The notes under the pieces are model-generated. The model had not been told where the DNA came from, searched no databases, and saw only the letters and a program-made list of their open reading frames with translations. A DNA stretch of 64,000 nucleotides, taken from the NCBI GenBank assembly GCA_036705045.1, contig JAUBTR010000019.1. One strand, given 5' to 3'. The position numbers and the translations under genes are program-made. Origin of the DNA: Microcoleus sp. BR0-C5 (GTDB lineage: Bacteria; Cyanobacteriota; Cyanobacteriia; Cyanobacteriales; Microcoleaceae). How positions within the stretch are numbered: position 1 is the first letter of the stretch; every line of letters starts with the position of its first letter. Shown here one piece after another: positions 1 to 64,000 of this stretch.

Positions 1-77
1 TTCTTCCTTCTTCCTTCTTCCTTCTTCCTTCTTCCTTCTTCCTTCTTCCTTCTTCCTTCTTCCTTCTTCCTTCTTCC
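1..77. repeat. Heptamer tandem repeat (TTCTTCC)n, about 11 copies, STRR-like, truncated by the window edge
   Basis: Perfect 7-bp periodicity can be read directly at the window start. Confidence 0.9.
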
Positions 78-79
78 CT

Positions 80-1339
80 CTAAAACACAGTGCCGTCACT
101 TTCAATCTGAATTGGCGGCACTCCACCGGGCCTCAATTCGCCCGCAATTTTCCGCCCCGCCGTCCAAGTTCCTCCTTGCAAAATCTTCACCAGCGGCAAT
201 TGATCCGCACTCAAATGCAGCTTTTCTCGAATAGCTGCGGCAATTTTATCTAAAAGATTGACAGTGAGCGATCGCCATTCCACTATAACTTCCGAACCAG
301 GCAAGTAACTCTGTTCAAAAATAGCCGAATCTTTTGCCTGCAGCAGCCCGATATCCAAACACAAACCGCCGTTGCGGTACTCCGGCAATCCCGTTAACTC
401 ATCCAATCCAGTCACTTCTAAACCAAGTTCCTGCAGCGGTTCCAACAGCGAATAAGTCAACCACTGCGAGAGTTTGTGAAACGGCACCAAGTCATCGCCG
501 AGATTTTCTCCTGTTAAAGCCGGATGCCGCCAAACATCGCCTAAATTAACACCACCAATTGCATATCTTCCCGGCCAAATTTCCCCAAAACCTGTCAAAA
601 TAGCGCTCAATACTTCAGCAGCCTTCACAGTGTTGACTCCCGAAACCCCACTGTCGAGCAAGTATTTTGCTAAATTACCGGAACGCGGGTTTTCGCTGCC
701 AAATAATAATGGATGCTGGCAAATCGCATTTCCCAAACGCTGCAATAATTCTAATCTGCCTGTTAAACCAACTAGCGGATTGTCTCGACTTACCTGAAAT
801 CCCGCCGCTAAGCTTTCTAGTTTTAATTTAGAAAGTCCCTGAGAATCAGCTTGCCAAGGAAAATCGGGATTGCTGGAAAAAACACCTTGACAAAACATCC
901 GCAAGCTGGCTATTGCTAACCCTTCAGAACGGCGGTAAACCTGCCCGGTTTCTTGTTCACAATACTGCCAATCTGCACCAGCACCGGCATCAAGCAAAAC
1001 GCTGACAATTGCTAAATCAAATTTGATCTTAGCTTGCTCTATGAGTGCAAATTCTGCTAAAGCTGCATTCAATTCGGCGAGTCGCGACAAGTTGCCAGCT
1101 TCAAAATGTCGCCAGCGACTGTGAAAGGGAATGTTAAAATCGGGATACTGTTGGCGCGTTGTGTCAATTACATAATTTGCTGCTTTGTCGAGTTGGGATA
1201 AATCGACGCGGAAGTAGCGGAGTTTGTCCTGGCTGGCTAAATCAAAAAGCCGATCGCACTTTTGGCGAATAGCAGCCGGCGTTCTCAGATATTCTACAGT
1301 CTCAAGTTCAATATTGTGCAACTTCATACTACCAAACAT
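80..1339 (-). CDS. DUF1688-family protein (URC4-like, uracil-catabolism-associated)
   Basis: 419-aa ORF. Its overall composition and motifs resemble the DUF1688/URC4 family. It lies near a GTP-cyclohydrolase-II-like gene, as in URC modules. Confidence 0.5.
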   Translation of the reverse strand: MFGSMKLHNIELETVEYLRTPAAIRQKCDRLFDLASQDKLRYFRVDLSQLDKAANYVIDTTRQQYPDFNIPFHSRWRHFEAGNLSRLAELNAALAEFALIEQAKIKFDLAIVSVLLDAGAGADWQYCEQETGQVYRRSEGLAIASLRMFCQGVFSSNPDFPWQADSQGLSKLKLESLAAGFQVSRDNPLVGLTGRLELLQRLGNAICQHPLLFGSENPRSGNLAKYLLDSGVSGVNTVKAAEVLSAILTGFGEIWPGRYAIGGVNLGDVWRHPALTGENLGDDLVPFHKLSQWLTYSLLEPLQELGLEVTGLDELTGLPEYRNGGLCLDIGLLQAKDSAIFEQSYLPGSEVIVEWRSLTVNLLDKIAAAIREKLHLSADQLPLVKILQGGTWTAGRKIAGELRPGGVPPIQIESDGTVF

Positions 1340-2406
1340 CGGTAAACATCGTTTTCTTGAAAAAAGTCAAACTGACTGTAATCTAAAAGATTATCTAAAA
1401 TCGCATTTTTATCGATTTTGATCAGCTTATATTCCCACTTCGACCCGCTGACTTCGCGTTTTATGTGATCGGAAACTATCACCGAGTTTTTTTCTTTTCC
1501 CGGAGACACTATTTTACTTAAATCTTCCAGCCTGTCCGCGATGTGAATATCTTTTCCGTAAGTGCAAGACCTAAATATATATAAATTTCCCTTAGCAACT
1601 CCCACCGACAAGCCACAAGGTATTTGATTGGCGTTAATAAAAAGTTTCCAATTCTCGCACAGACTTTCCATTGCCGCTAAGGCTGAGTGAGCTTCCGGGA
1701 AAGTCAACAAATGCGAATCACCAACAATACTCCGAATTGTGCCACCGTATTCTTCGCAAATTGTTTTTTCAAAAGTATCAAAGTTTGTGAGCAAATATTC
1801 AACGTCTTTGATAGAATTAGATTCTTGATAAGCTATAAAACCTCTCAAATCTGCTTTAATTATTGCTTGATTCTTGATGATTCGCGTTTTGTAACTTTGG
1901 TCAACTTTGTAGACTTTTTCAGGTTCGCTCATCCCTTTCAAAGAAAACTCGTTGACAAAAGACGTTTGCACTTCTGCTTTGTTGAGCGCCAGCCATGCTG
2001 CTTGGGACAAATATATTTCATCCGGCGGAGTTACTGATTCTATGCGCGCTGTTAAATTCACCGTATCGCCAAAGATATCTTTATCTTGATGCAAGACATC
2101 TCCTAATGTAATCGACACGCGAATAGCCAATCGTTCGTCGTTCGCCTTGCTAGATTGTTGCGCTCTCAATTCTTGCTGCATTTCTATGGCGGCTACAGCC
2201 GCTGCTGTGACGCTAGGAAAAATTATCCAAAATGAATCACCTTCCCCTTTAATCACGCTGCCTTCATTTCGGGCGCTAATATCTGAAACAAAAGTTTTAT
2301 GCTCGTTTAACAAACTACTTAAGTCCGACTGAGATAATTTTTTGACTCTGGCGGTATATCCACAAATATCTGTTTTTACGATCACACTAGAACGCAAATT
2401 AGCCAT
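1324..2406 (-). CDS. Class III adenylate/guanylate cyclase with two tandem cyclase-homology domains
   Basis: Motifs GDSFWIIF and GDTVNLTARIES mark a CYC catalytic core in the first half. A second, degenerate cyclase-like domain (VGDSHLLTF) follows. Confidence 0.65.
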   Translation of the reverse strand: MANLRSSVIVKTDICGYTARVKKLSQSDLSSLLNEHKTFVSDISARNEGSVIKGEGDSFWIIFPSVTAAAVAAIEMQQELRAQQSSKANDERLAIRVSITLGDVLHQDKDIFGDTVNLTARIESVTPPDEIYLSQAAWLALNKAEVQTSFVNEFSLKGMSEPEKVYKVDQSYKTRIIKNQAIIKADLRGFIAYQESNSIKDVEYLLTNFDTFEKTICEEYGGTIRSIVGDSHLLTFPEAHSALAAMESLCENWKLFINANQIPCGLSVGVAKGNLYIFRSCTYGKDIHIADRLEDLSKIVSPGKEKNSVIVSDHIKREVSGSKWEYKLIKIDKNAILDNLLDYSQFDFFQENDVYRCLVV

Positions 2407-2495
2407 AACCTACCCTGACTGATCAAAAACCAGCAATAAATTTTATGTAGCAAAGACGCGATTGTTCGCGTCCCATCGGTCGCGTCTTTGCCCTC

Positions 2496-3743
2496 TTAAT
2501 CTCCTAAATCGCGTCCGATCGCTTCTGCAAGAATTGTAGCATCTGGCACAGGGTCAGGCGTGTAGTAGCCGGCGGCTTTTTTGGCGACGATTTCGACTTG
2601 TGCGTCTGCGGGAATCCAATCTTCAGGAATGGGGATGCGATCGACCACATGAATGCCAGAATTGATAATCGCATTGTATTTCATATCGCTCATAGAAACT
2701 AAACTGTCAATGCGAGAGATCCCCAACCAGTGCAGCACGTCTGGCATTAGTTCTTGAAACCGCATATCTTGAACTCCCGCCACGCATTCAGTGCGAGCAA
2801 AATAGGCATCAGCTCGATCGCCGCCTTCCTGCCGTTTTCTGGCATTGTACACCAAAAACTTAGTCACTTCCCCCAAAGCTCTCCCTTCCTTGCGGAAGTA
2901 AACTATTACCCCAGAACCGCCGGCTTGTGCCGTTTGGATGCAAATTTCCATCCCGTGTACCAAATAAGGGCGACAAGTGCAGATATCGGAACTGAACACA
3001 TCAGAACCGTTACATTCATCGTGTACCCGTACCGCCAACTGCTTATCCGGGTCAGAAATATTCGCGACATCGCCAATAATATAAACCGTAGTTCCGCCAA
3101 TTGGTGGCAAGAAAACCTGTAAGTCTGGCCGCGTCACTAAATCCGAGAACATTCCCCCTGTTTGCTCAAACAGGACACGGCGGAGGACGCTTTCTTGGGC
3201 GCCGATACGCCGAGCAATTCCCGGCAAATACCATACCGGGTCGATCGCAATTTTAGTTACTGCTAAATTGCCACCTGCTTTGACTATTTTGCCATCAATT
3301 TGCACTCGCCCCTTAGCGATGGCATCTTGCAATTCTGGCATATTCATGTGAGCTTTAGTGACAGCAATTGTCGGTCGAATATCATATCCCTGCTGGATAA
3401 ATGAAGTATAAATTTCGCTGACCAAACCCCCAAACGGATCGAGAGAAACAATCAAATTGCGATCGCCCCAACTCGCGTGCGGCCCGATGTGTGCGGCCGG
3501 AGAGGTGTTGGTAAAATCGGGGCGGTGATCTGCTTGGAGTGCGCCGGAAGCAACTGCTAGCGCGCGATAAACAGAGTAGGAACCCGAATGAGTGCCGATC
3601 GCATTCCGGTGAGACGATTTGGTAAGGCTGCCAATCACAGGCCCCCGTTTCAGCGGATCGATTTCTCCCCAGTGGATGGGATGAGGTTTTGTGCCGGATC
3701 TGTCGGGATGGGATGTTAAAACTATATGCTTGGGTTTTGACAC
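2496..3743 (-). CDS. GTP cyclohydrolase II-like protein (URC1-like)
   Basis: VHDECNGSDVFSSDICTCRPYL matches the RibA zinc-binding block VHSEC..D.FSLRCDCG. A long N-terminal extension is present, as in URC1 proteins. Confidence 0.6.
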   Translation of the reverse strand: MSKPKHIVLTSHPDRSGTKPHPIHWGEIDPLKRGPVIGSLTKSSHRNAIGTHSGSYSVYRALAVASGALQADHRPDFTNTSPAAHIGPHASWGDRNLIVSLDPFGGLVSEIYTSFIQQGYDIRPTIAVTKAHMNMPELQDAIAKGRVQIDGKIVKAGGNLAVTKIAIDPVWYLPGIARRIGAQESVLRRVLFEQTGGMFSDLVTRPDLQVFLPPIGGTTVYIIGDVANISDPDKQLAVRVHDECNGSDVFSSDICTCRPYLVHGMEICIQTAQAGGSGVIVYFRKEGRALGEVTKFLVYNARKRQEGGDRADAYFARTECVAGVQDMRFQELMPDVLHWLGISRIDSLVSMSDMKYNAIINSGIHVVDRIPIPEDWIPADAQVEIVAKKAAGYYTPDPVPDATILAEAIGRDLGD

Positions 3744-4224
3744 AGTTGTTTTTGGCTCTTGCTATGGATGCTGCTGTTAGTTGAAAGTGAAATTGCAATG
3801 TGAAGCAGTGATTTATGATAGCAAAAGGATTCAGGCTCTGGAAGTATCCGGCATAGCCAAACTCGTGAAGCTGACTTGCGCGGTTTCTTCAAAAATATAA
3901 AAATTTTATATTTGTGCTTCAGTGATCGGGGCTGCACTACCAACAACAAAGCTACATATTTAATTCAAGTTTCTTTAGCGATTCTATTTCATTTGTGCAT
4001 GAGATTTTTTTGAACTAACCACAGAGGGCGCAGAGGACGCAGAGCCTATATAAAATATAGAAAGAGGAAAATAGAGATGTTCACAATTCCTGCAAGGGTT
4101 GCTATAGTTACAACTGGTAGTTCTGAATTATCAAGAAAATACATACTACCTCACAAAATTAATGTTGCCAAGTACATCTAATTATTTGCTCAAAAATGGT
4201 CGCGTACCCGCCTCTCTTCTAGAG

Positions 4225-5496
4225 ATGAAATCGATCGCCCCGTCAGCTTCTACTGTGGCGACAAGGGGGAGTGAGAACAATTTTTGTTTGGTGGATTTGG
4301 AAATTGCAGCAGGGGCGATTGTCCAAATTATCCCAGCAGGTACAAAACCTGTATCCTCCTCTGGAGATATCCCAGTTATAGATTTGCAGGGCGGCTTAGT
4401 TTGGCCTTGTTTTGTGGATATGCACACCCATTTAGACAAAGGCCACATTTGGGAACGATCGCCCAATCCCGATGGAACTTTTGCCAGCGCGATCGAAGCG
4501 GTAGGCGCTGATGCCAAAAAAAACTGGAATGCAGAGGATGTTTACCGGCGAATGGAGTTTGGCCTCAAGTGCAGCTACGCCCACGGAACCAAGGCTATCC
4601 GCACTCACATCGACAGCGCGGGCGAACAGGGAACCGTGAGTTTAGAAGTATTTGAAGCGCTGCAAGCCGCATGGGGCGATCGGCTGATATTGCAAGCAGT
4701 TTCCCTAGTTTCCCTCGACTATTTCCTGACACCAGCCGGCGAAAAATTAGCCGATCGCATGGCCCAAACCGGCAGCATTCTCGGCGGCTTCGCCTATATG
4801 AATCCCGACTTAGACAAACAACTCGATCGAGTTTTTGCCTTAGCCAAAGAACGAAATTTAAACCTCGACTTCCACACCGACGAAAACGACGATCCAGAAT
4901 CAGTAACACTGCGGGAAGTCGCAAAAACCGCCATCCGCCATCAATTTTCCGGTCAAATTATCTGCGGACACTGCTGTAGTTTAGCCGTACAACCCTCAGA
5001 TTTAGTAACAGAAACTCTGGAATTAGTCAAGCAAGCAAATATCGGCATTGTCAGCTTGCCGATGTGCAACCTTTACCTGCAAGACCGAGAATCTCAGCAT
5101 ACACCGCGCTGGCGGGGAGTGACACTGCTGCACGAACTCAAAGCAGCCGGAATTCCCGTTGCAGTTGCTAGCGACAATTGTCGCGATCCGTTTTACGGAT
5201 TTGGCGATCATGATGTTTTGGAAGTTTTTAATATGGCAGTCCGCATCGCTCATTTAGATAGGCCTTATGGAGACTGGCCCTGTGCAGTGACAAAGACTCC
5301 AGCCGATTTAATGGGATTGCCGAATTTAGGACGAATTGCAGTTGGTTTACCAGCAGATTTGATTTTGTTTAAGGCGCGGAATTTCAGCGAATTGTTATCT
5401 AGAGCGCAGGGCGATCGCACAGTTTTGCGGCAGGGCATTAAAATTGATACAGCTTTGCCAGATTACCGCGAACTAGACGAATTGTTAGCAACTTAA
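4225..5496 (+). CDS. codA: Cytosine deaminase-like amidohydrolase
   Basis: Motif FVDMHTHLDKGH and HTDE...D.. metal ligands fit the CodA family. The ORF track begins at 4162, but alignment to CodA N-termini favours the ATG at 4225. Confidence 0.65.
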   Translation: MKSIAPSASTVATRGSENNFCLVDLEIAAGAIVQIIPAGTKPVSSSGDIPVIDLQGGLVWPCFVDMHTHLDKGHIWERSPNPDGTFASAIEAVGADAKKNWNAEDVYRRMEFGLKCSYAHGTKAIRTHIDSAGEQGTVSLEVFEALQAAWGDRLILQAVSLVSLDYFLTPAGEKLADRMAQTGSILGGFAYMNPDLDKQLDRVFALAKERNLNLDFHTDENDDPESVTLREVAKTAIRHQFSGQIICGHCCSLAVQPSDLVTETLELVKQANIGIVSLPMCNLYLQDRESQHTPRWRGVTLLHELKAAGIPVAVASDNCRDPFYGFGDHDVLEVFNMAVRIAHLDRPYGDWPCAVTKTPADLMGLPNLGRIAVGLPADLILFKARNFSELLSRAQGDRTVLRQGIKIDTALPDYRELDELLAT

Positions 5497-5521
5497 ATGT
5501 GACATTTTGCACCAATATAAA

Positions 5522-5563
5522 GAACAGGCAAGATGCCTGTTCCACAAAGATGAATTTTCTTTC
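5522..5563. repeat. Copy of a dispersed hairpin element (GAACAGGCAAGATGCCTGTTCCACAA-AGATGAATTTTCTTTC)
   Basis: Same core as at 9107-9227, 19316-19500, 57609-57722 and the intragenic copies in nadE and ureC. Confidence 0.8.
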
Positions 5564-5742
5564 TACTCGTTACTAGGCAGAGCCGGGGAACCAGTTAATT
5601 GAGTTTTGTGGAACGGGCATATTGCACGTTCTTGACAATGGTGTAATATGTAGGTTTTAAAAAGCATTTAGCATTGGTATATTGTCAATTCGCCACTATT
5701 TTGATATAAATATAAAAGCTAATTCTAGTGAGGATGTTTTAA

Positions 5743-6417
5743 GTGAAAGCAGTTATTTTATTATCAGGAGGGCTGGATTCCTCAACTGTTTTGTATCAAG
5801 CCAAAGCCGACGGCTGCGAGTGTTATGCTATTTCCTTTGACTACAAGCAAAGACATCGGCGGGAGTTGGAATCAGCGCGGGCGATCGCACTTTCGGCAGC
5901 GGTTAAGGCACATCAGATAGTAAACTTTGACCTCACACTGTGGGGCGGTTCGGCTTTGACGGATAATCAGATGGAATTGCCGATCGATCGCAATCTGGCA
6001 GAAATGTCCCAAAACATCCCTATTACCTACGTTCCAGCTAGAAATACGATCTTTCTCAGCTTTGCCCTCGCCTACGCAGAAACTCTAGAAGCCGATCGCA
6101 TTTACATCGGTGTCAACGCTTTAGATTATTCGGGATATCCCGACTGCCGCCTCGATTACATCCAAGCAATGCAGGAAGTATTTCGGTTAGGAACAAAGCA
6201 GGGAAGGGAAGGAGAAGCTATTAATATTATAACACCTTTGATCGAACTTAAAAAAACAGAAATTATTCAATTAGGCAACAAGTTGGGAGTGCCTTGGGAG
6301 CAAACTTGGTCTTGCTACGCAGGCGGCGAAAATGCGTGCGGCGTTTGCGATTCTTGTCGGTTGCGGCTGGCTGCTTTTGAGGAATTGGGGCTGAAAGATC
6401 CGGTGCCTTATGCTTAA
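5743..6417 (+). CDS. queC: 7-cyano-7-deazaguanine synthase
   Basis: N-terminal SGGLDSS PP-loop and a C-terminal Cys cluster (CGVCDSC) are typical of QueC. 224 aa. Confidence 0.9.
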   Translation: MKAVILLSGGLDSSTVLYQAKADGCECYAISFDYKQRHRRELESARAIALSAAVKAHQIVNFDLTLWGGSALTDNQMELPIDRNLAEMSQNIPITYVPARNTIFLSFALAYAETLEADRIYIGVNALDYSGYPDCRLDYIQAMQEVFRLGTKQGREGEAINIITPLIELKKTEIIQLGNKLGVPWEQTWSCYAGGENACGVCDSCRLRLAAFEELGLKDPVPYA

Positions 6418-6557
6418 ACAGTATTCCGATTCGGCGGTTGAAAGCGCTCCTCCATAAACTCTGCTCGCTCTCTAAGAGACTAAAGAATAAACGGGGTTGC
6501 CCACTCAGATTTGGTATAAAAAGTTGCGCTATTTTGCTCGCCCTTTTCATCAAAATC

Positions 6558-8066
6558 TCAACTAGAAAATTTCGCCACACTACTCACCCCGCTATTCTTT
6601 CGCCCTTTCCCCACAACTTCCTCATCCGCTGCTGCAACTTCATCTAAAGCTCGATCGCCCGCCGCCCCTGACAACAAGTGAATTTGAAGTTGCTCCAACC
6701 GCGGCCCGGACACAGAAACAACCGTAAGTTCCACATTTTCGCAGCGCCAAACTTCCCCCACAGCCGGCATTCTTTGCAACTGATAGCTCAGAAAACCTCC
6801 GATTGTCTGATATTCGTCAGTTACTGGCAAATCCAAATTCAATATTTGATTCACATCATCTAAATTTAACTGCGCTTGCACTAAATAAGTGCGATCGTCC
6901 AATACTTGCAAAGCAATTTCTTTACTGTCGGGTGACTCGTAGCTGCGGCCGATAATTTCGGCTATCAAATCCCGCAATGTCACTAACCCGGAAATGCCGC
7001 CAAATTCATCAACTACGATCGCAATTTCTTCCGACGAACTCTGCATCAAAGGCAGCAGTTCCCCCAGCAGCATCATCTCCGGCACAAACCTCACCGAACC
7101 CATCCAAGTTACAATTGGCGTGTCGGGAGATAGCAAACCTTCAGCTAGGGGTTTTGCAAGTTGTTTGAAGCCAATAATGCCGATAATGTCGTCGAAAGAA
7201 TCTCCCGTCACGGGATAGCGGGAATGGTTAGAAATCGCCATTTCGTCGAGCAAATTTTGAAAAGTTGCCGTCTTGGGAAGTGCGACAATGCTAGGCCTCG
7301 GCACCATTACTTCTTCTACCCAAACTTCGCCGAATTCAAACACGTTGTTGAGCAATTCTCGCTTTTCTGCTTCCAAGCCGCTGGATTCGCTGGAAGTAGC
7401 TATAATTAATTGCAGTTCTTCGGGAGTAACCGGCCGATGTCTTAGATCGTATTCGATGCCAGCAAACCGCAAAAGCGAGCGAGTAGATTGATTGAGAAAC
7501 GACACAAAGGGCTTGAACAAACGGGCAATCAATAAACTCGGAGGCCCTAAACTTCTGGCTAGCTGTTCGGAATGCAGCAACGCTACAGATTTGGGAAAGA
7601 GTTCGCCCAGTACGATTTGCAGGTAAGCTAGCAACAAAAAAGTTACTATTGATATGCTAAAAGAATGGGCGATCGCCGACTTGATGTAAATTGGCAGTGG
7701 CAAATAGCCGATCGACATTCTCACTAGCACGGCGATCGTACTTTCCCCAATCCAGCCGAGAGCTAAACTAGAAAGAGTGATTCCCAACTGCATTGTCGAG
7801 AGCAATCGCTCAATACTTTGCTGCAAAGATTGCACAGTTAAAGCTGCAACGTCGCCAGCTTCCACTAACTGATTGATGCGCGATCGGCGTACCGTCACCA
7901 TCGAAAACTCAGCCGCCACAAAAAAAGCATTAATCGCAATCAGCAACAGCACTGACAGCAACCGCGACAGCACCTCTGTCAAACTCATCGCGGGTAAATC
8001 AGATATCTCCTGCACTCTCGCCCCTAAAAGTGACACAATGCTCCCTAAAAAAACTTTCTCGATCAA
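6558..8066 (-). CDS. CNNM/HlyC-CorC family transporter (DUF21 - CBS pair - CorC_HlyC)
   Basis: N-terminal multi-TM DUF21 region, then CBS domains and a C-terminal CorC/HlyC transporter-associated domain. The real start may be the internal Met near 7988. Confidence 0.7.
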   Translation of the reverse strand: MIEKVFLGSIVSLLGARVQEISDLPAMSLTEVLSRLLSVLLLIAINAFFVAAEFSMVTVRRSRINQLVEAGDVAALTVQSLQQSIERLLSTMQLGITLSSLALGWIGESTIAVLVRMSIGYLPLPIYIKSAIAHSFSISIVTFLLLAYLQIVLGELFPKSVALLHSEQLARSLGPPSLLIARLFKPFVSFLNQSTRSLLRFAGIEYDLRHRPVTPEELQLIIATSSESSGLEAEKRELLNNVFEFGEVWVEEVMVPRPSIVALPKTATFQNLLDEMAISNHSRYPVTGDSFDDIIGIIGFKQLAKPLAEGLLSPDTPIVTWMGSVRFVPEMMLLGELLPLMQSSSEEIAIVVDEFGGISGLVTLRDLIAEIIGRSYESPDSKEIALQVLDDRTYLVQAQLNLDDVNQILNLDLPVTDEYQTIGGFLSYQLQRMPAVGEVWRCENVELTVVSVSGPRLEQLQIHLLSGAAGDRALDEVAAADEEVVGKGRKNSGVSSVAKFSS

Positions 8067-8104
8067 ACCTGAGAATCCGTCTGCAGGTTTGGTCTTCTTT
8101 TATT

Positions 8105-8794
8105 TTACTTCGCCACTGGAATGCCAGATATTTGCAACTGAAGTTTTTGACCTGGATAATCTGTCAGCGTCAGCGAAACTTCCTTAGCATTTTCCAGCAA
8201 AGCTGTGGGAATACTCACCGTACCGTAAAACACCTGCCCGTTGGGGGGGAGTTCCGACGGCAAATCCTCGGCAGTCGCGCTCAGGGCCCGGCCACGATCG
8301 TCAGTGACGTTCAAGAAACTGTAGAGAAACCTCACAGCTTGGGAACCTTCATTTTTCATGCTCACGTCTAGCAGCATGGAATTGTTGCGCTGACTGGCCG
8401 CGCTCACTTCCAGGGTTATTCCCCCGTCGCGACTGTTCAGGGGAAACTTGGCGCTGGTATTTTGTGCAGCCGGTTTTTTGGCCGCGGCTGGTTTAGAGCT
8501 TGCCTTCTCTGTTTTAGTATTTGCCCCGGCCGTTTTTTCGGGATCGCGACCTTCTACCCGTGCTTTGACGGTTGTGAGAATGTCTTTTTCTTTCAAAATG
8601 CTTACTTGGTCTTTGCTAGCCTGAGTTCCCTGCTTGCCGCTACCAGCATTGTTGCTGGGGCGAATATCGGGTTGAGTCGTTCCTTGCAAGGCTTCGCGAC
8701 CTATAGTAAATCCCCAAACAGAACTCGTCACGCCTGCTCCAAACATCAGAGCCAGCAGAATTAGAGTCAGCACTACCGTCGAATTCACTGCCAT
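8105..8794 (-). CDS. Hypothetical membrane-anchored/secreted protein with a low-complexity Ala/Lys-rich linker
   Basis: N-terminal hydrophobic segment; no recognisable catalytic motifs. Confidence 0.35.
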   Translation of the reverse strand: MAVNSTVVLTLILLALMFGAGVTSSVWGFTIGREALQGTTQPDIRPSNNAGSGKQGTQASKDQVSILKEKDILTTVKARVEGRDPEKTAGANTKTEKASSKPAAAKKPAAQNTSAKFPLNSRDGGITLEVSAASQRNNSMLLDVSMKNEGSQAVRFLYSFLNVTDDRGRALSATAEDLPSELPPNGQVFYGTVSIPTALLENAKEVSLTLTDYPGQKLQLQISGIPVAK

Positions 8795-8979
8795 TGCCTA
8801 TAAGTTTATGCCGAGTCCTAGAAACTGCTTTGTCCGGTCGATCGGCTCCAGCACATTGGCTAACAGGCGATCGGGGACTCAGCAGATCTAAAGATTTTGA
8901 TTTTTGTTCTCTAGTTCTAGCACGGACTGAGAAATTATGTTATAATTCATTTTGAGTTAGGTCGAAGAAATCGACTTAA

Positions 8980-9052
8980 CGGCAGTTGGCCGAGCGGTTT
9001 AGGCAGCGAACTCATAATTCGCCCCAGGCAGGTTCAACTCCTGCACTGCCGA
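8980..9052 (+). tRNA. tRNA-Met (anticodon CAU); an elongator Met type or Ile2/lysidine type
   Basis: Cloverleaf folded by hand: acceptor CGGCAGT/ACTGCCG, D-stem GCCG/AGGC, anticodon stem GCGAA/TTCGC with loop CTCATAA, T-stem GCAGG/CCTGC with loop TTCAACT. Discriminator is A and CCA is not encoded. Confidence 0.85.
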
Positions 9053-9106
9053 TTTAAAATTAATCATGACGCTCCAAGCGCGCAAAACCAGGTTTCTTCC
9101 TACTGA

Positions 9107-9227
9107 TATGTTGCACCATTCTCAAGAACAGGCTTTTCGGCCTGTTCCACAAAGAGTGAATTTTCTTGTGGAACAGGCCGAAAAGCCTGTCCCTAAAAAG
9201 CTTATTGAGAATGGTGCAACATTTGAG
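9107..9227. repeat. About 120-bp nested palindromic MITE-like element with outer arms ATGTTGCACCATTCTC/GAGAATGGTGCAACAT
   Basis: Long, nearly perfect inverted repeat immediately 3' of tRNA-Met. It belongs to the GAACAGGC..GCCTGTTC hairpin family. Confidence 0.8.
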
Positions 9228-9494
9228 TTCCTAGGTACTTGGTTGCTCAAGCCAATATTCTCGTAGAAACCTGGTTTATTTGGCCAAAAATTCGCTAAGG
9301 ACACTAAAAAGCCGGTTTCTGCCGGCTGTGACTCTGATAAATCGGCTTTTTTTACCGTTTCTGCAGGCGTCACCCAAGTATTGCTGTGAAATAACCCGGT
9401 GGATGACCACCCGTGCGTCAAAGACTCTCAATCTTTTTGGGGGGCGTTGCTCCTAGCCCGCCCAAAATATACTAATTTAGTCGAACAGTCAATC

Positions 9495-9533
9495 GATTTT
9501 AGATTTTAGATTTTAGATTTTAGATTTTAGAAT
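9495..9533. repeat. STRR heptamer array (GATTTTA)n; related arrays lie at 9652-9676, 10258-10291, 13725-13755, 36939-36985 and 47908-47935
   Basis: 7-bp periodic tandem repeats, read directly. Confidence 0.9.
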
Positions 9534-9678
9534 TGAAGCATTGACCCCACGGATAAATTCGGGGGCTCCTTTATCGGATACAGGTTTTTTATTTCTGGAC
9601 GGATGAATCCGGGGGCTTGTATCCCGGATGCTTGATTGTCAGTTTTGCCCAATCTAAAATCTCAAATCTCAAATCGTA

Positions 9679-10212
9679 TTATCCCTTAATTAACTCCACT
9701 CCGTCGCGCCCGTCGAGTTCTTGAACGTAAACCTTAACTTGTTCTTCCTTTGCAGTCGGCAACTTTTTACCCGTAAAATCCGGCTGAATCGGTACTTCTC
9801 GGTGGCCACGATCGACTAATACCGCTAACCAAATTTTCTCCGGCCGCCCATAATCGTTGACCGCATTCAAAGCCGCTCGAATCGTTCTGCCTTTATATAT
9901 AACGTCATCTACCAACACCACAGTTTTGCCCGTCAAATCGAAAGGAATTTCTGTTTTAGCCGGTGTCCGCATCGCAACTCGATCCAAGTCATCTCGGTAA
10001 AAGGTAATATCCAAAGCGCCCACGGGTACTTTGACTTGTTCGAGGACTTCAATTTGATCTGCCAAAATTTGAGCTAAAGGCACTCCTCTACTATGAATGC
10101 CCAACAGCACTAACTCCGAGGGATTCCCTGATTTTTCGACAATCTGGGAAGCGACGCGGGTGAGAGTGCGCCTCACTTCATCAGGCGATAAAATTTGGAT
10201 AATTTTAGTCAT
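9679..10212 (-). CDS. pyrR: Bifunctional pyrimidine operon regulator / uracil phosphoribosyltransferase PyrR
   Basis: [21 protein letters not shown]-binding motif; about 178 aa from the internal Met MTKIIQIL. The ORF-track extension to 10437 runs through an STRR array and is probably not coding. Confidence 0.85.
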
Positions 10213-10485
10213 TGGTTGCTGCGAGCTAATTGTTGGCTGTTGGCATATCGAACAATTTGAGATTTGAGATTTGAGATTTGAGATTTGAGATTGACTTGAC
10301 AGATGAATCTGGGGGTTTGAACAAAGGTCAAAACTTTTTTTGCTGCTGTCGGTGGCGGATCTCTGTCTTCTGCAGGACTTACCCCGAACGGATGAAAAGC
10401 AGATGCTGCGATTGCTTGGCTGAGCGCGAACAATCACAGAAATACGTTATTTATGCCTCCTGGACTGTTCTAGTGAGGTCATAAG

Positions 10486-11580
10486 TTAGCGGCTCAAACC
10501 TAATAAGGTATAAAAAAGCAATGATAGTCCCAACCAAATCAGAAAGCAATACCGAGTTAATTGCAATGCTTGGCAAATTAGCGGCGCTGTGATAGGGTGA
10601 ACCGGCTCGCCTAACAGCGGTTTGTGTTTGAGAACTCCGCGATAGGAATTAGTACCTCCTAGTTGCACTCCCAAGATGGCGGCGTAAACGCACTCGCTCC
10701 AACCGGAATTGGGACTGGCATCTTTAACAGCATCTCTCTGACAAATCTGCCAAATGTAAATCGGTTTGCCCGATATAACGGCTAAAGTAATCACTGTTAG
10801 CCGGCAAGGAATCCACGTCAGCACGTCTTCTAGTTTGGCGCTAAACCATCCTAAATCTGTGTATGGCGCTTCTTTGTAGCCGATCGTAGAATCTAATGTG
10901 CTGGCTGCTTTGTAAGCGATCGCCAAGGGGACTATAGCACTCGCCCACATCGAGTTAGGATCGATCGGCGCAGCGGTAACAGTTAATAATAGATGCGGCA
11001 GAGCGAACCCAAGTAAGGCATAAAATAGCGGTGCTGTCACACCATCGACTGCATTCTCTGTTACAGTTTCTAACAATGCTCGCAGAATTTCTGGCTCGGA
11101 TAAGTTTTCGGTATCCCGGCCGACGTAAAGGCTCAACCTTTCTCGCGCCTTGACTAAATCTCCAACATTTAAAGGTGCTAGCACATCCTCTGCTGCTGCC
11201 CTCAAACTGCGACCTGCAAAACAGCTTGCCAGCAAAATGGTCTGTATGGCAATACCTAAAAGAGGATCTACCCAACTAGCAGCTTGGACGCTCGACCAAC
11301 TGACAGTATAACTGCCTACAATCAGCCCGATCGCTAGTATTGTACCAGCACATCGTAGCAGCAGTTTGTGCGGCTCGCCAGCGGGACTATCCTCTGCTTC
11401 AGGCATTTTGCCTGGGGGATTATTCCATATATTAAAGACAAGTCGAGTATAGCGGTCGATCGCCCAACCCATCGCCTGCACCGGATGTGGCCAACCCCAA
11501 GGATCGCCGATCGAATAATCTAATACCGCAGCTAACATCAAAACAGGAAATTCATCCGGCATCATTATATATTGTGTCAA
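10486..11580 (-). CDS. cobD: Adenosylcobinamide-phosphate synthase CobD/CbiB
   Basis: Blocks DPWGWPHPV, NAVDGVTAPLFY, YKAASTLDSTIGYK and SPNSGWSE align with CbiB. Confidence 0.85.
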   Translation of the reverse strand: MTQYIMMPDEFPVLMLAAVLDYSIGDPWGWPHPVQAMGWAIDRYTRLVFNIWNNPPGKMPEAEDSPAGEPHKLLLRCAGTILAIGLIVGSYTVSWSSVQAASWVDPLLGIAIQTILLASCFAGRSLRAAAEDVLAPLNVGDLVKARERLSLYVGRDTENLSEPEILRALLETVTENAVDGVTAPLFYALLGFALPHLLLTVTAAPIDPNSMWASAIVPLAIAYKAASTLDSTIGYKEAPYTDLGWFSAKLEDVLTWIPCRLTVITLAVISGKPIYIWQICQRDAVKDASPNSGWSECVYAAILGVQLGGTNSYRGVLKHKPLLGEPVHPITAPLICQALQLTRYCFLIWLGLSLLFYTLLGLSR

Positions 11581-11674
11581 ACTTGATAGTCCGGCCGAGC
11601 AGGAGCGATCGCAATGGTAGCGCAGGTTTTAACTACTGCTACCCTTGCGGAGGCAAGATTTTTGAGCTGCAATT

Positions 11675-12076
11675 TTAACGGCTGAGATTACTTTCGTCGC
11701 CCAGCAAGTGTACGTTCAGCTCCCAATTAACACCGTCAAAGGGTAGGATCTGAAAGTGTTCAATGGCATAGTCGTCAAGACAGCGGACGTTGACATCGAA
11801 ATGATCGGGATGCGATCGGGGGCGATAGAACGAGTGAATGCCGCAAATTCGGCAGAAAGTATGTTGAGCAGTTCCTGTATTAAATGTATAGGTGGTCAAA
11901 ACATCTTCGCCACTGAGCAAGGTAAAACGTTCCGGTGGCACAATGAGGTGCAAAAATCCCTTCTTTTTACAGATAGAGCAGTTGCAATCAGATGCTTCGT
12001 GTTTGTCAACGGCGACACGGAAGCGGACAGCTCCGCAGTGACAGCCACCAAAGTAAGTAACAAGTGTTGCGTCCAT
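11675..12076 (-). CDS. GFA-family (glutathione-dependent formaldehyde-activating/CENP-V-like) zinc protein
   Basis: CHCGAVRF ... CNCSIC ... C..C spacing typical of the GFA domain. Confidence 0.7.
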   Translation of the reverse strand: MDATLVTYFGGCHCGAVRFRVAVDKHEASDCNCSICKKKGFLHLIVPPERFTLLSGEDVLTTYTFNTGTAQHTFCRICGIHSFYRPRSHPDHFDVNVRCLDDYAIEHFQILPFDGVNWELNVHLLGDESNLSR

Positions 12077-12113
12077 GTGTGCTTGCTGCCGATCGAATGA
12101 ATGAACTTACCAT

Positions 12114-12557
12114 TTAAATGATAAAGCTAGTTTCTTCCCCAAGAGCCGCTTGCCAACTGCGGACATCATAGTATAAGTCTTCGAGGGAAATACTGTACAG
12201 CGCTTCGGCAAGTTTTTTGTGCAATCGGTTCCACAAACTGAATGTTACCCAGTCCTCTGCTTGCGTCGCGTCGGGAAAATGTCGAGGTAAAGGTTCAATA
12301 GTTTCACCTACAGCCTCTAAGATTTGTCCTAAAGAGATTTGAGCGGGCATGCGGGCTAATTGATATCCACCTTGGGAACCCCGAACAGATTGGACTAAAC
12401 CGGCTCGTCGCATTTCAATCAGCAATTTTTCTAGATACGGAGCAGGTAACTCCTGTCGCTTCGCTATCGATTTCACCGATGTCGGGCCAAAGCGAGGTTG
12501 CAAACTTAGATCCAGTAATGCTTTGACACTGTAGTGTCCGCGTGTGGTTAACTTCAT
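12114..12557 (-). CDS. Rrf2-family transcriptional regulator (cysteine-free, so not an Fe-S IscR type)
   Basis: N-terminal winged-HTH of the Rrf2 type (TRGHYSVKALLDLS...). No Cys residues in the whole ORF. Confidence 0.7.
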   Translation of the reverse strand: MKLTTRGHYSVKALLDLSLQPRFGPTSVKSIAKRQELPAPYLEKLLIEMRRAGLVQSVRGSQGGYQLARMPAQISLGQILEAVGETIEPLPRHFPDATQAEDWVTFSLWNRLHKKLAEALYSISLEDLYYDVRSWQAALGEETSFII

Positions 12558-12822
12558 GGGATTTTAAGAGCGGGGCAAATATTTAGCTAGCTGATAGCTG
12601 ATAGCTTATGCTACCGAGTTTAGAGATTGCTCGCACCGGCTGCCGCTACTCCTCAAGAAAGACTGCAGGTTGTTAAAAATATTTAGATAATAGTGGTTAA
12701 CAATTGAGCCGATCGGTGTAATATGGTTTTACGACCAGCTATAAAGCTAAAGTTTCTTGGTCAAACTAAAAACCAACCGAGAAAAAATCCGTACACCAGT
12801 TGAATATTTCAGGACTCAGTAA

Positions 12823-13212
12823 ATGGCTAAAAAGAAAAATATCGAACCCCTTGAAGGCGAAGATCTGATCAAAAAGGTCAAAGACCTAGAGAACCTTACC
12901 AAGGAAGAAAAAGCTAGAGCCTGTGGCTACTACACCGTTACCAAGAACGGCGTAGAACGGGTCAACATGATGAAATTCCTGAATGCGCTGATTGATGCAG
13001 AAGGCATTCAGCTAGACGGGAAGCAAAACGGCAATGGACGCGGCGGACGCTCTGCCAGCTATCGGATTAGCGTTCAATCTAACGGCAACTTACTGATTGG
13101 AGCGGCCTACACCAAACAGATGGAACTCCAGCCAGGAGATGAATTTGAAATCTCTCTGGGACGCAAGCACATTCACCTGCGCCAAATCGATCGAGAAGAA
13201 GAAGAATCCTAG
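12823..13212 (+). CDS. AbrB-family regulator (cyanobacterial cyAbrB-like, C-terminal swapped-hairpin domain)
   Basis: C-terminal ISVQSNGNLLIGAAYTKQMELQPGDEFEISL resembles the AbrB/MazE fold. Transcribed divergently from the Rrf2 gene. Confidence 0.5.
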   Translation: MAKKKNIEPLEGEDLIKKVKDLENLTKEEKARACGYYTVTKNGVERVNMMKFLNALIDAEGIQLDGKQNGNGRGGRSASYRISVQSNGNLLIGAAYTKQMELQPGDEFEISLGRKHIHLRQIDREEEES

Positions 13213-13891
13213 GCTTTTACGACTTGCTTTGACTTCTTGCTTGAACAGGTTGGTTTGGCTTCAAGCATTGACTGCAAGCAGAGAGTTGGCTCTGAAATCT
13301 TTCTGTGAGCCTCAAAAAGTATGGCTTCTATAGATGGCAATGGCTAGACAAAAGCCACTGCCACTACTTTATATTTTCCGAGAATACCTATTCTCGACCC
13401 TCGCTATATCCGTTTGGACAAGCGGGGGATTTTCCGCGTAGCTGTTAAAGAGAAGTTCGGCAACGGATTGTGTACCGGGTGTAACGGATGTAACGCATGG
13501 ATGTTCACCAAGGGATTGTATAGCGGATTTAACGGATGAATGTTGAGTTTCGATGGTCGAGGTTCCAGGCAAGAAGCAGGTTAGGTTGAGCTACGAAACC
13601 GAACAAAGCAAGAAAATGGCAGAGGTATTCTGGGCCAAGAGTGCGTCATACCAGTTTAAAAAAAAGAATGCAACTGTCGGCAAACTCCAAAGCACGAGCT
13701 TCCTCATTCATCGCCAATTATTTAATCTCAAATCTCAAATCTCAAATCTCAAATTGTATAAGTCTCGTGCTTGCTCCTGATTGGTGTGTGTGTGGGAGGG
13801 GTTTTGAGGGCAAGGAAACACCTCGATCGCCCGTGAGTGAAATTACAGGCTAGAACAGTTAAAGTGTTAGGGAGCAATTAGTCACCAGCCT

Positions 13892-16800
13892 ATGCCGTTG
13901 CCCCGATTCGCGAGCAAAACTTCTCAACACCAAATAAAAATCCCCCTGCGTCACCTTCTAGTGGCCTCTTTTGTGCTGCAAATCGTCGCAGCCGTTGGGA
14001 TTGTCGGGTATCTGTCTTTTCGCAACGGAGACAAAGCAGTCGAAGATCTCGCCGAGAAATTGATCGCGGAGACGGGAAAGAGAGTTGAAGAAAAGCTGAT
14101 TTCTTTTCTCGAACCTACCCAGTGGGTAAATCAACTTAACGCCTCGGCGATCGAGGGCGGTGAATTAAACTTACACTTAGAAAAGCCGCAGCCTCGGGGA
14201 GAGAAGTTCCTCTGGCAACAAATGCGATCTTTTAAAAGCATTGAATGGATATCCTTCGGTGCGGAAAAATCAGGAGAATATCTCGGCATTTGGCGCAACC
14301 CTCACGACAACAGCTTGCAAATTGTCGCCGCCTCGAAGTCTAGCAACTTTCAGAGCATGTACTACGCTACAGACGGCAGAGGCACTCGCACCGCTAAATT
14401 AAAGGCAGAACCCAGAACCTACGATGCCCGTCTCCGCCCCTGGTACAAAGAAGCTGTCGCAGCAAACAAACCGATTTGGACGAGCATTTATCCAGGTTTT
14501 ACTCCTGGGACTGTTTTTATTGCTGCCAGCCAACCAATTCGCGATCGAAATGGTAAATTGCTGGGAGTTTGTGCCGTAGACTTTTCACTCTCGGAGCTTG
14601 AGCAATATCTTCATCGCATCAAGTTTAGCAAAACGGGACAAATTTTCGTGATGGAACGATCGGGCTTGCTGGTTGCCAGTTCGAGTCAAGAATCACCCTT
14701 TAGAAAGATGCCGGGAAAGCAGCAACGGCAGCGGCTAAATGTTTTAGACAGCCAAACTCCTGTCATTCGCACCGCAGGTAAATATTTGTACGAACACTTC
14801 GGGGGCTTTGGCGACATTAAGCAGCGGCAGCAACTGAAATTTAGCCGAGACGCGCAGGAATATTTTGTGGAAGTGCTGCCGTTTTCTGATGTTTACGGTT
14901 TGAACTGGGTGATTGCGATCGCAGTTCCCGAATCTGATTTCATGGGGCAAATTAACAAAAATACGCGCACTACAATTTTACTTTGTTGGGGGGCGCTGCT
15001 GCTATCGACAATTGCTGGAGTGCTGACAGCGAGGTGGGTAACGCTGCCGCTGCGGCGGCTCAATGAAGCAGCTAAAGATATTGCCGCCAGAGAGTTCGAT
15101 CGCGCTGTTACTGTCAGTAGGCTTGAGGAAGTCGGCGAATTAGCGCAGTCTTTCAATGAGATGGCAGATCAACTGAAACAGTCTTTTCAAGCTTTGGCAG
15201 AAAGTGAAGAAAAATTTGCCCAACTGGTAGAAAATTTGCCCGTTGGAGTCTCGGCGATCAATCCGGGCGGCGCAGTTATTTTCATGAATTCGGCGGGAGA
15301 GCAAATATTAGGCAGGGGAGAAATGCCCGATGCTACCGCACAAGAGCTACCAGAAGCTTATCAAACTTATATAACAGGCACTAATCAACTGTACCCGGCC
15401 GAGCAAATGCCGTTTGTGCGGGCGTTGAGTGGCTTCGAGGTGATTGCTGAAGATATGGAAATTCGCCGAGACGGGCAAAATATTCGTTTGGAAGTGCGAG
15501 CGCTGCCGGTGTTTGACGGTGCGGACAATATCCTTTATGTTCTTAATGTTTTTACAGATATTACGGCTCGCAAACACGCAGAGCAAATATTGGCTGACTA
15601 CAACCGTACCCTCGAAATTGAAGTAGTCGATCGCACGAGGGAGCTAGCCTCGATCAATGCCCGCTTGCAGCTCGAAATTGAGGAGCGCCAGCAAGCTGAA
15701 AAAATTATCCGTCAAGAGCGCGACTTTAACTTAAAGATTATCGAAAATTCTCCGATTTTTTTTGTGGCGATCGACTCTGAGGGTAAAATCCTGCTGGCGA
15801 ATAACTGTATGCTGGAAGCTGTGGGCTATACTGCCACAGAAGTTGCAGGCAAAGATTACTTAGCTACATTTGTACCCCCAAGCGATCGAGCCGGATTACA
15901 TTCGATTTTTACGGGCGTAACAGCGCGGGAGCAAACGGTTAACGAACATCGCATTCTCACTTCGGACGATCGGACTTTGTTAGTCGAGTGGCACGGCACA
16001 CCGGTGCTCGACGAAGGTGGCAGTCTGGATTTCTTGTTTGGATTTGGGATTGATATTGGCGATCGCAAACAAGCACAATTAGCCTTGCAAAAAAGCGAAG
16101 CTCTGTTTCATAAATTAGCGAACACTGTTCCCGGAGAACTTTACATATTCGTGCAGCATCCCGACGGCTCAGTCAAGATGGAATATATCAGCCCTCTGTG
16201 CCGAGAAATTCAAGAATTAGAGCCGGAGGAAATCCAGAACAACTCTGCTTTACTCTACGAACAAATGCACCCGGACGATCGATCCAGTCACTTCGAGGCA
16301 ATTGTCAAAAGTGCCACTGATCTAGAACTATTTTCCCACGAGTGGCGGATTGTGACAGCATCGGGAAAACTCAAATGGCTGCAAGGTTATTCTCGACCTG
16401 AATTGCGCGAAAATGGAGATATTGTCTGGCACGGCATAATCATTGATATGAGCGATCGTAAACAAGCAGAACAAGAACTCCAACAAGCCAAAGAAGCCGC
16501 AGAAGCTGCCAACAAAACTAAAAGCCTCTTTCTCGCCAACATGAGCCACGAATTGCGAACCCCCCTCAACGCCATTCTCGGCTTCGCTCAATTAATGGAA
16601 CCCAGCGCTAATTTAACTTTGCCGGAAAAAGAAAATATCCAAATTATTCGCCGCAGCGGAGAGCACCTGCTCCAACTGATCAATCAAGTCTTAGACTTAT
16701 CTAAAATAGAAGCTGGGCGCATGACACTAAACGCCAAACTTTTTGACTTGTACCGCTTGCTGGGCGACGTGCAAAATATGTTTAAAATTTCAATAAAAAA

Positions 16801-17557
16801 TAAAAAACTGCAATTAATTATTGACTGCTCTGCCGATGTTCCCCAATACGTAGAAACTGATGATGTTAAGTTGCGACAAGTGCTAATTAATCTATTAGAT
16901 AATGCGGTTAAATTTACCCACAATGGTTCAGTTATAGTCACTGTATGCTCCAAGCAAGGAGGAATAATTCAGCCTATAAAAAAAGATTTTTTAAATATTA
17001 GGGAAACTCAAGAATTTTTTTTTATTACTTTTGAAATAGCCGATACAGGAGTGGGTATTTATCCCGACAAATTAGAAACCATATTTGAATTATTGGTGCA
17101 AACTTCATCAGAAAAAAAAGTTCAAACAGGTACGGGTTTAGGATTAAACATCAGCCGCGAGTTCATAAGATTAATGGGCGGCGACATTACCGTCGAGAGC
17201 GAAGTGGGACAAGGGACTATCTTCAAGTTTGATATTCAAGTTGTTACCGCAGCGGGTGCTGGTGAAGTAATCAATACATATGCTGAAGTCAATGATTTAT
17301 CGCAGAGTTCAAGTATGGTACAAGAAAAAATATCTGATAGTGCTGCAATATTTACACTGGACTCCAAGCCAAAAGTTTCCCCAGAATGGACGAGGAATCT
17401 AAAACAGGCAGTCCGTGAGGCTGACTTCGACTTGATTGCCACAAGTATTGAGGAAATCGGCAGCGATAATGATGTTTTTGCGGAAGTTCTGAGGAATCAT
17501 CTATATAATTTTGATTATCAAAAAATACTAGATTTGATTGATGAAATTGAGCGGTAG
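13892..17557 (+). CDS. Multi-sensor histidine kinase (TM - periplasmic Cache/CHASE-like - TM - HAMP - 3x PAS - HisKA - HATPase_c - C-terminal tail)
   Basis: Two TM helices flank a roughly 330-aa extracytoplasmic domain. H-box is MSHELRTPLNAILGF; N/G boxes (DTGVGI, GTGLGL) are present. Confidence 0.8.
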   Translation: MPLPRFASKTSQHQIKIPLRHLLVASFVLQIVAAVGIVGYLSFRNGDKAVEDLAEKLIAETGKRVEEKLISFLEPTQWVNQLNASAIEGGELNLHLEKPQPRGEKFLWQQMRSFKSIEWISFGAEKSGEYLGIWRNPHDNSLQIVAASKSSNFQSMYYATDGRGTRTAKLKAEPRTYDARLRPWYKEAVAANKPIWTSIYPGFTPGTVFIAASQPIRDRNGKLLGVCAVDFSLSELEQYLHRIKFSKTGQIFVMERSGLLVASSSQESPFRKMPGKQQRQRLNVLDSQTPVIRTAGKYLYEHFGGFGDIKQRQQLKFSRDAQEYFVEVLPFSDVYGLNWVIAIAVPESDFMGQINKNTRTTILLCWGALLLSTIAGVLTARWVTLPLRRLNEAAKDIAAREFDRAVTVSRLEEVGELAQSFNEMADQLKQSFQALAESEEKFAQLVENLPVGVSAINPGGAVIFMNSAGEQILGRGEMPDATAQELPEAYQTYITGTNQLYPAEQMPFVRALSGFEVIAEDMEIRRDGQNIRLEVRALPVFDGADNILYVLNVFTDITARKHAEQILADYNRTLEIEVVDRTRELASINARLQLEIEERQQAEKIIRQERDFNLKIIENSPIFFVAIDSEGKILLANNCMLEAVGYTATEVAGKDYLATFVPPSDRAGLHSIFTGVTAREQTVNEHRILTSDDRTLLVEWHGTPVLDEGGSLDFLFGFGIDIGDRKQAQLALQKSEALFHKLANTVPGELYIFVQHPDGSVKMEYISPLCREIQELEPEEIQNNSALLYEQMHPDDRSSHFEAIVKSATDLELFSHEWRIVTASGKLKWLQGYSRPELRENGDIVWHGIIIDMSDRKQAEQELQQAKEAAEAANKTKSLFLANMSHELRTPLNAILGFAQLMEPSANLTLPEKENIQIIRRSGEHLLQLINQVLDLSKIEAGRMTLNAKLFDLYRLLGDVQNMFKISIKNKKLQLIIDCSADVPQYVETDDVKLRQVLINLLDNAVKFTHNGSVIVTVCSKQGGIIQPIKKDFLNIRETQEFFFITFEIADTGVGIYPDKLETIFELLVQTSSEKKVQTGTGLGLNISREFIRLMGGDITVESEVGQGTIFKFDIQVVTAAGAGEVINTYAEVNDLSQSSSMVQEKISDSAAIFTLDSKPKVSPEWTRNLKQAVREADFDLIATSIEEIGSDNDVFAEVLRNHLYNFDYQKILDLIDEIER

Positions 17558-17873
17558 GGGGCGCAATGTGCATCGGAGCTTTCGGCGGCGGAATGTGCAT
17601 CTTATCCTATAAATTTGCTGTAGGGGTAGTGCCAAGAATGCCTACCCCCGACCTAGACGATTCGTTCGGCAGGTCAGACCAAGAGAGCCGGCACGGGTAC
17701 GGCCCCTAGGTCGAATGAAACAGCCCTCCTCCCCAAACAGTTATTTTAGCTGCGGCCACAATAGTCTTGGGATGGGATAAAATCCTCGCTCAAAGGTCTA
17801 TACACTCTGATAATTATCATGGTTGATTTGCTGCTAATAATTGAGTGTTTGAATTGACTTTTGGGAAGCTAGA

Positions 17874-17923
17874 GTTAACCCCCCCGATCGCCCTTTTGGT
17901 AAGGGGAAATCGAGGGGGTTAAC
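17874..17923. terminator. GC-rich inverted repeat GTTAACCCCCCCGATCG...CGAGGGGGTTAAC between convergent genes; candidate bidirectional terminator
   Basis: Perfect 11-13-bp stem read in sequence, lying between the 3' ends of the HK (+) and M50 protease (-) genes. Confidence 0.4.
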
Positions 17924-17949
17924 TATTATTTGTCAAGTATCTGAGGATA

Positions 17950-19053
17950 TTAAGCAGGGTTCGCTTCGGCTCGTCTTTGTAGCAGGCGGGCAATTTCAGC
18001 TTTTTCTACAAGTCCGACGAGAACGCCGTTTTCGCGAATGACGGGGAGTTCTTGTACTTTGAGTTGTTCTAGGAGGGTGACGACTTCAAGGAGGGATAAT
18101 TCTGGTTTGACGGTGGTGGAAAATTCGATCGGCTTCAGGAGTTCTTTAACTAAAACTTCGGGCCAGCGTCCGGTAGGAATGGTTTTGAGGTCATCAAGGT
18201 CGATCGCCCCTACCAATTGTCCGGCATCATCTGTTGCCAGGAACCTGCGCCAGGTTTGAGTGCTACCGATCACGTAGTTGTTGGCAAATTCTCTGAGGGA
18301 CAAGTCTTGGGAGACGATCGGACTTTCGGGGGTAACAGCATCTGCGGCTGTCAAACCTGCCAGTTGATTTTGGACTGTGGCATATTGTGCGGATTGACCG
18401 GCATTTTGCAGTAAGAACCAACCGATTACTAGATTCCAGATATTGCCGAAAATGCCTGTAGCAATGGCAATCCAACCAATGATTTGACCAACGCGGCTAG
18501 CAAAAATTACACCTTTGTAAGGGTTGCCAGTAATTTTCCAGACGATCGCTTTGAGGATGTTGCCGCCGTCGAGGGGCAAACCGGGAATTAAGTTAAATAA
18601 GGCTAGAACTAAGTTGATGGAAGCTAAAAGTCCGACGATGGCGGCTGCGGGGCCTGTGAGACCAGCACCCATGCCTATGGCTGTTAACAAACCGGACAAA
18701 AATAAGCTAACCAAGGGACCTGCAATTGCTACCCAAAATGCTTCGGCTGGGGTTTTGGATTCTCTTTCTAAATTAGCCAGTCCGCCAAACAGAAATAGCG
18801 AAATCGATTTCACGCCAATTCCCTGTTTAATGGCTACCCAACTGTGTCCTAATTCGTGGGCTAAGACGGAAGCAAATAACAGTAACGCTGTGAATAATCC
18901 CAGCATCCAGGGCGCTACGGGGCCCAATGTGGGAAACAGGGCAGCTAATGCGCCACCGTACTGCCAGGTTACTAAACCCAGAACTAAAAACCAAGATGCG
19001 TTGACAAAGAAGGGAATCCCAAACAGGTTGCCGACGCGAAATGTACCGTTCAT
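17950..19053 (-). CDS. Site-2 protease family zinc metalloprotease (M50) with C-terminal CBS pair
   Basis: HELGHSWV HExxH motif in a polytopic membrane region; CBS-like C-terminus. Confidence 0.75.
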   Translation of the reverse strand: MNGTFRVGNLFGIPFFVNASWFLVLGLVTWQYGGALAALFPTLGPVAPWMLGLFTALLLFASVLAHELGHSWVAIKQGIGVKSISLFLFGGLANLERESKTPAEAFWVAIAGPLVSLFLSGLLTAIGMGAGLTGPAAAIVGLLASINLVLALFNLIPGLPLDGGNILKAIVWKITGNPYKGVIFASRVGQIIGWIAIATGIFGNIWNLVIGWFLLQNAGQSAQYATVQNQLAGLTAADAVTPESPIVSQDLSLREFANNYVIGSTQTWRRFLATDDAGQLVGAIDLDDLKTIPTGRWPEVLVKELLKPIEFSTTVKPELSLLEVVTLLEQLKVQELPVIRENGVLVGLVEKAEIARLLQRRAEANPA

Positions 19054-19315
19054 AATGGCTACCTCTGATTTTACGAATGAGAGGTTTTTCTCTCTGTCTC
19101 CTTATCGTAACGAAAGGTAACGGCGATGTTAATGTTTCAATTAGGGTGTTATCCGTCTGTGGAGGTTCGGTTTGCTGAATAATTACCGCCGACTGCCGTT
19201 TGGCCCGTTAGGGGTTAAAAATCCTTATCCCAAAACGGAAGTTTTTGCTATGAGGCTTGAGGAGGATATCTGTTTGAGTTTTCTGTTTTAATTTTCAGCG
19301 GGTTTTAACTCAAAT

Positions 19316-19500
19316 CTTGCACCATTGTCAGCAACAGGCAAGATGCCTGTTCCACAACAGATGAATTTTCTTTTTGCACCATTGTCAGCAACAGGCAAGA
19401 TGCCTGTTCCACAACAGATGAATTTTCTTTTTGCACCATTGTCAGCAACAGGCAAGATGCCTGTTCCACAACAGATGAATTTTCTTTCTTGTGGGGAGTA
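19316..19500. repeat. Tandem array of 3 x about 60 bp of the GAACAGGCAAGATGCCTGTTCCACAACAGATGAATTTTCTTT hairpin element
   Basis: Three near-identical direct copies. The overlapping six-frame ORFs (19288-19565) encode repetitive peptides and are artefacts. Confidence 0.9.
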
Positions 19501-19617
19501 TGGGTTGGGCACGCGAGCCCGCCCATAAAAGCCTGATTGAGAATGGTGCAACCTATGAGTTTCAAGCAGGTTTAACTATAATGACTTACCCTAAGAATAG
19601 TTTAGATCCTAATAATT

Positions 19618-20694
19618 ATGCCAGAATCCTTTTTGCTCGGCCGGCTGATGCTGCAATTAAACAGCGAAGTCGCTGATATTATTACAGACTTATCCGCTGT
19701 TGCTTTAACTCCCGATGGCCATTTGTGGCTGGGTTCCGATGAAACGACTTCGATCGAGCGTTTGTCGCTTGTCGCGCCTCATATTTTTGGAGAACATCAA
19801 AGATTTGCGATCGCAGATTTTATCGATCTACCTGGAGAATCCGAAATCGATATCGAAGGAATTGATTTCTGCAGCGATTATCTTTGGGTGGTGGGTTCTC
19901 ACAGTACAAAACGCAAAAAAGCTAAAGGCAAAGACCCCGGCAAAGACATTGAAAGATTAGCACAAATCGTGACAGAGGTCAACCGCTATTTACTGGCGCG
20001 CATTCCTATGAAAGACGGGATTTTGTGCGAGTCAATTCCCGATTCAGACAATCCCGAAATTCAACTGACAGTGGGATGCCTTCAGCGGACAGAAACAGGC
20101 AATTTGCTGACAGATGCACTCAAAGATGACAGCCACCTCGGTCTATATTTATCTGTGCCGGTTCCGAGTAAAGAAAATGGGTTTGATATTGAAGGGTTGG
20201 CGGTGCGCGGAAATCGGATTTTTCTTGGTTTGCGGGGGCCTGTGCTGCGGGGTTGGGCGATAATTTTAGAAATAGAAGTTGAAGAGGCCCAAGCGGGAGT
20301 TTTAAGGCTTAAGGCAATTGGGGAAGGAGGGAGATTGTACAAGAAACATTTTGTTGATTTGAACGGTTTGGGCGTGCGAGAATTGTGCTGGAACGGGGAA
20401 AATTTGATTGTTTTAGCGGGGCCGACGATGACTTTATCTGGGGCGATGAGGGTTTTTCGGTTAAAGGGGATTTTAGGGCGATCGGGCGACAGTATTACTG
20501 GACAAGATGGGGGAGATTTGGAGGTATTGTTTGATTTGCCTTTTAAGGTTGGTACGGACAATGCTGAGGGGTTGTCGCTGTTTCCATATTTGGGGGATAA
20601 GAATTCGCTGTTAGTGGTTTACGATTCGCCGGATGCGGGGAGAATGGTTGGGGAAAATGCTATTTTTGCTGATATTTTTAGGTTGGGTTTGTAG
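19618..20694 (+). CDS. Conserved hypothetical protein (DUF3616-like)
   Basis: 358-aa ORF with no catalytic motif recognised. The family assignment is from memory only. Confidence 0.35.
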   Translation: MPESFLLGRLMLQLNSEVADIITDLSAVALTPDGHLWLGSDETTSIERLSLVAPHIFGEHQRFAIADFIDLPGESEIDIEGIDFCSDYLWVVGSHSTKRKKAKGKDPGKDIERLAQIVTEVNRYLLARIPMKDGILCESIPDSDNPEIQLTVGCLQRTETGNLLTDALKDDSHLGLYLSVPVPSKENGFDIEGLAVRGNRIFLGLRGPVLRGWAIILEIEVEEAQAGVLRLKAIGEGGRLYKKHFVDLNGLGVRELCWNGENLIVLAGPTMTLSGAMRVFRLKGILGRSGDSITGQDGGDLEVLFDLPFKVGTDNAEGLSLFPYLGDKNSLLVVYDSPDAGRMVGENAIFADIFRLGL

Positions 20695-20775
20695 TTGCGT
20701 GTGGGAGGGCGGGTGAGTTTTGGTGAATCAGGACTAAAAACTAAAGTCCTCACTACAAACAAATGCTAAATTCGG

Positions 20776-22419
20776 TTAATTGTCGATCGCATCCGCATCC
20801 CTTCGCCGCTGGCTGTAGCGTTTCAATTCATCAATTAAGTGAGTATCGTTAGAAGCTGTTCTCGCGCCCGCTTCCGCCGCCCAGCGCTTCAAATCTTCAA
20901 TTTGCGATCGCGCGATCGCAGCTAATGGTACAGTATCCTCGATCGACCTCAAAATATCCTCCGTCATCAAATCCCGGCGCTGTCCGTTGACAAAAGTGCC
21001 AAAGGCTCGATACAATCCATCTATTACCACTTGTTCAATTTCTGCACCGCTAAAATTCTCAGCGCGTTTCGCCAAAATCTCCAAATCAAACTCGCGCAAT
21101 CTAGTCGGCCGCAAACGCTGCAAATGCACTTTAAAAATATCTTGTCGTTCCGATTCAGAGGGCAAATTCAAGAAGAAAATTTCATCAAACCTGCCCTTTC
21201 TCAGCAACTCTGCCGGCAAAATCCTGACGTTATTTGCAGTTGCGACGATAAACACCGGACTGGTTTTTTCCTGCATCCAAGTTATCAAACTGCCGAATAC
21301 CCGGCGCGAAGTTCCCGAATCGCCGTCGCCACCGCTGATAATGTTGCCGAAGGCTTTATCTATTTCATCGATCCACAAAACGCAAGGTGCGATCGCCTCT
21401 GCTAATTGTATCATTTGCCTGACGCGACTTTCGCTTTCCCCGACCACGCCACCAAACAATCTCCCAGTATCCAATCGTAACAGTGGCAAACGCCATTCGC
21501 AAGCAATAGTTTTCGCAGATAAAGATTTGCCAGTGCCTTGAATTCCTACTAACAAAACGCCTTTAGGATTCGGTATGCCGTAGCGTCGCGCTTCGTCAGT
21601 AAAAGCATCTTGCCGCATCTTTACCCACTGTTTCAAATTCTCCAAGCCGCCCACACTTTTTAGGGATTCTCTGGAGTTGAAAAACTCCAAAATGCCAGTT
21701 TGGCGAATTGCTTGCTGTTTTTCCTCCAAAACTCCGTCAATATCTGACTCGTTAATTTGCTGTTTGGCGGCCAAAGCTTTAGCCAAAACCCGCCCGATTC
21801 TAGCGCGACTCAAACCTTGACAAGCTTTAACCAACTGTTCCCTTGCTAAACCGCTAACTTGCAACTGTTGTGGCTTTTCCACAACGTGGGAAATTAAACT
21901 GTCGATTTCTTGTACGTTGGGCAAAGGAAAATCAATTACAGTTACTTCTTCTTTCAATTCCTCCGGCAATTCCAGCGTGTGAGAAGTCAGAACTATAGTT
22001 TTTTTGCTGCGCTTCAATTCCCGCGTTAAATTCCGCAATTCCCGCACTACCGCCGCATTTTTTTCGGTGTATGGATATTTCAAAATTGGGTGCAAATCCC
22101 GCAGGACAAATATGGTATATTCTTCAACAGCAGTTTTGCTGACGCGATCGAGTGCTGCCATTACCGAACCTTTCCCAGAACCGTTATCCTCCCAGCCGCG
22201 CACGAGATCCCAGAACAATACTCGGCGCGCGGGAGTTACTTGTAGCGCTACTTGGGCAATTACAGCTTCGACTGGTTCCTCCTCCGCGCCGACAATGTAC
22301 AGCAGCGAATAGCGGGCACGAATCATCAAATCTAGTCGTTTTACCAGTGCCTCGAAATGGTTATTTTTACTGCCCTTGACGACATCTAATTCTTGGGATT
22401 TGGGGTAATTTTCGGTCAT
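20776..22419 (-). CDS. AAA+ ATPase, Ycf46-like
   Basis: C-terminal AAA module with Walker A GIQGTGKS, Walker B LWIDEID and arginine finger, plus a roughly 250-aa N-terminal domain as in cyanobacterial/plastid Ycf46. Confidence 0.7.
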   Translation of the reverse strand: MTENYPKSQELDVVKGSKNNHFEALVKRLDLMIRARYSLLYIVGAEEEPVEAVIAQVALQVTPARRVLFWDLVRGWEDNGSGKGSVMAALDRVSKTAVEEYTIFVLRDLHPILKYPYTEKNAAVVRELRNLTRELKRSKKTIVLTSHTLELPEELKEEVTVIDFPLPNVQEIDSLISHVVEKPQQLQVSGLAREQLVKACQGLSRARIGRVLAKALAAKQQINESDIDGVLEEKQQAIRQTGILEFFNSRESLKSVGGLENLKQWVKMRQDAFTDEARRYGIPNPKGVLLVGIQGTGKSLSAKTIACEWRLPLLRLDTGRLFGGVVGESESRVRQMIQLAEAIAPCVLWIDEIDKAFGNIISGGDGDSGTSRRVFGSLITWMQEKTSPVFIVATANNVRILPAELLRKGRFDEIFFLNLPSESERQDIFKVHLQRLRPTRLREFDLEILAKRAENFSGAEIEQVVIDGLYRAFGTFVNGQRRDLMTEDILRSIEDTVPLAAIARSQIEDLKRWAAEAGARTASNDTHLIDELKRYSQRRRDADAIDN

Positions 22420-22464
22420 TTTATTTGATATTTTAGAGTAAAATTAAACTTTATTATTTTTTTT

Positions 22465-22567
22465 GCAGTACGGACTTTAGTCTTTAAAAAAGATTAACCT
22501 AACTAAAGGTTTTTACTAAGAACTTGAGTTCTTAACAACTATTGAACCCGACTAAAGTCCGTACTGC
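22465..22567. repeat. MITE-like element bounded by 18-bp perfect inverted repeats GCAGTACGGACTTTAGTC / GACTAAAGTCCGTACTGC
   Basis: Read directly. The GGACTTTAGTCC core recurs at 20730, 23000, 42880, 57100 and 63665. Confidence 0.75.
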
Positions 22568-22603
22568 AAACGTTAAAATTATAACAAAATAGTACGCAAT
22601 TGG

Positions 22604-22942
22604 CTACTTAGCAACTTTTCGAGCTTGTTTCACCATTTCAATGAGAGTGTGGTGAGCATCTTCGGCGTCTTTTAAAGTGCGATCGAAATTTACTCTGACG
22701 GGCACTGTTTCGTCATTGACTTTAGCGGTTAAATCCATGCCGTTGGCATCAATAGCGAGCATTTGAGCTTCCGTTGCCTCTGGTTGGTGGCCAAATGCTT
22801 GAGCGTACAGCACTACAGCACTAGCGTGGTCTTCGTTCATGTGAGCGCAGATGCGATCGCTAATCTCAGTAGAAAACGGTTCTGACATGGGGAGATTCCT
22901 CAGATGCAATATCGATCGATTGTACTGCGATCGGTAAGACAA
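22604..22942 (-). CDS. DUF2470-like small protein
   Basis: HMNEDHASAV ... IDANGMDL motif pattern recalled for DUF2470. The likely start is the internal MSEPF (about 22888). Confidence 0.45.
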   Translation of the reverse strand: MSYRSQYNRSILHLRNLPMSEPFSTEISDRICAHMNEDHASAVVLYAQAFGHQPEATEAQMLAIDANGMDLTAKVNDETVPVRVNFDRTLKDAEDAHHTLIEMVKQARKVAK

Positions 22943-23186
22943 ATTCGCAGTTGACCAATTACTTCACAATTTGCTAATTTTGAAAAACATATTTTTCTTT
23001 GTAGTAAGGACTTTAGTCCAGAAACCGGGTTTTTACGGTAAGACGCATTGTCACCGAGATATTTTCTAACAACCCGGTTTCTTTAATCGGAGTGCGTAAA
23101 TCCTGAGAAGGCTTCCTTTTTATTGCTTTTTAAAGGCGAGACAGTTTATCATAATTAGCAACTAAATAGAATTTAAACAACCTGCC

Positions 23187-24488
23187 ATGCTGTGGACGCC
23201 CGGACAAATCCTCAAAACTCGCCCCTACCGCATCGACACTATCCTGGGAATGGGGGGATTTGGCATGACTTACAAGGCCACACACTTGCAACTTAACTAT
23301 CAAGTTGTCCTCAAAACACCGAATCTGAGTTTGCAAAATGACGCGGAATACGCCAACTTTGTTCGTAGATTTATCCGCGAAGGGCAAATCTTAGCAAAAT
23401 TTTGCCAAAACGCGCACCCTGGAATTGTCCGCATTAGCGATTTGTTTGAGGAAAAAGGCCTTTACTGTTTGGTAATGGATTTAGTCGTCGGGCAAAGTTT
23501 ATATAATACCGTACAGCAACAGGGACGACTCCCGGATACAGAAGCAGTGGCAATTATCCGCCAAATTGGAGAAGCATTAAGTGATGTTCACCAAGCCGGA
23601 ATTGTCCATCAAGATGCCCATCCGGGTAATATTATGTTGCGTCCCAATGGGCAAGCGGTATTAATTGATTTTGGTCTGGCGAATGAATTAATGCCAACTA
23701 TTATTAGTAGCAGACATCCTCATAACCCTGCTTTTGCTCCTTGGGAACAGCATATCGAAGGTAGTGGTAAACCAACGGTTGATATTTATGCTTTGGCTGC
23801 ATCTTTATATTATGCGGTAACGGGACAAGTGCCAACAGCTTCCATCAATCGGCATTTTAGAAATGAAGCATTGCCACCTGCGAAAAATTTTGGGGTTAAA
23901 GATTGGGTAAGTTTAGCAATAGAAAAAGGGATGGCATCCGATCCGCAAAAACGGCCGCAGTCGATGCAAGATTGGTTGAGTTATCTGCGGGAACCAATTC
24001 CGTCAACGGTTGCCGCTGTTTCGGTACAGCTTAAATCGGCGCGGGGTATTGACTATTCTCATCTGCGGGATTTATTAGCAGCAGGGAAGTGGAAAGAAGC
24101 GCAGCAAGAAACACACCGTTGCTTGCTAGAAAATCCTCAAGAGAAAGGTTACTTAAATGGGGAGTATATCAAGAATTTTCCTTGCGATGATTTACGGACG
24201 ATCGACCAACTTTGGGTAAAATATAGTCAGGGTCGTTTTGGCTTTAGCGTCCAGAAGAAAATTTGGTTAGAAGTGGGGGGTAAACTTGATCGTGAGACGG
24301 AGTGTAAGATAGGCGATCGGATCGGTTGGCGAAAAGGAGGCAAGTGGTTGAATTACACGGATCTGACCTTTAATTTGCAAGCACCAATAGGCCATCTACC
24401 GCTGAGTTTGGATGGTTATGGATCGGACTTGGGGTACTGGTGGGGGCTACCGACTCTTATGAAGACTTGTGTACGCTGTAATATATAA
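23187..24488 (+). CDS. Ser/Thr protein kinase-like protein with atypical catalytic loop and a GUN4-like C-terminal domain
   Basis: Gly-loop GMGGFGMTY, VLK lysine and DFG are present, but the catalytic loop reads HQDAHPGN instead of HRDLKPEN. C-terminal about 160 aa are Trp/Gly-rich and GUN4-like. Confidence 0.6.
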   Translation: MLWTPGQILKTRPYRIDTILGMGGFGMTYKATHLQLNYQVVLKTPNLSLQNDAEYANFVRRFIREGQILAKFCQNAHPGIVRISDLFEEKGLYCLVMDLVVGQSLYNTVQQQGRLPDTEAVAIIRQIGEALSDVHQAGIVHQDAHPGNIMLRPNGQAVLIDFGLANELMPTIISSRHPHNPAFAPWEQHIEGSGKPTVDIYALAASLYYAVTGQVPTASINRHFRNEALPPAKNFGVKDWVSLAIEKGMASDPQKRPQSMQDWLSYLREPIPSTVAAVSVQLKSARGIDYSHLRDLLAAGKWKEAQQETHRCLLENPQEKGYLNGEYIKNFPCDDLRTIDQLWVKYSQGRFGFSVQKKIWLEVGGKLDRETECKIGDRIGWRKGGKWLNYTDLTFNLQAPIGHLPLSLDGYGSDLGYWWGLPTLMKTCVRCNI

Positions 24489-24768
24489 TAACGATTTCAG
24501 CCCCTTGTCAAGTCTTTTTTATCGAACCTTTTTTAACGAAGTTATCGGCTGTTCGTCATTTCATTACCTGTTACACCTTGATATCACTCTTCAAGCACTA
24601 GACTCGCGAAATTCGCGTCATAGCAATTGGCCAACACAAACTGTTTGGGGTTCAGAAACCGGGTTTTTTACGAAATATTTGGTTGTAGTCATCAGATTCG
24701 GTAAAAACCCGGTTTCTTTGGTCAGTGCGTCAATCCTAATCTACTCTAAATTCTAGACTAAATGATGC

Positions 24769-25090
24769 GTTATGCCATTGTCATTGAAAAAACACCCAAT
24801 AACTAAGCTGTTGCGCGTTTAAATTGCATATTCGGGACGGGCTAGAAGCCCATCCCACAATAATTTGAGTGATTTTTGACACACAATTTAAATGGAGAAC
24901 AGCTTATTCAGCTTATGCGCCAGATTTACCCGGATGTGCAGCCACAGGCGCTACCCTTGCAGAAGTACAGCAGCAAATTAAAGAAGCGATCGAATTTCAC
25001 TTAGAAGGGTTGCGAAAAGATGGTTTACTCATTCCCGAACCAACTACTCTATGTGAGTATGTTATCGAACGTTTCTTAGTCAAACAGTAA
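24769..25090 (+). pseudogene. hicB-like (UPF0150) antitoxin gene interrupted by an insertion of about 95 bp
   Basis: MMRYAIVIEKTPNN-stop at 24769-24813; the canonical continuation YSAYAPDLPGC...EAIEFHLEG resumes at about 24905 in another frame. No hicA is visible. Confidence 0.5.
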
Positions 25091-25098
25091 CAATTATA

Positions 25099-25434
25099 TC
25101 ATTCCCAATCCGCAAGAGCGACTTTCAAACAAGCACGAACCTCCTTCCAGTCACGTTGTGACAGATGACCAATTAGAACTAAGTTGGAAGATGGGGGTAG
25201 AGTGACAATAAAACTGCGAAAAACTGAAGCGACTCGTAAACCTGCGGCGGCCCAATCTTGGAGTATATAATCAGTTAAACCTAAAGCAGTTGTCTGTGTA
25301 GTCAGGAGTCCAGCTATTACATCGCGGCGGGTTGTGTTATAGGTAACTGATGATAGAATTACAGCCGGACGACGTTTAATGCCAGTGACACCAGGAAAAT
25401 CAACTGTCACCACATCACCAGGATTAAAAGACAC
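25099..25434 (-). CDS. MazF/PemK-family type II toxin (mRNA interferase)
   Basis: N-terminal GDVVTVDFPGVTGIKRRPAVIL is the characteristic PemK/MazF signature. Confidence 0.75.
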   Translation of the reverse strand: MSFNPGDVVTVDFPGVTGIKRRPAVILSSVTYNTTRRDVIAGLLTTQTTALGLTDYILQDWAAAGLRVASVFRSFIVTLPPSSNLVLIGHLSQRDWKEVRACLKVALADWE

Positions 25435-25436
25435 TA

Positions 25437-25655
25437 TTACATCTCCTCATTTTCAGAAAAAATGGTGGCCGCGTACTGCAAAGAAAATGCCGTCACATCG
25501 AGTTTATCTTCCTCAGTCCAAGTCTCGCTTTCATCGACAACCGACAGATTTTGCTGCACCAAATCGTTGAGAATAAGAGTTGCCAAGCGCAGTCTATCCT
25601 TTGGTGAAAGGGTAGACAGAACGCGATCGTAAACTTCTCGAACAGTAGTTAACAT
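25437..25655 (-). CDS. Putative cognate antitoxin of the MazF-like toxin
   Basis: 72-aa acidic ORF immediately upstream of the toxin on the same strand with a 2-bp gap. Confidence 0.45.
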   Translation of the reverse strand: MLTTVREVYDRVLSTLSPKDRLRLATLILNDLVQQNLSVVDESETWTEEDKLDVTAFSLQYAATIFSENEEM

Positions 25656-25775
25656 AGCAAATCCTCTCGCTTCTTATCTTGTGGAACACTTAGGGCAAGT
25701 TGATTTGATTATAGCTCAAAAAATTAATAAATTTATGCTATACTCAAATTCTAATTTTTAACCCCAGATTCATCT

Positions 25776-26063
25776 ATGCCAACTTTAACTGATATTGGCA
25801 CTCTCATCATTTCTACACCAGAAACCTGTGGAAATCGCCCCCGCATCGCAGGCACTAGAATAACAGTTCAACGAATCGCTGTTTGGTACAAAATGGGGAT
25901 GAAACCAGAAAAAATTATTGCCGAAATTCCCCACTTAAATTTAGCACAAGTTCATGCAGCATTAGCTTACTACTACGCCAATAAAGAGCAAATTGATGCC
26001 GATATTGCGATGGAAGAAGCTGAGTGCGATCGCTTAGCCAATGAACACAAAGTGGGGAGTTAA
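25776..26063 (+). CDS. DUF433-domain protein (antitoxin-like)
   Basis: GNRPRIAGTRITVQRIAVWY matches the DUF433 core. Confidence 0.6.
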   Translation: MPTLTDIGTLIISTPETCGNRPRIAGTRITVQRIAVWYKMGMKPEKIIAEIPHLNLAQVHAALAYYYANKEQIDADIAMEEAECDRLANEHKVGS

Positions 26064-26071
26064 TCGTTAGA

Positions 26072-26100
26072 TACCCTGACTTCTTTAAGAAGTCAGGGTA
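26072..26100. terminator. Perfect hairpin TACCCTGACTTCTT-TAAG-AAGTCAGGGTA between convergent genes
   Basis: Read directly; lies between DUF433 (+) and the flotillin gene (-). Confidence 0.5.
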
Positions 26101-26131
26101 TATGAGTATTCTATCGTACAAACGGCACAGC

Positions 26132-28294
26132 CTAACTAAAAGATCGATCGTCAAACGGCAATTCATCAAACCGCGAATTAATATCAGCCTCAGCATTCGC
26201 AACAGGGGAATTAGGGCGAGATGCCGGCGGCTTAACAGAATTCACCTTGGCTACCGGTAACTTGGATGCAGGTTCCGATATCTGTAGGTTAACGACAGGT
26301 AATTCTCCTCCATTTTCTCCATTTTTGCCCGTTTGATTCCACAACATCATTCCCAGCAAACCGTCCACCAAACCGCCGCCGCTACCGTTGCCGCTAACCG
26401 CAACATCCGGCACAACTCGCACGTTGCGATCGCCTATAATTTGCATTAACTGCAAAGCCGTATAACCAGAACCTCCCAAAGCTACCACACCCGCGCGATA
26501 AGCTTCAGCTTGAGCATTTCCCTTCACCCGAATCGACTCAGCTTCGCCTTGAGCTTGTTTAACCTGAGAATTCGCTTTCAACTCAGAAATCTTCACGCCT
26601 TGTTCGGATTTCACCATCTCTTGTTGAATCTCAGCCAGCGCCGTTTCCCGCACCAATTGTTGCCGCTGAGTTTGTGCTAATTGCTGCACCTCATAAGTCT
26701 TACACTGTTCCTCAGCAATTTTGCGATCGGTTTGAGTTTGCATCAACTCTGCAGGCGGCAAAATATCCCCGATTAAAGTATCAATTGCCTGCACGTCGTA
26801 GGTACGCAAAGCTGCTTTGATATACTCGGCGGCTTCCGCTTGCCTGCCGCTTCTTGCGGAGAGAAAATCTAATACAGAATAAGCTTGAGCCGAATTGCGG
26901 AAATAATTCCCAATTGTCGGCTGCAAAACGTGGTCTACTAAATTCTGCATTGAACCGACGCGAGAGATGACTTTCGGAGCATCCAGAGCTCCAACGTGAA
27001 TAATCTGAGCTACTTCTAAATCAAAGGCAAAACCGTCTTGAGAACGCACGGTTAAAGAGGAAAGTTTAGAATCATAACTGTGCCTTTCTGTTTTGCCAGA
27101 CCAATTCAAAACAATATTTGTGGTCGGCACTAACTCTACTTTCAAAATGCGCGTATTCAGCGGATGTTTGCCTGGATAAAGAGGAGTCACCCACACCCCT
27201 TTGTTGCCGACATTTACTAAATTTCCGTGAGTGAAAGCAGCGCCGCTCACATCTTCCGAGGTTTTGCCAACATAGGAAATAACCGCGCCGACATAGCCGA
27301 TCGGGATTTCGGTCATCGCCACTTGGTCAACCCCGACAAACCAAGGATTTAAGTTCCACGAACCGGAAAGCAAAACCTGTTCCTGCAAACCGCGCCGCCC
27401 GCCGGCGGCGATAAATTTTTGCGCGTTTTGGAAGTTGTCGTGATTCGGGATAATCGGGCCGGCAATTTCGCCATCTTGAATGGGAACGCCGTCAAAAGTT
27501 GTGACAATCCCCACTTTATCTGGGGCAATTTTGTACAGCTTTAATAGTTCGGCTGTCATCCCGTGTTTGGCAGCATTTGCCGCTGTAATTACTGTAAATA
27601 ATGCTGTATTAATTCGATAGCTACCGCCAGTCACGATACCTAGTTGTCTACCTTTTTCGCCGCCGCCTTTGAGGAATTTGCGAGCATCTTGAAAATTGTC
27701 GCATTCTGTGATTTTGCCGAGGATGCGCTGCGGCGGAATTGACTGACCACCTGCTGCGATAATGAGAGCAATTTCACCTTGGGGAACCACAGTCAGAGAC
27801 TCTTTGCGAACGTTGTACTGCAAAGGCCAATAACCCCAATGCCAACCGGGGGGCAAAGTATCAGCTTGATATCCAGCTTCTCCGTTTAAGGCAATTAAAT
27901 CTCCGGGCGGTAAAGACTTGCCGCCGAAGCTAAACTTTTTACTGACAATGCCAACTTCGCGATCGCCAATTACTACCAATCCGCCAAAAAATAATGGCAG
28001 CACCAGAATAATTATCATACCGCCGATCGCGATCGGGATAAATCCACCCGGATCGAGCTGCATTGTCTGCACGGGAACAGTGCTGCGTAACTGCCCTAGC
28101 TGCAAGCTAGAATCAGGTTTTGCGGCTAGCTGAGTCGAAGTTTGATTGGCGGGGGGGATATTGCTAGCTGCTAATACCGGCGAGGGTTTCAAACTGGTTA
28201 TTGCACTAAGAGCTAAAGACGCCGAAATAGCGGCTGCAAACTGTTTTAAAACGCGGACTTTGACTTGAGATTTGGACAAAAATGAATAAAGCAT
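26132..28294 (-). CDS. Flotillin/SPFH (band 7) family membrane protein, YqiK-like
   Basis: N-terminal TM, SPFH domain, then a long Ala/Glu/Gln-rich coiled-coil (flotillin signature). Confidence 0.7.
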   Translation of the reverse strand: MLYSFLSKSQVKVRVLKQFAAAISASLALSAITSLKPSPVLAASNIPPANQTSTQLAAKPDSSLQLGQLRSTVPVQTMQLDPGGFIPIAIGGMIIILVLPLFFGGLVVIGDREVGIVSKKFSFGGKSLPPGDLIALNGEAGYQADTLPPGWHWGYWPLQYNVRKESLTVVPQGEIALIIAAGGQSIPPQRILGKITECDNFQDARKFLKGGGEKGRQLGIVTGGSYRINTALFTVITAANAAKHGMTAELLKLYKIAPDKVGIVTTFDGVPIQDGEIAGPIIPNHDNFQNAQKFIAAGGRRGLQEQVLLSGSWNLNPWFVGVDQVAMTEIPIGYVGAVISYVGKTSEDVSGAAFTHGNLVNVGNKGVWVTPLYPGKHPLNTRILKVELVPTTNIVLNWSGKTERHSYDSKLSSLTVRSQDGFAFDLEVAQIIHVGALDAPKVISRVGSMQNLVDHVLQPTIGNYFRNSAQAYSVLDFLSARSGRQAEAAEYIKAALRTYDVQAIDTLIGDILPPAELMQTQTDRKIAEEQCKTYEVQQLAQTQRQQLVRETALAEIQQEMVKSEQGVKISELKANSQVKQAQGEAESIRVKGNAQAEAYRAGVVALGGSGYTALQLMQIIGDRNVRVVPDVAVSGNGSGGGLVDGLLGMMLWNQTGKNGENGGELPVVNLQISEPASKLPVAKVNSVKPPASRPNSPVANAEADINSRFDELPFDDRSFS

Positions 28295-28394
28295 TTTTTT
28301 TGAGCAGGGCTAATTTGTCCTAGGAGCTCCAGCTTAGCCTTACTAAAAAGTTTTTACATAAAACTTAAGGTCTTATTTATCATTATTTGCAGTC

Positions 28395-28507
28395 ATAATA
28401 GTCATATAGCAATGCTAAATGAGTCGTCAACTTTTTACCCCACCCCAACCCTCCCCTTATCAAGGGGAGGGAGTAAGAAATTCACAAATGATTTAGGATT
28501 CCTATAT
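28395..28507. repeat. About 110-bp MITE copy (TIRs ATATAGCAATCCTAAAT; internal hairpin CCCTCCCC-TTATCAA-GGGGAGGG)
   Basis: About 90% identical to the reverse complement of 29350-29462. The two copies bracket the NarL-type gene in inverted orientation. Confidence 0.8.
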
Positions 28508-28537
28508 TTATGTGTAAAAAAAATACTGCTCATTAAA

Positions 28538-29170
28538 CTACAGGCTGACAATCCCCCGTTTTAAGGCGGAAATTGCTGCCTGCGTGCGATCGCTAACTCC
28601 CATTTTGCTCAAAATATTGTTGATGTGAAACTTGACGGTGCTTTCGCTGATGTGCAGAACTTCACTAATCTCGCTGTTGCTTTTACCCGCGACTATGAGG
28701 CGGATGACTTCTAATTCGCGATCGCTCAATTCAGGCCCACTCAGGCGATCGGCTAACTTAACACCCACTGCCAGCGGAATGTACTTTTTACCCTCAAAAA
28801 CCGCCCGAATTGCTGCTAAAAGCTCCTCTGGTTCCGCATCCTTCAGCAGATAGCCCTTTGCACCAGCTTGCAATCCGCGATAGATGTTTTCATCGCCATC
28901 ATAAGTCGTCAGCACCACAATCCGGGCGTTGGGAAACTCCGCACAAATCGCAGCAATGGCGGCGACTCCATCCATTTGGGGCATCCGCATATCCATCAGC
29001 GTTACATCCGGCTGATATTCGCGAAACATTGTCACAGCTTCCTGCCCGTTGCTTGCTTGCGCCACAACTTTAACATCTGATTCATGATTCAGCAGCGCCA
29101 CTAAACCTTGCCGCACAATATAATGATCGTCGGCAATTAAAACGCGAATAATATTTGATTGGTTAATCAT
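28538..29170 (-). CDS. NarL/FixJ-family response regulator (REC + LuxR-type HTH)
   Basis: LIADDH...D receiver motifs and a C-terminal LuxR HTH (ISESTVKFHINNIL). Confidence 0.85.
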   Translation of the reverse strand: MINQSNIIRVLIADDHYIVRQGLVALLNHESDVKVVAQASNGQEAVTMFREYQPDVTLMDMRMPQMDGVAAIAAICAEFPNARIVVLTTYDGDENIYRGLQAGAKGYLLKDAEPEELLAAIRAVFEGKKYIPLAVGVKLADRLSGPELSDRELEVIRLIVAGKSNSEISEVLHISESTVKFHINNILSKMGVSDRTQAAISALKRGIVSL

Positions 29171-29349
29171 GTTTACCTGTTAATTTTTTTTAAAAAAACT
29201 GAAAATCTCACGACAAACTTACTATCTATAGTCATCCTAAATGATTCAGATAAATTTGTAGGGTAGTGCCTTTCTTTGCCTACCCGCTATCTATCGGGCA
29301 ACCGGGCGTGGGATTGCCCCTACAATAATTATGCAAATGATGCGAGGAT

Positions 29350-29462
29350 TGCTATATAGTCATCCTAAATCATTTGTGAATTTCTTACTCCCTCCCTTTG
29401 GTAAGGGGAGGGTGGGGGTGGGGTAAAAAATTTACTACTTATTTAGGATTGCTATATGGTGC
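29350..29462. repeat. Second, inverted copy of the MITE at 28395-28507, with a partial third copy at about 29215-29245
   Basis: Reverse complement aligns to the left copy over about 105 bp. Confidence 0.8.
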
Positions 29463-29479
29463 GAAATGTGCACCTTACT

Positions 29480-30511
29480 TTACTGGCGATTAACTGAAAC
29501 TATAACTTCTGTTCCGTTTCCGGGGTGGCTGTTTACAGTTAGCTGCGCGTTAATGCGATCGGCGCGTTCTCTCATGCCCAATAAACCAAAGCCATTCCTA
29601 AAACAGATACTTTCTGTATCAAATCCCTTTCCGTTGTCTTTCACCCGCAAAAGGAACTTGGATGTTTCGTAAACCAACTCAATTTTGATCGCTGTAGCTT
29701 TGGCATATTTGAAAATATTTGTTAATGCTTCCTGCCCGATTCGCAACAGGTTATTTTCTACCTCTAATGGTAGGGAATAGGCTGTGCCAACTACTTCTAA
29801 AATAGTGCGCGTATCAGTATCTGATGACATTTGTTTTGCAATTTGGTTGAGAGCGCTATACAAATCGCCATCTTCTAACAGTTGCGGGCGCAAAGATTCT
29901 ACGGATCGCCGTGCTTCAGCAAGTCCAGAACGAGCTAATTCGCAGACTGTTTTCATGTGTGCTTGTGCTTGTTCGGGATTGGCTGCTATTACCCGCTCTG
30001 CTGCTCCCAAATGTATGATAATGCCTGCAAAAGTTTGCGCTAAGGTGTCGTGAATTTCCCGCGCCATACGGTTGCGCTCTTCGAGAATATTTTGGTCTAT
30101 GAGTTGTTTAGACATCCTTTTTATACGTAATTGGTTTTCCACGCGCACTAAAACTTCTTGTTGTTGAAAAGGTTTTGTAATATAGTCTACTCCGCCCAGA
30201 TAAAATGCTTTTACCTTATCGAAAACTTCTTGCAAAGCGCTGATAAAAATTATTGGAATATCTTGAGTTTTCGGAGTAGCTTTGAGCTGCTCGCAGACTT
30301 CGTAGCCATCCATGTGAGGCATCATAATATCGAGTAAAATTAAGTCTGGTAAGTTGGCATTGATAAAGTTTAGAGCTAATTTCCCACTGGGAGCTAGGTG
30401 AACTTTATACCCAGCGACAGATAGTATCCCGCTTAAAAGTTTTAAATTCTCAGGACAATCATCAATAACTAAAATACTTTCTTCGCTGGTAAAACTGAGG
30501 TTTTTGTTCAT
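29480..30511 (-). CDS. Response-receiver-containing histidine kinase (REC - HisKA_3 - HATPase_c, NarL-partner type)
   Basis: N-terminal REC (LVIDD...D), then H-box REIHDTLAQ (HisKA_3) and an ATPase domain. Confidence 0.75.
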   Translation of the reverse strand: MNKNLSFTSEESILVIDDCPENLKLLSGILSVAGYKVHLAPSGKLALNFINANLPDLILLDIMMPHMDGYEVCEQLKATPKTQDIPIIFISALQEVFDKVKAFYLGGVDYITKPFQQQEVLVRVENQLRIKRMSKQLIDQNILEERNRMAREIHDTLAQTFAGIIIHLGAAERVIAANPEQAQAHMKTVCELARSGLAEARRSVESLRPQLLEDGDLYSALNQIAKQMSSDTDTRTILEVVGTAYSLPLEVENNLLRIGQEALTNIFKYAKATAIKIELVYETSKFLLRVKDNGKGFDTESICFRNGFGLLGMRERADRINAQLTVNSHPGNGTEVIVSVNRQ

Positions 30512-33500
30512 GTCTCATCCCTCAATGTGTGTATTAAGTTTAGCAACTGTTCGTACTGAAAATTTTTAATGCAAGCTGCGCTCGCCCTAGCTAAGGGCTG
30601 ATTGATTTCGCGAATTTGATTGATGACTGTTTGCATCTGTTCTAAATCGAGGTTGCTAATGGCTTGCTGGAGATTGGCTACTAACTCTGGAGGTAATTCA
30701 GAAAAAGCAGTTTTTGTCAATACATTCACTTCATTTTCTGTTAAAGTGGGCGCAGCATTTAGTTCTTCAAAAACGAATTTCACCCCGATATATTTGTGCA
30801 GATCATCAAATATGTTTGCTTCTCTAAATGGTTTGCGAATAAAATCATCGCAGCCGATAGAAAGAATCATAGCTTTATCTTCCTCAAAACTACTGGCTGT
30901 TATGGCAATAATTGCTGTTGCTTGACTTTCGATATCCCCGCCGTTAACAATGGTGGATCTTGATGATACTTTGGCTTTAATTTGTTTGGTTGCTTCATAC
31001 CCATCCATCACCGGCATCCGCATATCCATAAAGATTAAGTGCGGCGAATATTGCTCCCACTTTTCTATTGCTTCCATCCCATTTGTGGCTTCGTAGACTT
31101 CAAAACCGATCGCGGAAAGCAGTTTAACTAGCAGTTGGCGGTTGTCAAAAGCGTCGTCTGCAACGAGAATTCGATAGCGGGGTTGATTGGGTGCGATCGC
31201 AATAACTCGTCTGGTTGGCTGTTCCCGTTGGCGATCGGCACTTTCAACTGGATTAACTTTAATGTCAAATTTGAAGATAGTACCGCCTCTAGCACGAGAA
31301 CTGACTGTCATTTCACCGCCCATTAACTGCACAAAAGAACGTGCGATCGTTAAACCTAATCCTGTTCCTTGTTGCGATTCTTCCCCGGTTTTGGTTTGAA
31401 CAAAAGCTTCAAATATCTTGTCTAATTCACTAGCCTCAATTCCATCTCCTGTGTCTTCTATCTCAAACCAGATTTGCTGAGCAAAATCCTGATATTTAAT
31501 TTTTACATAAATGCAGCCTTCGGAGGTAAATTTAATCGCGTTAGAAAGCAAGTTAATCAAGATTTGGCGCAATTTTATTTCATCAGTTTGCACATATTGG
31601 GGAACGTCTGGCATCCGCTCTACTAATAACTGCAATCCCTTATTTTGTGCCGGAAGTTGGAACATATTTTCGATGTCGTCCAGCAGGCGGTGGAGGTCAA
31701 AATTGGTCTGGTTGAGAGTCGTGCGTCCCGCTTCTATTTTGGACAAATCTAATACTTGGTTAATCAGTTCGAGCAAATGTTCTCCGCTGCGGGTGATAAT
31801 ACTCAGGTGTTCTTGCTGTTCCTGCAATAGGTTAGAAGAACGATTCAACAGTTGGGAAAAACCCAGAATTGCATTGAGGGGAGTCCGCAATTCGTGGCTC
31901 ATATTTGCCAGGAATGTGCTTTTTGCTCGGTTGGCTGCTTGTGCTGCGTCTTCGGCTCGTTGTCGCTCGATGATTTCTCGCTGAAGTTCGAGAGTGCGAT
32001 CGCTCACTTGCTGTTCTAAGGTGCGGTTGTAGTCGGCTAGCAGCTTTTCGGCTTGTTTGCGATCGGTGATGTCTTGAAATGTGGCGATCGCATAATTAAT
32101 TTTACCTGTTTCGTCAACAATTGGAGTGCTAGAAACCTCTAAAGAAACAATCTTATCAGGTCGGTGGAACTCGATATCATCTACTTTAACCGTTTCACCC
32201 GCCAAAGAACGCACGATTGGCATTTGTGCGGCGGGATATAACTCGTTAGTTCCCGCGAGATAAAGTTGACAAGCTTCTGCTAATTTCTCAGTATTTGCTT
32301 CGGGTATTGTGGGAATAGCACTTAGTTGATGTGCCGTCTGATTTGCGTAGGTAATTTGTCCGGTGGTGTCATGCACGGCTACCCCAATTGGCATAGCGTC
32401 GATAAATTGAGTCAGTCGGTTTTCGCGTTCCTTGACTTCCGCGTAGAGTTTAGCATTGGTAAGTGCGATCGCTGCTTGTCCAGATAGCAATTGTAATACT
32501 TCCAGGCGATCGGGCGTAAAAGCTTGTGTAGTGAGGTTATTTTCGAGATAAACAATAGCACTGAGTTGACCTTGATTCATCAAAGCGGCACACAAAATAG
32601 ACTTAGGCTGACGTGATTTGATGTAAGGATCATTCGTAAAGTTACCTTCACGAGTGGCATCATTTAACACTAAATTTTCTTTGGTTCTAGCGACATAATT
32701 GATAATAGCTTCGGAAAGTTCCGGGCAATTTTCAACAGGCTCAGATTGCAGCACTGTTATCTGTTCATCATTCATTACACCTTCAGCTTCAATCAGCAAT
32801 TTTTTCTCGGTTTCTAAAATTAAATATGCTTTTTGAGCGCCGACATTTTCAATCAAAATTTTCATCAATCTGGAGAGTAATTTATCCTGTACAATTTCCC
32901 CAGAAATGGCCTCGGAAGCTTTCATGACTGTAGCGATATCCAAGGAAGAAGTAGAACGGCTGCCCCTGGTTAATGTAGTGGTTGAAATGTTTTTATGTGT
33001 AGGTTGCTCGATGGTAAATAATTGCGGATATCGCGTTTCTAAATCTTTAACTTTAGCCACCGCACCCCAGAGTTGATAGCAGTAGCGAGCTTCCTGCATA
33101 TAAGCTTTGGCTGTTAATTCTTTACCCCTGGATAAATAGAACTTGGCAGCGAGTTCGTAAGCGAGGGCGGCTTCGTGGATGTACTCGTTTTCTTTGGCGA
33201 GGGAAATTGCGTGATCGTAATAGTCGATCGCTTCCACAACTTGCCCCAAAACTCGCGCTTTTTCAGCTTCAACTAGATAAAATTTATGTAAGTAATTCAT
33301 GCGAGCGTGATGCGCCCATACCTGCATTTTTTCTTGATTAGCATTAACCCGCTTGAGAGCATTTTCTTTTTCAAAATTTGAATAATCAGCAAATACACTT
33401 AAATGCGCTAGAGCATCATAAAAATGGAAGATAGGTATAGCTGTCATTCCCATCACACCATCTAAATATGGTTCTGCAACTACTGCATTTTTAGCAGCTT

Positions 33501-36500
33501 CCTGGGACTTTCCAAACAAATAGCACAATATCAACTTATTTAGATAAAGCAATAAAAGTCCTTGTCTATCGCTCAATCCTAGCTGAAGTGGCTGAAGTGG
33601 TAGAAATTTCTCTTCGTTATAAAACTCTCCTATTAGCTGAGTTGGATTGTCAGCCTTACCTAATAAGTTAAAAATAATTTGTAAATACATTGCTAACCAA
33701 GTCAAGCAAGTATTGTTTTTTTTATTGGTCGGTATTTCATAAAAATAAATTAACTCTTTTTCTAAGTCTTTAAGTTCACATCCTACTGAGTAGGCATTAA
33801 AACAATAATCAAAAGTAGAATAACCAATAAAATCTATATTCCCTGTTTCAACAGCGCAGAAATAAGCCTCTTTTAAAATTGACAAGCTTCCCTTAAGATG
33901 CTTTTTCCAATGCAATATATGATTGCCAAATATATCTAAAACTCCAGCCTTCAGGTATTTGGCATTTAATTTTTCTACTAACCTTAAACCTAATCTTCCA
34001 TATTTATAGCCACTTTCAATATCTTGTATAGTTGTACACAATATGACTCCGTAACTTGCGTAAGCAAAACTAGACTTAGGAGCATTGCCAAATTTAATAG
34101 ATAAATCAATCTGTGTTAACACAAGTGGCACTAATAATTCTGGAATACCTATATAGCCGATTCCTATCATTCCTCCCAGAATCGACATAGCTGCTAGAGA
34201 TTCTGGATCGGTCATTTTGGGCAGGTTAATTAAGTTGTAAGGTTCCGCTTTTATATATATGTTATTTGGAGATTGTGGCCAAACAACTCCTAGCAAATGT
34301 AGCACTTTTAATCCAAGGTTAAACCCTTCTTTAAACTTGCTTATTCTTATGCAATGTTCAATCTTTAACTCATATATTTGGACTTGCTCTAGAACAGTTT
34401 TAGCATTTTCTAGGACAAGGTTAGCTAAAGCTTCCATTTGCTCAAAATTCCCCAAACGGTAGGCTACCTGTGCGGCTTCTTGATGTAGTTGCAAGCTGAG
34501 CTGGTATTGCAGCAGCCAAGTGTTTACTGTCAGCAAATTTATTCCTGTTTGCAGATAGTTGAAAGCTGGCTGATAAGCAGTTGATGCTTTAGCCTTTTGA
34601 CCTGCTATTAGGTTTAATTCTGCCAGTTCATCTTTTTCTGGCTGAGAAGTAATCAACTCTAAGCCGAAATTTAATTGATTAACAATATCAAATATTTTTT
34701 CGTCTCGCTTGTCGATGGGAGTATTTTGCAGCAGCAGTTGTCCTATTTGTTTGTGGACGATCGGCTTATCCTGTTCATCAATCAGGGAACAAGCGGCTTG
34801 CTGAATTCTGTCATGAACAAACTTGTATTCTACGGATTGCGTACTGGGGAACTTCCCTGCAATTTCTAATTCCACATCTCCCATATTCCCCAGCAACACG
34901 ACTAAATTTTCAGCAACGGCTGCGTACAAATCCTCCGCCGTTTCTCCCACAGAATTTTTGCAAAGTGAGGCTAATGTTTTCAGATCGAATTGATTGCCAA
35001 TGCAGGCTGCTATCTTTAACGTTTCCTGCGTTTTCTCTGACTGCTGTTGAATTTTTTCAGCCATCAACTCGACAACATTATCAGTTAATCCCCTCGCTTG
35101 AATTTCCTCTAAATCCCATTCCCATCTAAAAGCGTTTAAGTCAAATTGTAATAGCCCTTCCGTATAAAGTGATTTGAAAAATTCATTCATAAAGAAAGGA
35201 TTACCGCCCGTTTTGAAAAACACTAACTCGCCAAGGGACTTGACTCTTGCTTCCGGGCAATTCAGGGCATCGCCAATCAGTTGAGTAACCGTGGCTAAAT
35301 CCAAAGGCGACAGAAAAATGCGATCGACACTAGCTCCATTTTTGATAATTTCTTCAATTGTCAAGTTTAACGGATGAGCGGGAGAAACTTCGTTATCCCG
35401 ATACGCGCCAATTAGAAACAAACCAGGTGTCCTACCGCTCATTAACAGTTCGATTAACTTGAGAGAAGCGCCATCAGCCCACTGCAAATCGTCTATAAAT
35501 ACAGTCAGAGGATGTTCTGGTTTAATAAAGACTGTAATGAAATTTTGAAACACTAAATTAAAACGATTTTGGCTCTCGCTCGGCCCTACCTCTGGTACGG
35601 CTGGTTGCTTGCCTATTATTAACTCTACTTCGGAAATTACATCAATTATGACTTGACCGTTTATCCCTAAAGCTGTGAATAATTTTTGCCGCCACTCTTG
35701 GAGTTTTGCTTCACTTTCAGCTAATAGTTGCTTGACTAATTCTCGCAGGGCGATGACAACAGCACTGTAGGGAATATTCCTCTGATATTGGTCGAATTTG
35801 CCGGAAATAAAATAGCCGCGCTTTTGAGTAATCGGTTTATACAGTTCTTGCACGATCGCGCTTTTGCCAATGCCAGAATAACCAGCAATCATAAACATTT
35901 GGCTTTGGTCGGAAGCTCGATCGAAAGCAGTTAAAATAGTTGCAATTTCTCGCTCCCTGCCGTAAAGTTTTTGGGGTATTTGAAACTTGTCGGAAATGTC
36001 TTGACAAGCTAACGGAAAAAGTGATATTGTATTATTGCTGTGCAATTGATTCAAGCATTCTTCTAAATCGGTTTTAATTCCCAAAGCACTTTGATACCGC
36101 TCCTCAGCATTTTTCCCCATCAACTTCATCACAATATCGGAAACAATTTGCGGAATTTCGGGATTCACCTGAGATGGAGATAACGGCTGTTTAGCGAGAT
36201 GACTGTGTACCAATTCCAGCACATCCTGAGTGTCAAAAGGCAATTTGTTTGTCAACAGTTCGTAAAAGGTAGCCCCCAGGGAATAAAAATCCGTGCGGTA
36301 ATCTAAACTTCGGTTCATTCTGCCGGTTTGTTCCGGCGACATATAAGCAAGAGTTCCCTCTAAAATGTTGGGATTTTTGATGGTGTAATTCTCGCGCGTT
36401 AACTGCGTGGAAATGCCAAAATCGATGATTTTGAGTTGTCCGTTAGCTGGATTGAAGACAATATTTGAAGGGTTAATGTCTTTGTGAATGATGTGGGTCC

Positions 36501-36894
36501 TGTGAATTTGTTGTAAACTTTCTGTAGTGGCGATCGCAATTCGCAAGAATTCTGCAATACTAAATTTTTGCTGCTGCATCCAAATTTTCAAGGATTCGCC
36601 GCCAAAATCCTCCACAAACATCACCAGCGTGTTTTGATATGGCTGCAAATCATAGGCTTTTATACAGCCACTCAGATTCAGAGATTGTGTAATTTTATAC
36701 TCTGTGCGATAGCGGGCGAGTTCTTGGGGTGTGGGATAATTTTCTTTGAGGATTTTGAGGACGACGGGGAGACAGTCGGGTTGTCGGAATGCTCGGTAAA
36801 CCAGGGAGTTTGCGCTTTCGTAGATGAGCTCTGTGACTTCAACGCCAGGAAAAGTGAGCATATTCAGCCTGCGGTCAACTTTGCAGTCGAACAT
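30508..36894 (-). CDS. Giant multidomain signalling protein: Ser/Thr kinase - AAA/NACHT-like ATPase - TPR-like - GAF - PAS - HisKA - HATPase_c - REC
   Basis: HKDINPSN catalytic loop and DFG; P-loop GYSGIGKS; H-box MSHELRTPLNAILGF; C-terminal receiver (LVADD...D). Confidence 0.8.
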   Translation of the reverse strand: MFDCKVDRRLNMLTFPGVEVTELIYESANSLVYRAFRQPDCLPVVLKILKENYPTPQELARYRTEYKITQSLNLSGCIKAYDLQPYQNTLVMFVEDFGGESLKIWMQQQKFSIAEFLRIAIATTESLQQIHRTHIIHKDINPSNIVFNPANGQLKIIDFGISTQLTRENYTIKNPNILEGTLAYMSPEQTGRMNRSLDYRTDFYSLGATFYELLTNKLPFDTQDVLELVHSHLAKQPLSPSQVNPEIPQIVSDIVMKLMGKNAEERYQSALGIKTDLEECLNQLHSNNTISLFPLACQDISDKFQIPQKLYGREREIATILTAFDRASDQSQMFMIAGYSGIGKSAIVQELYKPITQKRGYFISGKFDQYQRNIPYSAVVIALRELVKQLLAESEAKLQEWRQKLFTALGINGQVIIDVISEVELIIGKQPAVPEVGPSESQNRFNLVFQNFITVFIKPEHPLTVFIDDLQWADGASLKLIELLMSGRTPGLFLIGAYRDNEVSPAHPLNLTIEEIIKNGASVDRIFLSPLDLATVTQLIGDALNCPEARVKSLGELVFFKTGGNPFFMNEFFKSLYTEGLLQFDLNAFRWEWDLEEIQARGLTDNVVELMAEKIQQQSEKTQETLKIAACIGNQFDLKTLASLCKNSVGETAEDLYAAVAENLVVLLGNMGDVELEIAGKFPSTQSVEYKFVHDRIQQAACSLIDEQDKPIVHKQIGQLLLQNTPIDKRDEKIFDIVNQLNFGLELITSQPEKDELAELNLIAGQKAKASTAYQPAFNYLQTGINLLTVNTWLLQYQLSLQLHQEAAQVAYRLGNFEQMEALANLVLENAKTVLEQVQIYELKIEHCIRISKFKEGFNLGLKVLHLLGVVWPQSPNNIYIKAEPYNLINLPKMTDPESLAAMSILGGMIGIGYIGIPELLVPLVLTQIDLSIKFGNAPKSSFAYASYGVILCTTIQDIESGYKYGRLGLRLVEKLNAKYLKAGVLDIFGNHILHWKKHLKGSLSILKEAYFCAVETGNIDFIGYSTFDYCFNAYSVGCELKDLEKELIYFYEIPTNKKNNTCLTWLAMYLQIIFNLLGKADNPTQLIGEFYNEEKFLPLQPLQLGLSDRQGLLLLYLNKLILCYLFGKSQEAAKNAVVAEPYLDGVMGMTAIPIFHFYDALAHLSVFADYSNFEKENALKRVNANQEKMQVWAHHARMNYLHKFYLVEAEKARVLGQVVEAIDYYDHAISLAKENEYIHEAALAYELAAKFYLSRGKELTAKAYMQEARYCYQLWGAVAKVKDLETRYPQLFTIEQPTHKNISTTTLTRGSRSTSSLDIATVMKASEAISGEIVQDKLLSRLMKILIENVGAQKAYLILETEKKLLIEAEGVMNDEQITVLQSEPVENCPELSEAIINYVARTKENLVLNDATREGNFTNDPYIKSRQPKSILCAALMNQGQLSAIVYLENNLTTQAFTPDRLEVLQLLSGQAAIALTNAKLYAEVKERENRLTQFIDAMPIGVAVHDTTGQITYANQTAHQLSAIPTIPEANTEKLAEACQLYLAGTNELYPAAQMPIVRSLAGETVKVDDIEFHRPDKIVSLEVSSTPIVDETGKINYAIATFQDITDRKQAEKLLADYNRTLEQQVSDRTLELQREIIERQRAEDAAQAANRAKSTFLANMSHELRTPLNAILGFSQLLNRSSNLLQEQQEHLSIITRSGEHLLELINQVLDLSKIEAGRTTLNQTNFDLHRLLDDIENMFQLPAQNKGLQLLVERMPDVPQYVQTDEIKLRQILINLLSNAIKFTSEGCIYVKIKYQDFAQQIWFEIEDTGDGIEASELDKIFEAFVQTKTGEESQQGTGLGLTIARSFVQLMGGEMTVSSRARGGTIFKFDIKVNPVESADRQREQPTRRVIAIAPNQPRYRILVADDAFDNRQLLVKLLSAIGFEVYEATNGMEAIEKWEQYSPHLIFMDMRMPVMDGYEATKQIKAKVSSRSTIVNGGDIESQATAIIAITASSFEEDKAMILSIGCDDFIRKPFREANIFDDLHKYIGVKFVFEELNAAPTLTENEVNVLTKTAFSELPPELVANLQQAISNLDLEQMQTVINQIREINQPLARASAACIKNFQYEQLLNLIHTLRDET

Positions 36895-37177
36895 AGCATA
36901 AATTTGCTCCTCACACCAGAGGTGCGTGAGCCATCAGTCGATTTTAGATTTTAGATTTTAGATTTTAGATTTTAGATTTTAGATTTGACTCCACATCTTA
37001 GATTTTAGAAGCCAAGACAGGCTTCCCAGTCCATACAGCTTGTTCGATAATGTCAGCGGCGCGCTTGACTCCGCCCGATCGCCTCTTGCATCTCGATCGC
37101 CCTTTGTTTATACGACTCTGGGGTTAGGACTTTCACAATTGCCGATCGGACTTTAGAAACGCTCAATCCTCCTATAA

Positions 37178-37567
37178 TTAATACATTAGCTTGCCATCGT
37201 TATTATTAATTCCCAGTAATGTGACAGAAGAATGTCGAGAATCACCGCTAGATGTGCGGCAATTGGCAGAAATTTGAGCTCCATTAATACCGAAGTCTGT
37301 GCAAGTTCGGTTGAACGTACTTGCTTCCCCAATATTGCCTTGTACCAGTTGTCCATTTTTATTATGAACCCCTTGAATGGTAATGGAAGTGCGTTGATTT
37401 GTACCATTTTTTTTCTCACAAGTTGCAGATAATTGAGCGCCATTGATTGAAAAATCCGTGCAACTGGTAGCAAAGGTACTTGCTTTTTGAGCATGGGTCG
37501 GCTGCTGGAAGATGGAGAGCGATAGTACGATTGAAGCAGATAATCCAGACAATTTAATTGAGTTCAT
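37178..37567 (-). CDS. Secreted cyanovirin-N homology (CVNH) lectin
   Basis: Signal peptide, then two tandem repeats (FATSCTDFSINGAQLSATCEKKNG... / FNRTCTDFGINGAQISANCRTSSG...) with the CVNH Cys spacing. Confidence 0.6.
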   Translation of the reverse strand: MNSIKLSGLSASIVLSLSIFQQPTHAQKASTFATSCTDFSINGAQLSATCEKKNGTNQRTSITIQGVHNKNGQLVQGNIGEASTFNRTCTDFGINGAQISANCRTSSGDSRHSSVTLLGINNNDGKLMY

Positions 37568-38021
37568 GGTCTTTTTTATGATTTACTATTTTCAGCGTAA
37601 GATAATAACCCTAAAAAGCTTCTAGCTTTTAGTTGAGTAGAAAATTAGCTAAATAGTCAGCTTGCGACTCAGCCTCTGTGAGAAAAAATCCTAAACTTTT
37701 GGCTAGGTGCCGCCTTAAAATATAGGCTTTGACCGCTTGAATAAGGTCAGGCATGGCACGCAAGCTTTAGTCATTGGAAGAGAGTGTTGCCAGTATATAT
37801 TTGTGTGGATCTTCGATACCTAGCCAAAAGTTCAGGTAATCTCCCCAACTAAAGGTGAGTTAAAGCTCTGTTGTTTTTATAGGTTCAAAACTAAACTTGG
37901 AGCTAGCGACTTTATCCGGGTAATTTCATAAACTAAATTTAGGCCAAGACCAGCACTAGGTTAGCTGGAAGAAAACAAATAAGGAGTTACTTCCTTAACA
38001 ATTAAATCAGGAGCAAATCTC

Positions 38022-38252
38022 ATGTCTTTTGAATTTGAAGGGGTCAATCAGTTTTCTGCAGAAGTTGAGCAAGATTCTGCCGTGCAGCAGCAACAGCCGC
38101 CAGCCAATTCTGTTGCTGAAGAATTGAACGATACGGAATTAGATGCGATTGCAGGCGGTCATATGTTATGGGATTATATGGAGCAGTGGCGTTTAGATAC
38201 AGACAATCCTGATGATACTAAGAACACACCACCTCTGATGGCAGGATTCTGA
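38022..38252 (+). CDS. Double-glycine-leader peptide precursor A (core HMLWDYMEQWRLDTDNPDDTKNTPPLMAGF)
   Basis: Leader ends ...ELNDTELDAIAGG followed by H. This is the classical GG cleavage motif recognised by C39-peptidase ABC transporters. Confidence 0.6.
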   Translation: MSFEFEGVNQFSAEVEQDSAVQQQQPPANSVAEELNDTELDAIAGGHMLWDYMEQWRLDTDNPDDTKNTPPLMAGF

Positions 38253-38478
38253 CAACTCACCACAGTTGAAGTGGACTTAAGAACAATCTGACTTGCAAAG
38301 AATGCCTGTATGGCCTATAAAATCGCGAACGGAAATTCGTCAAAAAGCGTTAAGTCAACCGTATTGAATTTTAACTCAGTAGCGGGTAAAAAGGTTGGAT
38401 AGCAGGCAACTTTGCTAGGAGTTGGTTCGATCGCTTTTGGAAGCAAAATTCACTAATTATGTCAGGAGGAAACATCAA

Positions 38479-38727
38479 ATGGAAACCAACAATCAATTTT
38501 TGCAAGAAGTATCGCCCCTGTTGTCCCAAATCGCAGCATCAGAATCGGTCAACTCAATCGATGAAGAATTGAACGAATTGGAATTAGAGGCGATCGCGGG
38601 TGGCCATTCCAATATGGCCAATCGCGCTCGGGCTGCGGGTATTCCTGTGATCACAGGCAGCGGGCCAAGGCCGAAATTTGCTAGTGGTTTCTCCATGTAC
38701 GGAGAGGATAAAAAGAGCGTCTTCTAA
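38479..38727 (+). CDS. Double-glycine-leader peptide precursor B1 (core HSNMANRARAAGIPVITGSGPRPKFASGFSMYGEDKKSVF)
   Basis: AGGAGG RBS 8 bp upstream of ATG 38479; leader METNNQFLQEV...IDEELNELELEAIAGG. The ORF track's longer 38422 start lacks an RBS. Confidence 0.65.
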   Translation: METNNQFLQEVSPLLSQIAASESVNSIDEELNELELEAIAGGHSNMANRARAAGIPVITGSGPRPKFASGFSMYGEDKKSVF

Positions 38728-38780
38728 CTAGAAGCGATCGAGCTTCTGCTGAGTTCAGCCACATAAGGAGGAAACATCAA

Positions 38781-39041
38781 ATGGAAACCAACAATCAATT
38801 TTTGCAAGAAGTATCGCCCCAGTTGTCCCAAATCGCAGCATCCGAATCGGCCAACTCAATCAATGAAGAATTGGACGAATTGGAATTAGAGGCGATCGCG
38901 GGTGGCCATTCCAATATGGCCAATCGCGCTCGGGCTGCGGGTATCCCTGTGATCACAGTCAGCGGCCCAAGACCTAATTTTGGTCCAGGCCCGGCTATGA
39001 ATAAGGAATTCTTGGAAGCATTAAGGAATTTCGATCGCTAA
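38781..39041 (+). CDS. Double-glycine-leader peptide precursor B2 (tandem paralogue of B1 with a divergent core C-terminus)
   Basis: Near-identical RBS, leader and first 20 core residues to B1. The core tail diverges (…VSGPRPNFGPGPAMNKEFLEALRNFDR). Confidence 0.65.
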   Translation: METNNQFLQEVSPQLSQIAASESANSINEELDELELEAIAGGHSNMANRARAAGIPVITVSGPRPNFGPGPAMNKEFLEALRNFDR

Positions 39042-39123
39042 CAGAAGAAATGATCGGCTTGTAACTAGAAGCGATCGAGCTTCTGCTGAGTTTAAACACT
39101 CAAGGACAAAACATCAATGGAAA

Positions 39124-39155
39124 CCCAGTTTCTTAAATAAACTGGGTTTTTATTT
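39124..39155 (+). terminator. Rho-independent terminator (CCCAGTTT-cttaaata-AACTGGG + TTTTTATTT) after a truncated third precursor start
   Basis: Stem-loop plus T-tract read directly. It is preceded by ATGGAAACCCAGTTTCTTAAATAA (METQFLK-stop), a remnant of another precursor copy. Confidence 0.6.
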
Positions 39156-39301
39156 ACCTCATATCACGTATATTTGAATCGATTATACTTCTTATAAAGG
39201 CGGTTTTTGCCAACCGAAATCGACTAAAAATAATGATTTTATCAACCCGCTTTTACCTCTAGAGCGCATCTAAATTCTGATTATATAAATATTTAAAAAA
39301 T

Positions 39302-39442
39302 ATGGATGCAAGACAGCCATTTTACCTGATGCAGCAAGCTCCCGATATGGGTAACACTACAATATTTAGCGTTGGCTTAGTTATCGCCTGCTTGCTATTG
39401 CTAATTTTGTTGTGGTTGCCCGATTTGCTGACAAAAGAATAA
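39302..39442 (+). CDS. Candidate 46-aa single-pass membrane peptide (MDARQPFYLMQQAPDMGNTTIFSVGLVIACLLLLILLWLPDLLTKE)
   Basis: Short ORF, not in the 60-aa track, between the precursor genes and the exporter. The hydrophobic core is typical of small immunity or accessory proteins. Coding status is unproven. Confidence 0.25.
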   Translation: MDARQPFYLMQQAPDMGNTTIFSVGLVIACLLLLILLWLPDLLTKE

Positions 39443-39682
39443 GCCTCATTCTGCTCGATTCATAGTGATGGCTGTAGGGGCGGGTTCGCCAAAATCTCGA
39501 ACACCGATCGAACAATTCCATAAACCCGCCCTCCCCCGCCTTGATTTACATCAACATTTTATCCTATAAATTAGCAGTTGATTTGTATTGTTGGTGGGTG
39601 GGGGCGGGTTTACGAGCTTGTTGATTTTTACCAGATATTGTTGGTGAACCCGCCCCTAGGGGTGTGTGAAATCGCGCTTACA

Positions 39683-42649
39683 TTACTCTAACTGTCGCTC
39701 AACTAATCTAGCAAACAATCCTCCCTGTTCGATCAATTCCTCAAACGAACCCACCTCCACCAAACGGCCTGCTTCAATTACATAAATGCGATCGGCATTG
39801 CGAACCGTACTCAGGCGGTGGGCGATGACAACTCGCGTCACATTCAACTTATCCAAACTCTCAGTAACGATCGCCTGCGTGCGGTTGTCCAAAGCACTCG
39901 TAGCTTCATCCATCAGGATAACCTTTGGTTTGACAACCATCGCGCGGGCAATTAACAATCTCTGCCGCTGTCCTCCCGAAAGATTCGTGCCGCCCTCGCT
40001 GACAACCGTGTGCATTCCCATCGGCATTTGTTCGATATCGGCGGCTAAACCGGCCATTTGCGCCGCTTCCCAAGCTTCCTCCTGCGTTACCATCGCCCCG
40101 CAGGTAATATTGTCAAACATTGAACCAGCATTAATTCTGCCGTTTTGCAGCACTACTCCTAACTGCCGCCGCACAGCTTGAACGTCGAGGCCTGCTAAAT
40201 CTTGATTGTCGTAATAAACAGTGCCGCTTTGTGCTATTTCAAACCCCAATAACAGCCGAAATAATGTTGATTTGCCACTACCAGACGGCCCGACGATCGC
40301 GATAAATTCCCCCGGTTGAATATTGATGCTGACATCATCTAAAATTGGGGGCCCGTCCTCCCGGTAGCGGAAAGTTGCCCTATCGACAGTAATTTGACCT
40401 TGCAAGCGGCCGGGATCGGCTTTTGTCGGGTCAGATTCCGGGATGCCCTGGACGATCGGTTTGGCTCGCTCCCACAGCGGTACAATTCCTAAAATATCAG
40501 TTAGGGTATTGCTCAAATCTGTGACGCCAGAAAGAAAGGTGCCGAAGGCGGAATTAAAAGCAAGAAAGGTTCCCATATTCAGTCCGCCTCCTCCTGTTTG
40601 AGGAGTTTGCATGAACACAATTGCAAACCAAAACATCAGAATAGAACTTACTAACGGCAGCGCTTCATTAAATACTGAAACACTGTCGTCAATTCGTTTA
40701 ATTCCTGTTCTTAGCTTGATTTGCTGGCTGTATTTTTTCGCCCAAGCTGCAAACGCTCGCCCTTCTGCAGCAGCTACCCGCAGCTTTGATACTCCGTTAA
40801 TTAGTTCTACTGTCAGCCCGTTAATGTCGCCTTCTCCTGTTTCCATCTGCCGCTCTTTTGGGATTAAGAGCAAGCTGGATGTAACTGTTACTATAACCGC
40901 AATAAGAGTTAAACCAATTCCGACTAAAGCCAGTGGCAGGCTGTAAATAAACATCAGCCCCAAATTCAGCAGGGAAAATATCGCGCTCAAAAGTGTCCGC
41001 TGCGTCGTGCCGCTGAGTTGGGCGCGAATTTGATTAACAGCTAATAAGCGAGTTAGCAAGTCGCCAGAAGAATAGGTGCGAAAAAACGCCGGTTTTAATC
41101 TCAGCAATCGATCCCAAACTGCTGGCTGGAGAGTGCCGCTGGCAACATTTTCGATCCGCAGCGTCAGAATGGTTTGGGCGATGCTAAATACAGCCCGTCC
41201 GATCGCCGCAACTAACAATACCAGCCCTAACTGCCACAGTAACAAACGATCGCTGTCAGGAATAGCATCATTGACCAAAATCGAGGTAGCTTGCGGCGTC
41301 ACCATCCCCAGCAGCGTTCCCAATATCCCCAGCCCGAAAGCAGCGATCATGTCTTTTTCGTAGCCCTTCGTCCCGAAGCGAAACAGTTCCGCAGCGTTGC
41401 GAACTAATAGCGGCAGCGGCCGGTAAAACATGAGAGTTTCTGGCGACAACTCTTGGGCGATTGCTTTAGTTACCCGTTGGCGGCTGCGGTCGATCGGATC
41501 GAACAAAGTATAAGGATCGTCCTTACCGGGCAACAAAGCTACAGGTCGATTGTCGGACTTTGTATAAGCCAACAGCGGGCCGCAGTTCTGCCGCCACCAA
41601 TATCCAACCAGCAGCACGCGGCGGGTGCGAAATTGGGACGATCGCGCGATCGCCTCCATCGGATCTTTAACTCGGCTGAAATCTTCGGAACCCGCCGGGG
41701 GATTGACTGTTATCCCTTGTGCCTTACCTACAGCCCCAGCAGCGATTAACAGCGGTGTTCCTTCCTCAGACAACACGATTTTCCGGGGATGCAGCACCTC
41801 GGTTAACTCTCCCAAAGCTGTCTGAGTGACTTGGCAGTTTAGCTGTTCGCGTTCCTGAAAGCGGCGGAATTCCTCGGCTTTTTGCCGGGAAACCAGCAAA
41901 TTCAAGCAGCAGCAGAAATACTCGTGCAGCAAAGCTAAACTCGCGCGCAGCCAGTCGGCATTTTCCACTTCTGCTGTTGAGAAAATTTGCACCTCAACTT
42001 CCCCGGATGCCACCAGCAACATATTCCCAGCCAGGGGAAACGCTGGGGAAGCGGAATTTAACTTCAATTCCCCGACACTCGCATCGCCCGACGAGACGCG
42101 CACCCAGACAACTGTTTCCGGCGGCGATCGCAGAATTTGACCGGGAATTAGCGATATCTGCTGCGAGGCTGCTACAACCCCAGTTTCTGGGGCAACTTTT
42201 TCCTCCGGCACGCGCGGCGGATCTATCCCGTAGGGAATCGCCCGTTCTCCCAAATGCTGTATCCACCCTTCCACAAGGGCGATGTTTTTGCCGTCACCAG
42301 CAGCCACTAAAGCGGCACAATCTGCGATCGCGATCTGTTCCAGTTCCGTTTCCGCGATTGCGATCGCCAGAAGTCCCCAACCTGGTTTTGAAATTTCTCC
42401 CCCCCTTGTAGGGGCGGTGCCCCCGTGCCCGCCCTGGTTGGGCGTGGTAGCAGCGCCAAACAAAGCCTCGCCTGCACTGACGCCGAACAGATAATAGCGG
42501 TTGCCCGCCGGCTTCTCACTTTGTATCTTGGCTGCAAAAACTGCGATCGCGCCCGATCGAACAATCCACACCTGATGCGGGTCATTCAGCAGCAGCGGTT
42601 CATTTCCTTTAATTCGGTGCAGTTTCTTAACAGGATTTAGATCGAGCAT
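39683..42649 (-). CDS. ABC transporter with N-terminal cyclic-nucleotide-binding-like domains (NHLM bacteriocin-system type, permease + ATPase fused)
   Basis: Walker A GPSGSGKST, signature LSGGQRQRL, Walker B ILMDEATSALD, six-TM ABC exporter core, and about 400 aa of N-terminal cNMP-like region. Confidence 0.75.
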   Translation of the reverse strand: MLDLNPVKKLHRIKGNEPLLLNDPHQVWIVRSGAIAVFAAKIQSEKPAGNRYYLFGVSAGEALFGAATTPNQGGHGGTAPTRGGEISKPGWGLLAIAIAETELEQIAIADCAALVAAGDGKNIALVEGWIQHLGERAIPYGIDPPRVPEEKVAPETGVVAASQQISLIPGQILRSPPETVVWVRVSSGDASVGELKLNSASPAFPLAGNMLLVASGEVEVQIFSTAEVENADWLRASLALLHEYFCCCLNLLVSRQKAEEFRRFQEREQLNCQVTQTALGELTEVLHPRKIVLSEEGTPLLIAAGAVGKAQGITVNPPAGSEDFSRVKDPMEAIARSSQFRTRRVLLVGYWWRQNCGPLLAYTKSDNRPVALLPGKDDPYTLFDPIDRSRQRVTKAIAQELSPETLMFYRPLPLLVRNAAELFRFGTKGYEKDMIAAFGLGILGTLLGMVTPQATSILVNDAIPDSDRLLLWQLGLVLLVAAIGRAVFSIAQTILTLRIENVASGTLQPAVWDRLLRLKPAFFRTYSSGDLLTRLLAVNQIRAQLSGTTQRTLLSAIFSLLNLGLMFIYSLPLALVGIGLTLIAVIVTVTSSLLLIPKERQMETGEGDINGLTVELINGVSKLRVAAAEGRAFAAWAKKYSQQIKLRTGIKRIDDSVSVFNEALPLVSSILMFWFAIVFMQTPQTGGGGLNMGTFLAFNSAFGTFLSGVTDLSNTLTDILGIVPLWERAKPIVQGIPESDPTKADPGRLQGQITVDRATFRYREDGPPILDDVSINIQPGEFIAIVGPSGSGKSTLFRLLLGFEIAQSGTVYYDNQDLAGLDVQAVRRQLGVVLQNGRINAGSMFDNITCGAMVTQEEAWEAAQMAGLAADIEQMPMGMHTVVSEGGTNLSGGQRQRLLIARAMVVKPKVILMDEATSALDNRTQAIVTESLDKLNVTRVVIAHRLSTVRNADRIYVIEAGRLVEVGSFEELIEQGGLFARLVERQLE

Positions 42650-42943
42650 AGCTAGTAATTGGCGATTAGTAATATCACGTCGGGCAGGGGTTTAAAGCCT
42701 TGCCTCAAAGAAGACAGTGCGATCGAATCGATCGGGCTAATCCACAGATCCTAGGAGTGATTAAAATCCCCGTCTCATAGCTAAAGTCGGTTAAAACCGA
42801 CTGAATAGCTAAGACTCCATAGCGAACACTGAATAGCCCTATCAAACCATCGCTCATTTCAGTCCTCTTGAGAGGACTTTAGCTATTAGACAGGGAATTC
42901 ATTCCCTGGCGGACTGTCGGGCTGGCTACTGTATTTCTGCTGT

Positions 42944-45154
42944 TTATTGTTCGTTCCCAACCAAAAGAGCATAAGCTCCTCCCAGCTTTTGCAACTCCTC
43001 ATGAGTGCCTCTTTGAACAACTTTCCCCCCTGCGAGCATAATAATTTCATCGCAATCTCGAATCGTACTCAAACGGTGAGCAACCACAATACAAGAAGTA
43101 CCGCGACGCCTTAAATTGCGATCGATAATTAACTCTGTTTCAGCATCCAGAGCACTCGTTGCTTCATCCAGCACCAACACCGCTGGATTCCTCACTAATG
43201 CCCTGGCAATTTCCAAGCGCTGCCGCTGTCCGCCGCTCATATTTGTTCCCCCTTCATTGAGTTGAGCATCGTATCCTCCCGGCATATTCAAGATAAGTTC
43301 GTGAATTGCCGCATCAATGCACGCTTGCACTAAATCTGCTTCCGGTACTGTCGGGTCCCAAAGCGTCAGGTTTTCCCGAACAGTGCCAGCAAATAGAAAT
43401 ATCTCTTGTTCGACCATTGCCAGCGAATTTGCTAGAATAGAACGGGGAATCAATTTGCGAGGAACCCCGTCAAATAAAATTTCGCCATTCATTGGTTCGT
43501 AAAGCCCGGTAACAAGTTTGGCAATAGTAGATTTACCAGAACCGCTGCCCCCCACTAACGCTACCCGCTGACCAGGTTTTACACTTAAGTTTAAGTCTTC
43601 AATTAGCGGCGCTTCCAAGCGGCTGTAGCCAAAACTGACACCGCGCAATTCAATGCTTCCTTGCAGGTAAAAAGCATCTAGTTCGATGGTGATTTGGTTG
43701 TTTTTACTATTAAAAGTATCGCGGTCTGCTTCTGGATCTATCGGGTTTTGCAGAACGTCATCAAGTCGGTTTAAATCGGCTTCTAATTCTTGCAGAGTGC
43801 TGCCAAAATTGACGAGATTGTTAACAGGTCGGAGGAATTGTTGAGTCAGACTTTGATAGGCAATTAACATCCCGATACTCAAACCGCCGTTCATTACCCG
43901 CAAGCCCCCGACAACTAAGATAGCAGTTGCAGCTAATGCCGTTAAAAATGCTGGTAATATTGATAAAATTTGAGTGGGCAAAGCCAATTCTTGCTGGGCG
44001 TTGCTCATTTTGGCATAGTATCCGGCAAACTTAGAAAATAAATCGAATTCTAAACCGCTAGCTTTGACAGTTTCTATAGATTGAATGCCTGCAATTGCAG
44101 CACCGCCAACCTTACCTGTTTCCTGAGCTAATCGGGTGTTAGCATCGACGCGGCTGCGGGATAAAGATTGCAGTGCCAAAAAGTTTAAGGCTGCAAAAAC
44201 GGCCGCAACACTGGTCAATACCCAGTCGTACATAACCATAATTATCGCATAGAAAACCATCATCACCGCGTCGATCGCAGTTGCAGCAAGTTTCCCCGAT
44301 AAAATTTCAGCAACCTTGTCATTAACTTGGCAGCGACTGCTAATTTCACCTGCAAACCGCTGGGCGTAAAATCCCACAGGCAAGCGCAAAGTATGCCAGA
44401 GAAACTGTCCCGACATCGAAATCGCAAGCTTGTTTGCCAGCCGCCGCAAATAGAAAAGTCGCATTCGCGCTAGCAGCCCTTGAATAGCCGCGGCAAACAA
44501 CATTCCTAATATTAAGGATCGCAGCCACTCCTGACGATTTTCGACGAGAATTTCATCTACAAAAATTTGGGTAAATGCCGCCCCAGCTAAACGGGGAACA
44601 GTCAGTAATAAACCAGCAATTAAACAAAATGCGATCGCCCAACGCGAACTTTGCAATCGGGAATCTAAAGCACGGGCAATACTCGGTTTTTTTCCGCCCT
44701 TTTTAAACTCCTGCCCCGGCTCAAAAGTCAAAACAACGCCAGTATAAGCAGACTTAAATTCTTCTAGAGAAACAGTCCTCGGCCCCGATGCGGGGTCGTT
44801 GAGATAAACGCGCTTTTTCTTCATCCCCTCAACCACCAAAAAGTGATTGAAATTCCAAAAAACAATAAAAGGTGGCGGTACAGCTTTCAACTCTTCGACA
44901 GTTTTTTTAAACCCTTTAGCATCTAAGCCGTAAATTCGGGCTGCTTTAAGGATATTAGAAGCTTTACTGCCATCGCGAGAAACGCCACACTCGCTCCGCA
45001 ATTGAGCTAAAGGTACCGGGTGTTCGCAGTAACTCAAAATAATTCCTAAAGCAGCAGCACCGCATTCTACTGCTTCCATTTGTAACAGGGTGGGAGTGCG
45101 AACTCGCCTTAATTTGCGCGGTGTAAAAAAGTTGTGAATCCAGGGTATTTTCAT
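42944..45154 (-). CDS. Peptidase-C39-domain ABC transporter (bacteriocin processing/export, permease + ATPase fused)
   Basis: N-terminal C39 papain-like domain with catalytic Cys in EAVECGAAALGII; Walker A GGSGSGKST; signature MSGGQRQRL. Confidence 0.85.
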   Translation of the reverse strand: MKIPWIHNFFTPRKLRRVRTPTLLQMEAVECGAAALGIILSYCEHPVPLAQLRSECGVSRDGSKASNILKAARIYGLDAKGFKKTVEELKAVPPPFIVFWNFNHFLVVEGMKKKRVYLNDPASGPRTVSLEEFKSAYTGVVLTFEPGQEFKKGGKKPSIARALDSRLQSSRWAIAFCLIAGLLLTVPRLAGAAFTQIFVDEILVENRQEWLRSLILGMLFAAAIQGLLARMRLFYLRRLANKLAISMSGQFLWHTLRLPVGFYAQRFAGEISSRCQVNDKVAEILSGKLAATAIDAVMMVFYAIIMVMYDWVLTSVAAVFAALNFLALQSLSRSRVDANTRLAQETGKVGGAAIAGIQSIETVKASGLEFDLFSKFAGYYAKMSNAQQELALPTQILSILPAFLTALAATAILVVGGLRVMNGGLSIGMLIAYQSLTQQFLRPVNNLVNFGSTLQELEADLNRLDDVLQNPIDPEADRDTFNSKNNQITIELDAFYLQGSIELRGVSFGYSRLEAPLIEDLNLSVKPGQRVALVGGSGSGKSTIAKLVTGLYEPMNGEILFDGVPRKLIPRSILANSLAMVEQEIFLFAGTVRENLTLWDPTVPEADLVQACIDAAIHELILNMPGGYDAQLNEGGTNMSGGQRQRLEIARALVRNPAVLVLDEATSALDAETELIIDRNLRRRGTSCIVVAHRLSTIRDCDEIIMLAGGKVVQRGTHEELQKLGGAYALLVGNEQ

Positions 45155-45213
45155 CGGCTATAAGGCTGAAACCCATAATAAATTTTGCTGGTATTCAAGT
45201 CTCGATCCCCCTA

Positions 45214-45293
45214 AATCCCCCTGATTGTTGGGGAGTAGGGGTTGACTTTGACTGCTCTTGTCCCCCCCTTCTTAAGGGGGGTTAGGGGGGATC
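45214..45293. repeat. MITE-like element with GATCCCCC(T)...GGGGGGATC termini; a second copy lies at 63707-63785
   Basis: Two copies share TCTTGTCCCCCCCTT...GGGGGNTAGGGGGGATCTAGA. Confidence 0.75.
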
Positions 45294-45433
45294 TAGACTT
45301 CGATATAAACAAGAGAGACGGTCGGTTTAATAGTAAGGTGCGTTAGACCCGAAATCCTCGATAATCATTCTAGAACTTCGTCTGACGCACCCTACAAGTC
45401 GATGGGAGTGTGACAGTTGGCCTTAGTCCTAAA

Positions 45434-47221
45434 TTAATAAACTCCTGTCAAAGACCGAAAAATAGGAATCACGTAAGAAATCGGCGCTAACTGCCCGATT
45501 TGAACCCTAACGAGCGCCGTAGTACCGGGGGAAATCTTGAGAGGAGGCCCGTTCGATGAAGACCATTTGTAACCGCTGATAGTGTTCGGATCTTGTTGCA
45601 ATTCCACAAATATTTGCACGGGAGCACCGCCACCAGCTATGTTTTTTGCGATGCTGTCAGCCAAATTTTCATTGCCGATAATTGACGACATATCTTGATT
45701 AGTAACCGGAAAAGGAGAAACTTGGGTTACTTTGCCGACAATGCCGCCGTAGCGTTCCCGCTTGACGACGCTAGGGGTAACTTGTACGGTCATTCCCGGT
45801 TTAATTTGCTTGCCGTCTCTGTCAGCAAAATAAACAAGACTGACCATTTTTTCGCGAGAATTTTTAGATTCAACTGTCCCGATCCTTGTACCGATGTTCA
45901 GCATTTGACCTGCAACGGCGCTAACTTCTAAAACGCGGCCGTCGTATTGGCTGGTAATTTTGCTGTCGGCTGTCAACTGATTCTGCAAGTGGGCAATCTT
46001 GCGTTTAACTTCCTGAATTTGATTTGTTTGGGCGATCGACTTCTCTAAATCTTGTTGAGCTAGTTTGACCGCTTGGGTTCCCATGTCTTTAATCTTAGTT
46101 TTGATTTCATCAATTTTGTTCAGGTTTTGCAGGTACTCCCGTTCGGTGTTACTTTTCTGAACTTTAAGTTCTTGGAGGTTGTTTTTAATTTCGTTAAGGC
46201 GGTTGAGATTTTGCAGGTACTCTCGTTCGGTATTGGTAGCTTCTACCTTGAGTTGCTGCCGGCTGTTTTTGAGGTCGTCAATTTTATTGAGATTTTGCAG
46301 GAATTCGCGATCGCTATTGGTTTTCTGAACGTCGAGTTCCTTTAACTGCGTTTCAATATCCGCCAATTGCATCTGAGAGTCCGCGAATTCCTGTCTCGCT
46401 TGCAGCATTACATCCTCGCTAATCGCCCTCTCTTGTTCGTAAAGAACGCGGCGAGTTTCAAACCGCTGCTGCAAAGTTTCCACCAAAGAAGTGATGTGCT
46501 GTTTTCGCTGCAAAAGACTGTCCCGTTTTTTGGCGATCGCGGCCAGAGTTTGCTGCCGCAATATCGGCGCAACTTGTTCTCGCCGCAAACTTTCTTCCAA
46601 ACTTTGGCGTTTTTCTGCTAATGCTGTCAGAGTTTGCTGCCGCAGTACCGGCGCAATTTGTTCGCGGCGCAAACTTTCTTCCAAACTTTGGCGTTTTTGC
46701 TCTAATGCCGCCATACTTTGCTGGTGCAATATCGGTGCAACTGACTCCCTATTCAAGCTTTCTTGAAGGTCTTTTTGCTGCTGTTCTAGGGTTTTTAATT
46801 CCAGGGCAATTTGCTGTTTTTGCAGCTTATTAGTATCTTTTTTTTGCCCTTGCAGTTGGGCTAACTTTGCTTTTTCTTGCTCTAACTGCTGCTTGAGGTC
46901 TAGTTTATCAATTCTACCGATTTCCTGACCCCGTTTAACAACATCTCCAGGCTTGATATTTAGCTTTACCAATTGACCGGAACTAGCAGCTTGAAATTGC
47001 ACGACTCGGCGGGGCAGAAGCAACACGCCTTGACCGGAAACAGTCAGCGGAATTCGCCCGATCGCACTCCAAACCCCCGCAGCAGCAACTAAACAGCCAA
47101 TTGCAGTTAGTGGCAGCCACGATCGAGGACTAACCACCTGCATCATTTGGTCGAGGCGTTCCGGCGAAGATAAGCGATCGATCGCTTCAGTAGTGAAAAG
47201 TTTGTTTTGTTTTACCTGCAT
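45434..47221 (-). CDS. HlyD-family periplasmic adaptor/secretion protein with expanded coiled-coil
   Basis: N-terminal TM, long coiled-coil with two internal 3x tandem repeat blocks, and a C-terminal beta-barrel HlyD domain. Confidence 0.8.
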   Translation of the reverse strand: MQVKQNKLFTTEAIDRLSSPERLDQMMQVVSPRSWLPLTAIGCLVAAAGVWSAIGRIPLTVSGQGVLLLPRRVVQFQAASSGQLVKLNIKPGDVVKRGQEIGRIDKLDLKQQLEQEKAKLAQLQGQKKDTNKLQKQQIALELKTLEQQQKDLQESLNRESVAPILHQQSMAALEQKRQSLEESLRREQIAPVLRQQTLTALAEKRQSLEESLRREQVAPILRQQTLAAIAKKRDSLLQRKQHITSLVETLQQRFETRRVLYEQERAISEDVMLQARQEFADSQMQLADIETQLKELDVQKTNSDREFLQNLNKIDDLKNSRQQLKVEATNTEREYLQNLNRLNEIKNNLQELKVQKSNTEREYLQNLNKIDEIKTKIKDMGTQAVKLAQQDLEKSIAQTNQIQEVKRKIAHLQNQLTADSKITSQYDGRVLEVSAVAGQMLNIGTRIGTVESKNSREKMVSLVYFADRDGKQIKPGMTVQVTPSVVKRERYGGIVGKVTQVSPFPVTNQDMSSIIGNENLADSIAKNIAGGGAPVQIFVELQQDPNTISGYKWSSSNGPPLKISPGTTALVRVQIGQLAPISYVIPIFRSLTGVY

Positions 47222-48082
47222 CAGCTATTCCTTTCGAGAGTGCGATCGCGGCTGTAAGCAGGGGTGTATTTGAAGGGGAAATTCCTTGCAAGTCAATTGA
47301 GGCACAAACAATTTCCCAACAAACGTTCAAAGCTTCCGTGCAATTACTTGAATGTTCTCACTCCTGTTTGCAGCTTGCCTGTAAAATCACTTTACGACAA
47401 TTAACCCTCGTAAGACCTAACTAACAGTAGAGTTTTCAGCTAACAAAAAGACCAGCTTACAGCCAGTCTTCCGACGGGGGAATGACCCGAACTTTTGGCT
47501 AGGTATCGCCCGCAGCCAGGGCCTACACATTGGTCACCAGTTAAGCTAAAAACACTTTTGTCAATGAGTAGAATTACTCTAAGGTATTGAAGTACCAACT
47601 TAAAATGTGCTGCGATTTGTTCAATGAGGTGGGTAAAACATTTACGACACCTGCAAGGATTGCTATATAGTTTGATTTTTGATAAAATTACTGAACCAAC
47701 CCTAGTGCAACAAAAGGTTCTAGCTTTGCTTGTGTTTCTCTAACTTATACGCAGTAAACCGGGCGCCCGAATCTTTCTTTAAAAAGCTTACTCTACACTG
47801 AATATACCTTTTGTCTAGTGGGGAAGTTCAGTGTAATTGGTGATTGGTAATTGTAGGTTGGGTAGAACGAAGAGAAACCGCACCTACAATTACTATTAAC
47901 AGTCAATCGATTTTAGATTTTAGATTTTAGATTAAAGAATTGAAGCATTGACTTGCGCGAGATAAATTCGGGGGCTTGCTTATCGGATACAGGTTTTTGA
48001 TTTCTGGGTCCTGAGTCTGCTTTCGGAATGAATCACGTGGCGGGTATCCTGGATGCTTTCGGTCAAAATCAAAAGTCAAAAG

Positions 48083-48121
48083 TTAACAGTCAACGGTTAA
48101 TTGTTAACCGTTGACTGTTAA
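48083..48121. other. 18-bp-stem perfect palindrome TTAACAGTCAACGGTTAA-TTG-TTAACCGTTGACTGTTAA built from STRR-like heptamers
   Basis: Read directly. It is followed on the minus strand by a T-rich tract, so it is a possible terminator for the small minus-strand ORF at 48168-48317. Confidence 0.4.
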
Positions 48122-48167
48122 ACGGAATGCCTGTGCCGAACTCGCTATAAACTGCCGGAATGGCTGT

Positions 48168-48317
48168 TCATTCTTTGGATTTAGAACTTTTGGAAAGCTT
48201 ACCCTCAAAAGGTTGAACTCCACTATTTGGATAGTTGTCATCGCTGGGGCTAAAAATCCGCACCGCTGCTTCCGAAACGTAACGCATTGCGTTTGCCAAA
48301 GATTTAGAAAGATTCAT
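48168..48317 (-). CDS. Candidate 49-aa small protein (MNLSKSLANAMRYVSEAAVRIFSPSDDNYPNSGVQPFEGKLSKSSKSKE)
   Basis: Short ORF below the track cut-off. No family recognised; coding status unproven. Confidence 0.2.
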   Translation of the reverse strand: MNLSKSLANAMRYVSEAAVRIFSPSDDNYPNSGVQPFEGKLSKSSKSKE

Positions 48318-48632
48318 AGAATCTGCCTCTCTTGTCTGAGTTCTGATACTTTTAATATTACTCGGATTTTTGGGCTGTAGATGAGTTTAGCAATATTTAT
48401 TTGAATTACTTATTGGTCTGCAACAATAAAGCAAGCTGAAGGTTTAAGAAATTACGCATTTTTGGACGATCGACCTTTTGGTGGTAGATTTTTCCTTGCT
48501 CAACTCAAGCAGTCGCGATCGCCCTCCGACGCTCAGAAACCGGGTTGTCTAACTCTATTCAAGGGCTGCAAGGAAATATTTTCGCAAAAAACCCCGAACG
48601 CTTGAGTGTTTGTGCTTAATTCCTGAGTTTGT

Positions 48633-48658
48633 TAAATTCAATATTTATATTGAATTTA
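48633..48658. promoter_or_regulatory. Perfect 12-2-12 palindrome TAAATTCAATAT-TT-ATATTGAATTTA about 160 bp upstream of pncB; candidate operator (NrtR?)
   Basis: Read directly. Located in the promoter region of the NAD salvage cluster that encodes a Nudix-wHTH NrtR-type regulator. Confidence 0.35.
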
Positions 48659-48816
48659 CCATAATATTAATGTACAAATTAACCGAAATTCGCTATCAAA
48701 GGGCATTATAAGCGAATTTATCCGACAAATATCTGCAATCTTCATCAAATATTTACAAAAAGATATGGTGTTTGTCACTATAATTAAGAAAAAGAAGTTT
48801 GTCCGGGGTTTTTTTT

Positions 48817-50241
48817 ATGAAAACTACCACAGAAAGCCTGCAGCTCACAGGTTTTGAAGAAATCTTAGAAGACCAGGAACTAACGGTTTCTTCAGCAGAT
48901 TACAGCCTTTTGACCGATCTCTACCAGCTAACGATGGCCGCTTGTTACGTCGGGGAAGGGCTCGACGGGCGGGCCGCGAGTTTTGAGTTGTTCGCGCGCA
49001 GGCTGCCAGAAGGTTTTGGCTACGCGATCGCGATGGGTTTGGCCCAAGTGCTCGACTATCTGGAGAAATTTCGGTTTTCTCAGTCGCAAATTCAGGCTTT
49101 GCAGTCCACTGGGATTTTTGCCGGCGCAGGAGAGCGATTTTGGACTTTACTCGCCACAGCCCGTTTTACTGGCGATGTTTGGGCGGTGCCGGAGGGGACG
49201 GCGGTGTTTGCCAATGAGCCACTGCTGCGAATTGAGGCTCCTCTGTGGCAGGCTCAGTTAGTGGAAACTTATTTATTGAATGCGATAAATTATCAAACTT
49301 TGATTGCGACGCGGGCCGCGCGGCTGCGCGATGTGGCGGGCCCGGAGGCTAAGTTGCTGGAATTCGGGACGCGCAGGGCTTTTGGGCCTCAAGCTGCTGT
49401 TTGGGCGGCTAGGGCTGCCCTGGCTGCGGGCTTCGATGGAACTTCTAATGTTTTGGCTGCTTTGAAGTTGGGCCGCAAGCCTGTCGGTACGATCGCCCAT
49501 GCTTTGGTAATGGCTGTGGCTGCCCTCGAAGGCACCGAGAATCAGGCGTTTGCAGCTTTTCACCGCTATTTTCCGGGGGCGCCGCTGCTGATCGATACTT
49601 ATGATACTGTGGCGGCGGCGCGGATGTTGGCCGATCAAGTAAACAGCGGTGAAATGCAGTTGGAAGGCGTGCGGCTGGATTCGGGCGATTTGGCGGTGCT
49701 GTCTCGGGAAGTTCGATCGATCCTTCCGGGCGTTCCAATTTTTGCTAGTGGTGATTTGGACGATCGAGAAATTGCTAAATTAAAAAGTAGCGGTGCTTGC
49801 ATTGACGGTTACGGTTTGGGAACCAAGTTGGTCAGCGGTTCCCCTGTGAACGGTGTTTATAAGTTGGTGGAAATTGACGGAATTCCGGTGATGAAAGAGG
49901 CAAGCGGCAAGGTAACATATCCAGGAAGAAAGCAAATTTTTAGACATATTGAAAATGGGCAAATTCTCGGAGATTGTTTGGGATTGTCGGGAGAAACTAT
50001 TAAAAATAGCGATGATTACGTACCATTAATGGAGTTGGTTGTCAAGGATGGTAAACAAGTCCAGAACCAGGAAAGTTTGGAGGAGATCGCCAAACGCACT
50101 GCTGCTTCTGTCGCCAGTCTTCGACCCGAAACTCGCCAACTTGACAACCCGATTTCGCCGTCAGTGGAAATTTCAACAGATTTGCAGACTCTCACCCAAA
50201 AAACGAAAAAGAGTCAATCGATTTTAGATTTTAGATTTTAG
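48817..50241 (+). CDS. pncB: Nicotinate phosphoribosyltransferase
   Basis: LTDLYQLTMAACY and GTRRA motifs are conserved NAPRTase blocks. The ORF track starts at 48799; the 3' end reads through into an STRR array. Confidence 0.8.
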   Translation: MKTTTESLQLTGFEEILEDQELTVSSADYSLLTDLYQLTMAACYVGEGLDGRAASFELFARRLPEGFGYAIAMGLAQVLDYLEKFRFSQSQIQALQSTGIFAGAGERFWTLLATARFTGDVWAVPEGTAVFANEPLLRIEAPLWQAQLVETYLLNAINYQTLIATRAARLRDVAGPEAKLLEFGTRRAFGPQAAVWAARAALAAGFDGTSNVLAALKLGRKPVGTIAHALVMAVAALEGTENQAFAAFHRYFPGAPLLIDTYDTVAAARMLADQVNSGEMQLEGVRLDSGDLAVLSREVRSILPGVPIFASGDLDDREIAKLKSSGACIDGYGLGTKLVSGSPVNGVYKLVEIDGIPVMKEASGKVTYPGRKQIFRHIENGQILGDCLGLSGETIKNSDDYVPLMELVVKDGKQVQNQESLEEIAKRTAASVASLRPETRQLDNPISPSVEISTDLQTLTQKTKKSQSILDFRF

Positions 50242-50351
50242 ATTTTAGATTGAAGTCAGTAGTCAGTAGTCAGTAGTCAGTAGTCAACAGTCAACAGTCA
50301 ACAGTCAACAGTCAACAGTCAACAGTCAACAGTCAACAGTCAACAGTCAAC
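50216..50351. repeat. Compound STRR array (GATTTTA)4-(AGTCAGT)4-(CAACAGT)n
   Basis: Three consecutive heptamer repeat types, overlapping the pncB stop region. Confidence 0.9.
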
Positions 50352-50366
50352 AATTACCGATTCCCT

Positions 50367-50966
50367 ATGCAGAAAATTGCTCTTTTTGGAACAAGTGCCG
50401 ATCCACCCACAGCAGGACATAAAACAATTCTGAGTTGGCTTTCGCAACATTTTGATTGGGTCGCTGTTTGGGCGTCGGACAATCCTTTTAAGTCGCACCA
50501 AACTTCTCTAGAACACCGATCGGCAATGCTGCTGTTAATGATTCAAGAAATTAATTCGCCCAGACACAATCTTTGCTTGCATCCAGAACTCAGCAGTCCG
50601 AGGACGGTGGAAACTGTGGAACAAGCAAGATTGCTGTGGCCGAATGCAGATTTGACGCTGGTAATAGGTTCGGACTTGGTGGGGCAACTGTCTCGCTGGT
50701 ACAAATTTGAACAATTGTTAAAACAAGTGGACTTGCTGATAGTACCGCGACCGGGTTATCCGTCAGAACAATTAGATTTGTGGCAGTTGAGGCGCATGGG
50801 TGCAGACGTGGCGATCGCATCTTTGAATGGTCCCAATGTTTCTTCTACCTTCTATCGGGAAACAGGAGACACCCAAGCCCTGACTCCGACCATCGAAGAT
50901 TACATAAATAGGGAGCATTTGTACGCATGGCACGAGGCACGAAAAAGGGCGAAGGTTGCTCATTAG
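50367..50966 (+). CDS. nadD: Nicotinate-nucleotide adenylyltransferase
   Basis: N-terminal GTSADPPTAGH (HxGH-type nucleotidyltransferase motif); about 199 aa. Confidence 0.8.
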   Translation: MQKIALFGTSADPPTAGHKTILSWLSQHFDWVAVWASDNPFKSHQTSLEHRSAMLLLMIQEINSPRHNLCLHPELSSPRTVETVEQARLLWPNADLTLVIGSDLVGQLSRWYKFEQLLKQVDLLIVPRPGYPSEQLDLWQLRRMGADVAIASLNGPNVSSTFYRETGDTQALTPTIEDYINREHLYAWHEARKRAKVAH

Positions 50967-51676
50967 CTGACTTTAAAGTAGGAGTAGATAATGTGATTTT
51001 TTCCGTCGATGCCGTGCAGAACCGCTTGTTGGTACTGTTGGTAATGCGGCAAGACGAACCGTTTATCGATTCTTGGAGTCTTCCCGGTACTTTGGTGCGG
51101 CAGGGAGAGTCTCTTGAAAATGCGGCTTACCGAATTTTGTCTGAGAAAATTCGGGTAAAAAATTTGTATCTGGAGCAATTGTATACTTTCGGAGAACCGG
51201 GGCGCGATCCTCGGGAAATTACCAGGGGCGATCGCTATCTTTCGGTGAGTTATTTTGCTTTGGTTCGCTTTGAGGAAGCTGAGTTAATTGCTGGGAGTGT
51301 AGTGGCGGGTGTGGGCCACCGCGTCGGCGGCATTGCTTGGTATCCCGTGCAACAAGTTCCTAAGCTGGCCTTCGATCACAATCAAATTCTCGAATACGGA
51401 TACCGGCGACTGCGTAACAAACTTGAATACAGTCCGGTAGCTTTTGAAGTTTTGCCGGATGTTTTTACTTTGAGCGATTTGTATCAGCTTTATACAACTA
51501 TTTTGGGGGAAAGTTTTTCTGATTATTCTAATTTTAGATCTCGATTGTTAAAATTGGGTTTTTTGTGCGATACCGGTGTTAAGGTTTCGCGGGGGGCTGG
51601 CCGCCCTGCTAGTTTGTACCGCTTTGATGCGGCCGCTTTTGCTCCTTTCAAAAATAAACCACTGGTGTTTATCTAG
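50927..51676 (+). CDS. nrtR: Nudix hydrolase fused to C-terminal winged-helix domain (NrtR-type regulator of NAD metabolism / ADP-ribose pyrophosphatase)
   Basis: Nudix fold region followed by a wHTH-like C-terminal about 90 aa; located in the pncB-nadD-nadE cluster. The start may lie downstream of the 40-bp overlap with nadD. Confidence 0.6.
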   Translation: MARGTKKGEGCSLADFKVGVDNVIFSVDAVQNRLLVLLVMRQDEPFIDSWSLPGTLVRQGESLENAAYRILSEKIRVKNLYLEQLYTFGEPGRDPREITRGDRYLSVSYFALVRFEEAELIAGSVVAGVGHRVGGIAWYPVQQVPKLAFDHNQILEYGYRRLRNKLEYSPVAFEVLPDVFTLSDLYQLYTTILGESFSDYSNFRSRLLKLGFLCDTGVKVSRGAGRPASLYRFDAAAFAPFKNKPLVFI

Positions 51677-51737
51677 CTGTTACTTGGATGACATTCTGGG
51701 ATCAATTTAGTAACATTAGAATAGAAGCTATTAAGGA

Positions 51738-52040
51738 TTGCAGACGATGAAAGACCCTGATGAATGCGCTAATATTCACGAAGTGCGGGAGGAAATTGAT
51801 ATCATCGATCGAGAAGTGATCGAGGCTTTGAGCAAGAGATTTCAATACGTCATCGCGGCAGCAAGGTTCAAAACGAGTGAAGCTAGCGTTAAATCCTTCG
51901 ATCGCTTTCACGATATGTTACAGCAGCGGCGCGAGTGGGCTCAAGAATCGGGTTTGAATCCTGATGTGGTTGAAAATATTTACCGGGATTTGGTAAATTA
52001 TTATATTGAGGAAGAGTTGAAACATTACAAATCCAAGTAA
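51738..52040 (+). CDS. Chorismate mutase-like (AroQ class) small protein
   Basis: About 100-aa all-helical ORF; REEIDIIDREVIEALSKRF resembles the AroQ helix-1 signature. Confidence 0.5.
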   Translation: MQTMKDPDECANIHEVREEIDIIDREVIEALSKRFQYVIAAARFKTSEASVKSFDRFHDMLQQRREWAQESGLNPDVVENIYRDLVNYYIEEELKHYKSK

Positions 52041-52127
52041 TCTTTCGCTACATTCAAATCTAGGACTATAGGAAAGTGAGTCCGCGCGGGCGGACTGTTA
52101 GCAATATTTATTAGGTGATTTGGTGAG

Positions 52128-53981
52128 ATGAAAATTGCGATCGCACAACTCAACCCTACTATTGGTGATATCTTTGGCAACTCCAACCTAATTCTGGAGG
52201 CTGCGAAAAAAGCTGAGGTTGAGGGCGCAAACTTATTGCTAACACCGGAACTTTCCCTGATCGGTTATCCGCCGCGCGATTTGTTAATCAATCCGAGTTT
52301 CATTGCAGATGCAGGTGCACAGTTGCTGCAACTAGCGCAAGCTTTGCCACCGGAGTTGGCACTCATAGTCGGCACTGCCTTACCTAATGCTAATGCTGTT
52401 AAACTCGGCGGAAAATCATTGTTTAATAGCGCTGTTTTGTTGCAAAATGGCGTGGTCAAACAAGTTTTTCATAAACGCTTGTTGCCTACTTATGATGTAT
52501 TTGACGAAGATAGATATTTTGAACCGGGACAAAACAGCCATTATTTTACTATTGGCAAAGTCAAAATCGGCGTGACAATTTGTGAAGATTTGTGGAACAA
52601 TGAGGAGTTTTGGGGTAAACGCAGTTACGCGGGCGATCCTGTTTCCGATTTGGCAAAATTGGGTGTAGATTTAGTGGTGAATTTGTCGGCATCGCCTTAT
52701 TCTGCGGGGAAGCGGGGAGTGCGATCGGCTATGTTGCAGCACAGCGCCATCCGCTGCGGAATACCGATTGTTTACGCTAATCAGGTAGGCGGAAATGACG
52801 ATATTATTTTTGACGGCAGCAGTTTTGCTGTGAATCGAAAGGGTGATTTAATTCAGGTATTGGCTTCTTTTGAAACTGATTTGGCGCTGCTGGAATATGA
52901 CCCAGCTAAACAAGATTTAGTTGGCAGCGGGAACGGGCAAGATGCCCGTTCCACAACAGATTTGGGATTATGTGAAGGACGACAAAAACTAGGTTCGATC
53001 GGCAGTGGCGTTGGCAGCGGCGGGAACGGGCAAGATGCCCGTTCCACAACAGATTTGAGTTTTCATCCGGCAGAAGGAGATGCCGAAATTTGGGCGGCTT
53101 TGGTTTTGGGAGTGCGAGATTATGTTCGCAAGTGCGGTTTTTCTAAGGTTGTACTCGGTTTGAGTGGCGGGATAGATTCGGCTTTGGTGGCTGCGATCGC
53201 CAGTTGCGCGATCGGGGCCGAAAATGTTCTAGGGGTGTTGATGCCTTCTCCTTACAGTTCGGATCATTCTGTTAACGATGCTTTGGAATTAGCCCGAAAT
53301 CTGGGCATCGCGATCGAACTCTTGCCGATCGGCGATTTGATGAAAACTTACGATCGCACTCTAGCCAATTTGTTTGTCAACACAACTTTCGGGATTGCTG
53401 AGGAAAATATTCAATCGCGGATTCGAGGCAATCTGTTGATGGCAATTTCTAACAAGTTCGGACATTTGCTGCTTTCGACGGGCAATAAGTCGGAAATGGC
53501 GGTGGGTTACTGCACTCTCTACGGCGATATGAATGGGGGATTGGCGGTGATTTCCGATGTGCCGAAAACTCGCGTTTATTCGCTTTGTCGGTGGCTGAAT
53601 TCTGGCGGATATGTAGGGGCGGTGCCCCCGTGCCCGCCCTCTCCGTACCCACACCCGTGCCCGCCCCTGGGAAAGGAAATTATTCCGGTTAATATTATTA
53701 GTAAAGCGCCGAGTGCTGAACTGAAACCGGGTCAAATTGACCAAGATTCTTTGCCTGCATACGATGTTTTGGATGACATCTTGTATCGGTTGATAGAACA
53801 TCACGAATCTGCCCAAAAAATTGTCGCTGCAGGACACGATGAAGCGGTGGTTAAACGGGTAGTAAAATTAGTGAGGCAAGCGGAGTTTAAACGGCGGCAA
53901 GCAGCCCCTGGTTTGAAAATTAGCGATCGAGCTTTTGGTACCGGTTGGCGGATGCCGATCGCCAAATCTTCCTTCTATTAA
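52128..53981 (+). CDS. nadE: Glutamine-dependent NAD+ synthetase (CN-hydrolase + NAD synthetase domains), carrying in-frame repeat insertions
   Basis: N-terminal nitrilase-like domain (MKIAIAQLNP...), C-terminal PP-loop SGGIDSA. 617 aa, about 60 aa longer than usual because of the insertions at 52918-53060 and 53624-53672. Confidence 0.85.
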   Translation: MKIAIAQLNPTIGDIFGNSNLILEAAKKAEVEGANLLLTPELSLIGYPPRDLLINPSFIADAGAQLLQLAQALPPELALIVGTALPNANAVKLGGKSLFNSAVLLQNGVVKQVFHKRLLPTYDVFDEDRYFEPGQNSHYFTIGKVKIGVTICEDLWNNEEFWGKRSYAGDPVSDLAKLGVDLVVNLSASPYSAGKRGVRSAMLQHSAIRCGIPIVYANQVGGNDDIIFDGSSFAVNRKGDLIQVLASFETDLALLEYDPAKQDLVGSGNGQDARSTTDLGLCEGRQKLGSIGSGVGSGGNGQDARSTTDLSFHPAEGDAEIWAALVLGVRDYVRKCGFSKVVLGLSGGIDSALVAAIASCAIGAENVLGVLMPSPYSSDHSVNDALELARNLGIAIELLPIGDLMKTYDRTLANLFVNTTFGIAEENIQSRIRGNLLMAISNKFGHLLLSTGNKSEMAVGYCTLYGDMNGGLAVISDVPKTRVYSLCRWLNSGGYVGAVPPCPPSPYPHPCPPLGKEIIPVNIISKAPSAELKPGQIDQDSLPAYDVLDDILYRLIEHHESAQKIVAAGHDEAVVKRVVKLVRQAEFKRRQAAPGLKISDRAFGTGWRMPIAKSSFY

Positions 53982-54000
53982 ACGCATCATTAAACGCAAA

Positions 54001-54930
54001 ATGGTTAACATCGACGGTACTTTCGGCTTCGATTTTCTCGCGGGAACTCTCAGCAACGATACGATGAGAGGATTTGCGGGTAATGATACTATTCAAGGTT
54101 TGGGGGGAAATGACCGGATTTTTGGCGATCGGGAAAATGACTTGCTAGCAGGAAATGAAGGCGCTGATACGCTGTCTGGTGGGCAGGGAAGCGATACAAT
54201 CTATGGAGGACAAGGTGAAGATGGGATTTTTGGCGATCGGGGTCACGATTTGCTAATAGGCGGCGAAGGCAGGGATATCTTAACAGGAGGGGCAGGCGAT
54301 GATTTATTTGTCATGGAAAAAACCGCCGCCGCATCTACTATTACTCAAGCCGATATAATTACAGATTTTGGCAACGGCAATGATAAAATTGTCTTGACAG
54401 AAGGCATGAAGTTTAGCGATTTAGAGCTTTCTGTTGCCGACAACCAAACTATTATGAAAGATAAAAAGTCTGGGAATTATTTAGGAGTTGTTCCGGGAAA
54501 CCCAAATCTGACTGAATCCAACTTTATGTCGCTGTTTGGGGGGATAGATATGGGTCAGCTTTTGCCAATTTCTGTTAACACGATTATAGCCGATCGCGCG
54601 ATCGCACTAGAAGTGGCGCAAACTCCCCAAGAACAAGCGACAGGTTTAATGTTTCGCACAGAATTGCCAGACGACAGAGGAATGCTTTTCCCGATCGATC
54701 CCGCGCGAAACGTGCGTTTTTGGATGAAAAACGTGTTGATTGAGCTGGATATGGTTTTTCTGCGGGAAGGCGTCGTGCAGGCGATAATTCCTAACGTACC
54801 GCCGTGTTTGAGCGAAACCTGCCCCAACTACGGCCCGGATGTTCCCGTTGACGGAGTTATTGAACTCAGAGGCGGAAGGGCGGCCCAATTGGGACTCAAA
54901 GTTGGCGATCGGATTCCCAATTTACCCTAA
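54001..54930 (+). CDS. Calcium-binding RTX-type repeat protein with C-terminal DUF192 domain
   Basis: Repeated GGxGxDxL nonapeptides (GGNDRIFGD, GGQGSDTIYGG, GGEGRDILTGG, and others). The C-terminal about 110 aa match DUF192. The ORF track start at 53935 overlaps nadE. Confidence 0.55.
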   Translation: MVNIDGTFGFDFLAGTLSNDTMRGFAGNDTIQGLGGNDRIFGDRENDLLAGNEGADTLSGGQGSDTIYGGQGEDGIFGDRGHDLLIGGEGRDILTGGAGDDLFVMEKTAAASTITQADIITDFGNGNDKIVLTEGMKFSDLELSVADNQTIMKDKKSGNYLGVVPGNPNLTESNFMSLFGGIDMGQLLPISVNTIIADRAIALEVAQTPQEQATGLMFRTELPDDRGMLFPIDPARNVRFWMKNVLIELDMVFLREGVVQAIIPNVPPCLSETCPNYGPDVPVDGVIELRGGRAAQLGLKVGDRIPNLP

Positions 54931-55092
54931 AAAGGTAGATGAAATCATGTCTGTTTGATTCGGACTTGTATGATGTTAAATTTGGTAGGGGCCCGTGAGC
55001 CAACAATAATTGCCCATAATCTACAATATAATAAACCCGCCCCCGCCCATACTACCGGACATGATATGATTTGATCGCAGCATTAACCATTT

Positions 55093-55434
55093 GTGCATCC
55101 AATGAATCCTATTGAATTAAAAATAATCCCCCATCAAACTCAAGACGGTTTAGCTTACCAACATTTGCGCTTGCGAATTACCACTCAAGACGGTATCATC
55201 ACACCCGATGATTTACAAGGTTTGAAACTTCCTCAAGACGTTCAATTAAGCCAAGGAATTGTCATTGAAGGTAGAGGAGCAATTTGGCTCTATGGGTATT
55301 TAGTGCACGAATGTCATCCTGCCGCGTGGGTGGGATGTTACGATCCGCGATTAGAAGGTGCCGTGGTAGTAGCGACGCACAAGCACGAGGTATCAGTTGG
55401 ACAGGTATTAAAATTGAGTTTACCAAGCGATTAA
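55093..55434 (+). CDS. Csx3-like small protein (possible cyclic-oligoadenylate deadenylase/Crn3 family), orphan
   Basis: 113 aa with GRGAIWLYGYLVHECHPAAWVGCYDPRLEGAVVVATH, which I recall as the Csx3 core pattern. No CRISPR array or other cas genes are in the window. Confidence 0.4.
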   Translation: MHPMNPIELKIIPHQTQDGLAYQHLRLRITTQDGIITPDDLQGLKLPQDVQLSQGIVIEGRGAIWLYGYLVHECHPAAWVGCYDPRLEGAVVVATHKHEVSVGQVLKLSLPSD

Positions 55435-55580
55435 GACTCTCCTGAGTTTTAGGTGATAATAAATAAAAATAAAACTTGCCTTGGTGGCGGAATCTTAAGA
55501 TCCAGGAGAGTGGTGATTAAATTAGAGCGTTTTGGGTTGAGGGGGTGACAATCCCGTCAGTGCTTTCTGTTCATTGACAC

Positions 55581-56913
55581 TCAAGCGGGCTGAAGCCACT
55601 GAGATTCTGCGGACAAAGCAGCTTTAGGTAACACCCAAAGTTTTACTCTCGCTACGGTGGTCAAGCACCGTCTACACAGTCGGTCAAGCTTTACAACTAA
55701 CTTACTGGCTACTTTTCTTAGAATATTGGCAGCGCCGTTTAGATCTGCATTGATTACAGTTCCATCGGCAGAGCGATACAATCCACGTTTAATTCGTTTC
55801 CCAGATGCTTTCCACTCAGGCGGTTTTTCACCGTACTTGGGTAGGGAGTCTCCATCAAGAAAACTACTTTTAGACGTATAGGCTTCTTCTGTTTCAGTGA
55901 ATTTAATGCCGTACAAATTACACAACTGGCTCAGCCGATCTTTTAATTTTCCTAACGGCATCTGAACAAACTTTTGATTATTCAGTTTACCCATATCGAC
56001 ATTGGATTTGAAACCCTGATTCCATCCAATTACTAGATTTCCAATACCATGCTTTAAGCAGTGGGAGACGATTAACTTCGCAGCTTTATTAATTCCATCG
56101 CGCATTTGGTGATTCCGCTTGCGGGTTACGCGGTCTAGCCAGCTATCCCAGTAGCCCGTGGGCTTTCCTTCCTTTCTAGTTGCTATTTTTTTGTTCCAAA
56201 GTTGATTCATCGCTTTCATGGCGCGAGCATCAATCAAAAAGGAATTTCCGAGCGTATCAACGCAAGCTGCTAAATTATCAGCAGTCCCCAAATCGATTGA
56301 TAACGCTTGGCTATAATCTAAAGCGTGCTGCTGACATTCTACTTCGTAAGACATTTCTAAGTAGAAAGCACCATTCTTCGGAAGAATTGTGAATTCTTTA
56401 ACCTTTGAGTAGTCAATGTTTGACGGCATGGGTAGAAAGAATTCAGAAACCCCTGCGCCAGCGCCGTACTGTTAAACCCAGGGAAAATCTCAACTGGTCG
56501 CCGACAAGCGCTGGCTTTAATCCACCAGAATTTGGATAGGCAACTTTAAACAACTTAGAACCTGTTAAATAGCTCGGAGGCTTGGGTCTAAAATGCAATT
56601 GACCTTTGCCGTACAAAGCTTTTAGCTCTTTGAAACTTTTGAACGCTTCTGTTACCGACATCAAGGTTTGCTGCATGGGTGTTGAAGGCAACGACTTGGC
56701 AACCATCGACTTAGAAATTGACGGTTCAAAAGATAAATCAAACTTCCCTGTCAGCAGTTTTCCTGTTTTAAAAAATGTCTGACGAGTAAAATAAACGGCG
56801 CTATTGTATAACTTTCCAGATTGCCGACAGAGATATTGCAACACGGCTTCAACTTCTTTGGTAGGAGACAGTAATACTTGCTGTACTCCCATTGTTTTTT
56901 TGATTCTAGCCAC
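55581..56913 (-). pseudogene. tnpB: IS200/IS605-family tnpB (RNA-guided nuclease lineage), split by a frameshift and lacking zinc-finger cysteines
   Basis: N-terminal part is ORF 56443-56913 and the RuvC part is ORF 55581-56429, in different frames. RuvC motifs are present (IDLG, E, DLNGAANI) but the C-terminal CxxC pairs are absent. No tnpA. A subterminal hairpin GGGGACTTCAGTCCCC lies at about 57075. Confidence 0.6.
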
Positions 56914-57189
56914 CTCTTTTTCCGATAAATTAGTTGATTTATTTAGTTGAGAGAATTATAGTGGACAAGTCAAGCCACAACAACAAAACTTTATGTTGCC
57001 ACTTCCAGAGTACCAAACCAATAACCACGTCAAGTTCTTGCTTAACTACCATATCATTCTGCTAACTAAGAAAGACACGGGGACTTCAGTCCCCCGAGTC
57101 GCTTTCCTCTCAGGACTAAAGTCACGCTCGTTTCCCGCTTCCCGTATTACTTTTATGAAGTTTTTCGCACCCAAGTTCATCTGGGAGGT

Positions 57190-57480
57190 TTGGGTTTCCC
57201 GAAAGTGACAATTGTCATATTTTACGCCTGGGTGGCAATTGCATACGGATTAGCTTTTAGGAGACAACTTCGCTCGACTCCCTATCCTTTACTGCTGAGT
57301 GGCGTTGGTTTGTTATTTGTTGCCTTTTTTGTAGAAGCGCTGCCTTTAAAAAACGAGATAGTTTCGAGCTTGCTGGAGGGAATACCGAAGCTGTTGAGCG
57401 GGATTAATATTGCACTTTATTTTTGGTTTGTGTCTCAGGGTTTGATAGTCCGATCGCTCAATTTTTCTCACAGGAAATGA
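57190..57480 (+). CDS. Hypothetical small membrane protein
   Basis: Three predicted hydrophobic helices; no homology recognised. Confidence 0.25.
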   Translation: MGFPKVTIVIFYAWVAIAYGLAFRRQLRSTPYPLLLSGVGLLFVAFFVEALPLKNEIVSSLLEGIPKLLSGINIALYFWFVSQGLIVRSLNFSHRK

Positions 57481-57608
57481 AATCCATAATGAAGTAAGAT
57501 GAAGATTTGCCGTTGGGTGGGGGCGGGTTTTTGAGATTGTCTATTTTGGGAAAATATTGTTTGTAAAACCCGCCCCTACATGATTGTATAATCTGTTAAA
57601 ACAGAGAT

Positions 57609-57722
57609 ATTGCACCATTGTCAATTAGCCTTTTATGAACAGGCAAGATGCCTGTTCCACAAAATATAAATTTTCTTGTGGAACAGGCATCTTGCCTGTT
57701 GCTGAAAATAGTGCAAGATATC
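57609..57722. repeat. Nested palindromic hairpin element (same family as 9107-9227) immediately 3' of ureC
   Basis: ATTGCACCATTGTCA...GAACAGGCAAGATGCCTGTTCCACAAAATATAAATTTTCTTGTGGAACAGGCATCTTGCCTGTT...AGTGCAAGAT. Confidence 0.85.
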
Positions 57723-57724
57723 AG

Positions 57725-59482
57725 TTAAAACAAAAAGTATCGCTGCGCCATTGGCAAAACTGTTGCCGGTTCGCAAGTTAACAATTCCCCATCCGCCCTG
57801 ACTTCATAAGTTTCTGGATCGACTTCCATTTGTGGCAAATAATCGTTTAGTTTCATGTCTCTTTTACTAATTTGTCGTGTCCCGGAAACTGCTACAGTGG
57901 GCTTTTGCAAACCGAGCTGTGCTGCAATACCTCGATCGCGCGCAGCTTGGGAAACAAACGTCAGACAAGTCGCCCCAATCGCCCCGCCAAAACTGCCAAA
58001 CATCGGCCTCATGTGCACTGGTTGCGGCGTAGGAATGCTGGCGTTAGCATCTCCCATCTGCCCATAGGCGATCGCCCCTCCTTTAATTACCAGTTCCGGT
58101 TTCACCCCAAAAAAAGCCGGTCGCCACAAACACAAATCCGCCAATTTTCCCTCTTCCACCGAACCGACATACTGACTAATTCCGTGAGTAATTGCCGGAT
58201 TAATTGTATATTTCGCAATGTACCGCTTCACCCGAAAATTGTCATTTTCTCCCCCTGTGGAACGGGCATCTTGCCCGCCCAAACCCCCTGTGGAACGGGC
58301 ATCTGGTCCGTTCAAATTCCCCCTTTGAACCTTCATTTTATGTGCCGTTTGCCAAGTCCGAATAATCACCTCTCCAACTCTTCCCATCGCCTGAGAATCA
58401 GAAGAAATCATACTAAACGCGCCTAAATCGTGGAGAATATCCTCAGCAGCAATAGTTTCCCTTCTAATTCTCGATTCAGCAAAAGCCACATCTTCAGGAA
58501 TGCCCCGATCCAAATGGTGGCAAACCATCAACATATCTAAATGTTCTTCTAAAGTATTGACAGTGTAAGGGCGAGTCGGGTTAGTTGACGAGGGCAAAAC
58601 ATTAGCTTGACCGCACACTTTAATAATATCCGGCGCGTGTCCGCCGCCAGCACCTTCGGTGTGGTAAGTGTGAATAGCGCGATTTTTAAATGCGGCAATT
58701 GTAGCTTCCACAAATCCCGCTTCATTGAGAGTATCGGTGTGAATTGCAACTTGCACATCGTACTCGTCAGCTACACTCAAACAAGTGTCGATCGTTGCTG
58801 GTGTAGTTCCCCAATCTTCATGGAGTTTCAAACCCATTGCACCGGCAAAGATTTGTTCAATTAATCCTTGGGGTTGACTGCTATTTCCTTTACCTAAAAA
58901 TCCTAGATTTACGGGGAAAGCGTCAGCAGCTTGCAGCATTCGGTACATATGCCAAGGCCCTGGAGTGCAAGTTGTGGCGTTTGTACCCGTTGCCGGGCCA
59001 GTGCCGCCGCCGATCATTGTCGTGATGCCGGAGGCGATCGCCACTTCTATTTGCTGCGGACAAATAAAGTGAATGTGAGTATCAATTCCCCCAGCGGTGA
59101 GAATCATTCCTTCACCGGCAATCACTTCTGTACCGGGCCCGATAATAATATCTACCCTATCTTGAATATAAGGATTTCCGGCTTTACCAATTTTGTAAAT
59201 TTTGCCGTCTTTAATGCCCACATCTGCTTTAACAATTCCCCACCAGTCTAATATTAAAGCATTAGTAATCACCGTGTCAACAGCGCCGTCTGCATTAGAA
59301 ATAGGCGACTGTCCCATGCCGTCGCGAATAACTTTGCCACCGCCAAACTTAACTTCATCCCCGTAGGTTGTGAAGTCTTTTTCAACTTCTATGAATAATT
59401 CTGTATCGGCTAACCGGACGCGATCGCCCACAGTCGGCCCGAAGGTTTCCGCGTAGGCGCGGCGATCCATTCTGTAACTCAT
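57725..59482 (-). CDS. ureC: Urease alpha subunit, with an in-frame repeat insertion
   Basis: Amidohydrolase metal ligands ([13 protein letters not shown], carbamylated-Lys region); 585 aa. The insert [24 protein letters not shown] is encoded by two copies of the GAACGGGCAAGATGCCCGTTCCACA repeat. Confidence 0.9.
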
Positions 59483-59487
59483 ATTAA

Positions 59488-60492
59488 TTAGCTCCTTACT
59501 TGATTTAATTTTCCCACAAACTGGTTCACCTGTTCTTCTGTTTTAAAGAATCCTTCACCAATTGAACCAAAGAAATCATCTTGTGCTATTTCTTGATAGT
59601 TAGGTAACAAATTAGCCAACTCTTCTACATCAATGTTTAAATAGTTTGACAATCTATCTATGTATACCTTAAACTTTAGACCCTCCCTAGGCGTGCTTTC
59701 AGTTAACAAAAGATTGAAAATAACTTGGCTATTTTGACTTGTTCCTCTCAATGCCAGACCTCTTGTTGTTGTATTTATCCAAAATATTTGTGGTATGATT
59801 TCGTTGTAAAGTAGTCTATACACTTTTCCAACTTCCTTGCTCTCTGCTATTTCAATTAATTCTTCCAGGGTCAAGTTGGGCTTTCTTTTTGATATTATAT
59901 TTACAGGTTTAATTTCAGCCTCAATCAAGAATTTTATTGCTAGTAACTCTCTACCACTAGAGTCACAGAAATACTGGAATGTTGCGACATTGATTCTCAC
60001 ACCATAAGTTTCTAATAAGTATTTAATAATCCTTTCAGAACTACTATCTATCTGTGCAGCTACAATTATAATTTTGTGCTGAGCATTCAAAATATCAGGG
60101 AATTCTGAGCTAAATTTCTCACAGAAAGCCTTTTCTAAGTTACTGCCATTTTTAGTCAGTAAATAAGCATTGGCAATTTCTCTAACTCTCTCGTTTGACA
60201 AATCCTTAACCCATGAGGCGTAATCCAAGGCTTGTGCTGTTACTTCTCTTGCTGTTTTGTCCTTCTTTAACTCAACAATGACTAAATCTCCGTTCCTATC
60301 TATACATAAAAGGTCAAGTTGTCCACCATAATCAGTAATCACTTGCCGACCAATTACCAAGAGATCATCTGCTAGGATTGAAATATCATTATCTAGCCAG
60401 GTTTCTAAACGAGATTCTAAGTCTAACTTAGATTGGGTAATTTCCTTCAAGTGAGCCTTTGATATTTTCCACAATCTAATTTGATCGGGCAT
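59488..60492 (-). CDS. PD-(D/E)XK nuclease-like protein (NucS/DUF91-like N-terminal domain) inserted between ureB and ureC
   Basis: [24 protein letters not shown] fits the D...(D/E)xK restriction-endonuclease-like core. The C-terminal about 200 aa are uncharacterised. Confidence 0.35.
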
Positions 60493-60559
60493 ATCGAATT
60501 ATACTCCTACTAATTATTGTTTTTAAGTTCGGCAAAAAAGTCTCTTCCATCTAAAAATC

Positions 60560-60871
60560 TCATTCATCTAATATACCGTTCACTTTTCCATTAAAACCGT
60601 AGACTTGACGACTACCAACAAACGGCACTAATTGAACTTCCCTTTCATCTCCGGGTTCAAACCTGACTGCTGTACCTGCGGGGATATCCAACCGCATTCC
60701 TTTTGCTTGTTCTCGATTAAATTCTAAGGCTTCGTTTGCCTCATAAAAGTGATAGTGGGAACCGATTTGAATGGGTCGATCGCCTTTATTTCCTACCAGC
60801 AACCGCACCGTTGGGCGAGCGGCATTTAATTCTATTTCGCCTGCTGAAACAATCATTTCTCCGGGAATCAT
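60560..60871 (-). CDS. ureB: Urease beta subunit
   Basis: MIPGE...IELNAGR...GSHYHFYE, the classical UreB sequence. Confidence 0.9.
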
Positions 60872-60904
60872 CTTTTCCTCCTCTGAGTATCTGTGGTTGA
60901 TTTT

Positions 60905-61207
60905 TTAACGTATCGGATCGTGGACTGTTACCAACTTAGTTCCATCGGGGAAAGTCGCCTCAACCTGGACTTCATGCACCATTTCTGCTATCCCTTCCAT
61001 CACATCTTCCCGCGTCAGGAGAGTTGTTCCGTAACTCATTAAATCGGCGACGGTGAGGCCATCTCTTGCTCCTTCTAAAATGGCGGCGGAAATGTAAGCT
61101 AGTGCTTCTGGATAGTTTAATTTTAAACCTCTTTGTTTCCGGCGCTCTGCTACCAAGGCAGCGGTGAAAATCAGCAGTTTGTCTTTTTCTTGGGGGGTGA
61201 GTTGCAT
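60905..61207 (-). CDS. ureA: Urease gamma subunit
   Basis: [35 protein letters not shown], the classical UreA sequence. Confidence 0.9.
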
Positions 61208-61369
61208 TTTTATTCGGGTAAGTGCGATCGCATTATTTGATTATGATATCGTTTACGGTGGTTTCTGAATGATTTAACCGCAAAGGGCGCTGAGGGCGCT
61301 GAGTCAGAGAACAGAGAGATGAATAATCTAGTTAGGAGGGCAACTATACATTGAAACTCAAAGATCATC

Positions 61370-62245
61370 CTATTTTATCCAAACTCTGGGCAAACAGCAA
61401 GGGCGTTCTGAAAAAGATAAGCGCAGCAAGTGCCAAATGTTGACAAACCAGTCTCTAGCTGCGGTTGTCGATGTACCGCGATATCGGCACAGCAAACCGT
61501 TAGGAATACGAGTCACGCCGACGGTGGAATTACCAGGATAAATTGTTGCCTCACAAGGCAAATCTCGCACTTTTTCCACGATTTCTGTGGTTACGGGTTC
61601 GCCTACCCAAGCGAGGGTGGCGACTACGGGTTTTCCTGCGAGACCGTGAGGACTTTCGAGCATTTTTTCTCCACCTTTTAGCAATTGTCTGTCAATCCAT
61701 AAAGGGCTATTTTGTTGCCAGACTTCGGTGTGCGATCGCCATTCTCCAAACAAAAACTTTTCGCCCCTAGCACTGCGTCCAAATCGGGTAATTTCCCACA
61801 GTAAAATCCTCGCTGTTGGTGCTAATTCTACCCGCAAATTTTGCCGATATATTGCGCCGTCAAAAACTATAGTTTCCTGTGGTAGCCATTCTACATTAGC
61901 ACCGGGTTCTAGTTTGATGTCAATATTTTGTTGTGATTCTAGTCCGCTGCTGCGATAGATTTTACCAGCGGCAGCCGTGGTAATCAAGACTTTGGCGTTG
62001 GGTTGGAGGTGAAAATGGCTGGAAAGTCGATCGCCCCCGACAACTCCCCCAGCCGTGTGCAAGATGACGCTGTGACAAACGTCTTTCCCTTCAGGATAAA
62101 ACGGACGCTGCACCTTTAGGGGCGCTTGCATTTGATTGTGAATGATTTGAGTTGAGCCGCTGCGGTTAGCGTAGACTAAATTGAGGTAGCCGTGCCATCC
62201 ATTTTCAACTTGATCTATATGTTGTTTGGTCAAATTTTCAGTCAC
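61370..62245 (-). CDS. ureD: Urease accessory protein UreD/UreH
   Basis: About 290 aa, positioned upstream of ureA on the same strand; UreD-like composition. Confidence 0.7.
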   Translation of the reverse strand: MTENLTKQHIDQVENGWHGYLNLVYANRSGSTQIIHNQMQAPLKVQRPFYPEGKDVCHSVILHTAGGVVGGDRLSSHFHLQPNAKVLITTAAAGKIYRSSGLESQQNIDIKLEPGANVEWLPQETIVFDGAIYRQNLRVELAPTARILLWEITRFGRSARGEKFLFGEWRSHTEVWQQNSPLWIDRQLLKGGEKMLESPHGLAGKPVVATLAWVGEPVTTEIVEKVRDLPCEATIYPGNSTVGVTRIPNGLLCRYRGTSTTAARDWFVNIWHLLRLSFSERPCCLPRVWIK

Positions 62246-62439
62246 TAATTTTTTAATTTAAAAACATTCACTATCAAAAACATACCACGACTGCGGCGCT
62301 TCCCTGCAATTAGTTAAATAATGATAATCGTTATCGGAAATATTTTTGGTTTCTGCACTTATTAGTATAATAATTTACATTTATCAACCATCAGATCGGC
62401 GAAGATGCGCGTACAATGTAAAAATCAGTAACTAGAGGA

Positions 62440-63624
62440 GTGCAGAATATGCCTCAAGTTCTCTTCAAAGTTGACTTGACCAAACCGATGTCTGAACAGG
62501 AATTAGTCGGTCACAATCGCTGGCATCCAGATATTCCAGCAGTAGTTTCCGTCAATCCCGGCGATGTATTTCGCATCGAGTGCAAAGACTGGACAGACGG
62601 ACAAATTAAAAATGACGACAGTCCCGACGACATTCGCGATGTAGACTTAACAGTAGTTCACGTTTTGAGCGGGCCAATTTACGTTAACGGCGCGCAGCCA
62701 GGGGATATTTTAGTAGTCGATATCCTCGATATCGGGGCTTTGCAAGGGGATGAATGGGGTTTTACGGGAATTTTTGCTAAAGAAAACGGTGGCGGTTTCT
62801 TGACCGAACATTTTCCGACTGCTGCTAAAGCAATTTGGGATTTTCAGGGAATTTATACCGCTTCCCGACACATACCAAAAGTCAGGTTTGCTGGGATTAC
62901 TCATCCGGGTTTAATCGGCTGCGCTCCTTCTCAGGAATTGTTGAATAAATGGAACAAACGGGAAGCGGAATTAGTAGCAACAGATCCCGATCGAGTGCCG
63001 CCTTTAGCAGCACTGCCGAACCCCAAAAATGCTGTTTTGGGGTCGCTGCAAGGGGCAGAATTCGATCGAGTTGCGGCAGAAGCGGCGCGCACTGTTCCTC
63101 CCCGCGAACACGGCGGCAATTGCGATATTAAAAACCTGTCGCGGGGTTCGAGAATTTACTTCCCGGTTTATGTCGAAGGCGCGAAACTTTCGATGGGAGA
63201 TATTCACTTTTCTCAAGGAGACGGGGAAATTTCATTCTGCGGGGCAATTGAAATGTCGGGGTACATTGACCTCCACGTTGATATTATCAAAGGTGGGATG
63301 GATAAATACGCGATGGTCAACCCGATTTTCAAACCCGGGCCGGTGGAACCCCGCTATTCTGAGTACCTCGTTTTTGAAGGGATTTCTGTTGATGAATTTA
63401 CGGGTCAGCAGTATTATATGGATGCCCACGTTGCTTATCGCCGAGCTTGTTTGAATGCGATCGAATATTTGAAAAAGTTTGGTTTTACCGGAGAACAAGC
63501 GTATTTGCTCTTAAGTTGTGCTCCGGTTGAGGGTCGCATCAGCGGCATTGTGGATATTCCCAATGCTTGCTGCACGATTGCTTTACCGACAGAAATTTTC
63601 CAGATGGATATTCTGCCATCTTAA
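62440..63624 (+). CDS. Formamidase (FmdA/AmdA acetamidase-formamidase family)
   Basis: N-terminus KVDLTKP...HNRWHPDIP...NDDSPDDIRDVDL...VHVLSGP closely parallels characterised formamidases. Confidence 0.85.
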   Translation: MQNMPQVLFKVDLTKPMSEQELVGHNRWHPDIPAVVSVNPGDVFRIECKDWTDGQIKNDDSPDDIRDVDLTVVHVLSGPIYVNGAQPGDILVVDILDIGALQGDEWGFTGIFAKENGGGFLTEHFPTAAKAIWDFQGIYTASRHIPKVRFAGITHPGLIGCAPSQELLNKWNKREAELVATDPDRVPPLAALPNPKNAVLGSLQGAEFDRVAAEAARTVPPREHGGNCDIKNLSRGSRIYFPVYVEGAKLSMGDIHFSQGDGEISFCGAIEMSGYIDLHVDIIKGGMDKYAMVNPIFKPGPVEPRYSEYLVFEGISVDEFTGQQYYMDAHVAYRRACLNAIEYLKKFGFTGEQAYLLLSCAPVEGRISGIVDIPNACCTIALPTEIFQMDILPS

Positions 63625-63706
63625 TTAGTAGGGCGGGCCGGGCCAGTCAAGGGGGTGTGAACTTAAGACTAAAGTCCTCTGTATCTCTCGCTTTTATCCG
63701 AGTCTA

Positions 63707-63785
63707 GATCCCCCTAAATCCCCCTTAAAAAGGGGGACTTTGAGCGCTCTTGTCCCCCCCTTTTTAATGGGGGCTAGGGGGGATC
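63707..63785. repeat. Second copy of the GATCCCCCTAAATCCCCC...GGGGGATC MITE-like element
   Basis: Matches 45214-45293. Confidence 0.75.
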
Positions 63786-63905
63786 TAGAGGAATGTGACT
63801 CAGACAGGAGACTGATACTAACTTTGACCTTAAGTTGAACTTAAATTAACACAAATGCGCGGCCCGCCCTAGTCATTACATCCAAATTTACCCTCAAAAA
63901 TTGAT

Positions 63906-64000
63906 ATGCCTCTTTACGATTTTAAGTGTGAAACTTGCGGCATTTTTGATAAGTGGCGCCCTCTTGCAGAAGCAGATACACCGGTGCTTTGCCCGAGTTG
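63906..64000 (+). CDS. FmdB-family zinc-ribbon putative regulatory protein (5' partial, runs off the window)
   Basis: MPLYDFKCETCGIFDKW... is the FmdB N-terminal CxxC signature; it lies downstream of the formamidase gene. Confidence 0.55.
   Translation, partial: MPLYDFKCETCGIFDKWRPLAEADTPVLCPS

Follow-up and report, generated by a model that had tools for sequence, protein, structure and literature searches.

The nadE Locus and Its Product

The analysed stretch of 64,000 nt, referred to below as the window, is located on contig JAUBTR010000019.1 (assembly GCA_036705045.1) of Microcoleus sp. BR0-C5, a soil/river cyanobacterium. An intact open reading frame on its plus strand (52128..53981) was assigned to nadE, encoding a glutamine-dependent NAD+ synthetase of 617 aa, based on the reading frame, Pfam and protein identity; the product is 100% identical to the NAD+ synthase of Microcoleus sp. 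BR0-C5. The protein consists of the Pfam domains CN_hydrolase (residues 2-258) and NAD_synthase (residues 322-592), and it retains the catalytic and ATP-binding residues E41, K116, C152 and SGGxDS 346-351.

The sequence-only reading of this DNA had described the enzyme as longer than is typical, which was confirmed by comparison with structurally solved homologues (549-590 aa) and with the best-scoring representatives of the wider family (mostly ~540-575 aa). Residues 262-316 are the counterpart of an 11-residue linker in 4f4h. The AF2 model of the protein has a mean pLDDT of 89.8, and its confidence is low only at residues 274-315 and ~497-515, which correspond to two inserts. By the Pfam boundaries, site 1 falls precisely in the gap separating CN_hydrolase from NAD_synthase, while site 2 is a loop of the synthetase domain.

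Repeats within nadE

Two exact 36-nt copies of the hairpin repeat F1 are present at site 1, at 52929..52964 (copy 1) and 53022..53057 (copy 2), both on the plus strand. Each has the sequence GGGAACGGGCAAGATGCCCGTTCCACAACAGATTTG, translated as GNGQDARSTTDL, and comprises a 10-bp stem, a 3-nt loop and a CCACAA tail. No exact copy was obtained in 100 shuffles against the two observed, and the DNA fold of F1 is -12.7 kcal/mol (z -5.0). The frame stays open through all 617 aa, as had been claimed for all the repeats in the gene. Copy 1 is missing from the one-copy and the repeat-free nadE alleles, while copy 2 is the one retained in one-copy alleles, aligning with the lone copy of L002, L003 and L004. 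Sequence comparison showed that the spacer between them (GLCEGRQKLGSIGSGVGSG, 52965..53021, plus strand) ends in a second GTTGGCAGCG at 53010-53019, which repeats 52920-52929 as a direct-repeat flank. The possibility that the spacer is a piece of a larger mobile unit was rejected, as it was found in nadE only within the ~1 Mb compared. A search of 52800-53800 with Rfam covariance models gave no matches at E-values up to 1.

Site 2 carries the second repeat, F2. Its core GTAGGGGCGGTGCCCCCGTGCCCGCCC (53613..53639, plus strand), an exact 27-nt copy with a GTAG tag and a weak hairpin, is translated as VGAVPPCPP; the slightly longer sequence TGTAGGGGCGGTGCCCCCGTGCCCGCCCT at 53612-53640 has an identical 29-nt copy at 42407-42435. 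The core is followed by a 27-nt reiteration of the tail (..CCCGTGCCCGCCC, 53640..53666, plus strand), translated as SPYPHPCPP. This reiteration was recognised by comparing the window with L002 and is missing in PCC 7112; tail reiterations are common beside F2 copies elsewhere. The peptide AVPPCPPSPYPHPCPP had been read correctly in the earlier annotation, but the true start lies ~12 nt upstream of the one proposed there (53612) and the tail ends at 53666. When F2 was removed in silico from the L002 allele, the loop became as long as that of the short L006 allele. The fold of F2 is weaker than that of F1 (-8.3 kcal/mol, z -2.2). F2 has no stop codon in five of its six frames, and the resulting peptides are rich in Gly, Ala and Pro.

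F1 Copies Elsewhere in the Window

F1 cores with at most three mismatches were also found in the window at 5521, 5610, 19331/19388/19445, 57636, 57680, 58259 and 58292. The core search placed two intergenic copies (5521-5543 and 5610-5632) around an F3-like motif at 5575-5594, within the region 5507..5632. Three tandem 57-nt intergenic units at 19317..19487 (plus strand), delimited by repeat comparison, contain one F1 hairpin each. The doublet search revealed two intergenic inverted pairs: the one downstream of a tRNA gene (9119..9199) is formed by an F1 variant, AACAGGCTTTTCGGCCTGTT, whose loop differs, and the other is a REPIN-like F1 doublet just 3' of ureC (57631..57707), which folds with -31.4 kcal/mol (z -12.4). 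Between genes, the F1 hairpins of the window are embedded in longer units bounded by terminal inverted repeats (TTGCACCATTCTCA...TGAGAATGGTGCAA). The earlier assignment of further intergenic copies to the same family is thus supported by core matches at 5521, in the triplet at 19331 and at 57636, but the copy reported at 9107 belongs to the other-loop variant and forms an inverted doublet.

Other Host Genes

In ureC (57725..59482), two F1-derived units at 58255..58313 (minus strand) are in frame and contribute a 21-residue peptide according to the translation of the reading frame. UreC is here ~16 residues longer at the F1 site than the Klebsiella protein. In four relatives, the same site holds two, two or four F1 units, or a different family (C-run/G-run).

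Likewise, translation showed an in-frame segment at 42390..42446 (minus strand) in the N-terminal region of an ABC transporter (39683..42649). It consists of an F2 core (42408-42434) with C-run/G-run flanks and is translated as ..NQGGHGGTAPTRGG... In the three orthologues without F2 (P0272-P0274), 19 residues are missing. At the DNA level, the difference from the empty site is 57 nt, with ~73 nt standing for ~16 nt of resident sequence. A clean insertion edge or a target duplication was rejected for this copy: ~16 nt were also replaced, and no duplication was seen.

In metagenome contigs, the different gene groups that harbour F2 number at least 36, and Pfam domains were detected in all nine of the groups tested, showing that these nine are real genes. 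The distribution of F2 over reading frames among gene groups is uneven (16, 12, 8 and 7 groups, against a single one for the Arg-rich frame), and the GQDARST frame is used by all four independent F1 host genes. Selection on the peptide would be expected to produce such skewed frame use of F2 and F1.

Dispersal across Genomes

The census identified the nadE repeats with dispersed families, as the earlier reading had proposed. The exact 27-mer of F1 was found in more than 116 stretches from Microcoleus, Tychonema and other Oscillatoriales genomes, and among the matches listed its exact copies are confined to Microcoleus and other Oscillatoriales. For F2, at least 120 metagenome stretches contain the exact 27-mer. 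The sequences flanking both cores are many and unrelated, and the cores end sharply against them.

Among the matches listed, F1 is mostly intergenic, many copies have a second, inverted one following them, and many loci show the arrangement CCACAA-N12-18-TTGTGG; some inverted pairs of F2 were likewise present among the matches listed. Open frames of 200 aa or more contain at most 17% of the exact F1 copies among the matches listed, compared with 72% of random positions, and F1 is therefore mainly extragenic. For F2 in metagenome contigs, the corresponding values among the matches listed are 44% and 70%, so that this family is only weakly extragenic.

Variation among NadE Orthologues

The two sites were compared in 120 Microcoleus NadE clusters of 574-618 aa. 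Site 1 is occupied by unrelated sequence, one F1, two F1, a copy with a flipped loop, a decayed hairpin or a tail triplication. Site 2 contains a 7-aa loop, 14-aa non-repeat loops, F2, F2 with its tail, or F3 together with an F2 variant. In outgroup NadE proteins the linker at site 1 is short and site 2 has just 3-5 residues, and the PDB homologues are alike. In the alignment, relatives without the repeats thus have short loops or unrelated residues at the two sites, which speaks against the segments being ancestral. Assembly error, the other objection raised at the outset, was excluded because repeat-bearing alleles recur in many independent assemblies, including the two complete genomes CP003614 (PCC 7112) and CP031705 (M. 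vaginatus).

It is worth noting that the length gained at site 1 depends on the reference. The figure of ~47 extra residues given initially applies to the comparison with distant homologues (residues 262-316 against the 11-residue linker of 4f4h), but within Microcoleus the two-copy form is ~30 aa longer than other alleles and the one-copy form has the length of the repeat-free one, the gain being zero. Since the one-copy allele, compared with the nearest repeat-free allele, exchanges 36 nt of unrelated sequence for 36 nt of repeat, the term insertion is an incomplete description of this site. Decay of an F1 copy was rejected as the origin of the repeat-free N allele of site 1: in local alignments against shuffles the p values for N were 0.2-0.96, whereas the decayed hairpin of L247 was highly significant.

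The hairpins themselves vary as well. Loop flips at site 1 leave the stems intact, and in L003 and L243 a change in one stem arm is matched by its counterpart in the opposite arm (A-T to T-A). By comparison, the hairpin of L247 is decayed, L244 and L245 carry uncompensated stem mismatches and L246 is without one arm, in genes that are otherwise conserved. Conservation of the hairpin beyond the gene background was rejected: the nadE bodies are 92-97% identical, and identical 27-mers are therefore unremarkable. In the neighbour-joining tree of NadE, basal Microcoleus lineages have the repeat, and the N and R allele states are scattered across the tree.

Comparison with Known Repeat Systems

In-frame events involving hairpin repeats are already known from Rickettsia and other bacteria. 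Documented cases of in-frame REP and MITE insertion come from many bacteria (PMC3733652), and in-frame fusions of MITE reading frames with chromosomal ORFs are mentioned for Anabaena in PMC3184786, citing Wolk 2010. The suggestion that such insertions had not been described is consequently correct, within the literature searched, for these particular families but not for the phenomenon.

The first-described RPEs (Ogata et al. 2000) are ~150 bp long, and the conserved peptide they encode spans tens of residues (summarised in PMC10969869 and PMC3733652). F1 and F2 resemble them in being palindromic families that occur between genes and in frame in conserved functional genes, with peptides presumably at the protein surface and many unrelated hosts; the in-frame copies with an open frame in nadE, ureC, the ABC transporter and at least 36 F2 gene groups are a trait of this kind. 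The units described here are set apart by size and taxon range, measuring 27-36 nt (9-12 residues) against ~100-150 bp. Moreover, the host is a free-living cyanobacterium with a large genome and not an intracellular parasite with a reduced one, a given loop can host more than one family, and strains differ in copy number. F1 and F2 work like RPEs but are not members of them; the Rickettsia parallel drawn from the sequence is apt as an account of how the events work.

With the REPs and REPINs, as characterised by Nunvar 2010 (PMC2817692), Bertels and Rainey 2011 (PMC3116915) and Di Nocera 2013 (PMC3733652), the families share the form of imperfect palindromes of 20-40 nt and a high copy number. 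F1 in addition is mostly intergenic and frequently forms inverted doublets folding into long hairpins (57631-57707, 9119-9199). The end tag of REPs is GTAG (or CGTC); F2 starts with GTAG, while the complementary strand of F1 reads TTGTGG before the hairpin, that is GTGG and not GTAG. Di Nocera et al. (PMC3733652) list REPs that are contained entirely within ORFs and, as pairs, contribute 20-30 residues; REPs are otherwise given there as mostly intergenic, and ~90% of bacterial MITEs were intergenic in a 2024 census (PMC11602168). F2 differs in being far more intragenic, with 44% of its exact copies in long open frames among the matches listed. For the cyanobacterial GTAG-12, -15 and -16 of Nostoc, Anabaena and Cyanothece, the available text of the survey reports no intragenic copies. 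RAYT-associated REPs have a cognate transposase gene, whereas none linked to F1 or F2 was found by motif scan in 1.9 Mb.

The SDRs of Nostocaceae, which Elhai et al. are said to have described in 2008, are reportedly 21-27 nt long, nested in varied surroundings, other repeats among them, and considered mobile because filled and empty sites were compared. By description, on which the comparison is based, they resemble F1 and F2 as very small cyanobacterial repeats. SDRs are reported from Nostocaceae only (PMC5861425).

The cyanobacterial MITEs (Nezha and the Anabaena MITEs of Wolk 2010; reviewed in PMC3184786) are likewise non-autonomous elements of filamentous cyanobacteria, some of them fused to ORFs. 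Terminal inverted repeats, a further likeness, are present here only in the intergenic F1 composites. Inside nadE, ureC and the ABC transporter, the copies differ from MITEs in having neither terminal inverted repeats nor target-site duplication, and they are several-fold shorter.

Origin and Spread of the Segments

The extra segments of NadE are very probably copies of REP-like hairpin repeats, selfish or neutral, that are tolerated in permissive surface loops. The elements most likely add no enzymatic function and are passengers; the same enzyme would differ in length between strains because repeats landed in frame in floppy surface loops. F1 and F2 copies would arrive anywhere in the genome, and those surviving in genes would have a net length that is a multiple of three, no stop codon in the frame used and a harmless peptide, probably rich in Gly/Asn/Asp/Ser/Thr or in Gly/Ala/Pro, in loops that tolerate disorder. 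In NadE, the entry points would be the glutaminase-synthetase linker and the loop of the synthetase domain, and the ribosome would read through the repeats, presumably with no effect on enzyme activity. Tandem duplication or deletion between direct repeats, loop inversion, point decay and interstrain recombination may then have changed the copies, with strain-to-strain length differences in NadE, UreC and other proteins as the expected outcome.

The obvious candidate for the mover is a RAYT-type transposase, an HUH tyrosine enzyme that recognises hairpins; the alternative is gene conversion or template switching. A scan of 1.9 Mb at two stringencies for the HUH...Y..NP motif of RAYT/IS200-like proteins gave no match, which is a weak negative. 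An IS605 OrfB element beside nadE in the relative L001 was rejected as the hairpin source, since its ends are unlike F1 or F2. Gene conversion, homologous or by microhomology, or replication template switching from other copies would need no dedicated transposase, and we regard it as possible but rather doubtful; on this view a resident hairpin or a short flank match would draw further exchange, and the same loops would therefore be hit again and again. Neither a target-site duplication nor a clean edge was seen at the nadE, ureC and ABC transporter copies, and the replacement of resident sequence at nadE site 1 (36 for 36 nt) and in the ABC transporter (~16 by ~73 nt) is explained by recombination or template switching no less well than by cut-and-paste insertion. 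Exchange between copies is also consistent with the different families that occupy one loop in different strains (F2 or F3 at nadE site 2; F1 or C-run/G-run in ureC), with loop flips that spare the stems, with the failure of the motif scan to find a RAYT-like gene in 1.9 Mb, with allele states scattered over the NadE tree, and with an apparent, short similarity of the nadE flank TTGAGTTTT to the spacers of intergenic doublets. However, sharp-edged F1 and F2 cores in many unrelated contexts are more typical of an element that is moved as a whole, and the question concerns the mode of spread alone, as the repeat origin of the segments is undisputed. Slightly less likely still, we would suggest tentatively that elements of ~27 nt (nine codons), F2 above all, are adapted to coding sequence, are a major ongoing source of differing loop lengths among strains in conserved proteins, mainly at a limited number of permissive hot-spot loops, and might spread without a RAYT-type transposase.

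It is improbable that the inserts are useful, either as flexible linkers tuning communication between the NadE domains or as mRNA hairpins acting in ribosome pausing or transcript stability where the two domains meet. Within Microcoleus, alleles with the repeats are old and widely distributed, the stem change of L003 and L243 is compensated and site 1 falls exactly at the domain boundary; yet repeat-free alleles persist together with decayed (L247), mismatched (L244, L245) and one-armed (L246) hairpins, copy number varies among relatives, the elements recur across numerous unrelated proteins, the segments are modelled as disordered and the hairpin is no more conserved than the whole gene. NadE linkers and loops do vary in length across bacteria, but that the segments represent an ancestral low-complexity linker or an assembly artefact, resembling intergenic repeats by chance, is hardly conceivable: identity over 27-36 nt to hundreds of dispersed copies is beyond chance, outgroup NadE proteins are without the segments, close relatives differ in presence and copy number, and the alleles recur in independent assemblies, two of them complete genomes. 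Orthologues and census together refute it.

With the segments read as tolerated repeat copies, conserved enzymes of Microcoleus are not fixed in length, as NAD synthetase, urease and others gain, lose or swap hairpin-repeat loops of 9-45 residues. Microcoleus is an ecologically important genus, and across its hundreds of sequenced genomes sites can be found filled, empty, duplicated, flipped or decayed, a natural series which could give the rate at which elements enter, the loops that tolerate them and any later use of the inserts. In practice, the repeats inflate protein-length differences, may mislead orthologue alignment and gene calling, and offer convenient strain markers. The tryptic peptides predicted across the NadE inserts from the translated sequence are STTDLGLCEGR and LGSIGSGVGSGGNGQDAR.

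Repeats within nadE and integrity of the enzyme

The nadE gene (52128..53981, + strand) is an ORF of 617 aa encoding a glutamine-dependent NAD+ synthetase, and in the protein cluster search its product matched the Microcoleus sp. BR0-C5 NAD+ synthase at 100% identity. Pfam assigned residues 2-258 to the CN_hydrolase domain and residues 322-592 to the NAD_synthase domain. The linker between them (site 1) holds two exact copies of the 36-nt hairpin repeat F1, GGGAACGGGCAAGATGCCCGTTCCACAACAGATTTG, on the + strand at 52929-52964 and 53022-53057, just where the sequence-only reading had put them; the exact 36-mer was found 0 times in 100 shuffles. Each copy is translated as GNGQDARSTTDL and is preceded by GTTGGCAGCG. 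The copies lie 93 nt apart, and the spacer separating them was unique to nadE in about 1 Mb compared. A loop of the synthetase domain (site 2) carries the F2 element TGTAGGGGCGGTGCCCCCGTGCCCGCCCT at 53612-53640 (+), directly followed by a 27-nt reiteration of its tail (53640-53666, +), and together they are translated as VGAVPPCPPSPYPHPCPP. The presence of this element had been recognised correctly, with a start about 12 nt off. No Rfam family matched the nadE repeat region.

The CN-hydrolase catalytic triad (E41, K116 and C152) and the synthetase motif SGGxDS (residues 346-351) are present. The AlphaFold2 model, based on a 102-sequence alignment, had a mean pLDDT of 89.8 and a pTM of 0.90. 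Its only low-confidence stretches are the two inserts, at residues 274-315 (block means 34-46) and at ~497-515 (49-66). The catalytic residues and the model suggest an intact enzyme with disordered inserts.

F1 and F2 as dispersed families

The nadE segments derive from dispersed hairpin repeats. The hairpin search of the window revealed two intergenic F1 hairpins (5521 and 5610), a tandem of three 57-nt units (19317-19487) and an inverted doublet (57631-57707). The repeat at 9107, which the sequence-only reading had listed in the same hairpin family, is a loop variant of F1 and forms an inverted doublet. The single-stranded DNA fold of F1 has a 10-bp stem and a loop of 3 nt (-12.7 kcal/mol, z -5.0), that of the doublet is one long hairpin (-31.4 kcal/mol, z -12.4), and the F2 hairpin is weaker (-8.3 kcal/mol, z -2.2).

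An exact-match scan in which each species was represented by one genome placed the 27-nt F1 core in more than 116 stretches. Exact copies of the 27-nt F2 core were present in at least 120 stretches of metagenome sequence; both counts are lower bounds. Among the matches listed, the named genomes bearing F1 were Microcoleus, Tychonema and 'Lyngbya' CCAP 1446/10, the remaining stretches belonging to cyanobacterial metagenome-assembled genomes, mostly Oscillatoriales. The F1 copies in these matches were mostly intergenic, and many had an inverted TTGTGG-hairpin 12-18 nt further on, as in REPINs. F2 starts with GTAG, the defining mark of the largest REP super-family (PMC3733652), and the equivalent position of F1 on the other strand is GTGG.

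The intergenic F1 hairpins at 9096-9234, 19302-19566 and 57595-57710 are enclosed in longer units with the ends TTGCACCATT(C/G)TCA ... TGAGAATGGTGCAA, a MITE-like shell that is missing around the intragenic copies; the first of these units comes after a tRNA gene (8980-9052). A fourth palindromic family, with CCCCCCC/GGGGGGG runs, occurs at 45244-45297 and 63703-63789, and similar C/G runs lie beside many F2 copies.

Variation of the two sites among relatives

The 120 best NadE clusters were all of the Microcoleus type (574-618 aa); eleven orthologous nadE loci and four more from the genome scan were compared by alignment and at the DNA level. Between these close relatives the segments have been gained, lost, multiplied, flipped and decayed. 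At site 1, after KQDL (residue 264), about 40 clusters have an unrelated 12-codon sequence, ..SNQQSAAGIEAAP.. (N class), O. nigro-viridis PCC 7112 and M. vaginatus have one F1 copy, and the allele of the window has two copies with the spacer. Other alleles carry copies with an inverted loop (CAAGATG to CATCTTG, so that GQDA becomes GHLA). Among the loci of relatives, a stem pair is altered on both arms, from A-T to T-A, in L003 and L243, stem mismatches stand without compensation in L244 and L245, the copy in L246 has lost one arm and has its tail triplicated, and that in L247 is heavily decayed.

Site 2 follows WLNS, near residue 492. The loop there has 7 residues in the representative P0089, several unrelated loops have 14 residues, a single F2 core gives 16 residues, and F2 with its tail gives 21 or 25. 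In one lineage, an inverted pair of GGCAGAGCCTGGGAACG, belonging to the third dispersed family F3, is combined with an F2 variant in a loop of 39 residues. The PCC 7112 allele minus the 27-nt F2 core has exactly the loop length of the short allele. Both sites are permissive loops, and several repeat families use the same ones.

In the wider NadE family, the representatives compared have just 3-5 residues at site 2 and a short linker at site 1; two of them, at 65% identity, are probably cyanobacterial. The solved structures 4f4h and 5kha are likewise short at both sites. Repeat-bearing alleles were found in many independent assemblies, two complete genomes among them. These comparisons rule out both alternatives that the sequence-only reading had raised for the segments, ancestral NadE sequence and an assembly artefact. 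In the neighbour-joining NadE tree, for which the variable sites were masked, the repeat is present in the basal lineages, and the N, one-copy, two-copy and site-2 states are scattered, which indicates that recombination between strains or recurrent change was involved.

In P0121, one of the probably cyanobacterial representatives at 65% identity, the inter-domain linker has its own tandem LRETS repeat, which suggests that this linker accepts insertions in other lineages too.

Repeats in other proteins

Repeats in proteins are a general phenomenon in this lineage. The urease alpha subunit gene ureC (57725..59482, - strand) carries two F1-derived units in frame at 58255-58313 (-), read as 21 residues, with element strand and frame identical to those in nadE; at this site Klebsiella UreC has about 16 residues fewer. 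The same loop has four tandem 33-nt units in PCC 7112, two units in M. vaginatus and, in Microcoleus sp. F6_B6 (locus L048), a member of the C-run/G-run hairpin family instead. An Rfam match to 5_ureB_sRNA (108 bits, 59041-59327, +), antisense to ureC, is probably due to conservation of the protein-coding urease sequence rather than to a genuine sRNA in this organism.

An exact F2 core, translated as GGHGGTAPT, sits at 42408-42434 within the ABC transporter gene (39683..42649, - strand), in the orientation opposite to that in nadE. With its C-run/G-run flanks (42390-42446) it is in frame in the N-terminal region as ..NQGGHGGTAPTRGG..; this 19-residue segment is absent in three orthologues and present in one. 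Beside this gene, three small ORFs (38022-38252, 38422-38727 and 38781-39041, +), partly inside 217-nt duplicated DNA, share the double-glycine leader-like motif EL(D/E)AIAGGH and may form a bacteriocin-type peptide cluster.

Elsewhere, F1 doublets are in frame in two membrane proteins. One of them, of 712 aa (locus L031, 1919-4054), has an orthologue of 645 aa in L037, which lacks a further ~67-aa segment with the F1-like peptides DGQDAHPT and RQDTHSN. Of 142 exact F2 copies, 63 (44%) fell within open frames of 200 aa or more, as did 70% of positions drawn at random from the same contigs; for F1 the share was at most 17%, against 72%. After de-duplication, the F2 hosts comprised 36 gene groups, and clear Pfam domains were present in all nine hosts tested: three WD40 / AAA-like (AAA_35) proteins, a TPR glycosyltransferase, TamB, a TPR-CHAT protein, an Eco57I-type methylase, a radical-SAM protein and RecJ. 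Across gene groups, the four Gly/Ala/Pro-coding frames of F2 were used 16, 12, 8 and 7 times, the Arg-rich frame once and the TAG-containing frame, necessarily, 0 times; the hydrophilic GQDARST frame was used by 4/4 independent F1 host genes. Such biases are what selection on the translated peptide would produce.

Mode of spread and relation to known repeats

Palindromic repeats in frame within nadE, as originally observed, are confirmed, and their interpretation as insertions is supported with a caveat. The repeat-derived segments are in frame, but the one-copy and N alleles are of equal length, so that a 36-nt repeat stands in place of 36 nt of unrelated sequence; no similarity of the N sequence to F1 was detectable in a comparison that does detect the decayed copy of L247. 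The two-copy allele equals the one-copy allele plus 93 nt, and the two could interconvert by recombination between ~47-nt direct repeats. The filled allele of the ABC transporter is 57 nt longer, yet ~16 nt were also replaced, and comparison of filled and empty DNA showed no visible target duplication at F2.

The elements are built like REPs, which suggests a RAYT-type HUH transposase as the mover; a motif scan of 1.9 Mb of sequence found no RAYT-like transposase (a weak negative). Gene conversion or template switching fits the replacement-type junctions at least as well. The elements themselves would be selfish or neutral, and selection would filter which arriving elements persist. In one metagenomic relative (locus L001, 1565-2890), an IS605 OrfB/TnpB gene lies between a chorismate-mutase-like gene and nadE; its element was rejected as a source, its ends being unrelated to F1 and F2.

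The classic in-frame palindromic repeats are the RPEs of Rickettsia. Within cyanobacteria, the closest analogue in size and nesting behaviour is the 'small dispersed repeats' of Nostocaceae, reportedly described by Elhai et al. in 2008. In-frame repeat fusions have been noted in several taxa, Anabaena MITEs included (PMC3184786, PMC10969869). According to a REP survey, GTAG- and CGTC-tagged REPs are also catalogued in frame in many bacteria, paired REPs encoding 20-30 residues, often in repair genes; the accessible text and supplements give cyanobacterial GTAG families and no intragenic cyanobacterial cases (PMC3733652). Our literature search, of incomplete coverage, turned up no account of these Microcoleus repeats or of their occurrence within nadE or ureC, a result that is no more than absence of evidence. 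The very small unit size, the hot-spot loops common to several families and the high intragenic fraction of F2 deserve a genome-wide study.

Other repeats in the window

The heptamers (TTTTAGA)n and (AGTCAAC)n form tandem arrays at 9489-9548, 36934-36993, 47889-47948 and 50200-50358; arrays of this type in filamentous cyanobacteria are called STRR repeats. Units of GGGTGGGGGCGGGTTT...AACCCGCCCC occur in pairs just past the 3' ends of the ABC transporter gene (39588-39656) and ureC (57507-57575) and may be terminator-like repeats. Three tandem 84-nt units were found at 46517-46768, the second and third with 82% and 68% identity to the first.

What the first reader, a model, noticed from the sequence alone, without database searches (positions are those of the whole stretch)
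55093..56913. Tentative orphan Csx3-like gene beside a degenerate tnpB
The 113-aa ORF at 55093 has the G.G.IWLY…H.CHP.AW…DPRL.GAVVV.TH pattern that I associate with Csx3/Crn3 ring nucleases of type III CRISPR systems. I hold this at 0.4 confidence from memory only. There is no CRISPR array, cas10 or other cas gene in 64 kb. Immediately downstream is an IS605-family tnpB on the opposite strand, split by a frameshift near 56430-56445 and lacking the C-terminal zinc-finger cysteines although the RuvC D/E/D residues persist. This could be the remnant of a mobile-element-associated signalling module, or Csx3 acting outside a CRISPR context, for example pairing with another cOA-producing system elsewhere.
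Basis: partly seen in the sequence, partly recalled or inferred. Interest (0 to 1): 0.55.

Follow-up and report, generated by a model that had tools for sequence, protein, structure and literature searches.

The report
Stand-alone Crn3/Csx3 ring nuclease gene
The small gene is a real Csx3/Crn3 ring nuclease (the enzyme that switches off type III CRISPR alarm signals), fixed away from any CRISPR locus throughout the cyanobacterial genus Microcoleus, and the broken tnpB next to it is an unrelated, strain-specific insertion.

Summary
ORF 55102-55434 (+) is a clear Crn3/Csx3: it scores 117 bits against Pfam (cut-off 21) and 97 bits against TIGR02579 (cut-off 55). Its model matches the AfCsx3 fold (TM about 0.8), and all catalytic and cA4-binding residues are present. 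The 64 kb window has no cas gene and no CRISPR array.

The tnpB link is incidental. The tnpB lies in a 1581-bp IS200/IS605-type element (55574-57154, minus strand). Sister strains have a clean empty site there and the same csx3. The tnpB carries a single 1-nt frameshift at 56454-57. The missing zinc-finger cysteines are normal for its clade.

The csx3 gene is orphan at this same place, just downstream of an RTX-DUF192 gene and the NAD operon, in all 61 Microcoleus/Tychonema-lineage species genomes recovered. It is under strong purifying selection there (dN/dS about 0.095). In all 19 other cyanobacterial genomes recovered in the scan (and two further look-ups), the closest homologues sit beside type III cas genes or their accessory genes.

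Microcoleus and Tychonema carry similar type III loci elsewhere (Card1-like CARF nuclease, Cas10 with GGDD, RAMPs, Csx19), but those loci lack csx3.

Best reading: an active cA4 ring nuclease that serves type III loci in trans. It is a known family in an undescribed but modestly novel arrangement.

The parts
55102..55434 (+). csx3/crn3, 110 aa, a single-domain ring nuclease. An alternative GTG start at 55093 would give 113 aa.
   Evidence: Pfam 117.1 bits and TIGR02579 97.2 bits. AF2 model pLDDT 92.8. Foldseek top hits are AfCsx3 3wzg/6yud, TM 0.75-0.80. The equivalents of AfCsx3 G45, R46, I49, H57, H60, D69, R71 and H80 are G57, R58, I61, H69, H72, D81, R83 and H93, all present.
53935..54930 (+). 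Upstream neighbour: an RTX (HemolysinCabind) + DUF192 protein. It is the conserved 5' partner of the orphan csx3 across the genus.
   Evidence: Pfam DUF192 109 bits and HemolysinCabind 100 bits. It is adjacent to csx3 in 61 of 61 Microcoleus-lineage loci where the upstream flank is present. The spacer is about 47 nt in about 60% of them and 171 nt in the window.
55574..57154 (-). IS200/IS605-type element, 1581 bp, carrying only tnpB and no tnpA. It is a strain-specific insertion.
   Evidence: Empty sites in L008 and L035 align to window ..55577 and 57155.. with no target duplication. The right end terminates in TCAA. A related copy in L089 is 68% identical at the nucleotide level.
56443..56913 (-). 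tnpB N-terminal fragment (156 aa).
   Evidence: NF040570 38 bits over profile positions 3-122. It aligns to residues 1-170 of intact P0241.
55581..56471 (-). tnpB C-terminal reading frame, open from 56471 (listed ORF 55581-56429). It holds the RuvC D/E/D residues.
   Evidence: NF040570 116.5 bits. About 65-67% identity to P0241 residues 160-433.
56454..56457 (-). Frameshift site: 4 nt (CGCA on the minus strand) where one codon is expected, next to a G4 run.
   Evidence: The N-frame matches homologues up to ...LTVRRW. The C-frame matches from G-VSEFFLPMPSN (with the sequence).
57155..57159 (-). TTCAT on the minus strand, immediately 5' of the element's left end. It is the candidate target/TAM motif.
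   Evidence: Comparison of junctions with the empty site. Assigning it as a TAM is an inference from how IS200/IS605 elements insert.
55574..55800 (-). Candidate omega-RNA scaffold region. It overlaps the tnpB 3' end and runs to the right end.
   Evidence: MFE -67.4 kcal/mol, z = -2.4. The region is conserved with L089, with 3 compensatory pairs in a 2-sequence alignment. There is no Rfam match. Weak evidence.

Best explanation
Window 55102-55434 encodes a catalytically competent Crn3/Csx3 ring nuclease.

By homology to A. fulgidus Csx3, it should form dimers that stack head-to-tail around cyclic tetra-adenylate (cA4). It should cleave cA4 to linear A2 products with Mn2+. This would switch off cA4-activated CARF effectors after a type III CRISPR response.

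In the Microcoleus/Tychonema lineage the gene is no longer inside a type III locus. It is fixed at one chromosomal site, directly downstream of an RTX-DUF192 gene and the NAD salvage/synthesis operon. It is kept under strong purifying selection there.

The type III loci of this lineage lie elsewhere in the genome and lack the csx3 that homologous loci of other cyanobacteria carry in cis. Their gene order is Card1-like CARF nuclease, Cas10 with an intact GGDD cyclase motif, RAMPs, then Csx19.

The orphan Crn3 therefore most likely acts in trans as the cell's cA4 off-switch.

The tnpB next to it belongs to a non-autonomous IS200/IS605-type element. That element inserted, in this strain only, into the variable csx3-ureC interval. 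It has since acquired one frameshift and is not functionally connected with csx3.

Shown here: family membership, fold, residues, orphan position, genus-wide synteny, selection, absence of csx3 from the lineage's type III loci, and the insertion boundaries.

Inferred: enzymatic activity, cA4 as the signal, and action in trans in this particular genome.
For: Family and fold.

Catalytic residues: H57, H60, D69, R71 and H80 of AfCsx3 were shown to be essential or important in PMC7371418. Their equivalents are invariant in 61 of 61 orphan copies.

Orphan position: there is no cas gene or array in the window. All Microcoleus-lineage loci L015-L075 show DUF192-csx3 with no Cas10, RAMP, Csx19 or CARF within 10 kb. 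All 19 non-Microcoleus loci L076-L094, plus L011-L014, show csx3 beside type III genes or their accessory genes.

Phylogeny: the orphan clade is one bipartition, with 487 of 500 NJ bootstraps.

Selection: median dN/dS is 0.095 for csx3. Neighbours score NUDIX 0.066, UreC 0.077, NadD 0.135, NAPRT 0.156 and NadE 0.226.

Partner loci: Microcoleus and Tychonema have Cas10 homologues at 54-82% identity to the csx3-linked Cas10, with GGDD intact. They sit in loci with a Card1-like CARF nuclease and no csx3.

Same-assembly case: in Tychonema sp. LEGE 07203, csx3 is on JADEXD010000066 (L064) and the type III locus is on JADEXD010000113 (L101).

tnpB is incidental.
Against: Only 64 kb of the window's own genome is available, so the presence of a type III locus in this strain is extrapolated from relatives.

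The Card1-like annotation rests on Pfam scores near the cut-offs (27.4 vs 26.4; 25.9 vs 24.6). The cA4 specificity of those effectors is assumed from the Card1/Can2 family.

I could not test whether csx3 is present in Microcoleus genomes that lack type III systems altogether. That pattern would point to a CRISPR-independent role.

The short (about 47 nt) spacer to the DUF192 gene in most genomes hints at co-expression with a non-defence gene.

One MAG copy (L053) has a stop at codon 5.

In Synechocystis, deleting the csx3-domain gene slr7080 did not affect plasmid interference (PMC9676260). A phenotype may therefore be subtle.
Confidence: 0.7

Rival explanations
1. CRISPR-independent, housekeeping-like role. 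After relocation next to the RTX-DUF192 gene, Csx3 was co-opted for another task. Candidates are the Mn-dependent RNA deadenylase activity first reported for AfCsx3, or degradation or sensing of a cyclic nucleotide from a non-CRISPR source. It is kept as a core gene for that reason.
For: The site is fixed in 61 of 61 species-level genomes. The spacer to the DUF192 gene is about 47 nt in most genomes. dN/dS is as low as in metabolic neighbours. Four clade-specific substitutions (V47, R58, A60, K94) separate orphan from CRISPR-linked copies. RNA deadenylase activity of AfCsx3 is described in PMC7371418.
Against: Every residue needed for cA4 binding and cleavage is retained. AfCsx3 binds cA4 about 100-fold tighter than RNA (PMC7371418). 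The lineage has csx3-less type III loci with a GGDD Cas10, which need some cOA turnover. No link to DUF192 is seen outside this lineage.
Confidence: 0.15
2. Inert remnant. The csx3 gene is all that is left of a type III locus that once lay here, and it is decaying.
For: It is an isolated gene at the edge of a hyper-variable interval (716-8816 bp between csx3 and ureC). One MAG copy has a premature stop (L053).
Against: dN/dS is 0.095 over dS up to about 1.6. Sixty of 61 copies are intact and the catalytic residues are invariant. No cas remnants or arrays lie in any of the 61 flanks.
Confidence: 0.03
3. Mobile-element cargo or an anti-CRISPR-like ring nuclease. On this view csx3 travels with the tnpB element or another MGE and serves the element, as viral ring nucleases such as AcrIII-1 do.
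For: It is immediately adjacent to a tnpB element in this window. Neighbouring intervals hold defence-like cargo (PDC-S11).
Against: The element boundaries (55574-57154) exclude csx3, and empty sites keep csx3. The csx3 position is conserved and vertically inherited across the genus. No other Microcoleus locus has this tnpB.
Confidence: 0.02

Closest known systems
Crn3/Csx3 of Archaeoglobus fulgidus (AF_1864; PDB 3WZI, 6YUD, 6VJG)
   Same: Both are single-domain proteins of about 110 aa. The fold is the same (TM 0.75-0.80). The H57/H60/H80 face and the D69/R71 face are conserved. The expected mechanism is therefore the same: a cA4 sandwich between dimers and Mn-dependent cleavage (PMC7371418).
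   Different: Sequence identity is only about 30%. AfS44 is replaced by an invariant Glu in the cyanobacterial clade. AfCsx3 lies beside a type III-B locus with Csx1, whereas this gene has no cas neighbour within the window: the nearest window edge is 8.6 kb downstream and 55 kb lie upstream.
CRISPR-linked cyanobacterial Csx3 (e.g. Coleofasciculus, Kastovskya, Baaleninema, Lyngbya-type loci L011, L013, L077, L079, L088, L092)
   Same: Identity is 64-74%, the length is the same and the catalytic residues are the same. These are the sister sequences of the orphan clade.
   Different: Those genes sit next to a WYL-domain protein of about 450 aa, a Card1-like CARF nuclease, Cas10, RAMPs and Csx19, and often a 308-aa Csx3-long paralogue. 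The Microcoleus gene has none of these nearby and instead follows an RTX-DUF192 gene.
Orphan ring nucleases such as PfCsx15 (PMC13148439), and ring nucleases proposed to act in trans (PMC12409355)
   Same: Each is a ring-nuclease family member encoded away from any type III locus. About 25% of csx15 genes are orphans, and trans action has been proposed for ring nucleases in effector-less loci.
   Different: The protein family is different. PfCsx15 has lost catalysis and only sequesters cA4. Here all Crn3 catalytic residues are kept and the orphan position is fixed across a whole genus.
IS200/IS605-family solo-tnpB (IS1341-like) elements with omega-RNA
   Same: The TnpB has the RuvC D/E/D residues. 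Insertion leaves no target duplication. The target motif lies 5' of the left end and the right end terminates in TCAA. The structured 3' region overlaps the tnpB end.
   Different: There is no tnpA. The tnpB is split by one frameshift. The clade lacks the CxxC...CxxC zinc finger. The omega-RNA is not confirmed (no Rfam family).

Membership tests
Crn3/Csx3 ring nuclease (PF09620 / TIGR02579) | Score above the curated family thresholds | tested here: met
   PF09620 at 117.1 bits vs 21. TIGR02579 (equivalog) at 97.2 bits vs 55.4. PADLOC Csx3 at 124 bits.
Crn3/Csx3 ring nuclease (PF09620 / TIGR02579) | Csx3 fold (distinct from the canonical CARF Rossmann fold) | tested here: met
   AF2 model pLDDT 92.8, pTM 0.85. 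Foldseek ranks 1-13 are all AfCsx3 chains, TM 0.72-0.80, rmsd 1.4-2.0 A.
Crn3/Csx3 ring nuclease (PF09620 / TIGR02579) | Conserved catalytic and cA4-binding residues (AfCsx3 H57, H60, D69, R71, H80, G45, I49) | tested here: met
   Window H69, H72, D81, R83, H93, G57 and I61. They are invariant in 61 orphan copies. Residue roles are from PMC7371418.
Crn3/Csx3 ring nuclease (PF09620 / TIGR02579) | Encoded within or next to a type III CRISPR-Cas locus | tested here: not met
   No cas gene or array in 64 kb, nor within 10 kb in 61 related genomes. This is a contextual feature, not a structural one. Type III loci exist elsewhere in the lineage.
Crn3/Csx3 ring nuclease (PF09620 / TIGR02579) | Mn2+-dependent cleavage of cA4 and cA4-induced head-to-tail oligomerisation | not testable with these tools
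   Needs biochemistry. Only inferred from residue conservation.
IS200/IS605-family TnpB element | TnpB family HMM and the RuvC D/E/D triad | tested here: met
   NF040570 at 116.5 bits vs 100 for the C-terminal piece. D (IDLG), E (TEEAYTS) and D (NADLNGA) align with homologues.
IS200/IS605-family TnpB element | Intact tnpB reading frame | tested here: not met
   Single frameshift at 56454-56457 relative to intact 439-aa P0241. No other stops. A sequencing error in the G4 run cannot be excluded.
IS200/IS605-family TnpB element | C-terminal CxxC...CxxC zinc finger | tested here: not met
   Absent from the window copy and from all seven intact homologues aligned, so it is a clade property.
IS200/IS605-family TnpB element | Insertion without target-site duplication, 3' of a short target motif | tested here: met
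   Empty sites in L008 and L035 vs the window junctions: TTCAT | element ... TCAA | TGAACA.
IS200/IS605-family TnpB element | Omega-RNA at the 3' end | tested here: inconclusive
   No Rfam hit. Fold z-score -2.4. Three compensatory pairs from only two sequences.
IS200/IS605-family TnpB element | tnpA (Y1 transposase) in the element | tested here: not met
   No such ORF lies within 55574-57154. The related copy in L089 has a 134-aa IS200-type ORF next to it. The element is therefore non-autonomous.

The most novel reading that the evidence does not exclude
In the Microcoleus lineage, Crn3 has been taken out of the defence island and wired into a core operon with an RTX-DUF192 gene. There it would be a constitutively expressed, genome-wide cA4 'buffer'. 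This would decouple signal removal from any one type III locus. Alternatively, it could be serving a cyclic-oligoadenylate or RNA-processing role that has nothing to do with CRISPR.
Probability: 0.15. Interest if true: 0.6.

Novelty: new member of a known kind. Interest (0 to 1): 0.3.

Why it matters
Ring nucleases set the threshold between reversible dormancy and cell death in type III CRISPR immunity. They have mostly been catalogued only within about 6 kb of cas10 (PMC12409355).

This case gives a clean natural example in which the off-switch has been moved out of the locus, then fixed and kept under selection across a whole genus. The cognate loci meanwhile lost their cis copy. Locus-centred surveys therefore under-count ring nucleases. 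Loci scored as having no ring nuclease may be served in trans.

It is a modest organisational point, not a new mechanism. The protein is already named Crn3/Csx3 in public annotations of Microcoleus. The tnpB part is an ordinary IS insertion.

Tried and rejected
1. Exact-protein look-ups failed for four window ORFs and gave no context: the 113-aa GTG-start Csx3, window 10486-11580, window 29480-30511, the tnpB C-fragment and the PDC-S11 gene. The cause is probably different called starts or a strain not in the index. The window's own assembly could not be identified.

2. Rfam found no omega-RNA family or any other RNA near csx3/tnpB, at gathering or E-value thresholds.

3. I looked for a csx3 remnant at the place where it sits in other cyanobacteria, upstream of the WYL/CARF genes in Microcoleus type III loci. 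A permissive tblastn gave nothing better than E 0.045 over 19 aa.

4. I considered a programmed frameshift in tnpB, because the L089 relative is also split. I rejected it because the two breaks are at different positions.

5. I considered a functional link to the NAD operon. The deepest-branching orphan locus (L073) keeps DUF192-csx3 but shows no NAD-operon gene within the 10 kb held upstream, so only the DUF192 adjacency is universal.

6. I considered the class III cyclase at 1324-2406 as a CBASS/Pycsar-like signal source. It gave only 18-19 bits to PycC models, so I rejected it.

8. The mean dN for csx3 was inflated by one sequence with an internal stop (L053). I therefore used medians.
Full report
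**What is at the coordinates**

The + strand ORF 55093/55102-55434 and two minus-strand tnpB ORFs (56443-56913 and 55581-56429) are present as described.

The small ORF is an unambiguous Csx3/Crn3:
- Pfam PF09620 at 117.1 bits (cut-off 21).
- NCBIfam TIGR02579 'CRISPR-associated ring nuclease Crn3/Csx3' at 97.2 bits (cut-off 55.4).
- PADLOC Csx3 models up to 124 bits.
- A direct sequence match to the solved A. fulgidus Csx3 structures (E 5e-12).

An AlphaFold2 model built on 22 homologues is confident (pLDDT 92.8). Its 13 best PDB matches are all AfCsx3 chains (TM 0.72-0.80, rmsd 1.4-2.0 A).

The residues shown experimentally to matter in AfCsx3 are H57, H60, D69, R71 and H80, plus the cA4-contacting G45, R46 and I49 (PMC7371418). 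They correspond to H69, H72, D81, R83, H93, G57, R58 and I61 of the 110-aa protein, and all are present. Gene callers use the ATG at 55102. That exact protein occurs on at least 23 Microcoleus contigs, and NCBI already names it Crn3/Csx3.

**Is it orphan?**

Within the window, yes.
- Tandem Repeats Finder, Rfam and a k-mer array finder see no CRISPR array.
- Pfam and PADLOC scans of all long ORFs find metabolic, signalling and transport genes but no Cas family.

The gene order around csx3 is NAPRTase, NadD, NUDIX/NrtR, chorismate mutase (from syntenic loci; not scanned in the window), NadE, RTX+DUF192, csx3, a variable stretch, then ureC.

**Comparative context (the main result)**

A scan of one genome per GTDB species with a Csx3 profile returned 80 loci. 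I compared these by tblastn with marker proteins taken from the window and from two CRISPR-linked loci.

*Microcoleus/Tychonema-lineage loci.* There are 61 such loci (L015-L075), with Csx3 84-100% identical.
- In every locus where the upstream flank is present, csx3 sits directly downstream of the RTX-DUF192 gene.
- No Cas10, RAMP, Csx19 or CARF hit lies within 10 kb, and no array is present.
- The spacer to the DUF192 gene is about 47 nt in most genomes and 171 nt in the window.

*Other cyanobacteria.* In all 19 other loci (L076-L094, 68-74% identity), and in L011-L014, csx3 lies beside type III genes or their accessory genes. These are a Cas10 of about 560 aa, several RAMPs and Csx19. Often there is also a WYL-domain protein of about 450 aa, a Card1-like CARF nuclease and a 308-aa Csx3-long paralogue.

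*Evolution of the orphan copies.*
- They form one clade (487 of 500 NJ bootstraps).
- Median pairwise dN/dS is 0.095. This is within the range of the neighbouring housekeeping genes: NUDIX 0.066, UreC 0.077, NadD 0.135, NAPRT 0.156, NadE 0.226.
- All catalytic positions are invariant in 61 of 61 copies.
- One MAG copy has a stop at codon 5.

The gene is therefore functional and vertically inherited at this site. It is not a decaying remnant.

**Is there a partner elsewhere?**

Searching with the Cas10 of a csx3-linked locus finds close homologues named Microcoleus (81-82% and 54% identity) and Tychonema. Their 'GGDD' cyclase motif is intact.

Their loci (L095-L101) read Card1-like CARF nuclease (432-434 aa), Cas10, RAMP x3, Csx19, large RAMP. 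Both Pfam Card1 domains score close to their cut-offs. This is the same architecture as in the csx3-linked loci of other cyanobacteria.

These loci contain no csx3 or Csx3-long within 10 kb where the contig extends that far. They also hold no detectable remnant.

In Tychonema sp. LEGE 07203 both halves are in one assembly. The orphan csx3 is on JADEXD010000066 (L064) and the csx3-less type III locus is on JADEXD010000113 (L101).

I call these loci 'III-D-like' because of Csx19 and the HD-less Cas10. That label is an inference from general knowledge of the classification, not a typed result.

**Mechanism proposed**

By homology, the protein binds cA4 between stacked dimers and hydrolyses it with Mn2+ (PMC7371418).

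Card1/Can2-type effectors are cA4-activated, and Crn3 is cA4-specific. The simplest model is therefore that the orphan Crn3 is the trans-acting off-switch for the lineage's type III loci. The literature already allows for ring nucleases acting in trans and documents orphan csx15 genes (PMC12409355, PMC13148439). I found no paper describing orphan Crn3 in Microcoleus.

Shown: identity, fold, residues, context, selection, and absence from the cognate loci.

Inferred: activity, ligand, and trans action in this strain, whose genome beyond 64 kb I could not see.

**The tnpB**

*Boundaries.* Strains L008 and L035 have an uninterrupted site...GTTCAATGAAGTTTTT.... The window sequence up to 55577 and from 57155 onward aligns to that site with no duplication. 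The insertion is therefore 55574-57154 (1581 bp).

*Junctions on the tnpB strand.* These read TTCAT | element ... TCAA | TGAACAG. This is the IS200/IS605 pattern: a target motif 5' of the left end and a right end terminating in TCAA, as I recall for IS608.

*Content.* The element has no tnpA.

*Frameshift.* I aligned both fragments to intact homologues from an exhaustive HMMER search; P0241 (439 aa) is 65-67% identical to the C-terminal part and 47% to the N-terminal fragment. There is a single frameshift, with 4 nt where one codon is expected at 56454-56457, next to a G4 run. Otherwise the frame is open and the RuvC D/E/D residues are intact.

*Zinc finger.* None of the intact homologues has the CxxC...CxxC zinc finger, so its absence is a clade trait.

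*Related copy.* The copy in Coleofasciculus (L089) is broken at a different position. This argues against programmed frameshifting.

*Omega-RNA.* Evidence for an omega-RNA in 55574-55800 is weak.

*Link to csx3.* Because csx3 is at this site in 61 genomes without this element, the adjacency is coincidental. The csx3-ureC interval is simply a variable hot spot (716-8816 bp).

**Verdict**

- The Csx3 assignment is secure.
- The 'mobile-element module' idea is rejected.
- The 'pairs with a system elsewhere' idea is supported by comparative evidence.

The protein is an ordinary member of a known family and is already annotated as such. What is mildly new is the genus-wide, selected, out-of-locus arrangement, together with the matching loss of csx3 from the lineage's type III loci.

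Interest 0.3.

Noticed in passing
window 52938-52954, 53031-53047 (nadE); 58257-58273, 58290-58306 (ureC); 19339-19469; 5529-5624; 57644-57694: A 17-nt hairpin-type small dispersed repeat (CAAGATGCCYGTTCCAC) occurs 11 times against 0 expected. Four copies are in-frame inside nadE and ureC, where they add 'GQDARST'-type peptide segments. NadE (576-617 aa) and UreC (578-639 aa) vary in length between strains accordingly.
   Followed up: partly
window 59041-59327 (+): Rfam 5_ureB_sRNA hit (108 bits) lying antisense inside the ureC coding sequence. It probably reflects conservation of the urease alpha coding sequence rather than a demonstrated sRNA in this organism.
   Followed up: no
window 59488-60492 (-): A 334-aa gene with a NucS_C-like nuclease domain matches the PADLOC candidate defence family PDC-S11 (228 bits). 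It is wedged between ureC and ureB. Other strains carry Glyco_transf_61, DUF4276+AAA ATPase or MmeI-type genes at or near this place, so the ure operon hosts variable defence-like cargo.
   Followed up: partly
window 55435-57724; loci L015-L075: The csx3-ureC interval is a hot spot of variation, 716 to 8816 bp across strains. In different strains it holds a 209-aa membrane-like ORF, or a LysR/AstE/S8-peptidase block, or, in the window, the tnpB element plus a truncated copy of the 209-aa ORF (57190-57480).
   Followed up: partly
L011, L013, L076-L093 (non-Microcoleus csx3 loci): CRISPR-linked cyanobacterial csx3 is very often paired with a WYL-domain protein of about 450 aa, and with a 308-aa 'Csx3-long'. 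The Csx3 domain of Csx3-long has Cys for AfH57 and Glu for AfD69, so it may bind cA4 but not cleave it in the same way.
   Followed up: partly
L098, L099, L100, L101: One type III locus of Microcoleus/Tychonema is itself at a conserved site, next to ycf54 and followed in L098, L099 and L101 by a glycosyltransferase gene (L100 ends too early to tell), in several assemblies. The WYL gene is present in some (L098-L100) and absent in Tychonema (L101).
   Followed up: no
window 1-81, 9495-9531, 10255-10292, 36940-36986, 50220-50352 and others: Perfect heptanucleotide tandem repeats (GATTTTA, TTCTTCC, AGTCAAC and others) lie mostly in intergenic regions, as is typical of filamentous cyanobacteria.
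   Followed up: no
window 20776-22419 (-); 25099-25655 (-): An AAA ATPase has IetA-like PADLOC hits (96 bits) with no obvious IetS partner noticed. A PemK/MazF-type toxin has a small upstream ORF and is a probable toxin-antitoxin pair.
   Followed up: no
L053 4449-4778: The csx3 copy in the MAG Microcoleus sp. CAN_BIN18 has a stop at codon 5 (MNPI*). It is the only disrupted copy among the 61, and it could be a MAG error or a real loss.
   Followed up: no

Follow-up and report, generated by a model that had tools for sequence, protein, structure and literature searches.

A REP-like hairpin repeat as the probable source of a coding minisatellite in the urease alpha subunit of Microcoleus

The ureC gene and its repeat insert

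The window analysed here is the whole 64,000-nucleotide stretch of DNA from Microcoleus sp. BR0-C5. The gene for the urease alpha subunit, ureC, occupies positions 57725-59482 on the minus strand as an intact, uninterrupted ORF of 585 aa, and ureD, ureA, and ureB are located upstream of it. The protein matches the Pfam families Urease_alpha and Amidohydro_1 and is highly conserved outside the insert described below; the Ni ligands and the carbamylated Lys residue (H136, H138, K219, H248, H274, and D362) are invariant. Based on the intact ORF, the metal-site residues, and the predicted fold, UreC appears to be a functional-type urease alpha subunit. The intact ORF and the conserved catalytic residues contradict the possibility, allowed for in an earlier note on this DNA, that the gene is a pseudogene.

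The insert is preceded by the sequence HKMKVQRGN and is bounded by conserved UreC sequence on the other side as well. It consists of two head-to-tail 33-nt repeats, 66 nt in all, in frame with ureC, and the coding (minus) strand across it reads AAT-TTGAACGGACCAGATGCCCGTTCCACAGGGGGT-TTGGGCGGGCAAGATGCCCGTTCCACAGGGGGA-GAAAATGAC. Unit 1 (58283-58315, minus strand, TTGAACGGACCAGATGCCCGTTCCACAGGGGGT) and unit 2 (58250-58282, minus strand, TTGGGCGGGCAAGATGCCCGTTCCACAGGGGGA) each encode 11 aa, which correspond to UreC residues 390-400 and 401-411, respectively. The earlier note had recognized the repeat sequence and its in-frame position within ureC, and its range of 58252-58316 was off by only 1-2 nt. 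The two units differ at 4 of 33 positions and have a non-hairpin linker (ACAGGGGG-TTG) in common. Each contains the 26-nt core of a hairpin element (58289-58314 in unit 1 and 58256-58281 in unit 2) in a partly degraded form with three substitutions; in unit 1, GGGCAA has changed to GGACCA, which replaces Gln with Pro. The canonical 10-bp stem is lost in the predicted fold of the ureC copies, whereas it is retained in the nadE copies of the same element (discussed below).

An AlphaFold model of UreC, which was built on a diverse alignment from a representative search, has a confident urease fold with a mean pLDDT of 92.4 and a TM-score of 0.98 against K. aerogenes UreC; an alignment of Microcoleus UreC only gave a pLDDT of 28. 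In the model, the insert (residues 390-411) sits between helices 369-387 and 415-424 within the Amidohydro_1 (TIM-barrel) domain, which spans residues 127-469, and the matching loop in K. aerogenes UreC comprises residues about 387-395. Because the residues with a pLDDT below 50 (394-411) are confined to the insert, it is predicted to be a disordered loop. The loop location proposed in the earlier note agrees with the confident model, in which confidence is low nowhere but in the insert, and with the variable length of the site across ureases, but the description "near the C-terminal region" was loose for residues 390-411 of 585, inside the Amidohydro_1 domain. Cross-links reportedly involve UreC Lys382 and Lys401, which lie on either side of the loop.

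Length variation of the UreC loop

Comparison with the ureC genes of close relatives, a check suggested in the earlier note, revealed the repeat at the same site in about 120 UreC sequences. In these Microcoleus/Tychonema alleles, a coding minisatellite with an exact period of 33 nt and 1, 2, 3, 4, or 6 units occupies the site; its structure at the DNA level is AAT-(TTRNNCGGGCAAGATGCCCGTTCCACARGNGRN)n-GAAAATGAC. The loop between HKMKVQRG and NFRVKRY is 15, 26, 37, 48, or 70 aa long in the 120 relatives, which equals 1, 2, 3, 4, or 6 units of L[DN]GQDARSTGG. Every allele preserves the frame, its length being a multiple of 3, and none contains a stop codon. Unit number is polymorphic among UreC proteins that are 92-100% identical, and one protein in the set, that of Microcoleus sp. 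BR0-C5, is 100% identical to the UreC of the window. The residues linking the cores vary non-conservatively (G/D/N/S, L/F, and D/N/G/Y). In PCC 7112, ureC has three units, all of which are identical. The window allele corresponds to the three-unit allele L203 minus one unit plus two substitutions, and its unit 2 is identical to the final unit of that allele. The insert is not an assembly artefact, another explanation considered in the earlier note, because about 120 UreC sequences obtained independently, from isolates, MAGs, and complete genomes, have the repeat at the same site.

In most bacteria, the ancestral loop is 10 aa long. With one unit, the loop gains no more than 5 aa; therefore, either part of the ancestral loop was replaced or the event was something other than a simple insertion. 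No orthologous empty site was found within the Microcoleus UreC alleles, and for this reason the boundaries of the original insertion are not definable. A second, different Microcoleus repeat family occupies the same loop in another clade, and other lineages have unrelated inserts there that could form hairpins. A second copy in the locus identifies the loop insert as a dispersed repeat in Competibacter and one betaproteobacterium. The UreC loop (about 387-395 in K. aerogenes) is a naturally permissive insertion site that takes at least 70 aa and is useful for urease tagging or engineering. The loop inserts of Methylocaldum, Allocoleopsis, and Pleurocapsa are merely similar-looking.

The hairpin element and its host genes

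The dispersed hairpin repeat has the consensus GAACRGGCAAGATGCCYGTTCCACAA, with the stem-loop form GAACRGGCA-AGA-TGCCYGTTC. The 23-mer GGCAAGATGCCCGTTCCACAGGG has six sites in the window at up to three mismatches, compared with 0.00 expected from 100 shuffles. A looser search of the 64-kb window detected 12 copies of the 26-nt core, four of which are in CDS, together with a loop-variant pair near 9140. On the opposite strand of the element, 5'-(T)GTGG precedes the hairpin (5'-TTGTGG-hairpin by consensus). All six frames of the element are free of stop codons, and it is found as singletons, inverted doublets, and tandem arrays.

The nadE gene (52128-53981, plus strand, 617 aa) contains two perfect hairpin copies, alike in orientation and frame, that encode GNGQDARSTTDL; the frame is that used in ureC, and the earlier note's attribution of the QDARST peptide of NadE to the same repeat was correct. 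Copy 1 (52930-52955, plus strand) has a perfect 10-bp stem and is located in the linker between CN_hydrolase and NAD_synthase; copy 2 (53023-53048, plus strand) is in the same frame. The nadE gene is also polymorphic, with one copy in PCC 7112 and two in the window. A block of about 90 nt including copy 1 is missing from PCC 7112 nadE, and the alignment identifies copy 2 as the counterpart of the single PCC 7112 copy.

The other copies in the window that we describe are intergenic. Directly downstream of ureC, and overlapping its stop codon, there is a composite element (57596-57731) consisting of an inverted hairpin doublet (57636-57661, plus strand; 57677-57702, minus strand) and outer arms with TTGCACCATTGTCA. 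It folds as a hairpin of about 25 bp (-49 kcal/mol, z -11.8). A tandem array at 19317-19487 (plus strand) comprises three identical 57-nt units with one hairpin each (at 19331, 19388, and 19445). Two opposed copies within 5521-5632 (5521-5546, plus strand; 5607-5632, minus strand) lie 25 nt downstream of the ORF at 4162-5496. The copy at 24834-24859 (plus strand) represents a divergent subfamily, GGGACGGGCTAGAAGCCCATCCCACA, in which the stem changes are compensated, and the loop-variant inverted pair at 9115-9203, GAACAGGC-TTTTCG-GCCTGTTCCACAA, adjoins a tRNA gene. No Rfam family was matched for the hairpin; microRNA matches to the doublet in Rfam were below the threshold and represent generic long-hairpin similarity. 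A CRISPR was ruled out because the tandem units are identical and have no distinct spacers, and an intrinsic terminator because no T-run follows the hairpin.

We also sampled metagenomes, in which 181 copies were present among the matches listed. The invariance of CCACA in these copies is a product of the search design, and the A that follows it is conserved in the consensus. At the R/Y position of the stem, 133 of the copies listed have an A:T pair, 45 a G:C pair, and 3 a mismatch, so that 178 of 181 are Watson-Crick pairs. The same matches include at least 19 inverted (+/-) doublets with a spacing of exactly 36 nt and tandem arrays with periods of 33, 48, 56, and 66 nt. Of the copies listed, about three quarters are in short open stretches, i.e., intergenic, and 23 of the 181 were validated as CDS-internal.

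In the metagenome sample, the element occurs within at least 11 unrelated genes. Pfam matches are present on both sides of the copy in the glycosyltransferase, TrpE, CbiG, RibD_C, DUF4347, and DAO genes; the copies in the DUF4350 and RluA-like ORFs lie in long open frames in which just one side of the copy has a Pfam match. The earlier note's proposal of recurrent in-frame entry into unrelated conserved genes is borne out by TrpE, CbiG, the RibD_C protein, the DAO oxidoreductase, the multidomain glycosyltransferase, and others. In the RibD_C gene of L139, the element is nested within itself. The CDS-embedded copies keep the frame, and, among the matches listed, 55 of the 57 copies flanked on each side by 100 or more open codons share one codon phase, which answers the question the earlier note had posed about a common frame. 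The second codon phase encounters a TGA within the spacer that doublets usually have, and the third gives hydrophobic/aromatic peptides such as GTGKMPVPQRVNFLVEQASCLF. A motif scan of the sampled DNA found no gene for a REP-associated tyrosine transposase (RAYT) flanked by the element; the sole Y1_Tnp/RAYT-like ORF in this DNA (L103:888-1655, Pfam E 2.8e-18) has ends without element copies or hairpins.

Related repeat systems and the origin of the ureC array

A GT[AG]G tag and a hairpin define REPs (PMC3733652). The Microcoleus element is a short palindrome with a stem-loop, which forms perfect 10-bp hairpins in nadE, and it carries the terminal tag as GTGG. It is present in high copy (12 copies and the variant pair in 64 kb), mostly extragenic and often near the 3' ends of genes, and its inverted doublets with a fixed spacing of 36 nt fold into longer hairpins (57636/57677 in the window, -49 kcal/mol). 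Judging from sequence, the GTGG tag, the hairpin, the covarying stem, the 36-nt doublets, and the mostly intergenic location indicate a REP/REPIN-type architecture. REPs with a GTGG tag occur in Opitutus terrae; this species and R. conorii have the highest numbers of intragenic repeats (PMC3733652). The intragenic REPs of Opitutus terrae, e.g., GTAG-20 (Di Nocera et al. 2013, PMC3733652), are similar in their short hairpin with a 5' GT[AG]G tag, in their high copy number and mostly intergenic location, often just 3' of genes, in their frequent inverted dimers, and in the minority located in frame within conserved genes (singles, dimers, and clusters; about 10-80 aa). Their GTGG variant escapes the TAG stop, as here (PMC3733652). 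In contrast to them, the Microcoleus element belongs to another sequence family and another host group (Cyanobacteria), in ureC it has given rise to a 33-nt coding minisatellite that varies among strains, and its CDS copies share one codon phase.

In PMC10969869 and PMC3733652, the Rickettsia palindromic elements (RPEs; Ogata et al. 2000) are described as selfish palindromes located in frame in many unrelated housekeeping genes, with family-specific peptides and with sites that fit protein fold and function. As described there, they resemble the Microcoleus element in the in-frame spread of a selfish palindrome across unrelated genes and in the family-specific peptide; the Microcoleus element likewise enters unrelated conserved genes at permissive sites. 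However, RPEs are alphaproteobacterial and about 100-150 bp long, whereas the present element has a 26-nt core and a 33-nt unit, is cyanobacterial, is unrelated in sequence and outside the Rickettsia RPE sequence families, and shows prominent tandem copy-number variation at a single site. It is no more than a functional analogue of RPEs. In-frame "decoration" of proteins by REP/RPE is already known from Rickettsia and Opitutus, and ureC is a real case of this known phenomenon.

REPIN/RAYT systems (Bertels and Rainey 2011, PMC3116915; cyanobacterial TnpA_REP classes, PMC6006769) share the fixed-spacing doublets, the stem covariation, and the long doublet hairpin. They differ from the Microcoleus element, for which no element-flanked RAYT was found in the sampled DNA and some copies of which add outer arms (TTGCACCATTGTCA...) to form a MITE-like composite. 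Our search of the literature on Microcoleus repeats found nothing relevant. In Nostocaceae, Elhai et al. (2008, Genome Res 18:1484) reportedly described the small dispersed repeats SDR1-8, hairpin-forming cyanobacterial repeats of 21-27 nt, which are said to show compensatory mutations, nested insertions, and an association with tandem heptamers; in-frame protein decoration and coding VNTRs were reportedly outside the focus of that work. By this description, the Microcoleus element is alike in hairpin type. SDRs have been reported only in Nostocaceae (PMC5861425).

The ureC array resembles coding VNTRs in its head-to-tail units of a multiple of 3 (33 nt), its copy-number polymorphism among strains, and the presumed slippage or unequal recombination. 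Typical bacterial coding VNTRs are found in surface or contingency genes, whereas a dispersed mobile repeat gave rise to the ureC array, whose host gene codes for a cytoplasmic metabolic enzyme.

We consider it probable that a single REP/REPIN-like insertion in a length-variable, disordered loop seeded the ureC feature, a coding minisatellite of 66 nt that is in frame with the gene. One ancestral insertion of the Microcoleus hairpin element into the naturally length-variable UreC loop would have been followed by shifts in unit number through replication slippage or unequal recombination between the hairpin-bearing units. The translated insert would form a flexible, hydrophilic loop rich in Gly, Ser, Thr, Asp, and Arg and may be near-neutral for UreC. 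Purifying selection is the putative cause of the single codon phase, and a RAYT-type or other hairpin-dependent mechanism is a candidate for the original spread of the element.

The array might instead be a selected variable module that tunes the assembly, activation, stability, or interactions of urease, or whose mRNA hairpins regulate the translation or stability of the ure transcript, but this appears unlikely. Its maintenance across the whole Microcoleus/Tychonema group, with copy number changing fast among 95-99% identical proteins, would suit such a role, as would the second repeat family in the same loop of another clade. The nearly invariant hairpin core beside variable linker codons could be read in the same way, but it is equally explained by recent slippage and homogenization. 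A urease-specific role is hard to square with the presence of the same peptide in no fewer than 10 unrelated enzymes, where it lies in linkers and loops; moreover, the linker residues change non-conservatively, and the hairpins of the window ureC are degraded. The insert loop is also not among the published UreD-contact switch regions, which are HpUreB 277-284, 330-340, and 538-545 (PMC10121161).

The earlier note had read the two units as the same element inserted twice, i.e., independently and side by side in the UreC loop. There are indeed two copies, with differences at 4 of 33 positions, the element inserts repeatedly elsewhere and even into itself (the RibD_C gene of L139), and the same UreC loop has been struck by unrelated repeats in other lineages. 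However, the copies are exactly 33 nt apart with a common non-hairpin linker, which is not expected from independent events, and the window allele equals a three-unit allele less exactly one unit. A single insertion followed by tandem expansion and contraction is the better explanation because of the exact period, the series of 1, 2, 3, 4, and 6 units that keeps this period in relatives, and the identity of units within strains. The units are adjacent members of a tandem array, and a double insertion is quite improbable.

In some mitochondria, GC-rich inserts are bypassed during translation. It is barely conceivable that the insert is outside the functional protein here (through an assembly artefact, a pseudogene, or ribosomal bypassing of the hairpins), since nothing specific points to this beyond the mere resemblance of a CDS hairpin to bypass elements, whereas the insert is present in about 120 independent assemblies, complete genomes among them, all alleles are in frame with lengths in multiples of 3 and no stops, the near-uniform codon phase across genes is a constraint that bypassed inserts would lack, the catalytic residues and the remaining UreC are highly conserved, and ureD, ureA, and ureB are upstream.

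The one codon phase and the repeated striking of the UreC loop may also reflect targeted or phase-aware insertion, or gene conversion, beyond post-insertion selection; a possible route would be microhomology with loop codons such as GGGCAAGA. We regard this as doubtful. If targeted insertion were true, hairpin repeats would be a directed source of loop-length variation in conserved enzymes. The one-phase rule would offer a clear, testable case of selection filtering selfish DNA within genes.

In a cyanobacterium of soil crusts and mats that is of global importance, REP-like selfish DNA decorates conserved enzymes, among them urease, NAD synthetase, anthranilate synthase, and CbiG. The ureC gene documents a step beyond insertion, in which the element has become a coding minisatellite that varies between strains. 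For Microcoleus populations, the ureC and nadE arrays offer ready high-resolution strain markers; short-read assemblies may collapse these arrays. In annotation pipelines, spurious small ORFs are called over intergenic copies of the element. A search with concatenated repeat peptides returned nine short hypothetical ORFs and no further host genes; the six of these ORFs that have source names are all from Microcoleus.

Repeat array in the urease alpha subunit

In the window, ureC lies downstream of ureD, ureA, and ureB and is an uninterrupted ORF encoding a urease alpha subunit of 585 aa (57725-59482, minus strand). The residues of the Ni/metal site (H136, H138, K219, H248, H274, and D362 in the numbering of the window UreC) are invariant in a 61-sequence alignment covering several phyla. 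The repeat reported in ureC by the earlier note was confirmed in this intact ORF as two units of 33 nt each (58283-58315 and 58250-58282, minus strand); the minus strand of 58240-58330 reads AAT, TTGAACGGACCAGATGCCCGTTCCACAGGGGGT, TTGGGCGGGCAAGATGCCCGTTCCACAGGGGGA, and GAAAATGAC in succession.

The window protein shows 100% identity to the UreC of Microcoleus sp. BR0-C5. In the database, the 120 best relatives (92-100% identity) are UreC proteins from Microcoleus, Tychonema, and "Oscillatoria nigro-viridis". Because all 120 have an insert at the same site, it is neither an assembly artefact, a possibility that the earlier note had raised, nor private to the BR0-C5 genome. The loop bounded by the anchors HKMKVQRG and NFRVKRY comprises 10 aa (xLPxDxxxND) in most bacteria, and this length is likewise the commonest in a set of 50%-identity representatives. 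Among the best 120 relatives, it comprises 15 aa with one unit (about 7 alleles), 26-27 aa with two (about 50), 37-38 aa with three (about 21), 48 aa with four (3), and 70 aa with six (1). In the remaining class of 35 alleles, the GQDARST repeat is replaced by one or two copies of another repeat, PPLTPPYQGGE (loops of 18-19 or 31-33 aa; for example, 4165-4221 of comparison locus L002). This repeat is a relative of a third hairpin family (CCCCCTAAATCCCCCTTAAAAAGGGGGA-like), which is intergenic in the window at 45204-45300 and 63707-63790. The natural tolerance of the loop extends from 6 to 70 residues.

The DNA of the GQDARST class is an array with an exact 33-nt period, AAT-[TTR NNC GGG CAA GAT GCC CGT TCC ACA RGN GRN]n-GAA AAT GAC. 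The array of Microcoleus PCC 7112 consists of three identical units and a terminal variant, the window allele differs from the three-unit allele of strain L203 by exactly one unit and two substitutions (GGGCAA to GGACCA), and the six-unit allele is a mosaic of the same set of unit variants. The exact period, the one-unit difference, and the mosaic allele are the hallmark of a coding minisatellite gaining and losing units at one site, rather than of repeated insertion. The statement that the element had been inserted twice was therefore not upheld.

Several other features accompany the ure genes. The gap between ureB and ureC is a variable insertion slot within the operon, with cargo genes that differ by strain: a NucS_C-like protein in the window (59488-60492, minus strand) and L203 (1991-2995), AAA_15 and DUF4276 proteins in comparison locus L201 (1117-2927), and a Glyco_transf_61 protein in PCC 7112; the compared loci also include L202 (1692-2822). 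Rfam RF02514 (5' ureB sRNA of Helicobacter) scores 108 bits at 59041-59327 (plus strand), where the match runs antisense to the 5' region of ureC; most likely, it reflects only conserved urease alpha coding sequence, recognised by a model whose source is an antisense RNA, and is no evidence of an sRNA here. About 0.8 kb downstream of ureC, a TnpB/IS605 OrfB-like gene (55581-56913, minus strand) is split into two ORFs (OrfB_IS605 and a Cas12f1-like TNB domain) and is probably a decayed IS.

Structural context of the insert and other inserts at the site

An AlphaFold model of UreC based on a diverse alignment (pLDDT 92.4, pTM 0.93) superimposes on the Klebsiella aerogenes UreC structure at an rmsd of 1.5 Å (TM-score 0.98, target-normalised). 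The only segment with pLDDT below 50 (residues 394-411) is inside the insert (390-411) and is flanked by helices 369-387 and 415-424, so that the model bears out the loop location proposed in the earlier note. By sequence alignment, the site corresponds to about residues 387-395 of K. aerogenes UreC. The switch regions that contact UreD in the activation complex have been assigned to HpUreB 277-284, 330-340, and 538-545 (PMC10121161), and the insert loop is outside them.

Independent inserts unrelated in sequence, most with hairpin potential, occupy the identical loop in further cyanobacteria as well as proteobacteria (loci L005, L007, L024, L032, L064, and L072, at about locus position 4150-4260). 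These are CCCCTCTCC-TACAA-GGAGAGGGG in Allocoleopsis, an insert in Pleurocapsa, a long unrelated insert of 33 aa in Scytonema, CTCCCCTC...GGGAGAGGGG-TTGGGGGTGAGGG in Competibacter and Methylocaldum, and an insert in a betaproteobacterium. The inserts of L032 and L072 are dispersed repeats too, because a second copy is present elsewhere in the same 7.7-kb locus. In the simplest reading, selection lets such insertions persist at only a few places in UreC, of which the loop is one; the recurrence of unrelated inserts at one site may also reflect a true target preference.

The hairpin element and its copies inside genes

The 23-mer core motif has six matches with at most three mismatches in the 64-kb window, where none are expected, and is far beyond chance occurrence; a looser search found 12 copies of the 26-nt core and one loop variant pair. 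Scanning metagenome contigs with RGGCAAGATGCCYGTTCCACA gave at least 181 copies in at least 120 loci. Among the matches listed, the consensus of 181 copies is (A)GAACAGGCAAGATGCCTGTTCCACAA, with an inverted copy often following after about 14 nt, and there is covariation at the variable stem position (A:T in 133/181, G:C in 45/181, mismatch in 3/181). At least 19 inverted pairs in this set are exactly 36 nt apart, and tandem arrays have periods of 33, 48, 56, and 66-67 nt; the window contains an array of three identical 57-nt units (19317-19487). Further subfamilies with compensated stems include GGGCGGGCA...TGCCCACCC and the window copy at 24834. Outer arms (TTGCACCATTGTCA ... TGGTGCAA) on some copies produce a MITE-like composite, such as that just downstream of ureC (57596-57731; fold of -49 kcal/mol). 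No Rfam family matched the element.

Two perfect copies are present in the window nadE (52128-53981, 617 aa). They share orientation and frame, encode GNGQDARSTTDL, and fall in the linker that joins the CN_hydrolase domain (residues 2-258) to the NAD_synthase domain (322-592). Copy number varies as in ureC: a single copy is present in PCC 7112 (578 aa), and the extra block in the window is about 90 nt. A second, GTAG-tagged, REP-like family (TGTAGGGGCGGTGCCCCCGTGCCCGCCCT) is also in-frame in nadE (53612-53640), encoding YVGAVPPCPPSPYPHPCPP; it has an identical copy at 42407-42435 and related copies at 9436-9464 and 19497-19525, and its Pro-rich segment in NadE is longer in L203.

Copies are present within genuine genes, in which Pfam matches flank the copy on both sides. 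Recurrence in unrelated genes, as the earlier note had proposed, holds for UreC and NadE (both in-frame), a 1399-aa multidomain glycosyltransferase (metagenome contig L106, 2696-3000; one forward and five reverse copies with a 48-nt period, the latter encoding (STTDEFSGGTGILPVG)n), TrpE (two copies, likewise with 33-nt spacing), CbiG (one copy or two), a RibD_C protein (metagenome contig L139, 1792-2040; five copies, one nested within another), a DUF4347/RTX protein (an inverted doublet), and a DAO oxidoreductase. Copies within long open frames of a DUF4350 protein and an RluA-like protein (1-3 copies) have Pfam matches on one side only.

Frame preservation was likewise borne out. Among the listed copies with at least 100 open codons on each side, 55 of 57 copy/frame combinations share one codon phase, which encodes N[GR]QDA[RC]ST in forward copies and CGTGILPV in reverse copies; of the other two, one is an antisense ORF that overlaps a phase-A copy and one a doubtful match (four mismatches). 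Counted per gene, 9/9 genes besides UreC and NadE use the phase of those two (probability (1/3)^9, ~5e-5). The core itself has no stop codon in any of the six reading frames. The bias may plausibly stem from the content of the three phases: the used phase gives a small hydrophilic peptide, NRQDACSTKSEFSCGTGILPV, the second meets TGA in the spacer of the common doublet, and the third gives GTGKMPVPQRVNFLVEQASCLF-type peptides. Because the doublet spacing of 36 nt is a multiple of 3, a reverse copy is automatically in the phase of its forward partner.

Relation to known palindromic repeats

REP sequences combine a GT[AG]G tag with a stem of 6-10 bp and often form inverted dimers (PMC3733652); their architecture in cyanobacterial TnpA_REP classes is covered in PMC6006769. 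The Microcoleus element is similar: its opposite strand reads 5'-(T)GTGG followed by the hairpin, and inverted dimers are frequent. Judged by its sequence, it has the structural features of a REP/REPIN, and no cognate RAYT flanked by the element was found in the sampled DNA; the only Y1_Tnp ORF (metagenome contig L103, 888-1655, minus strand; 255 aa) is RAYT-like (NHVH ... YIHGNP) and is not flanked by the element, which the contig carries 3.4 kb away.

In-frame palindromic selfish repeats in housekeeping genes are established for Rickettsia RPEs and intragenic REPs (PMC3733652, PMC10969869). The highest intragenic numbers were named for R. conorii and for Opitutus terrae, where most of the GTAG-20 family bears a GTGG tag, and dimers or clusters encoding 20-80 aa make up over half of the intragenic inserts (PMC3733652). 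The Microcoleus element adds to this known phenomenon; what distinguishes it is a 33-nt coding minisatellite that varies among strains in UreC and is also seen in TrpE, and the strict one-phase rule in genes.

Two other repeat types were observed in the window. Tandem, near-identical short units at 38105-39127 (217-nt repeats, 95% identity) combine conserved ...EELNELELEAIAGGH-like coding segments with ribosome-binding-site-like sequences, and look like genes for double-glycine leader precursor peptides. Heptamer tandem repeats typical of filamentous cyanobacteria (TTTTAGA, AGTCAAC/AGTCAGT) are located at 9489-9548, 36934-37010, 47889-47948, and 50200-50358, close to some of the dispersed repeats.
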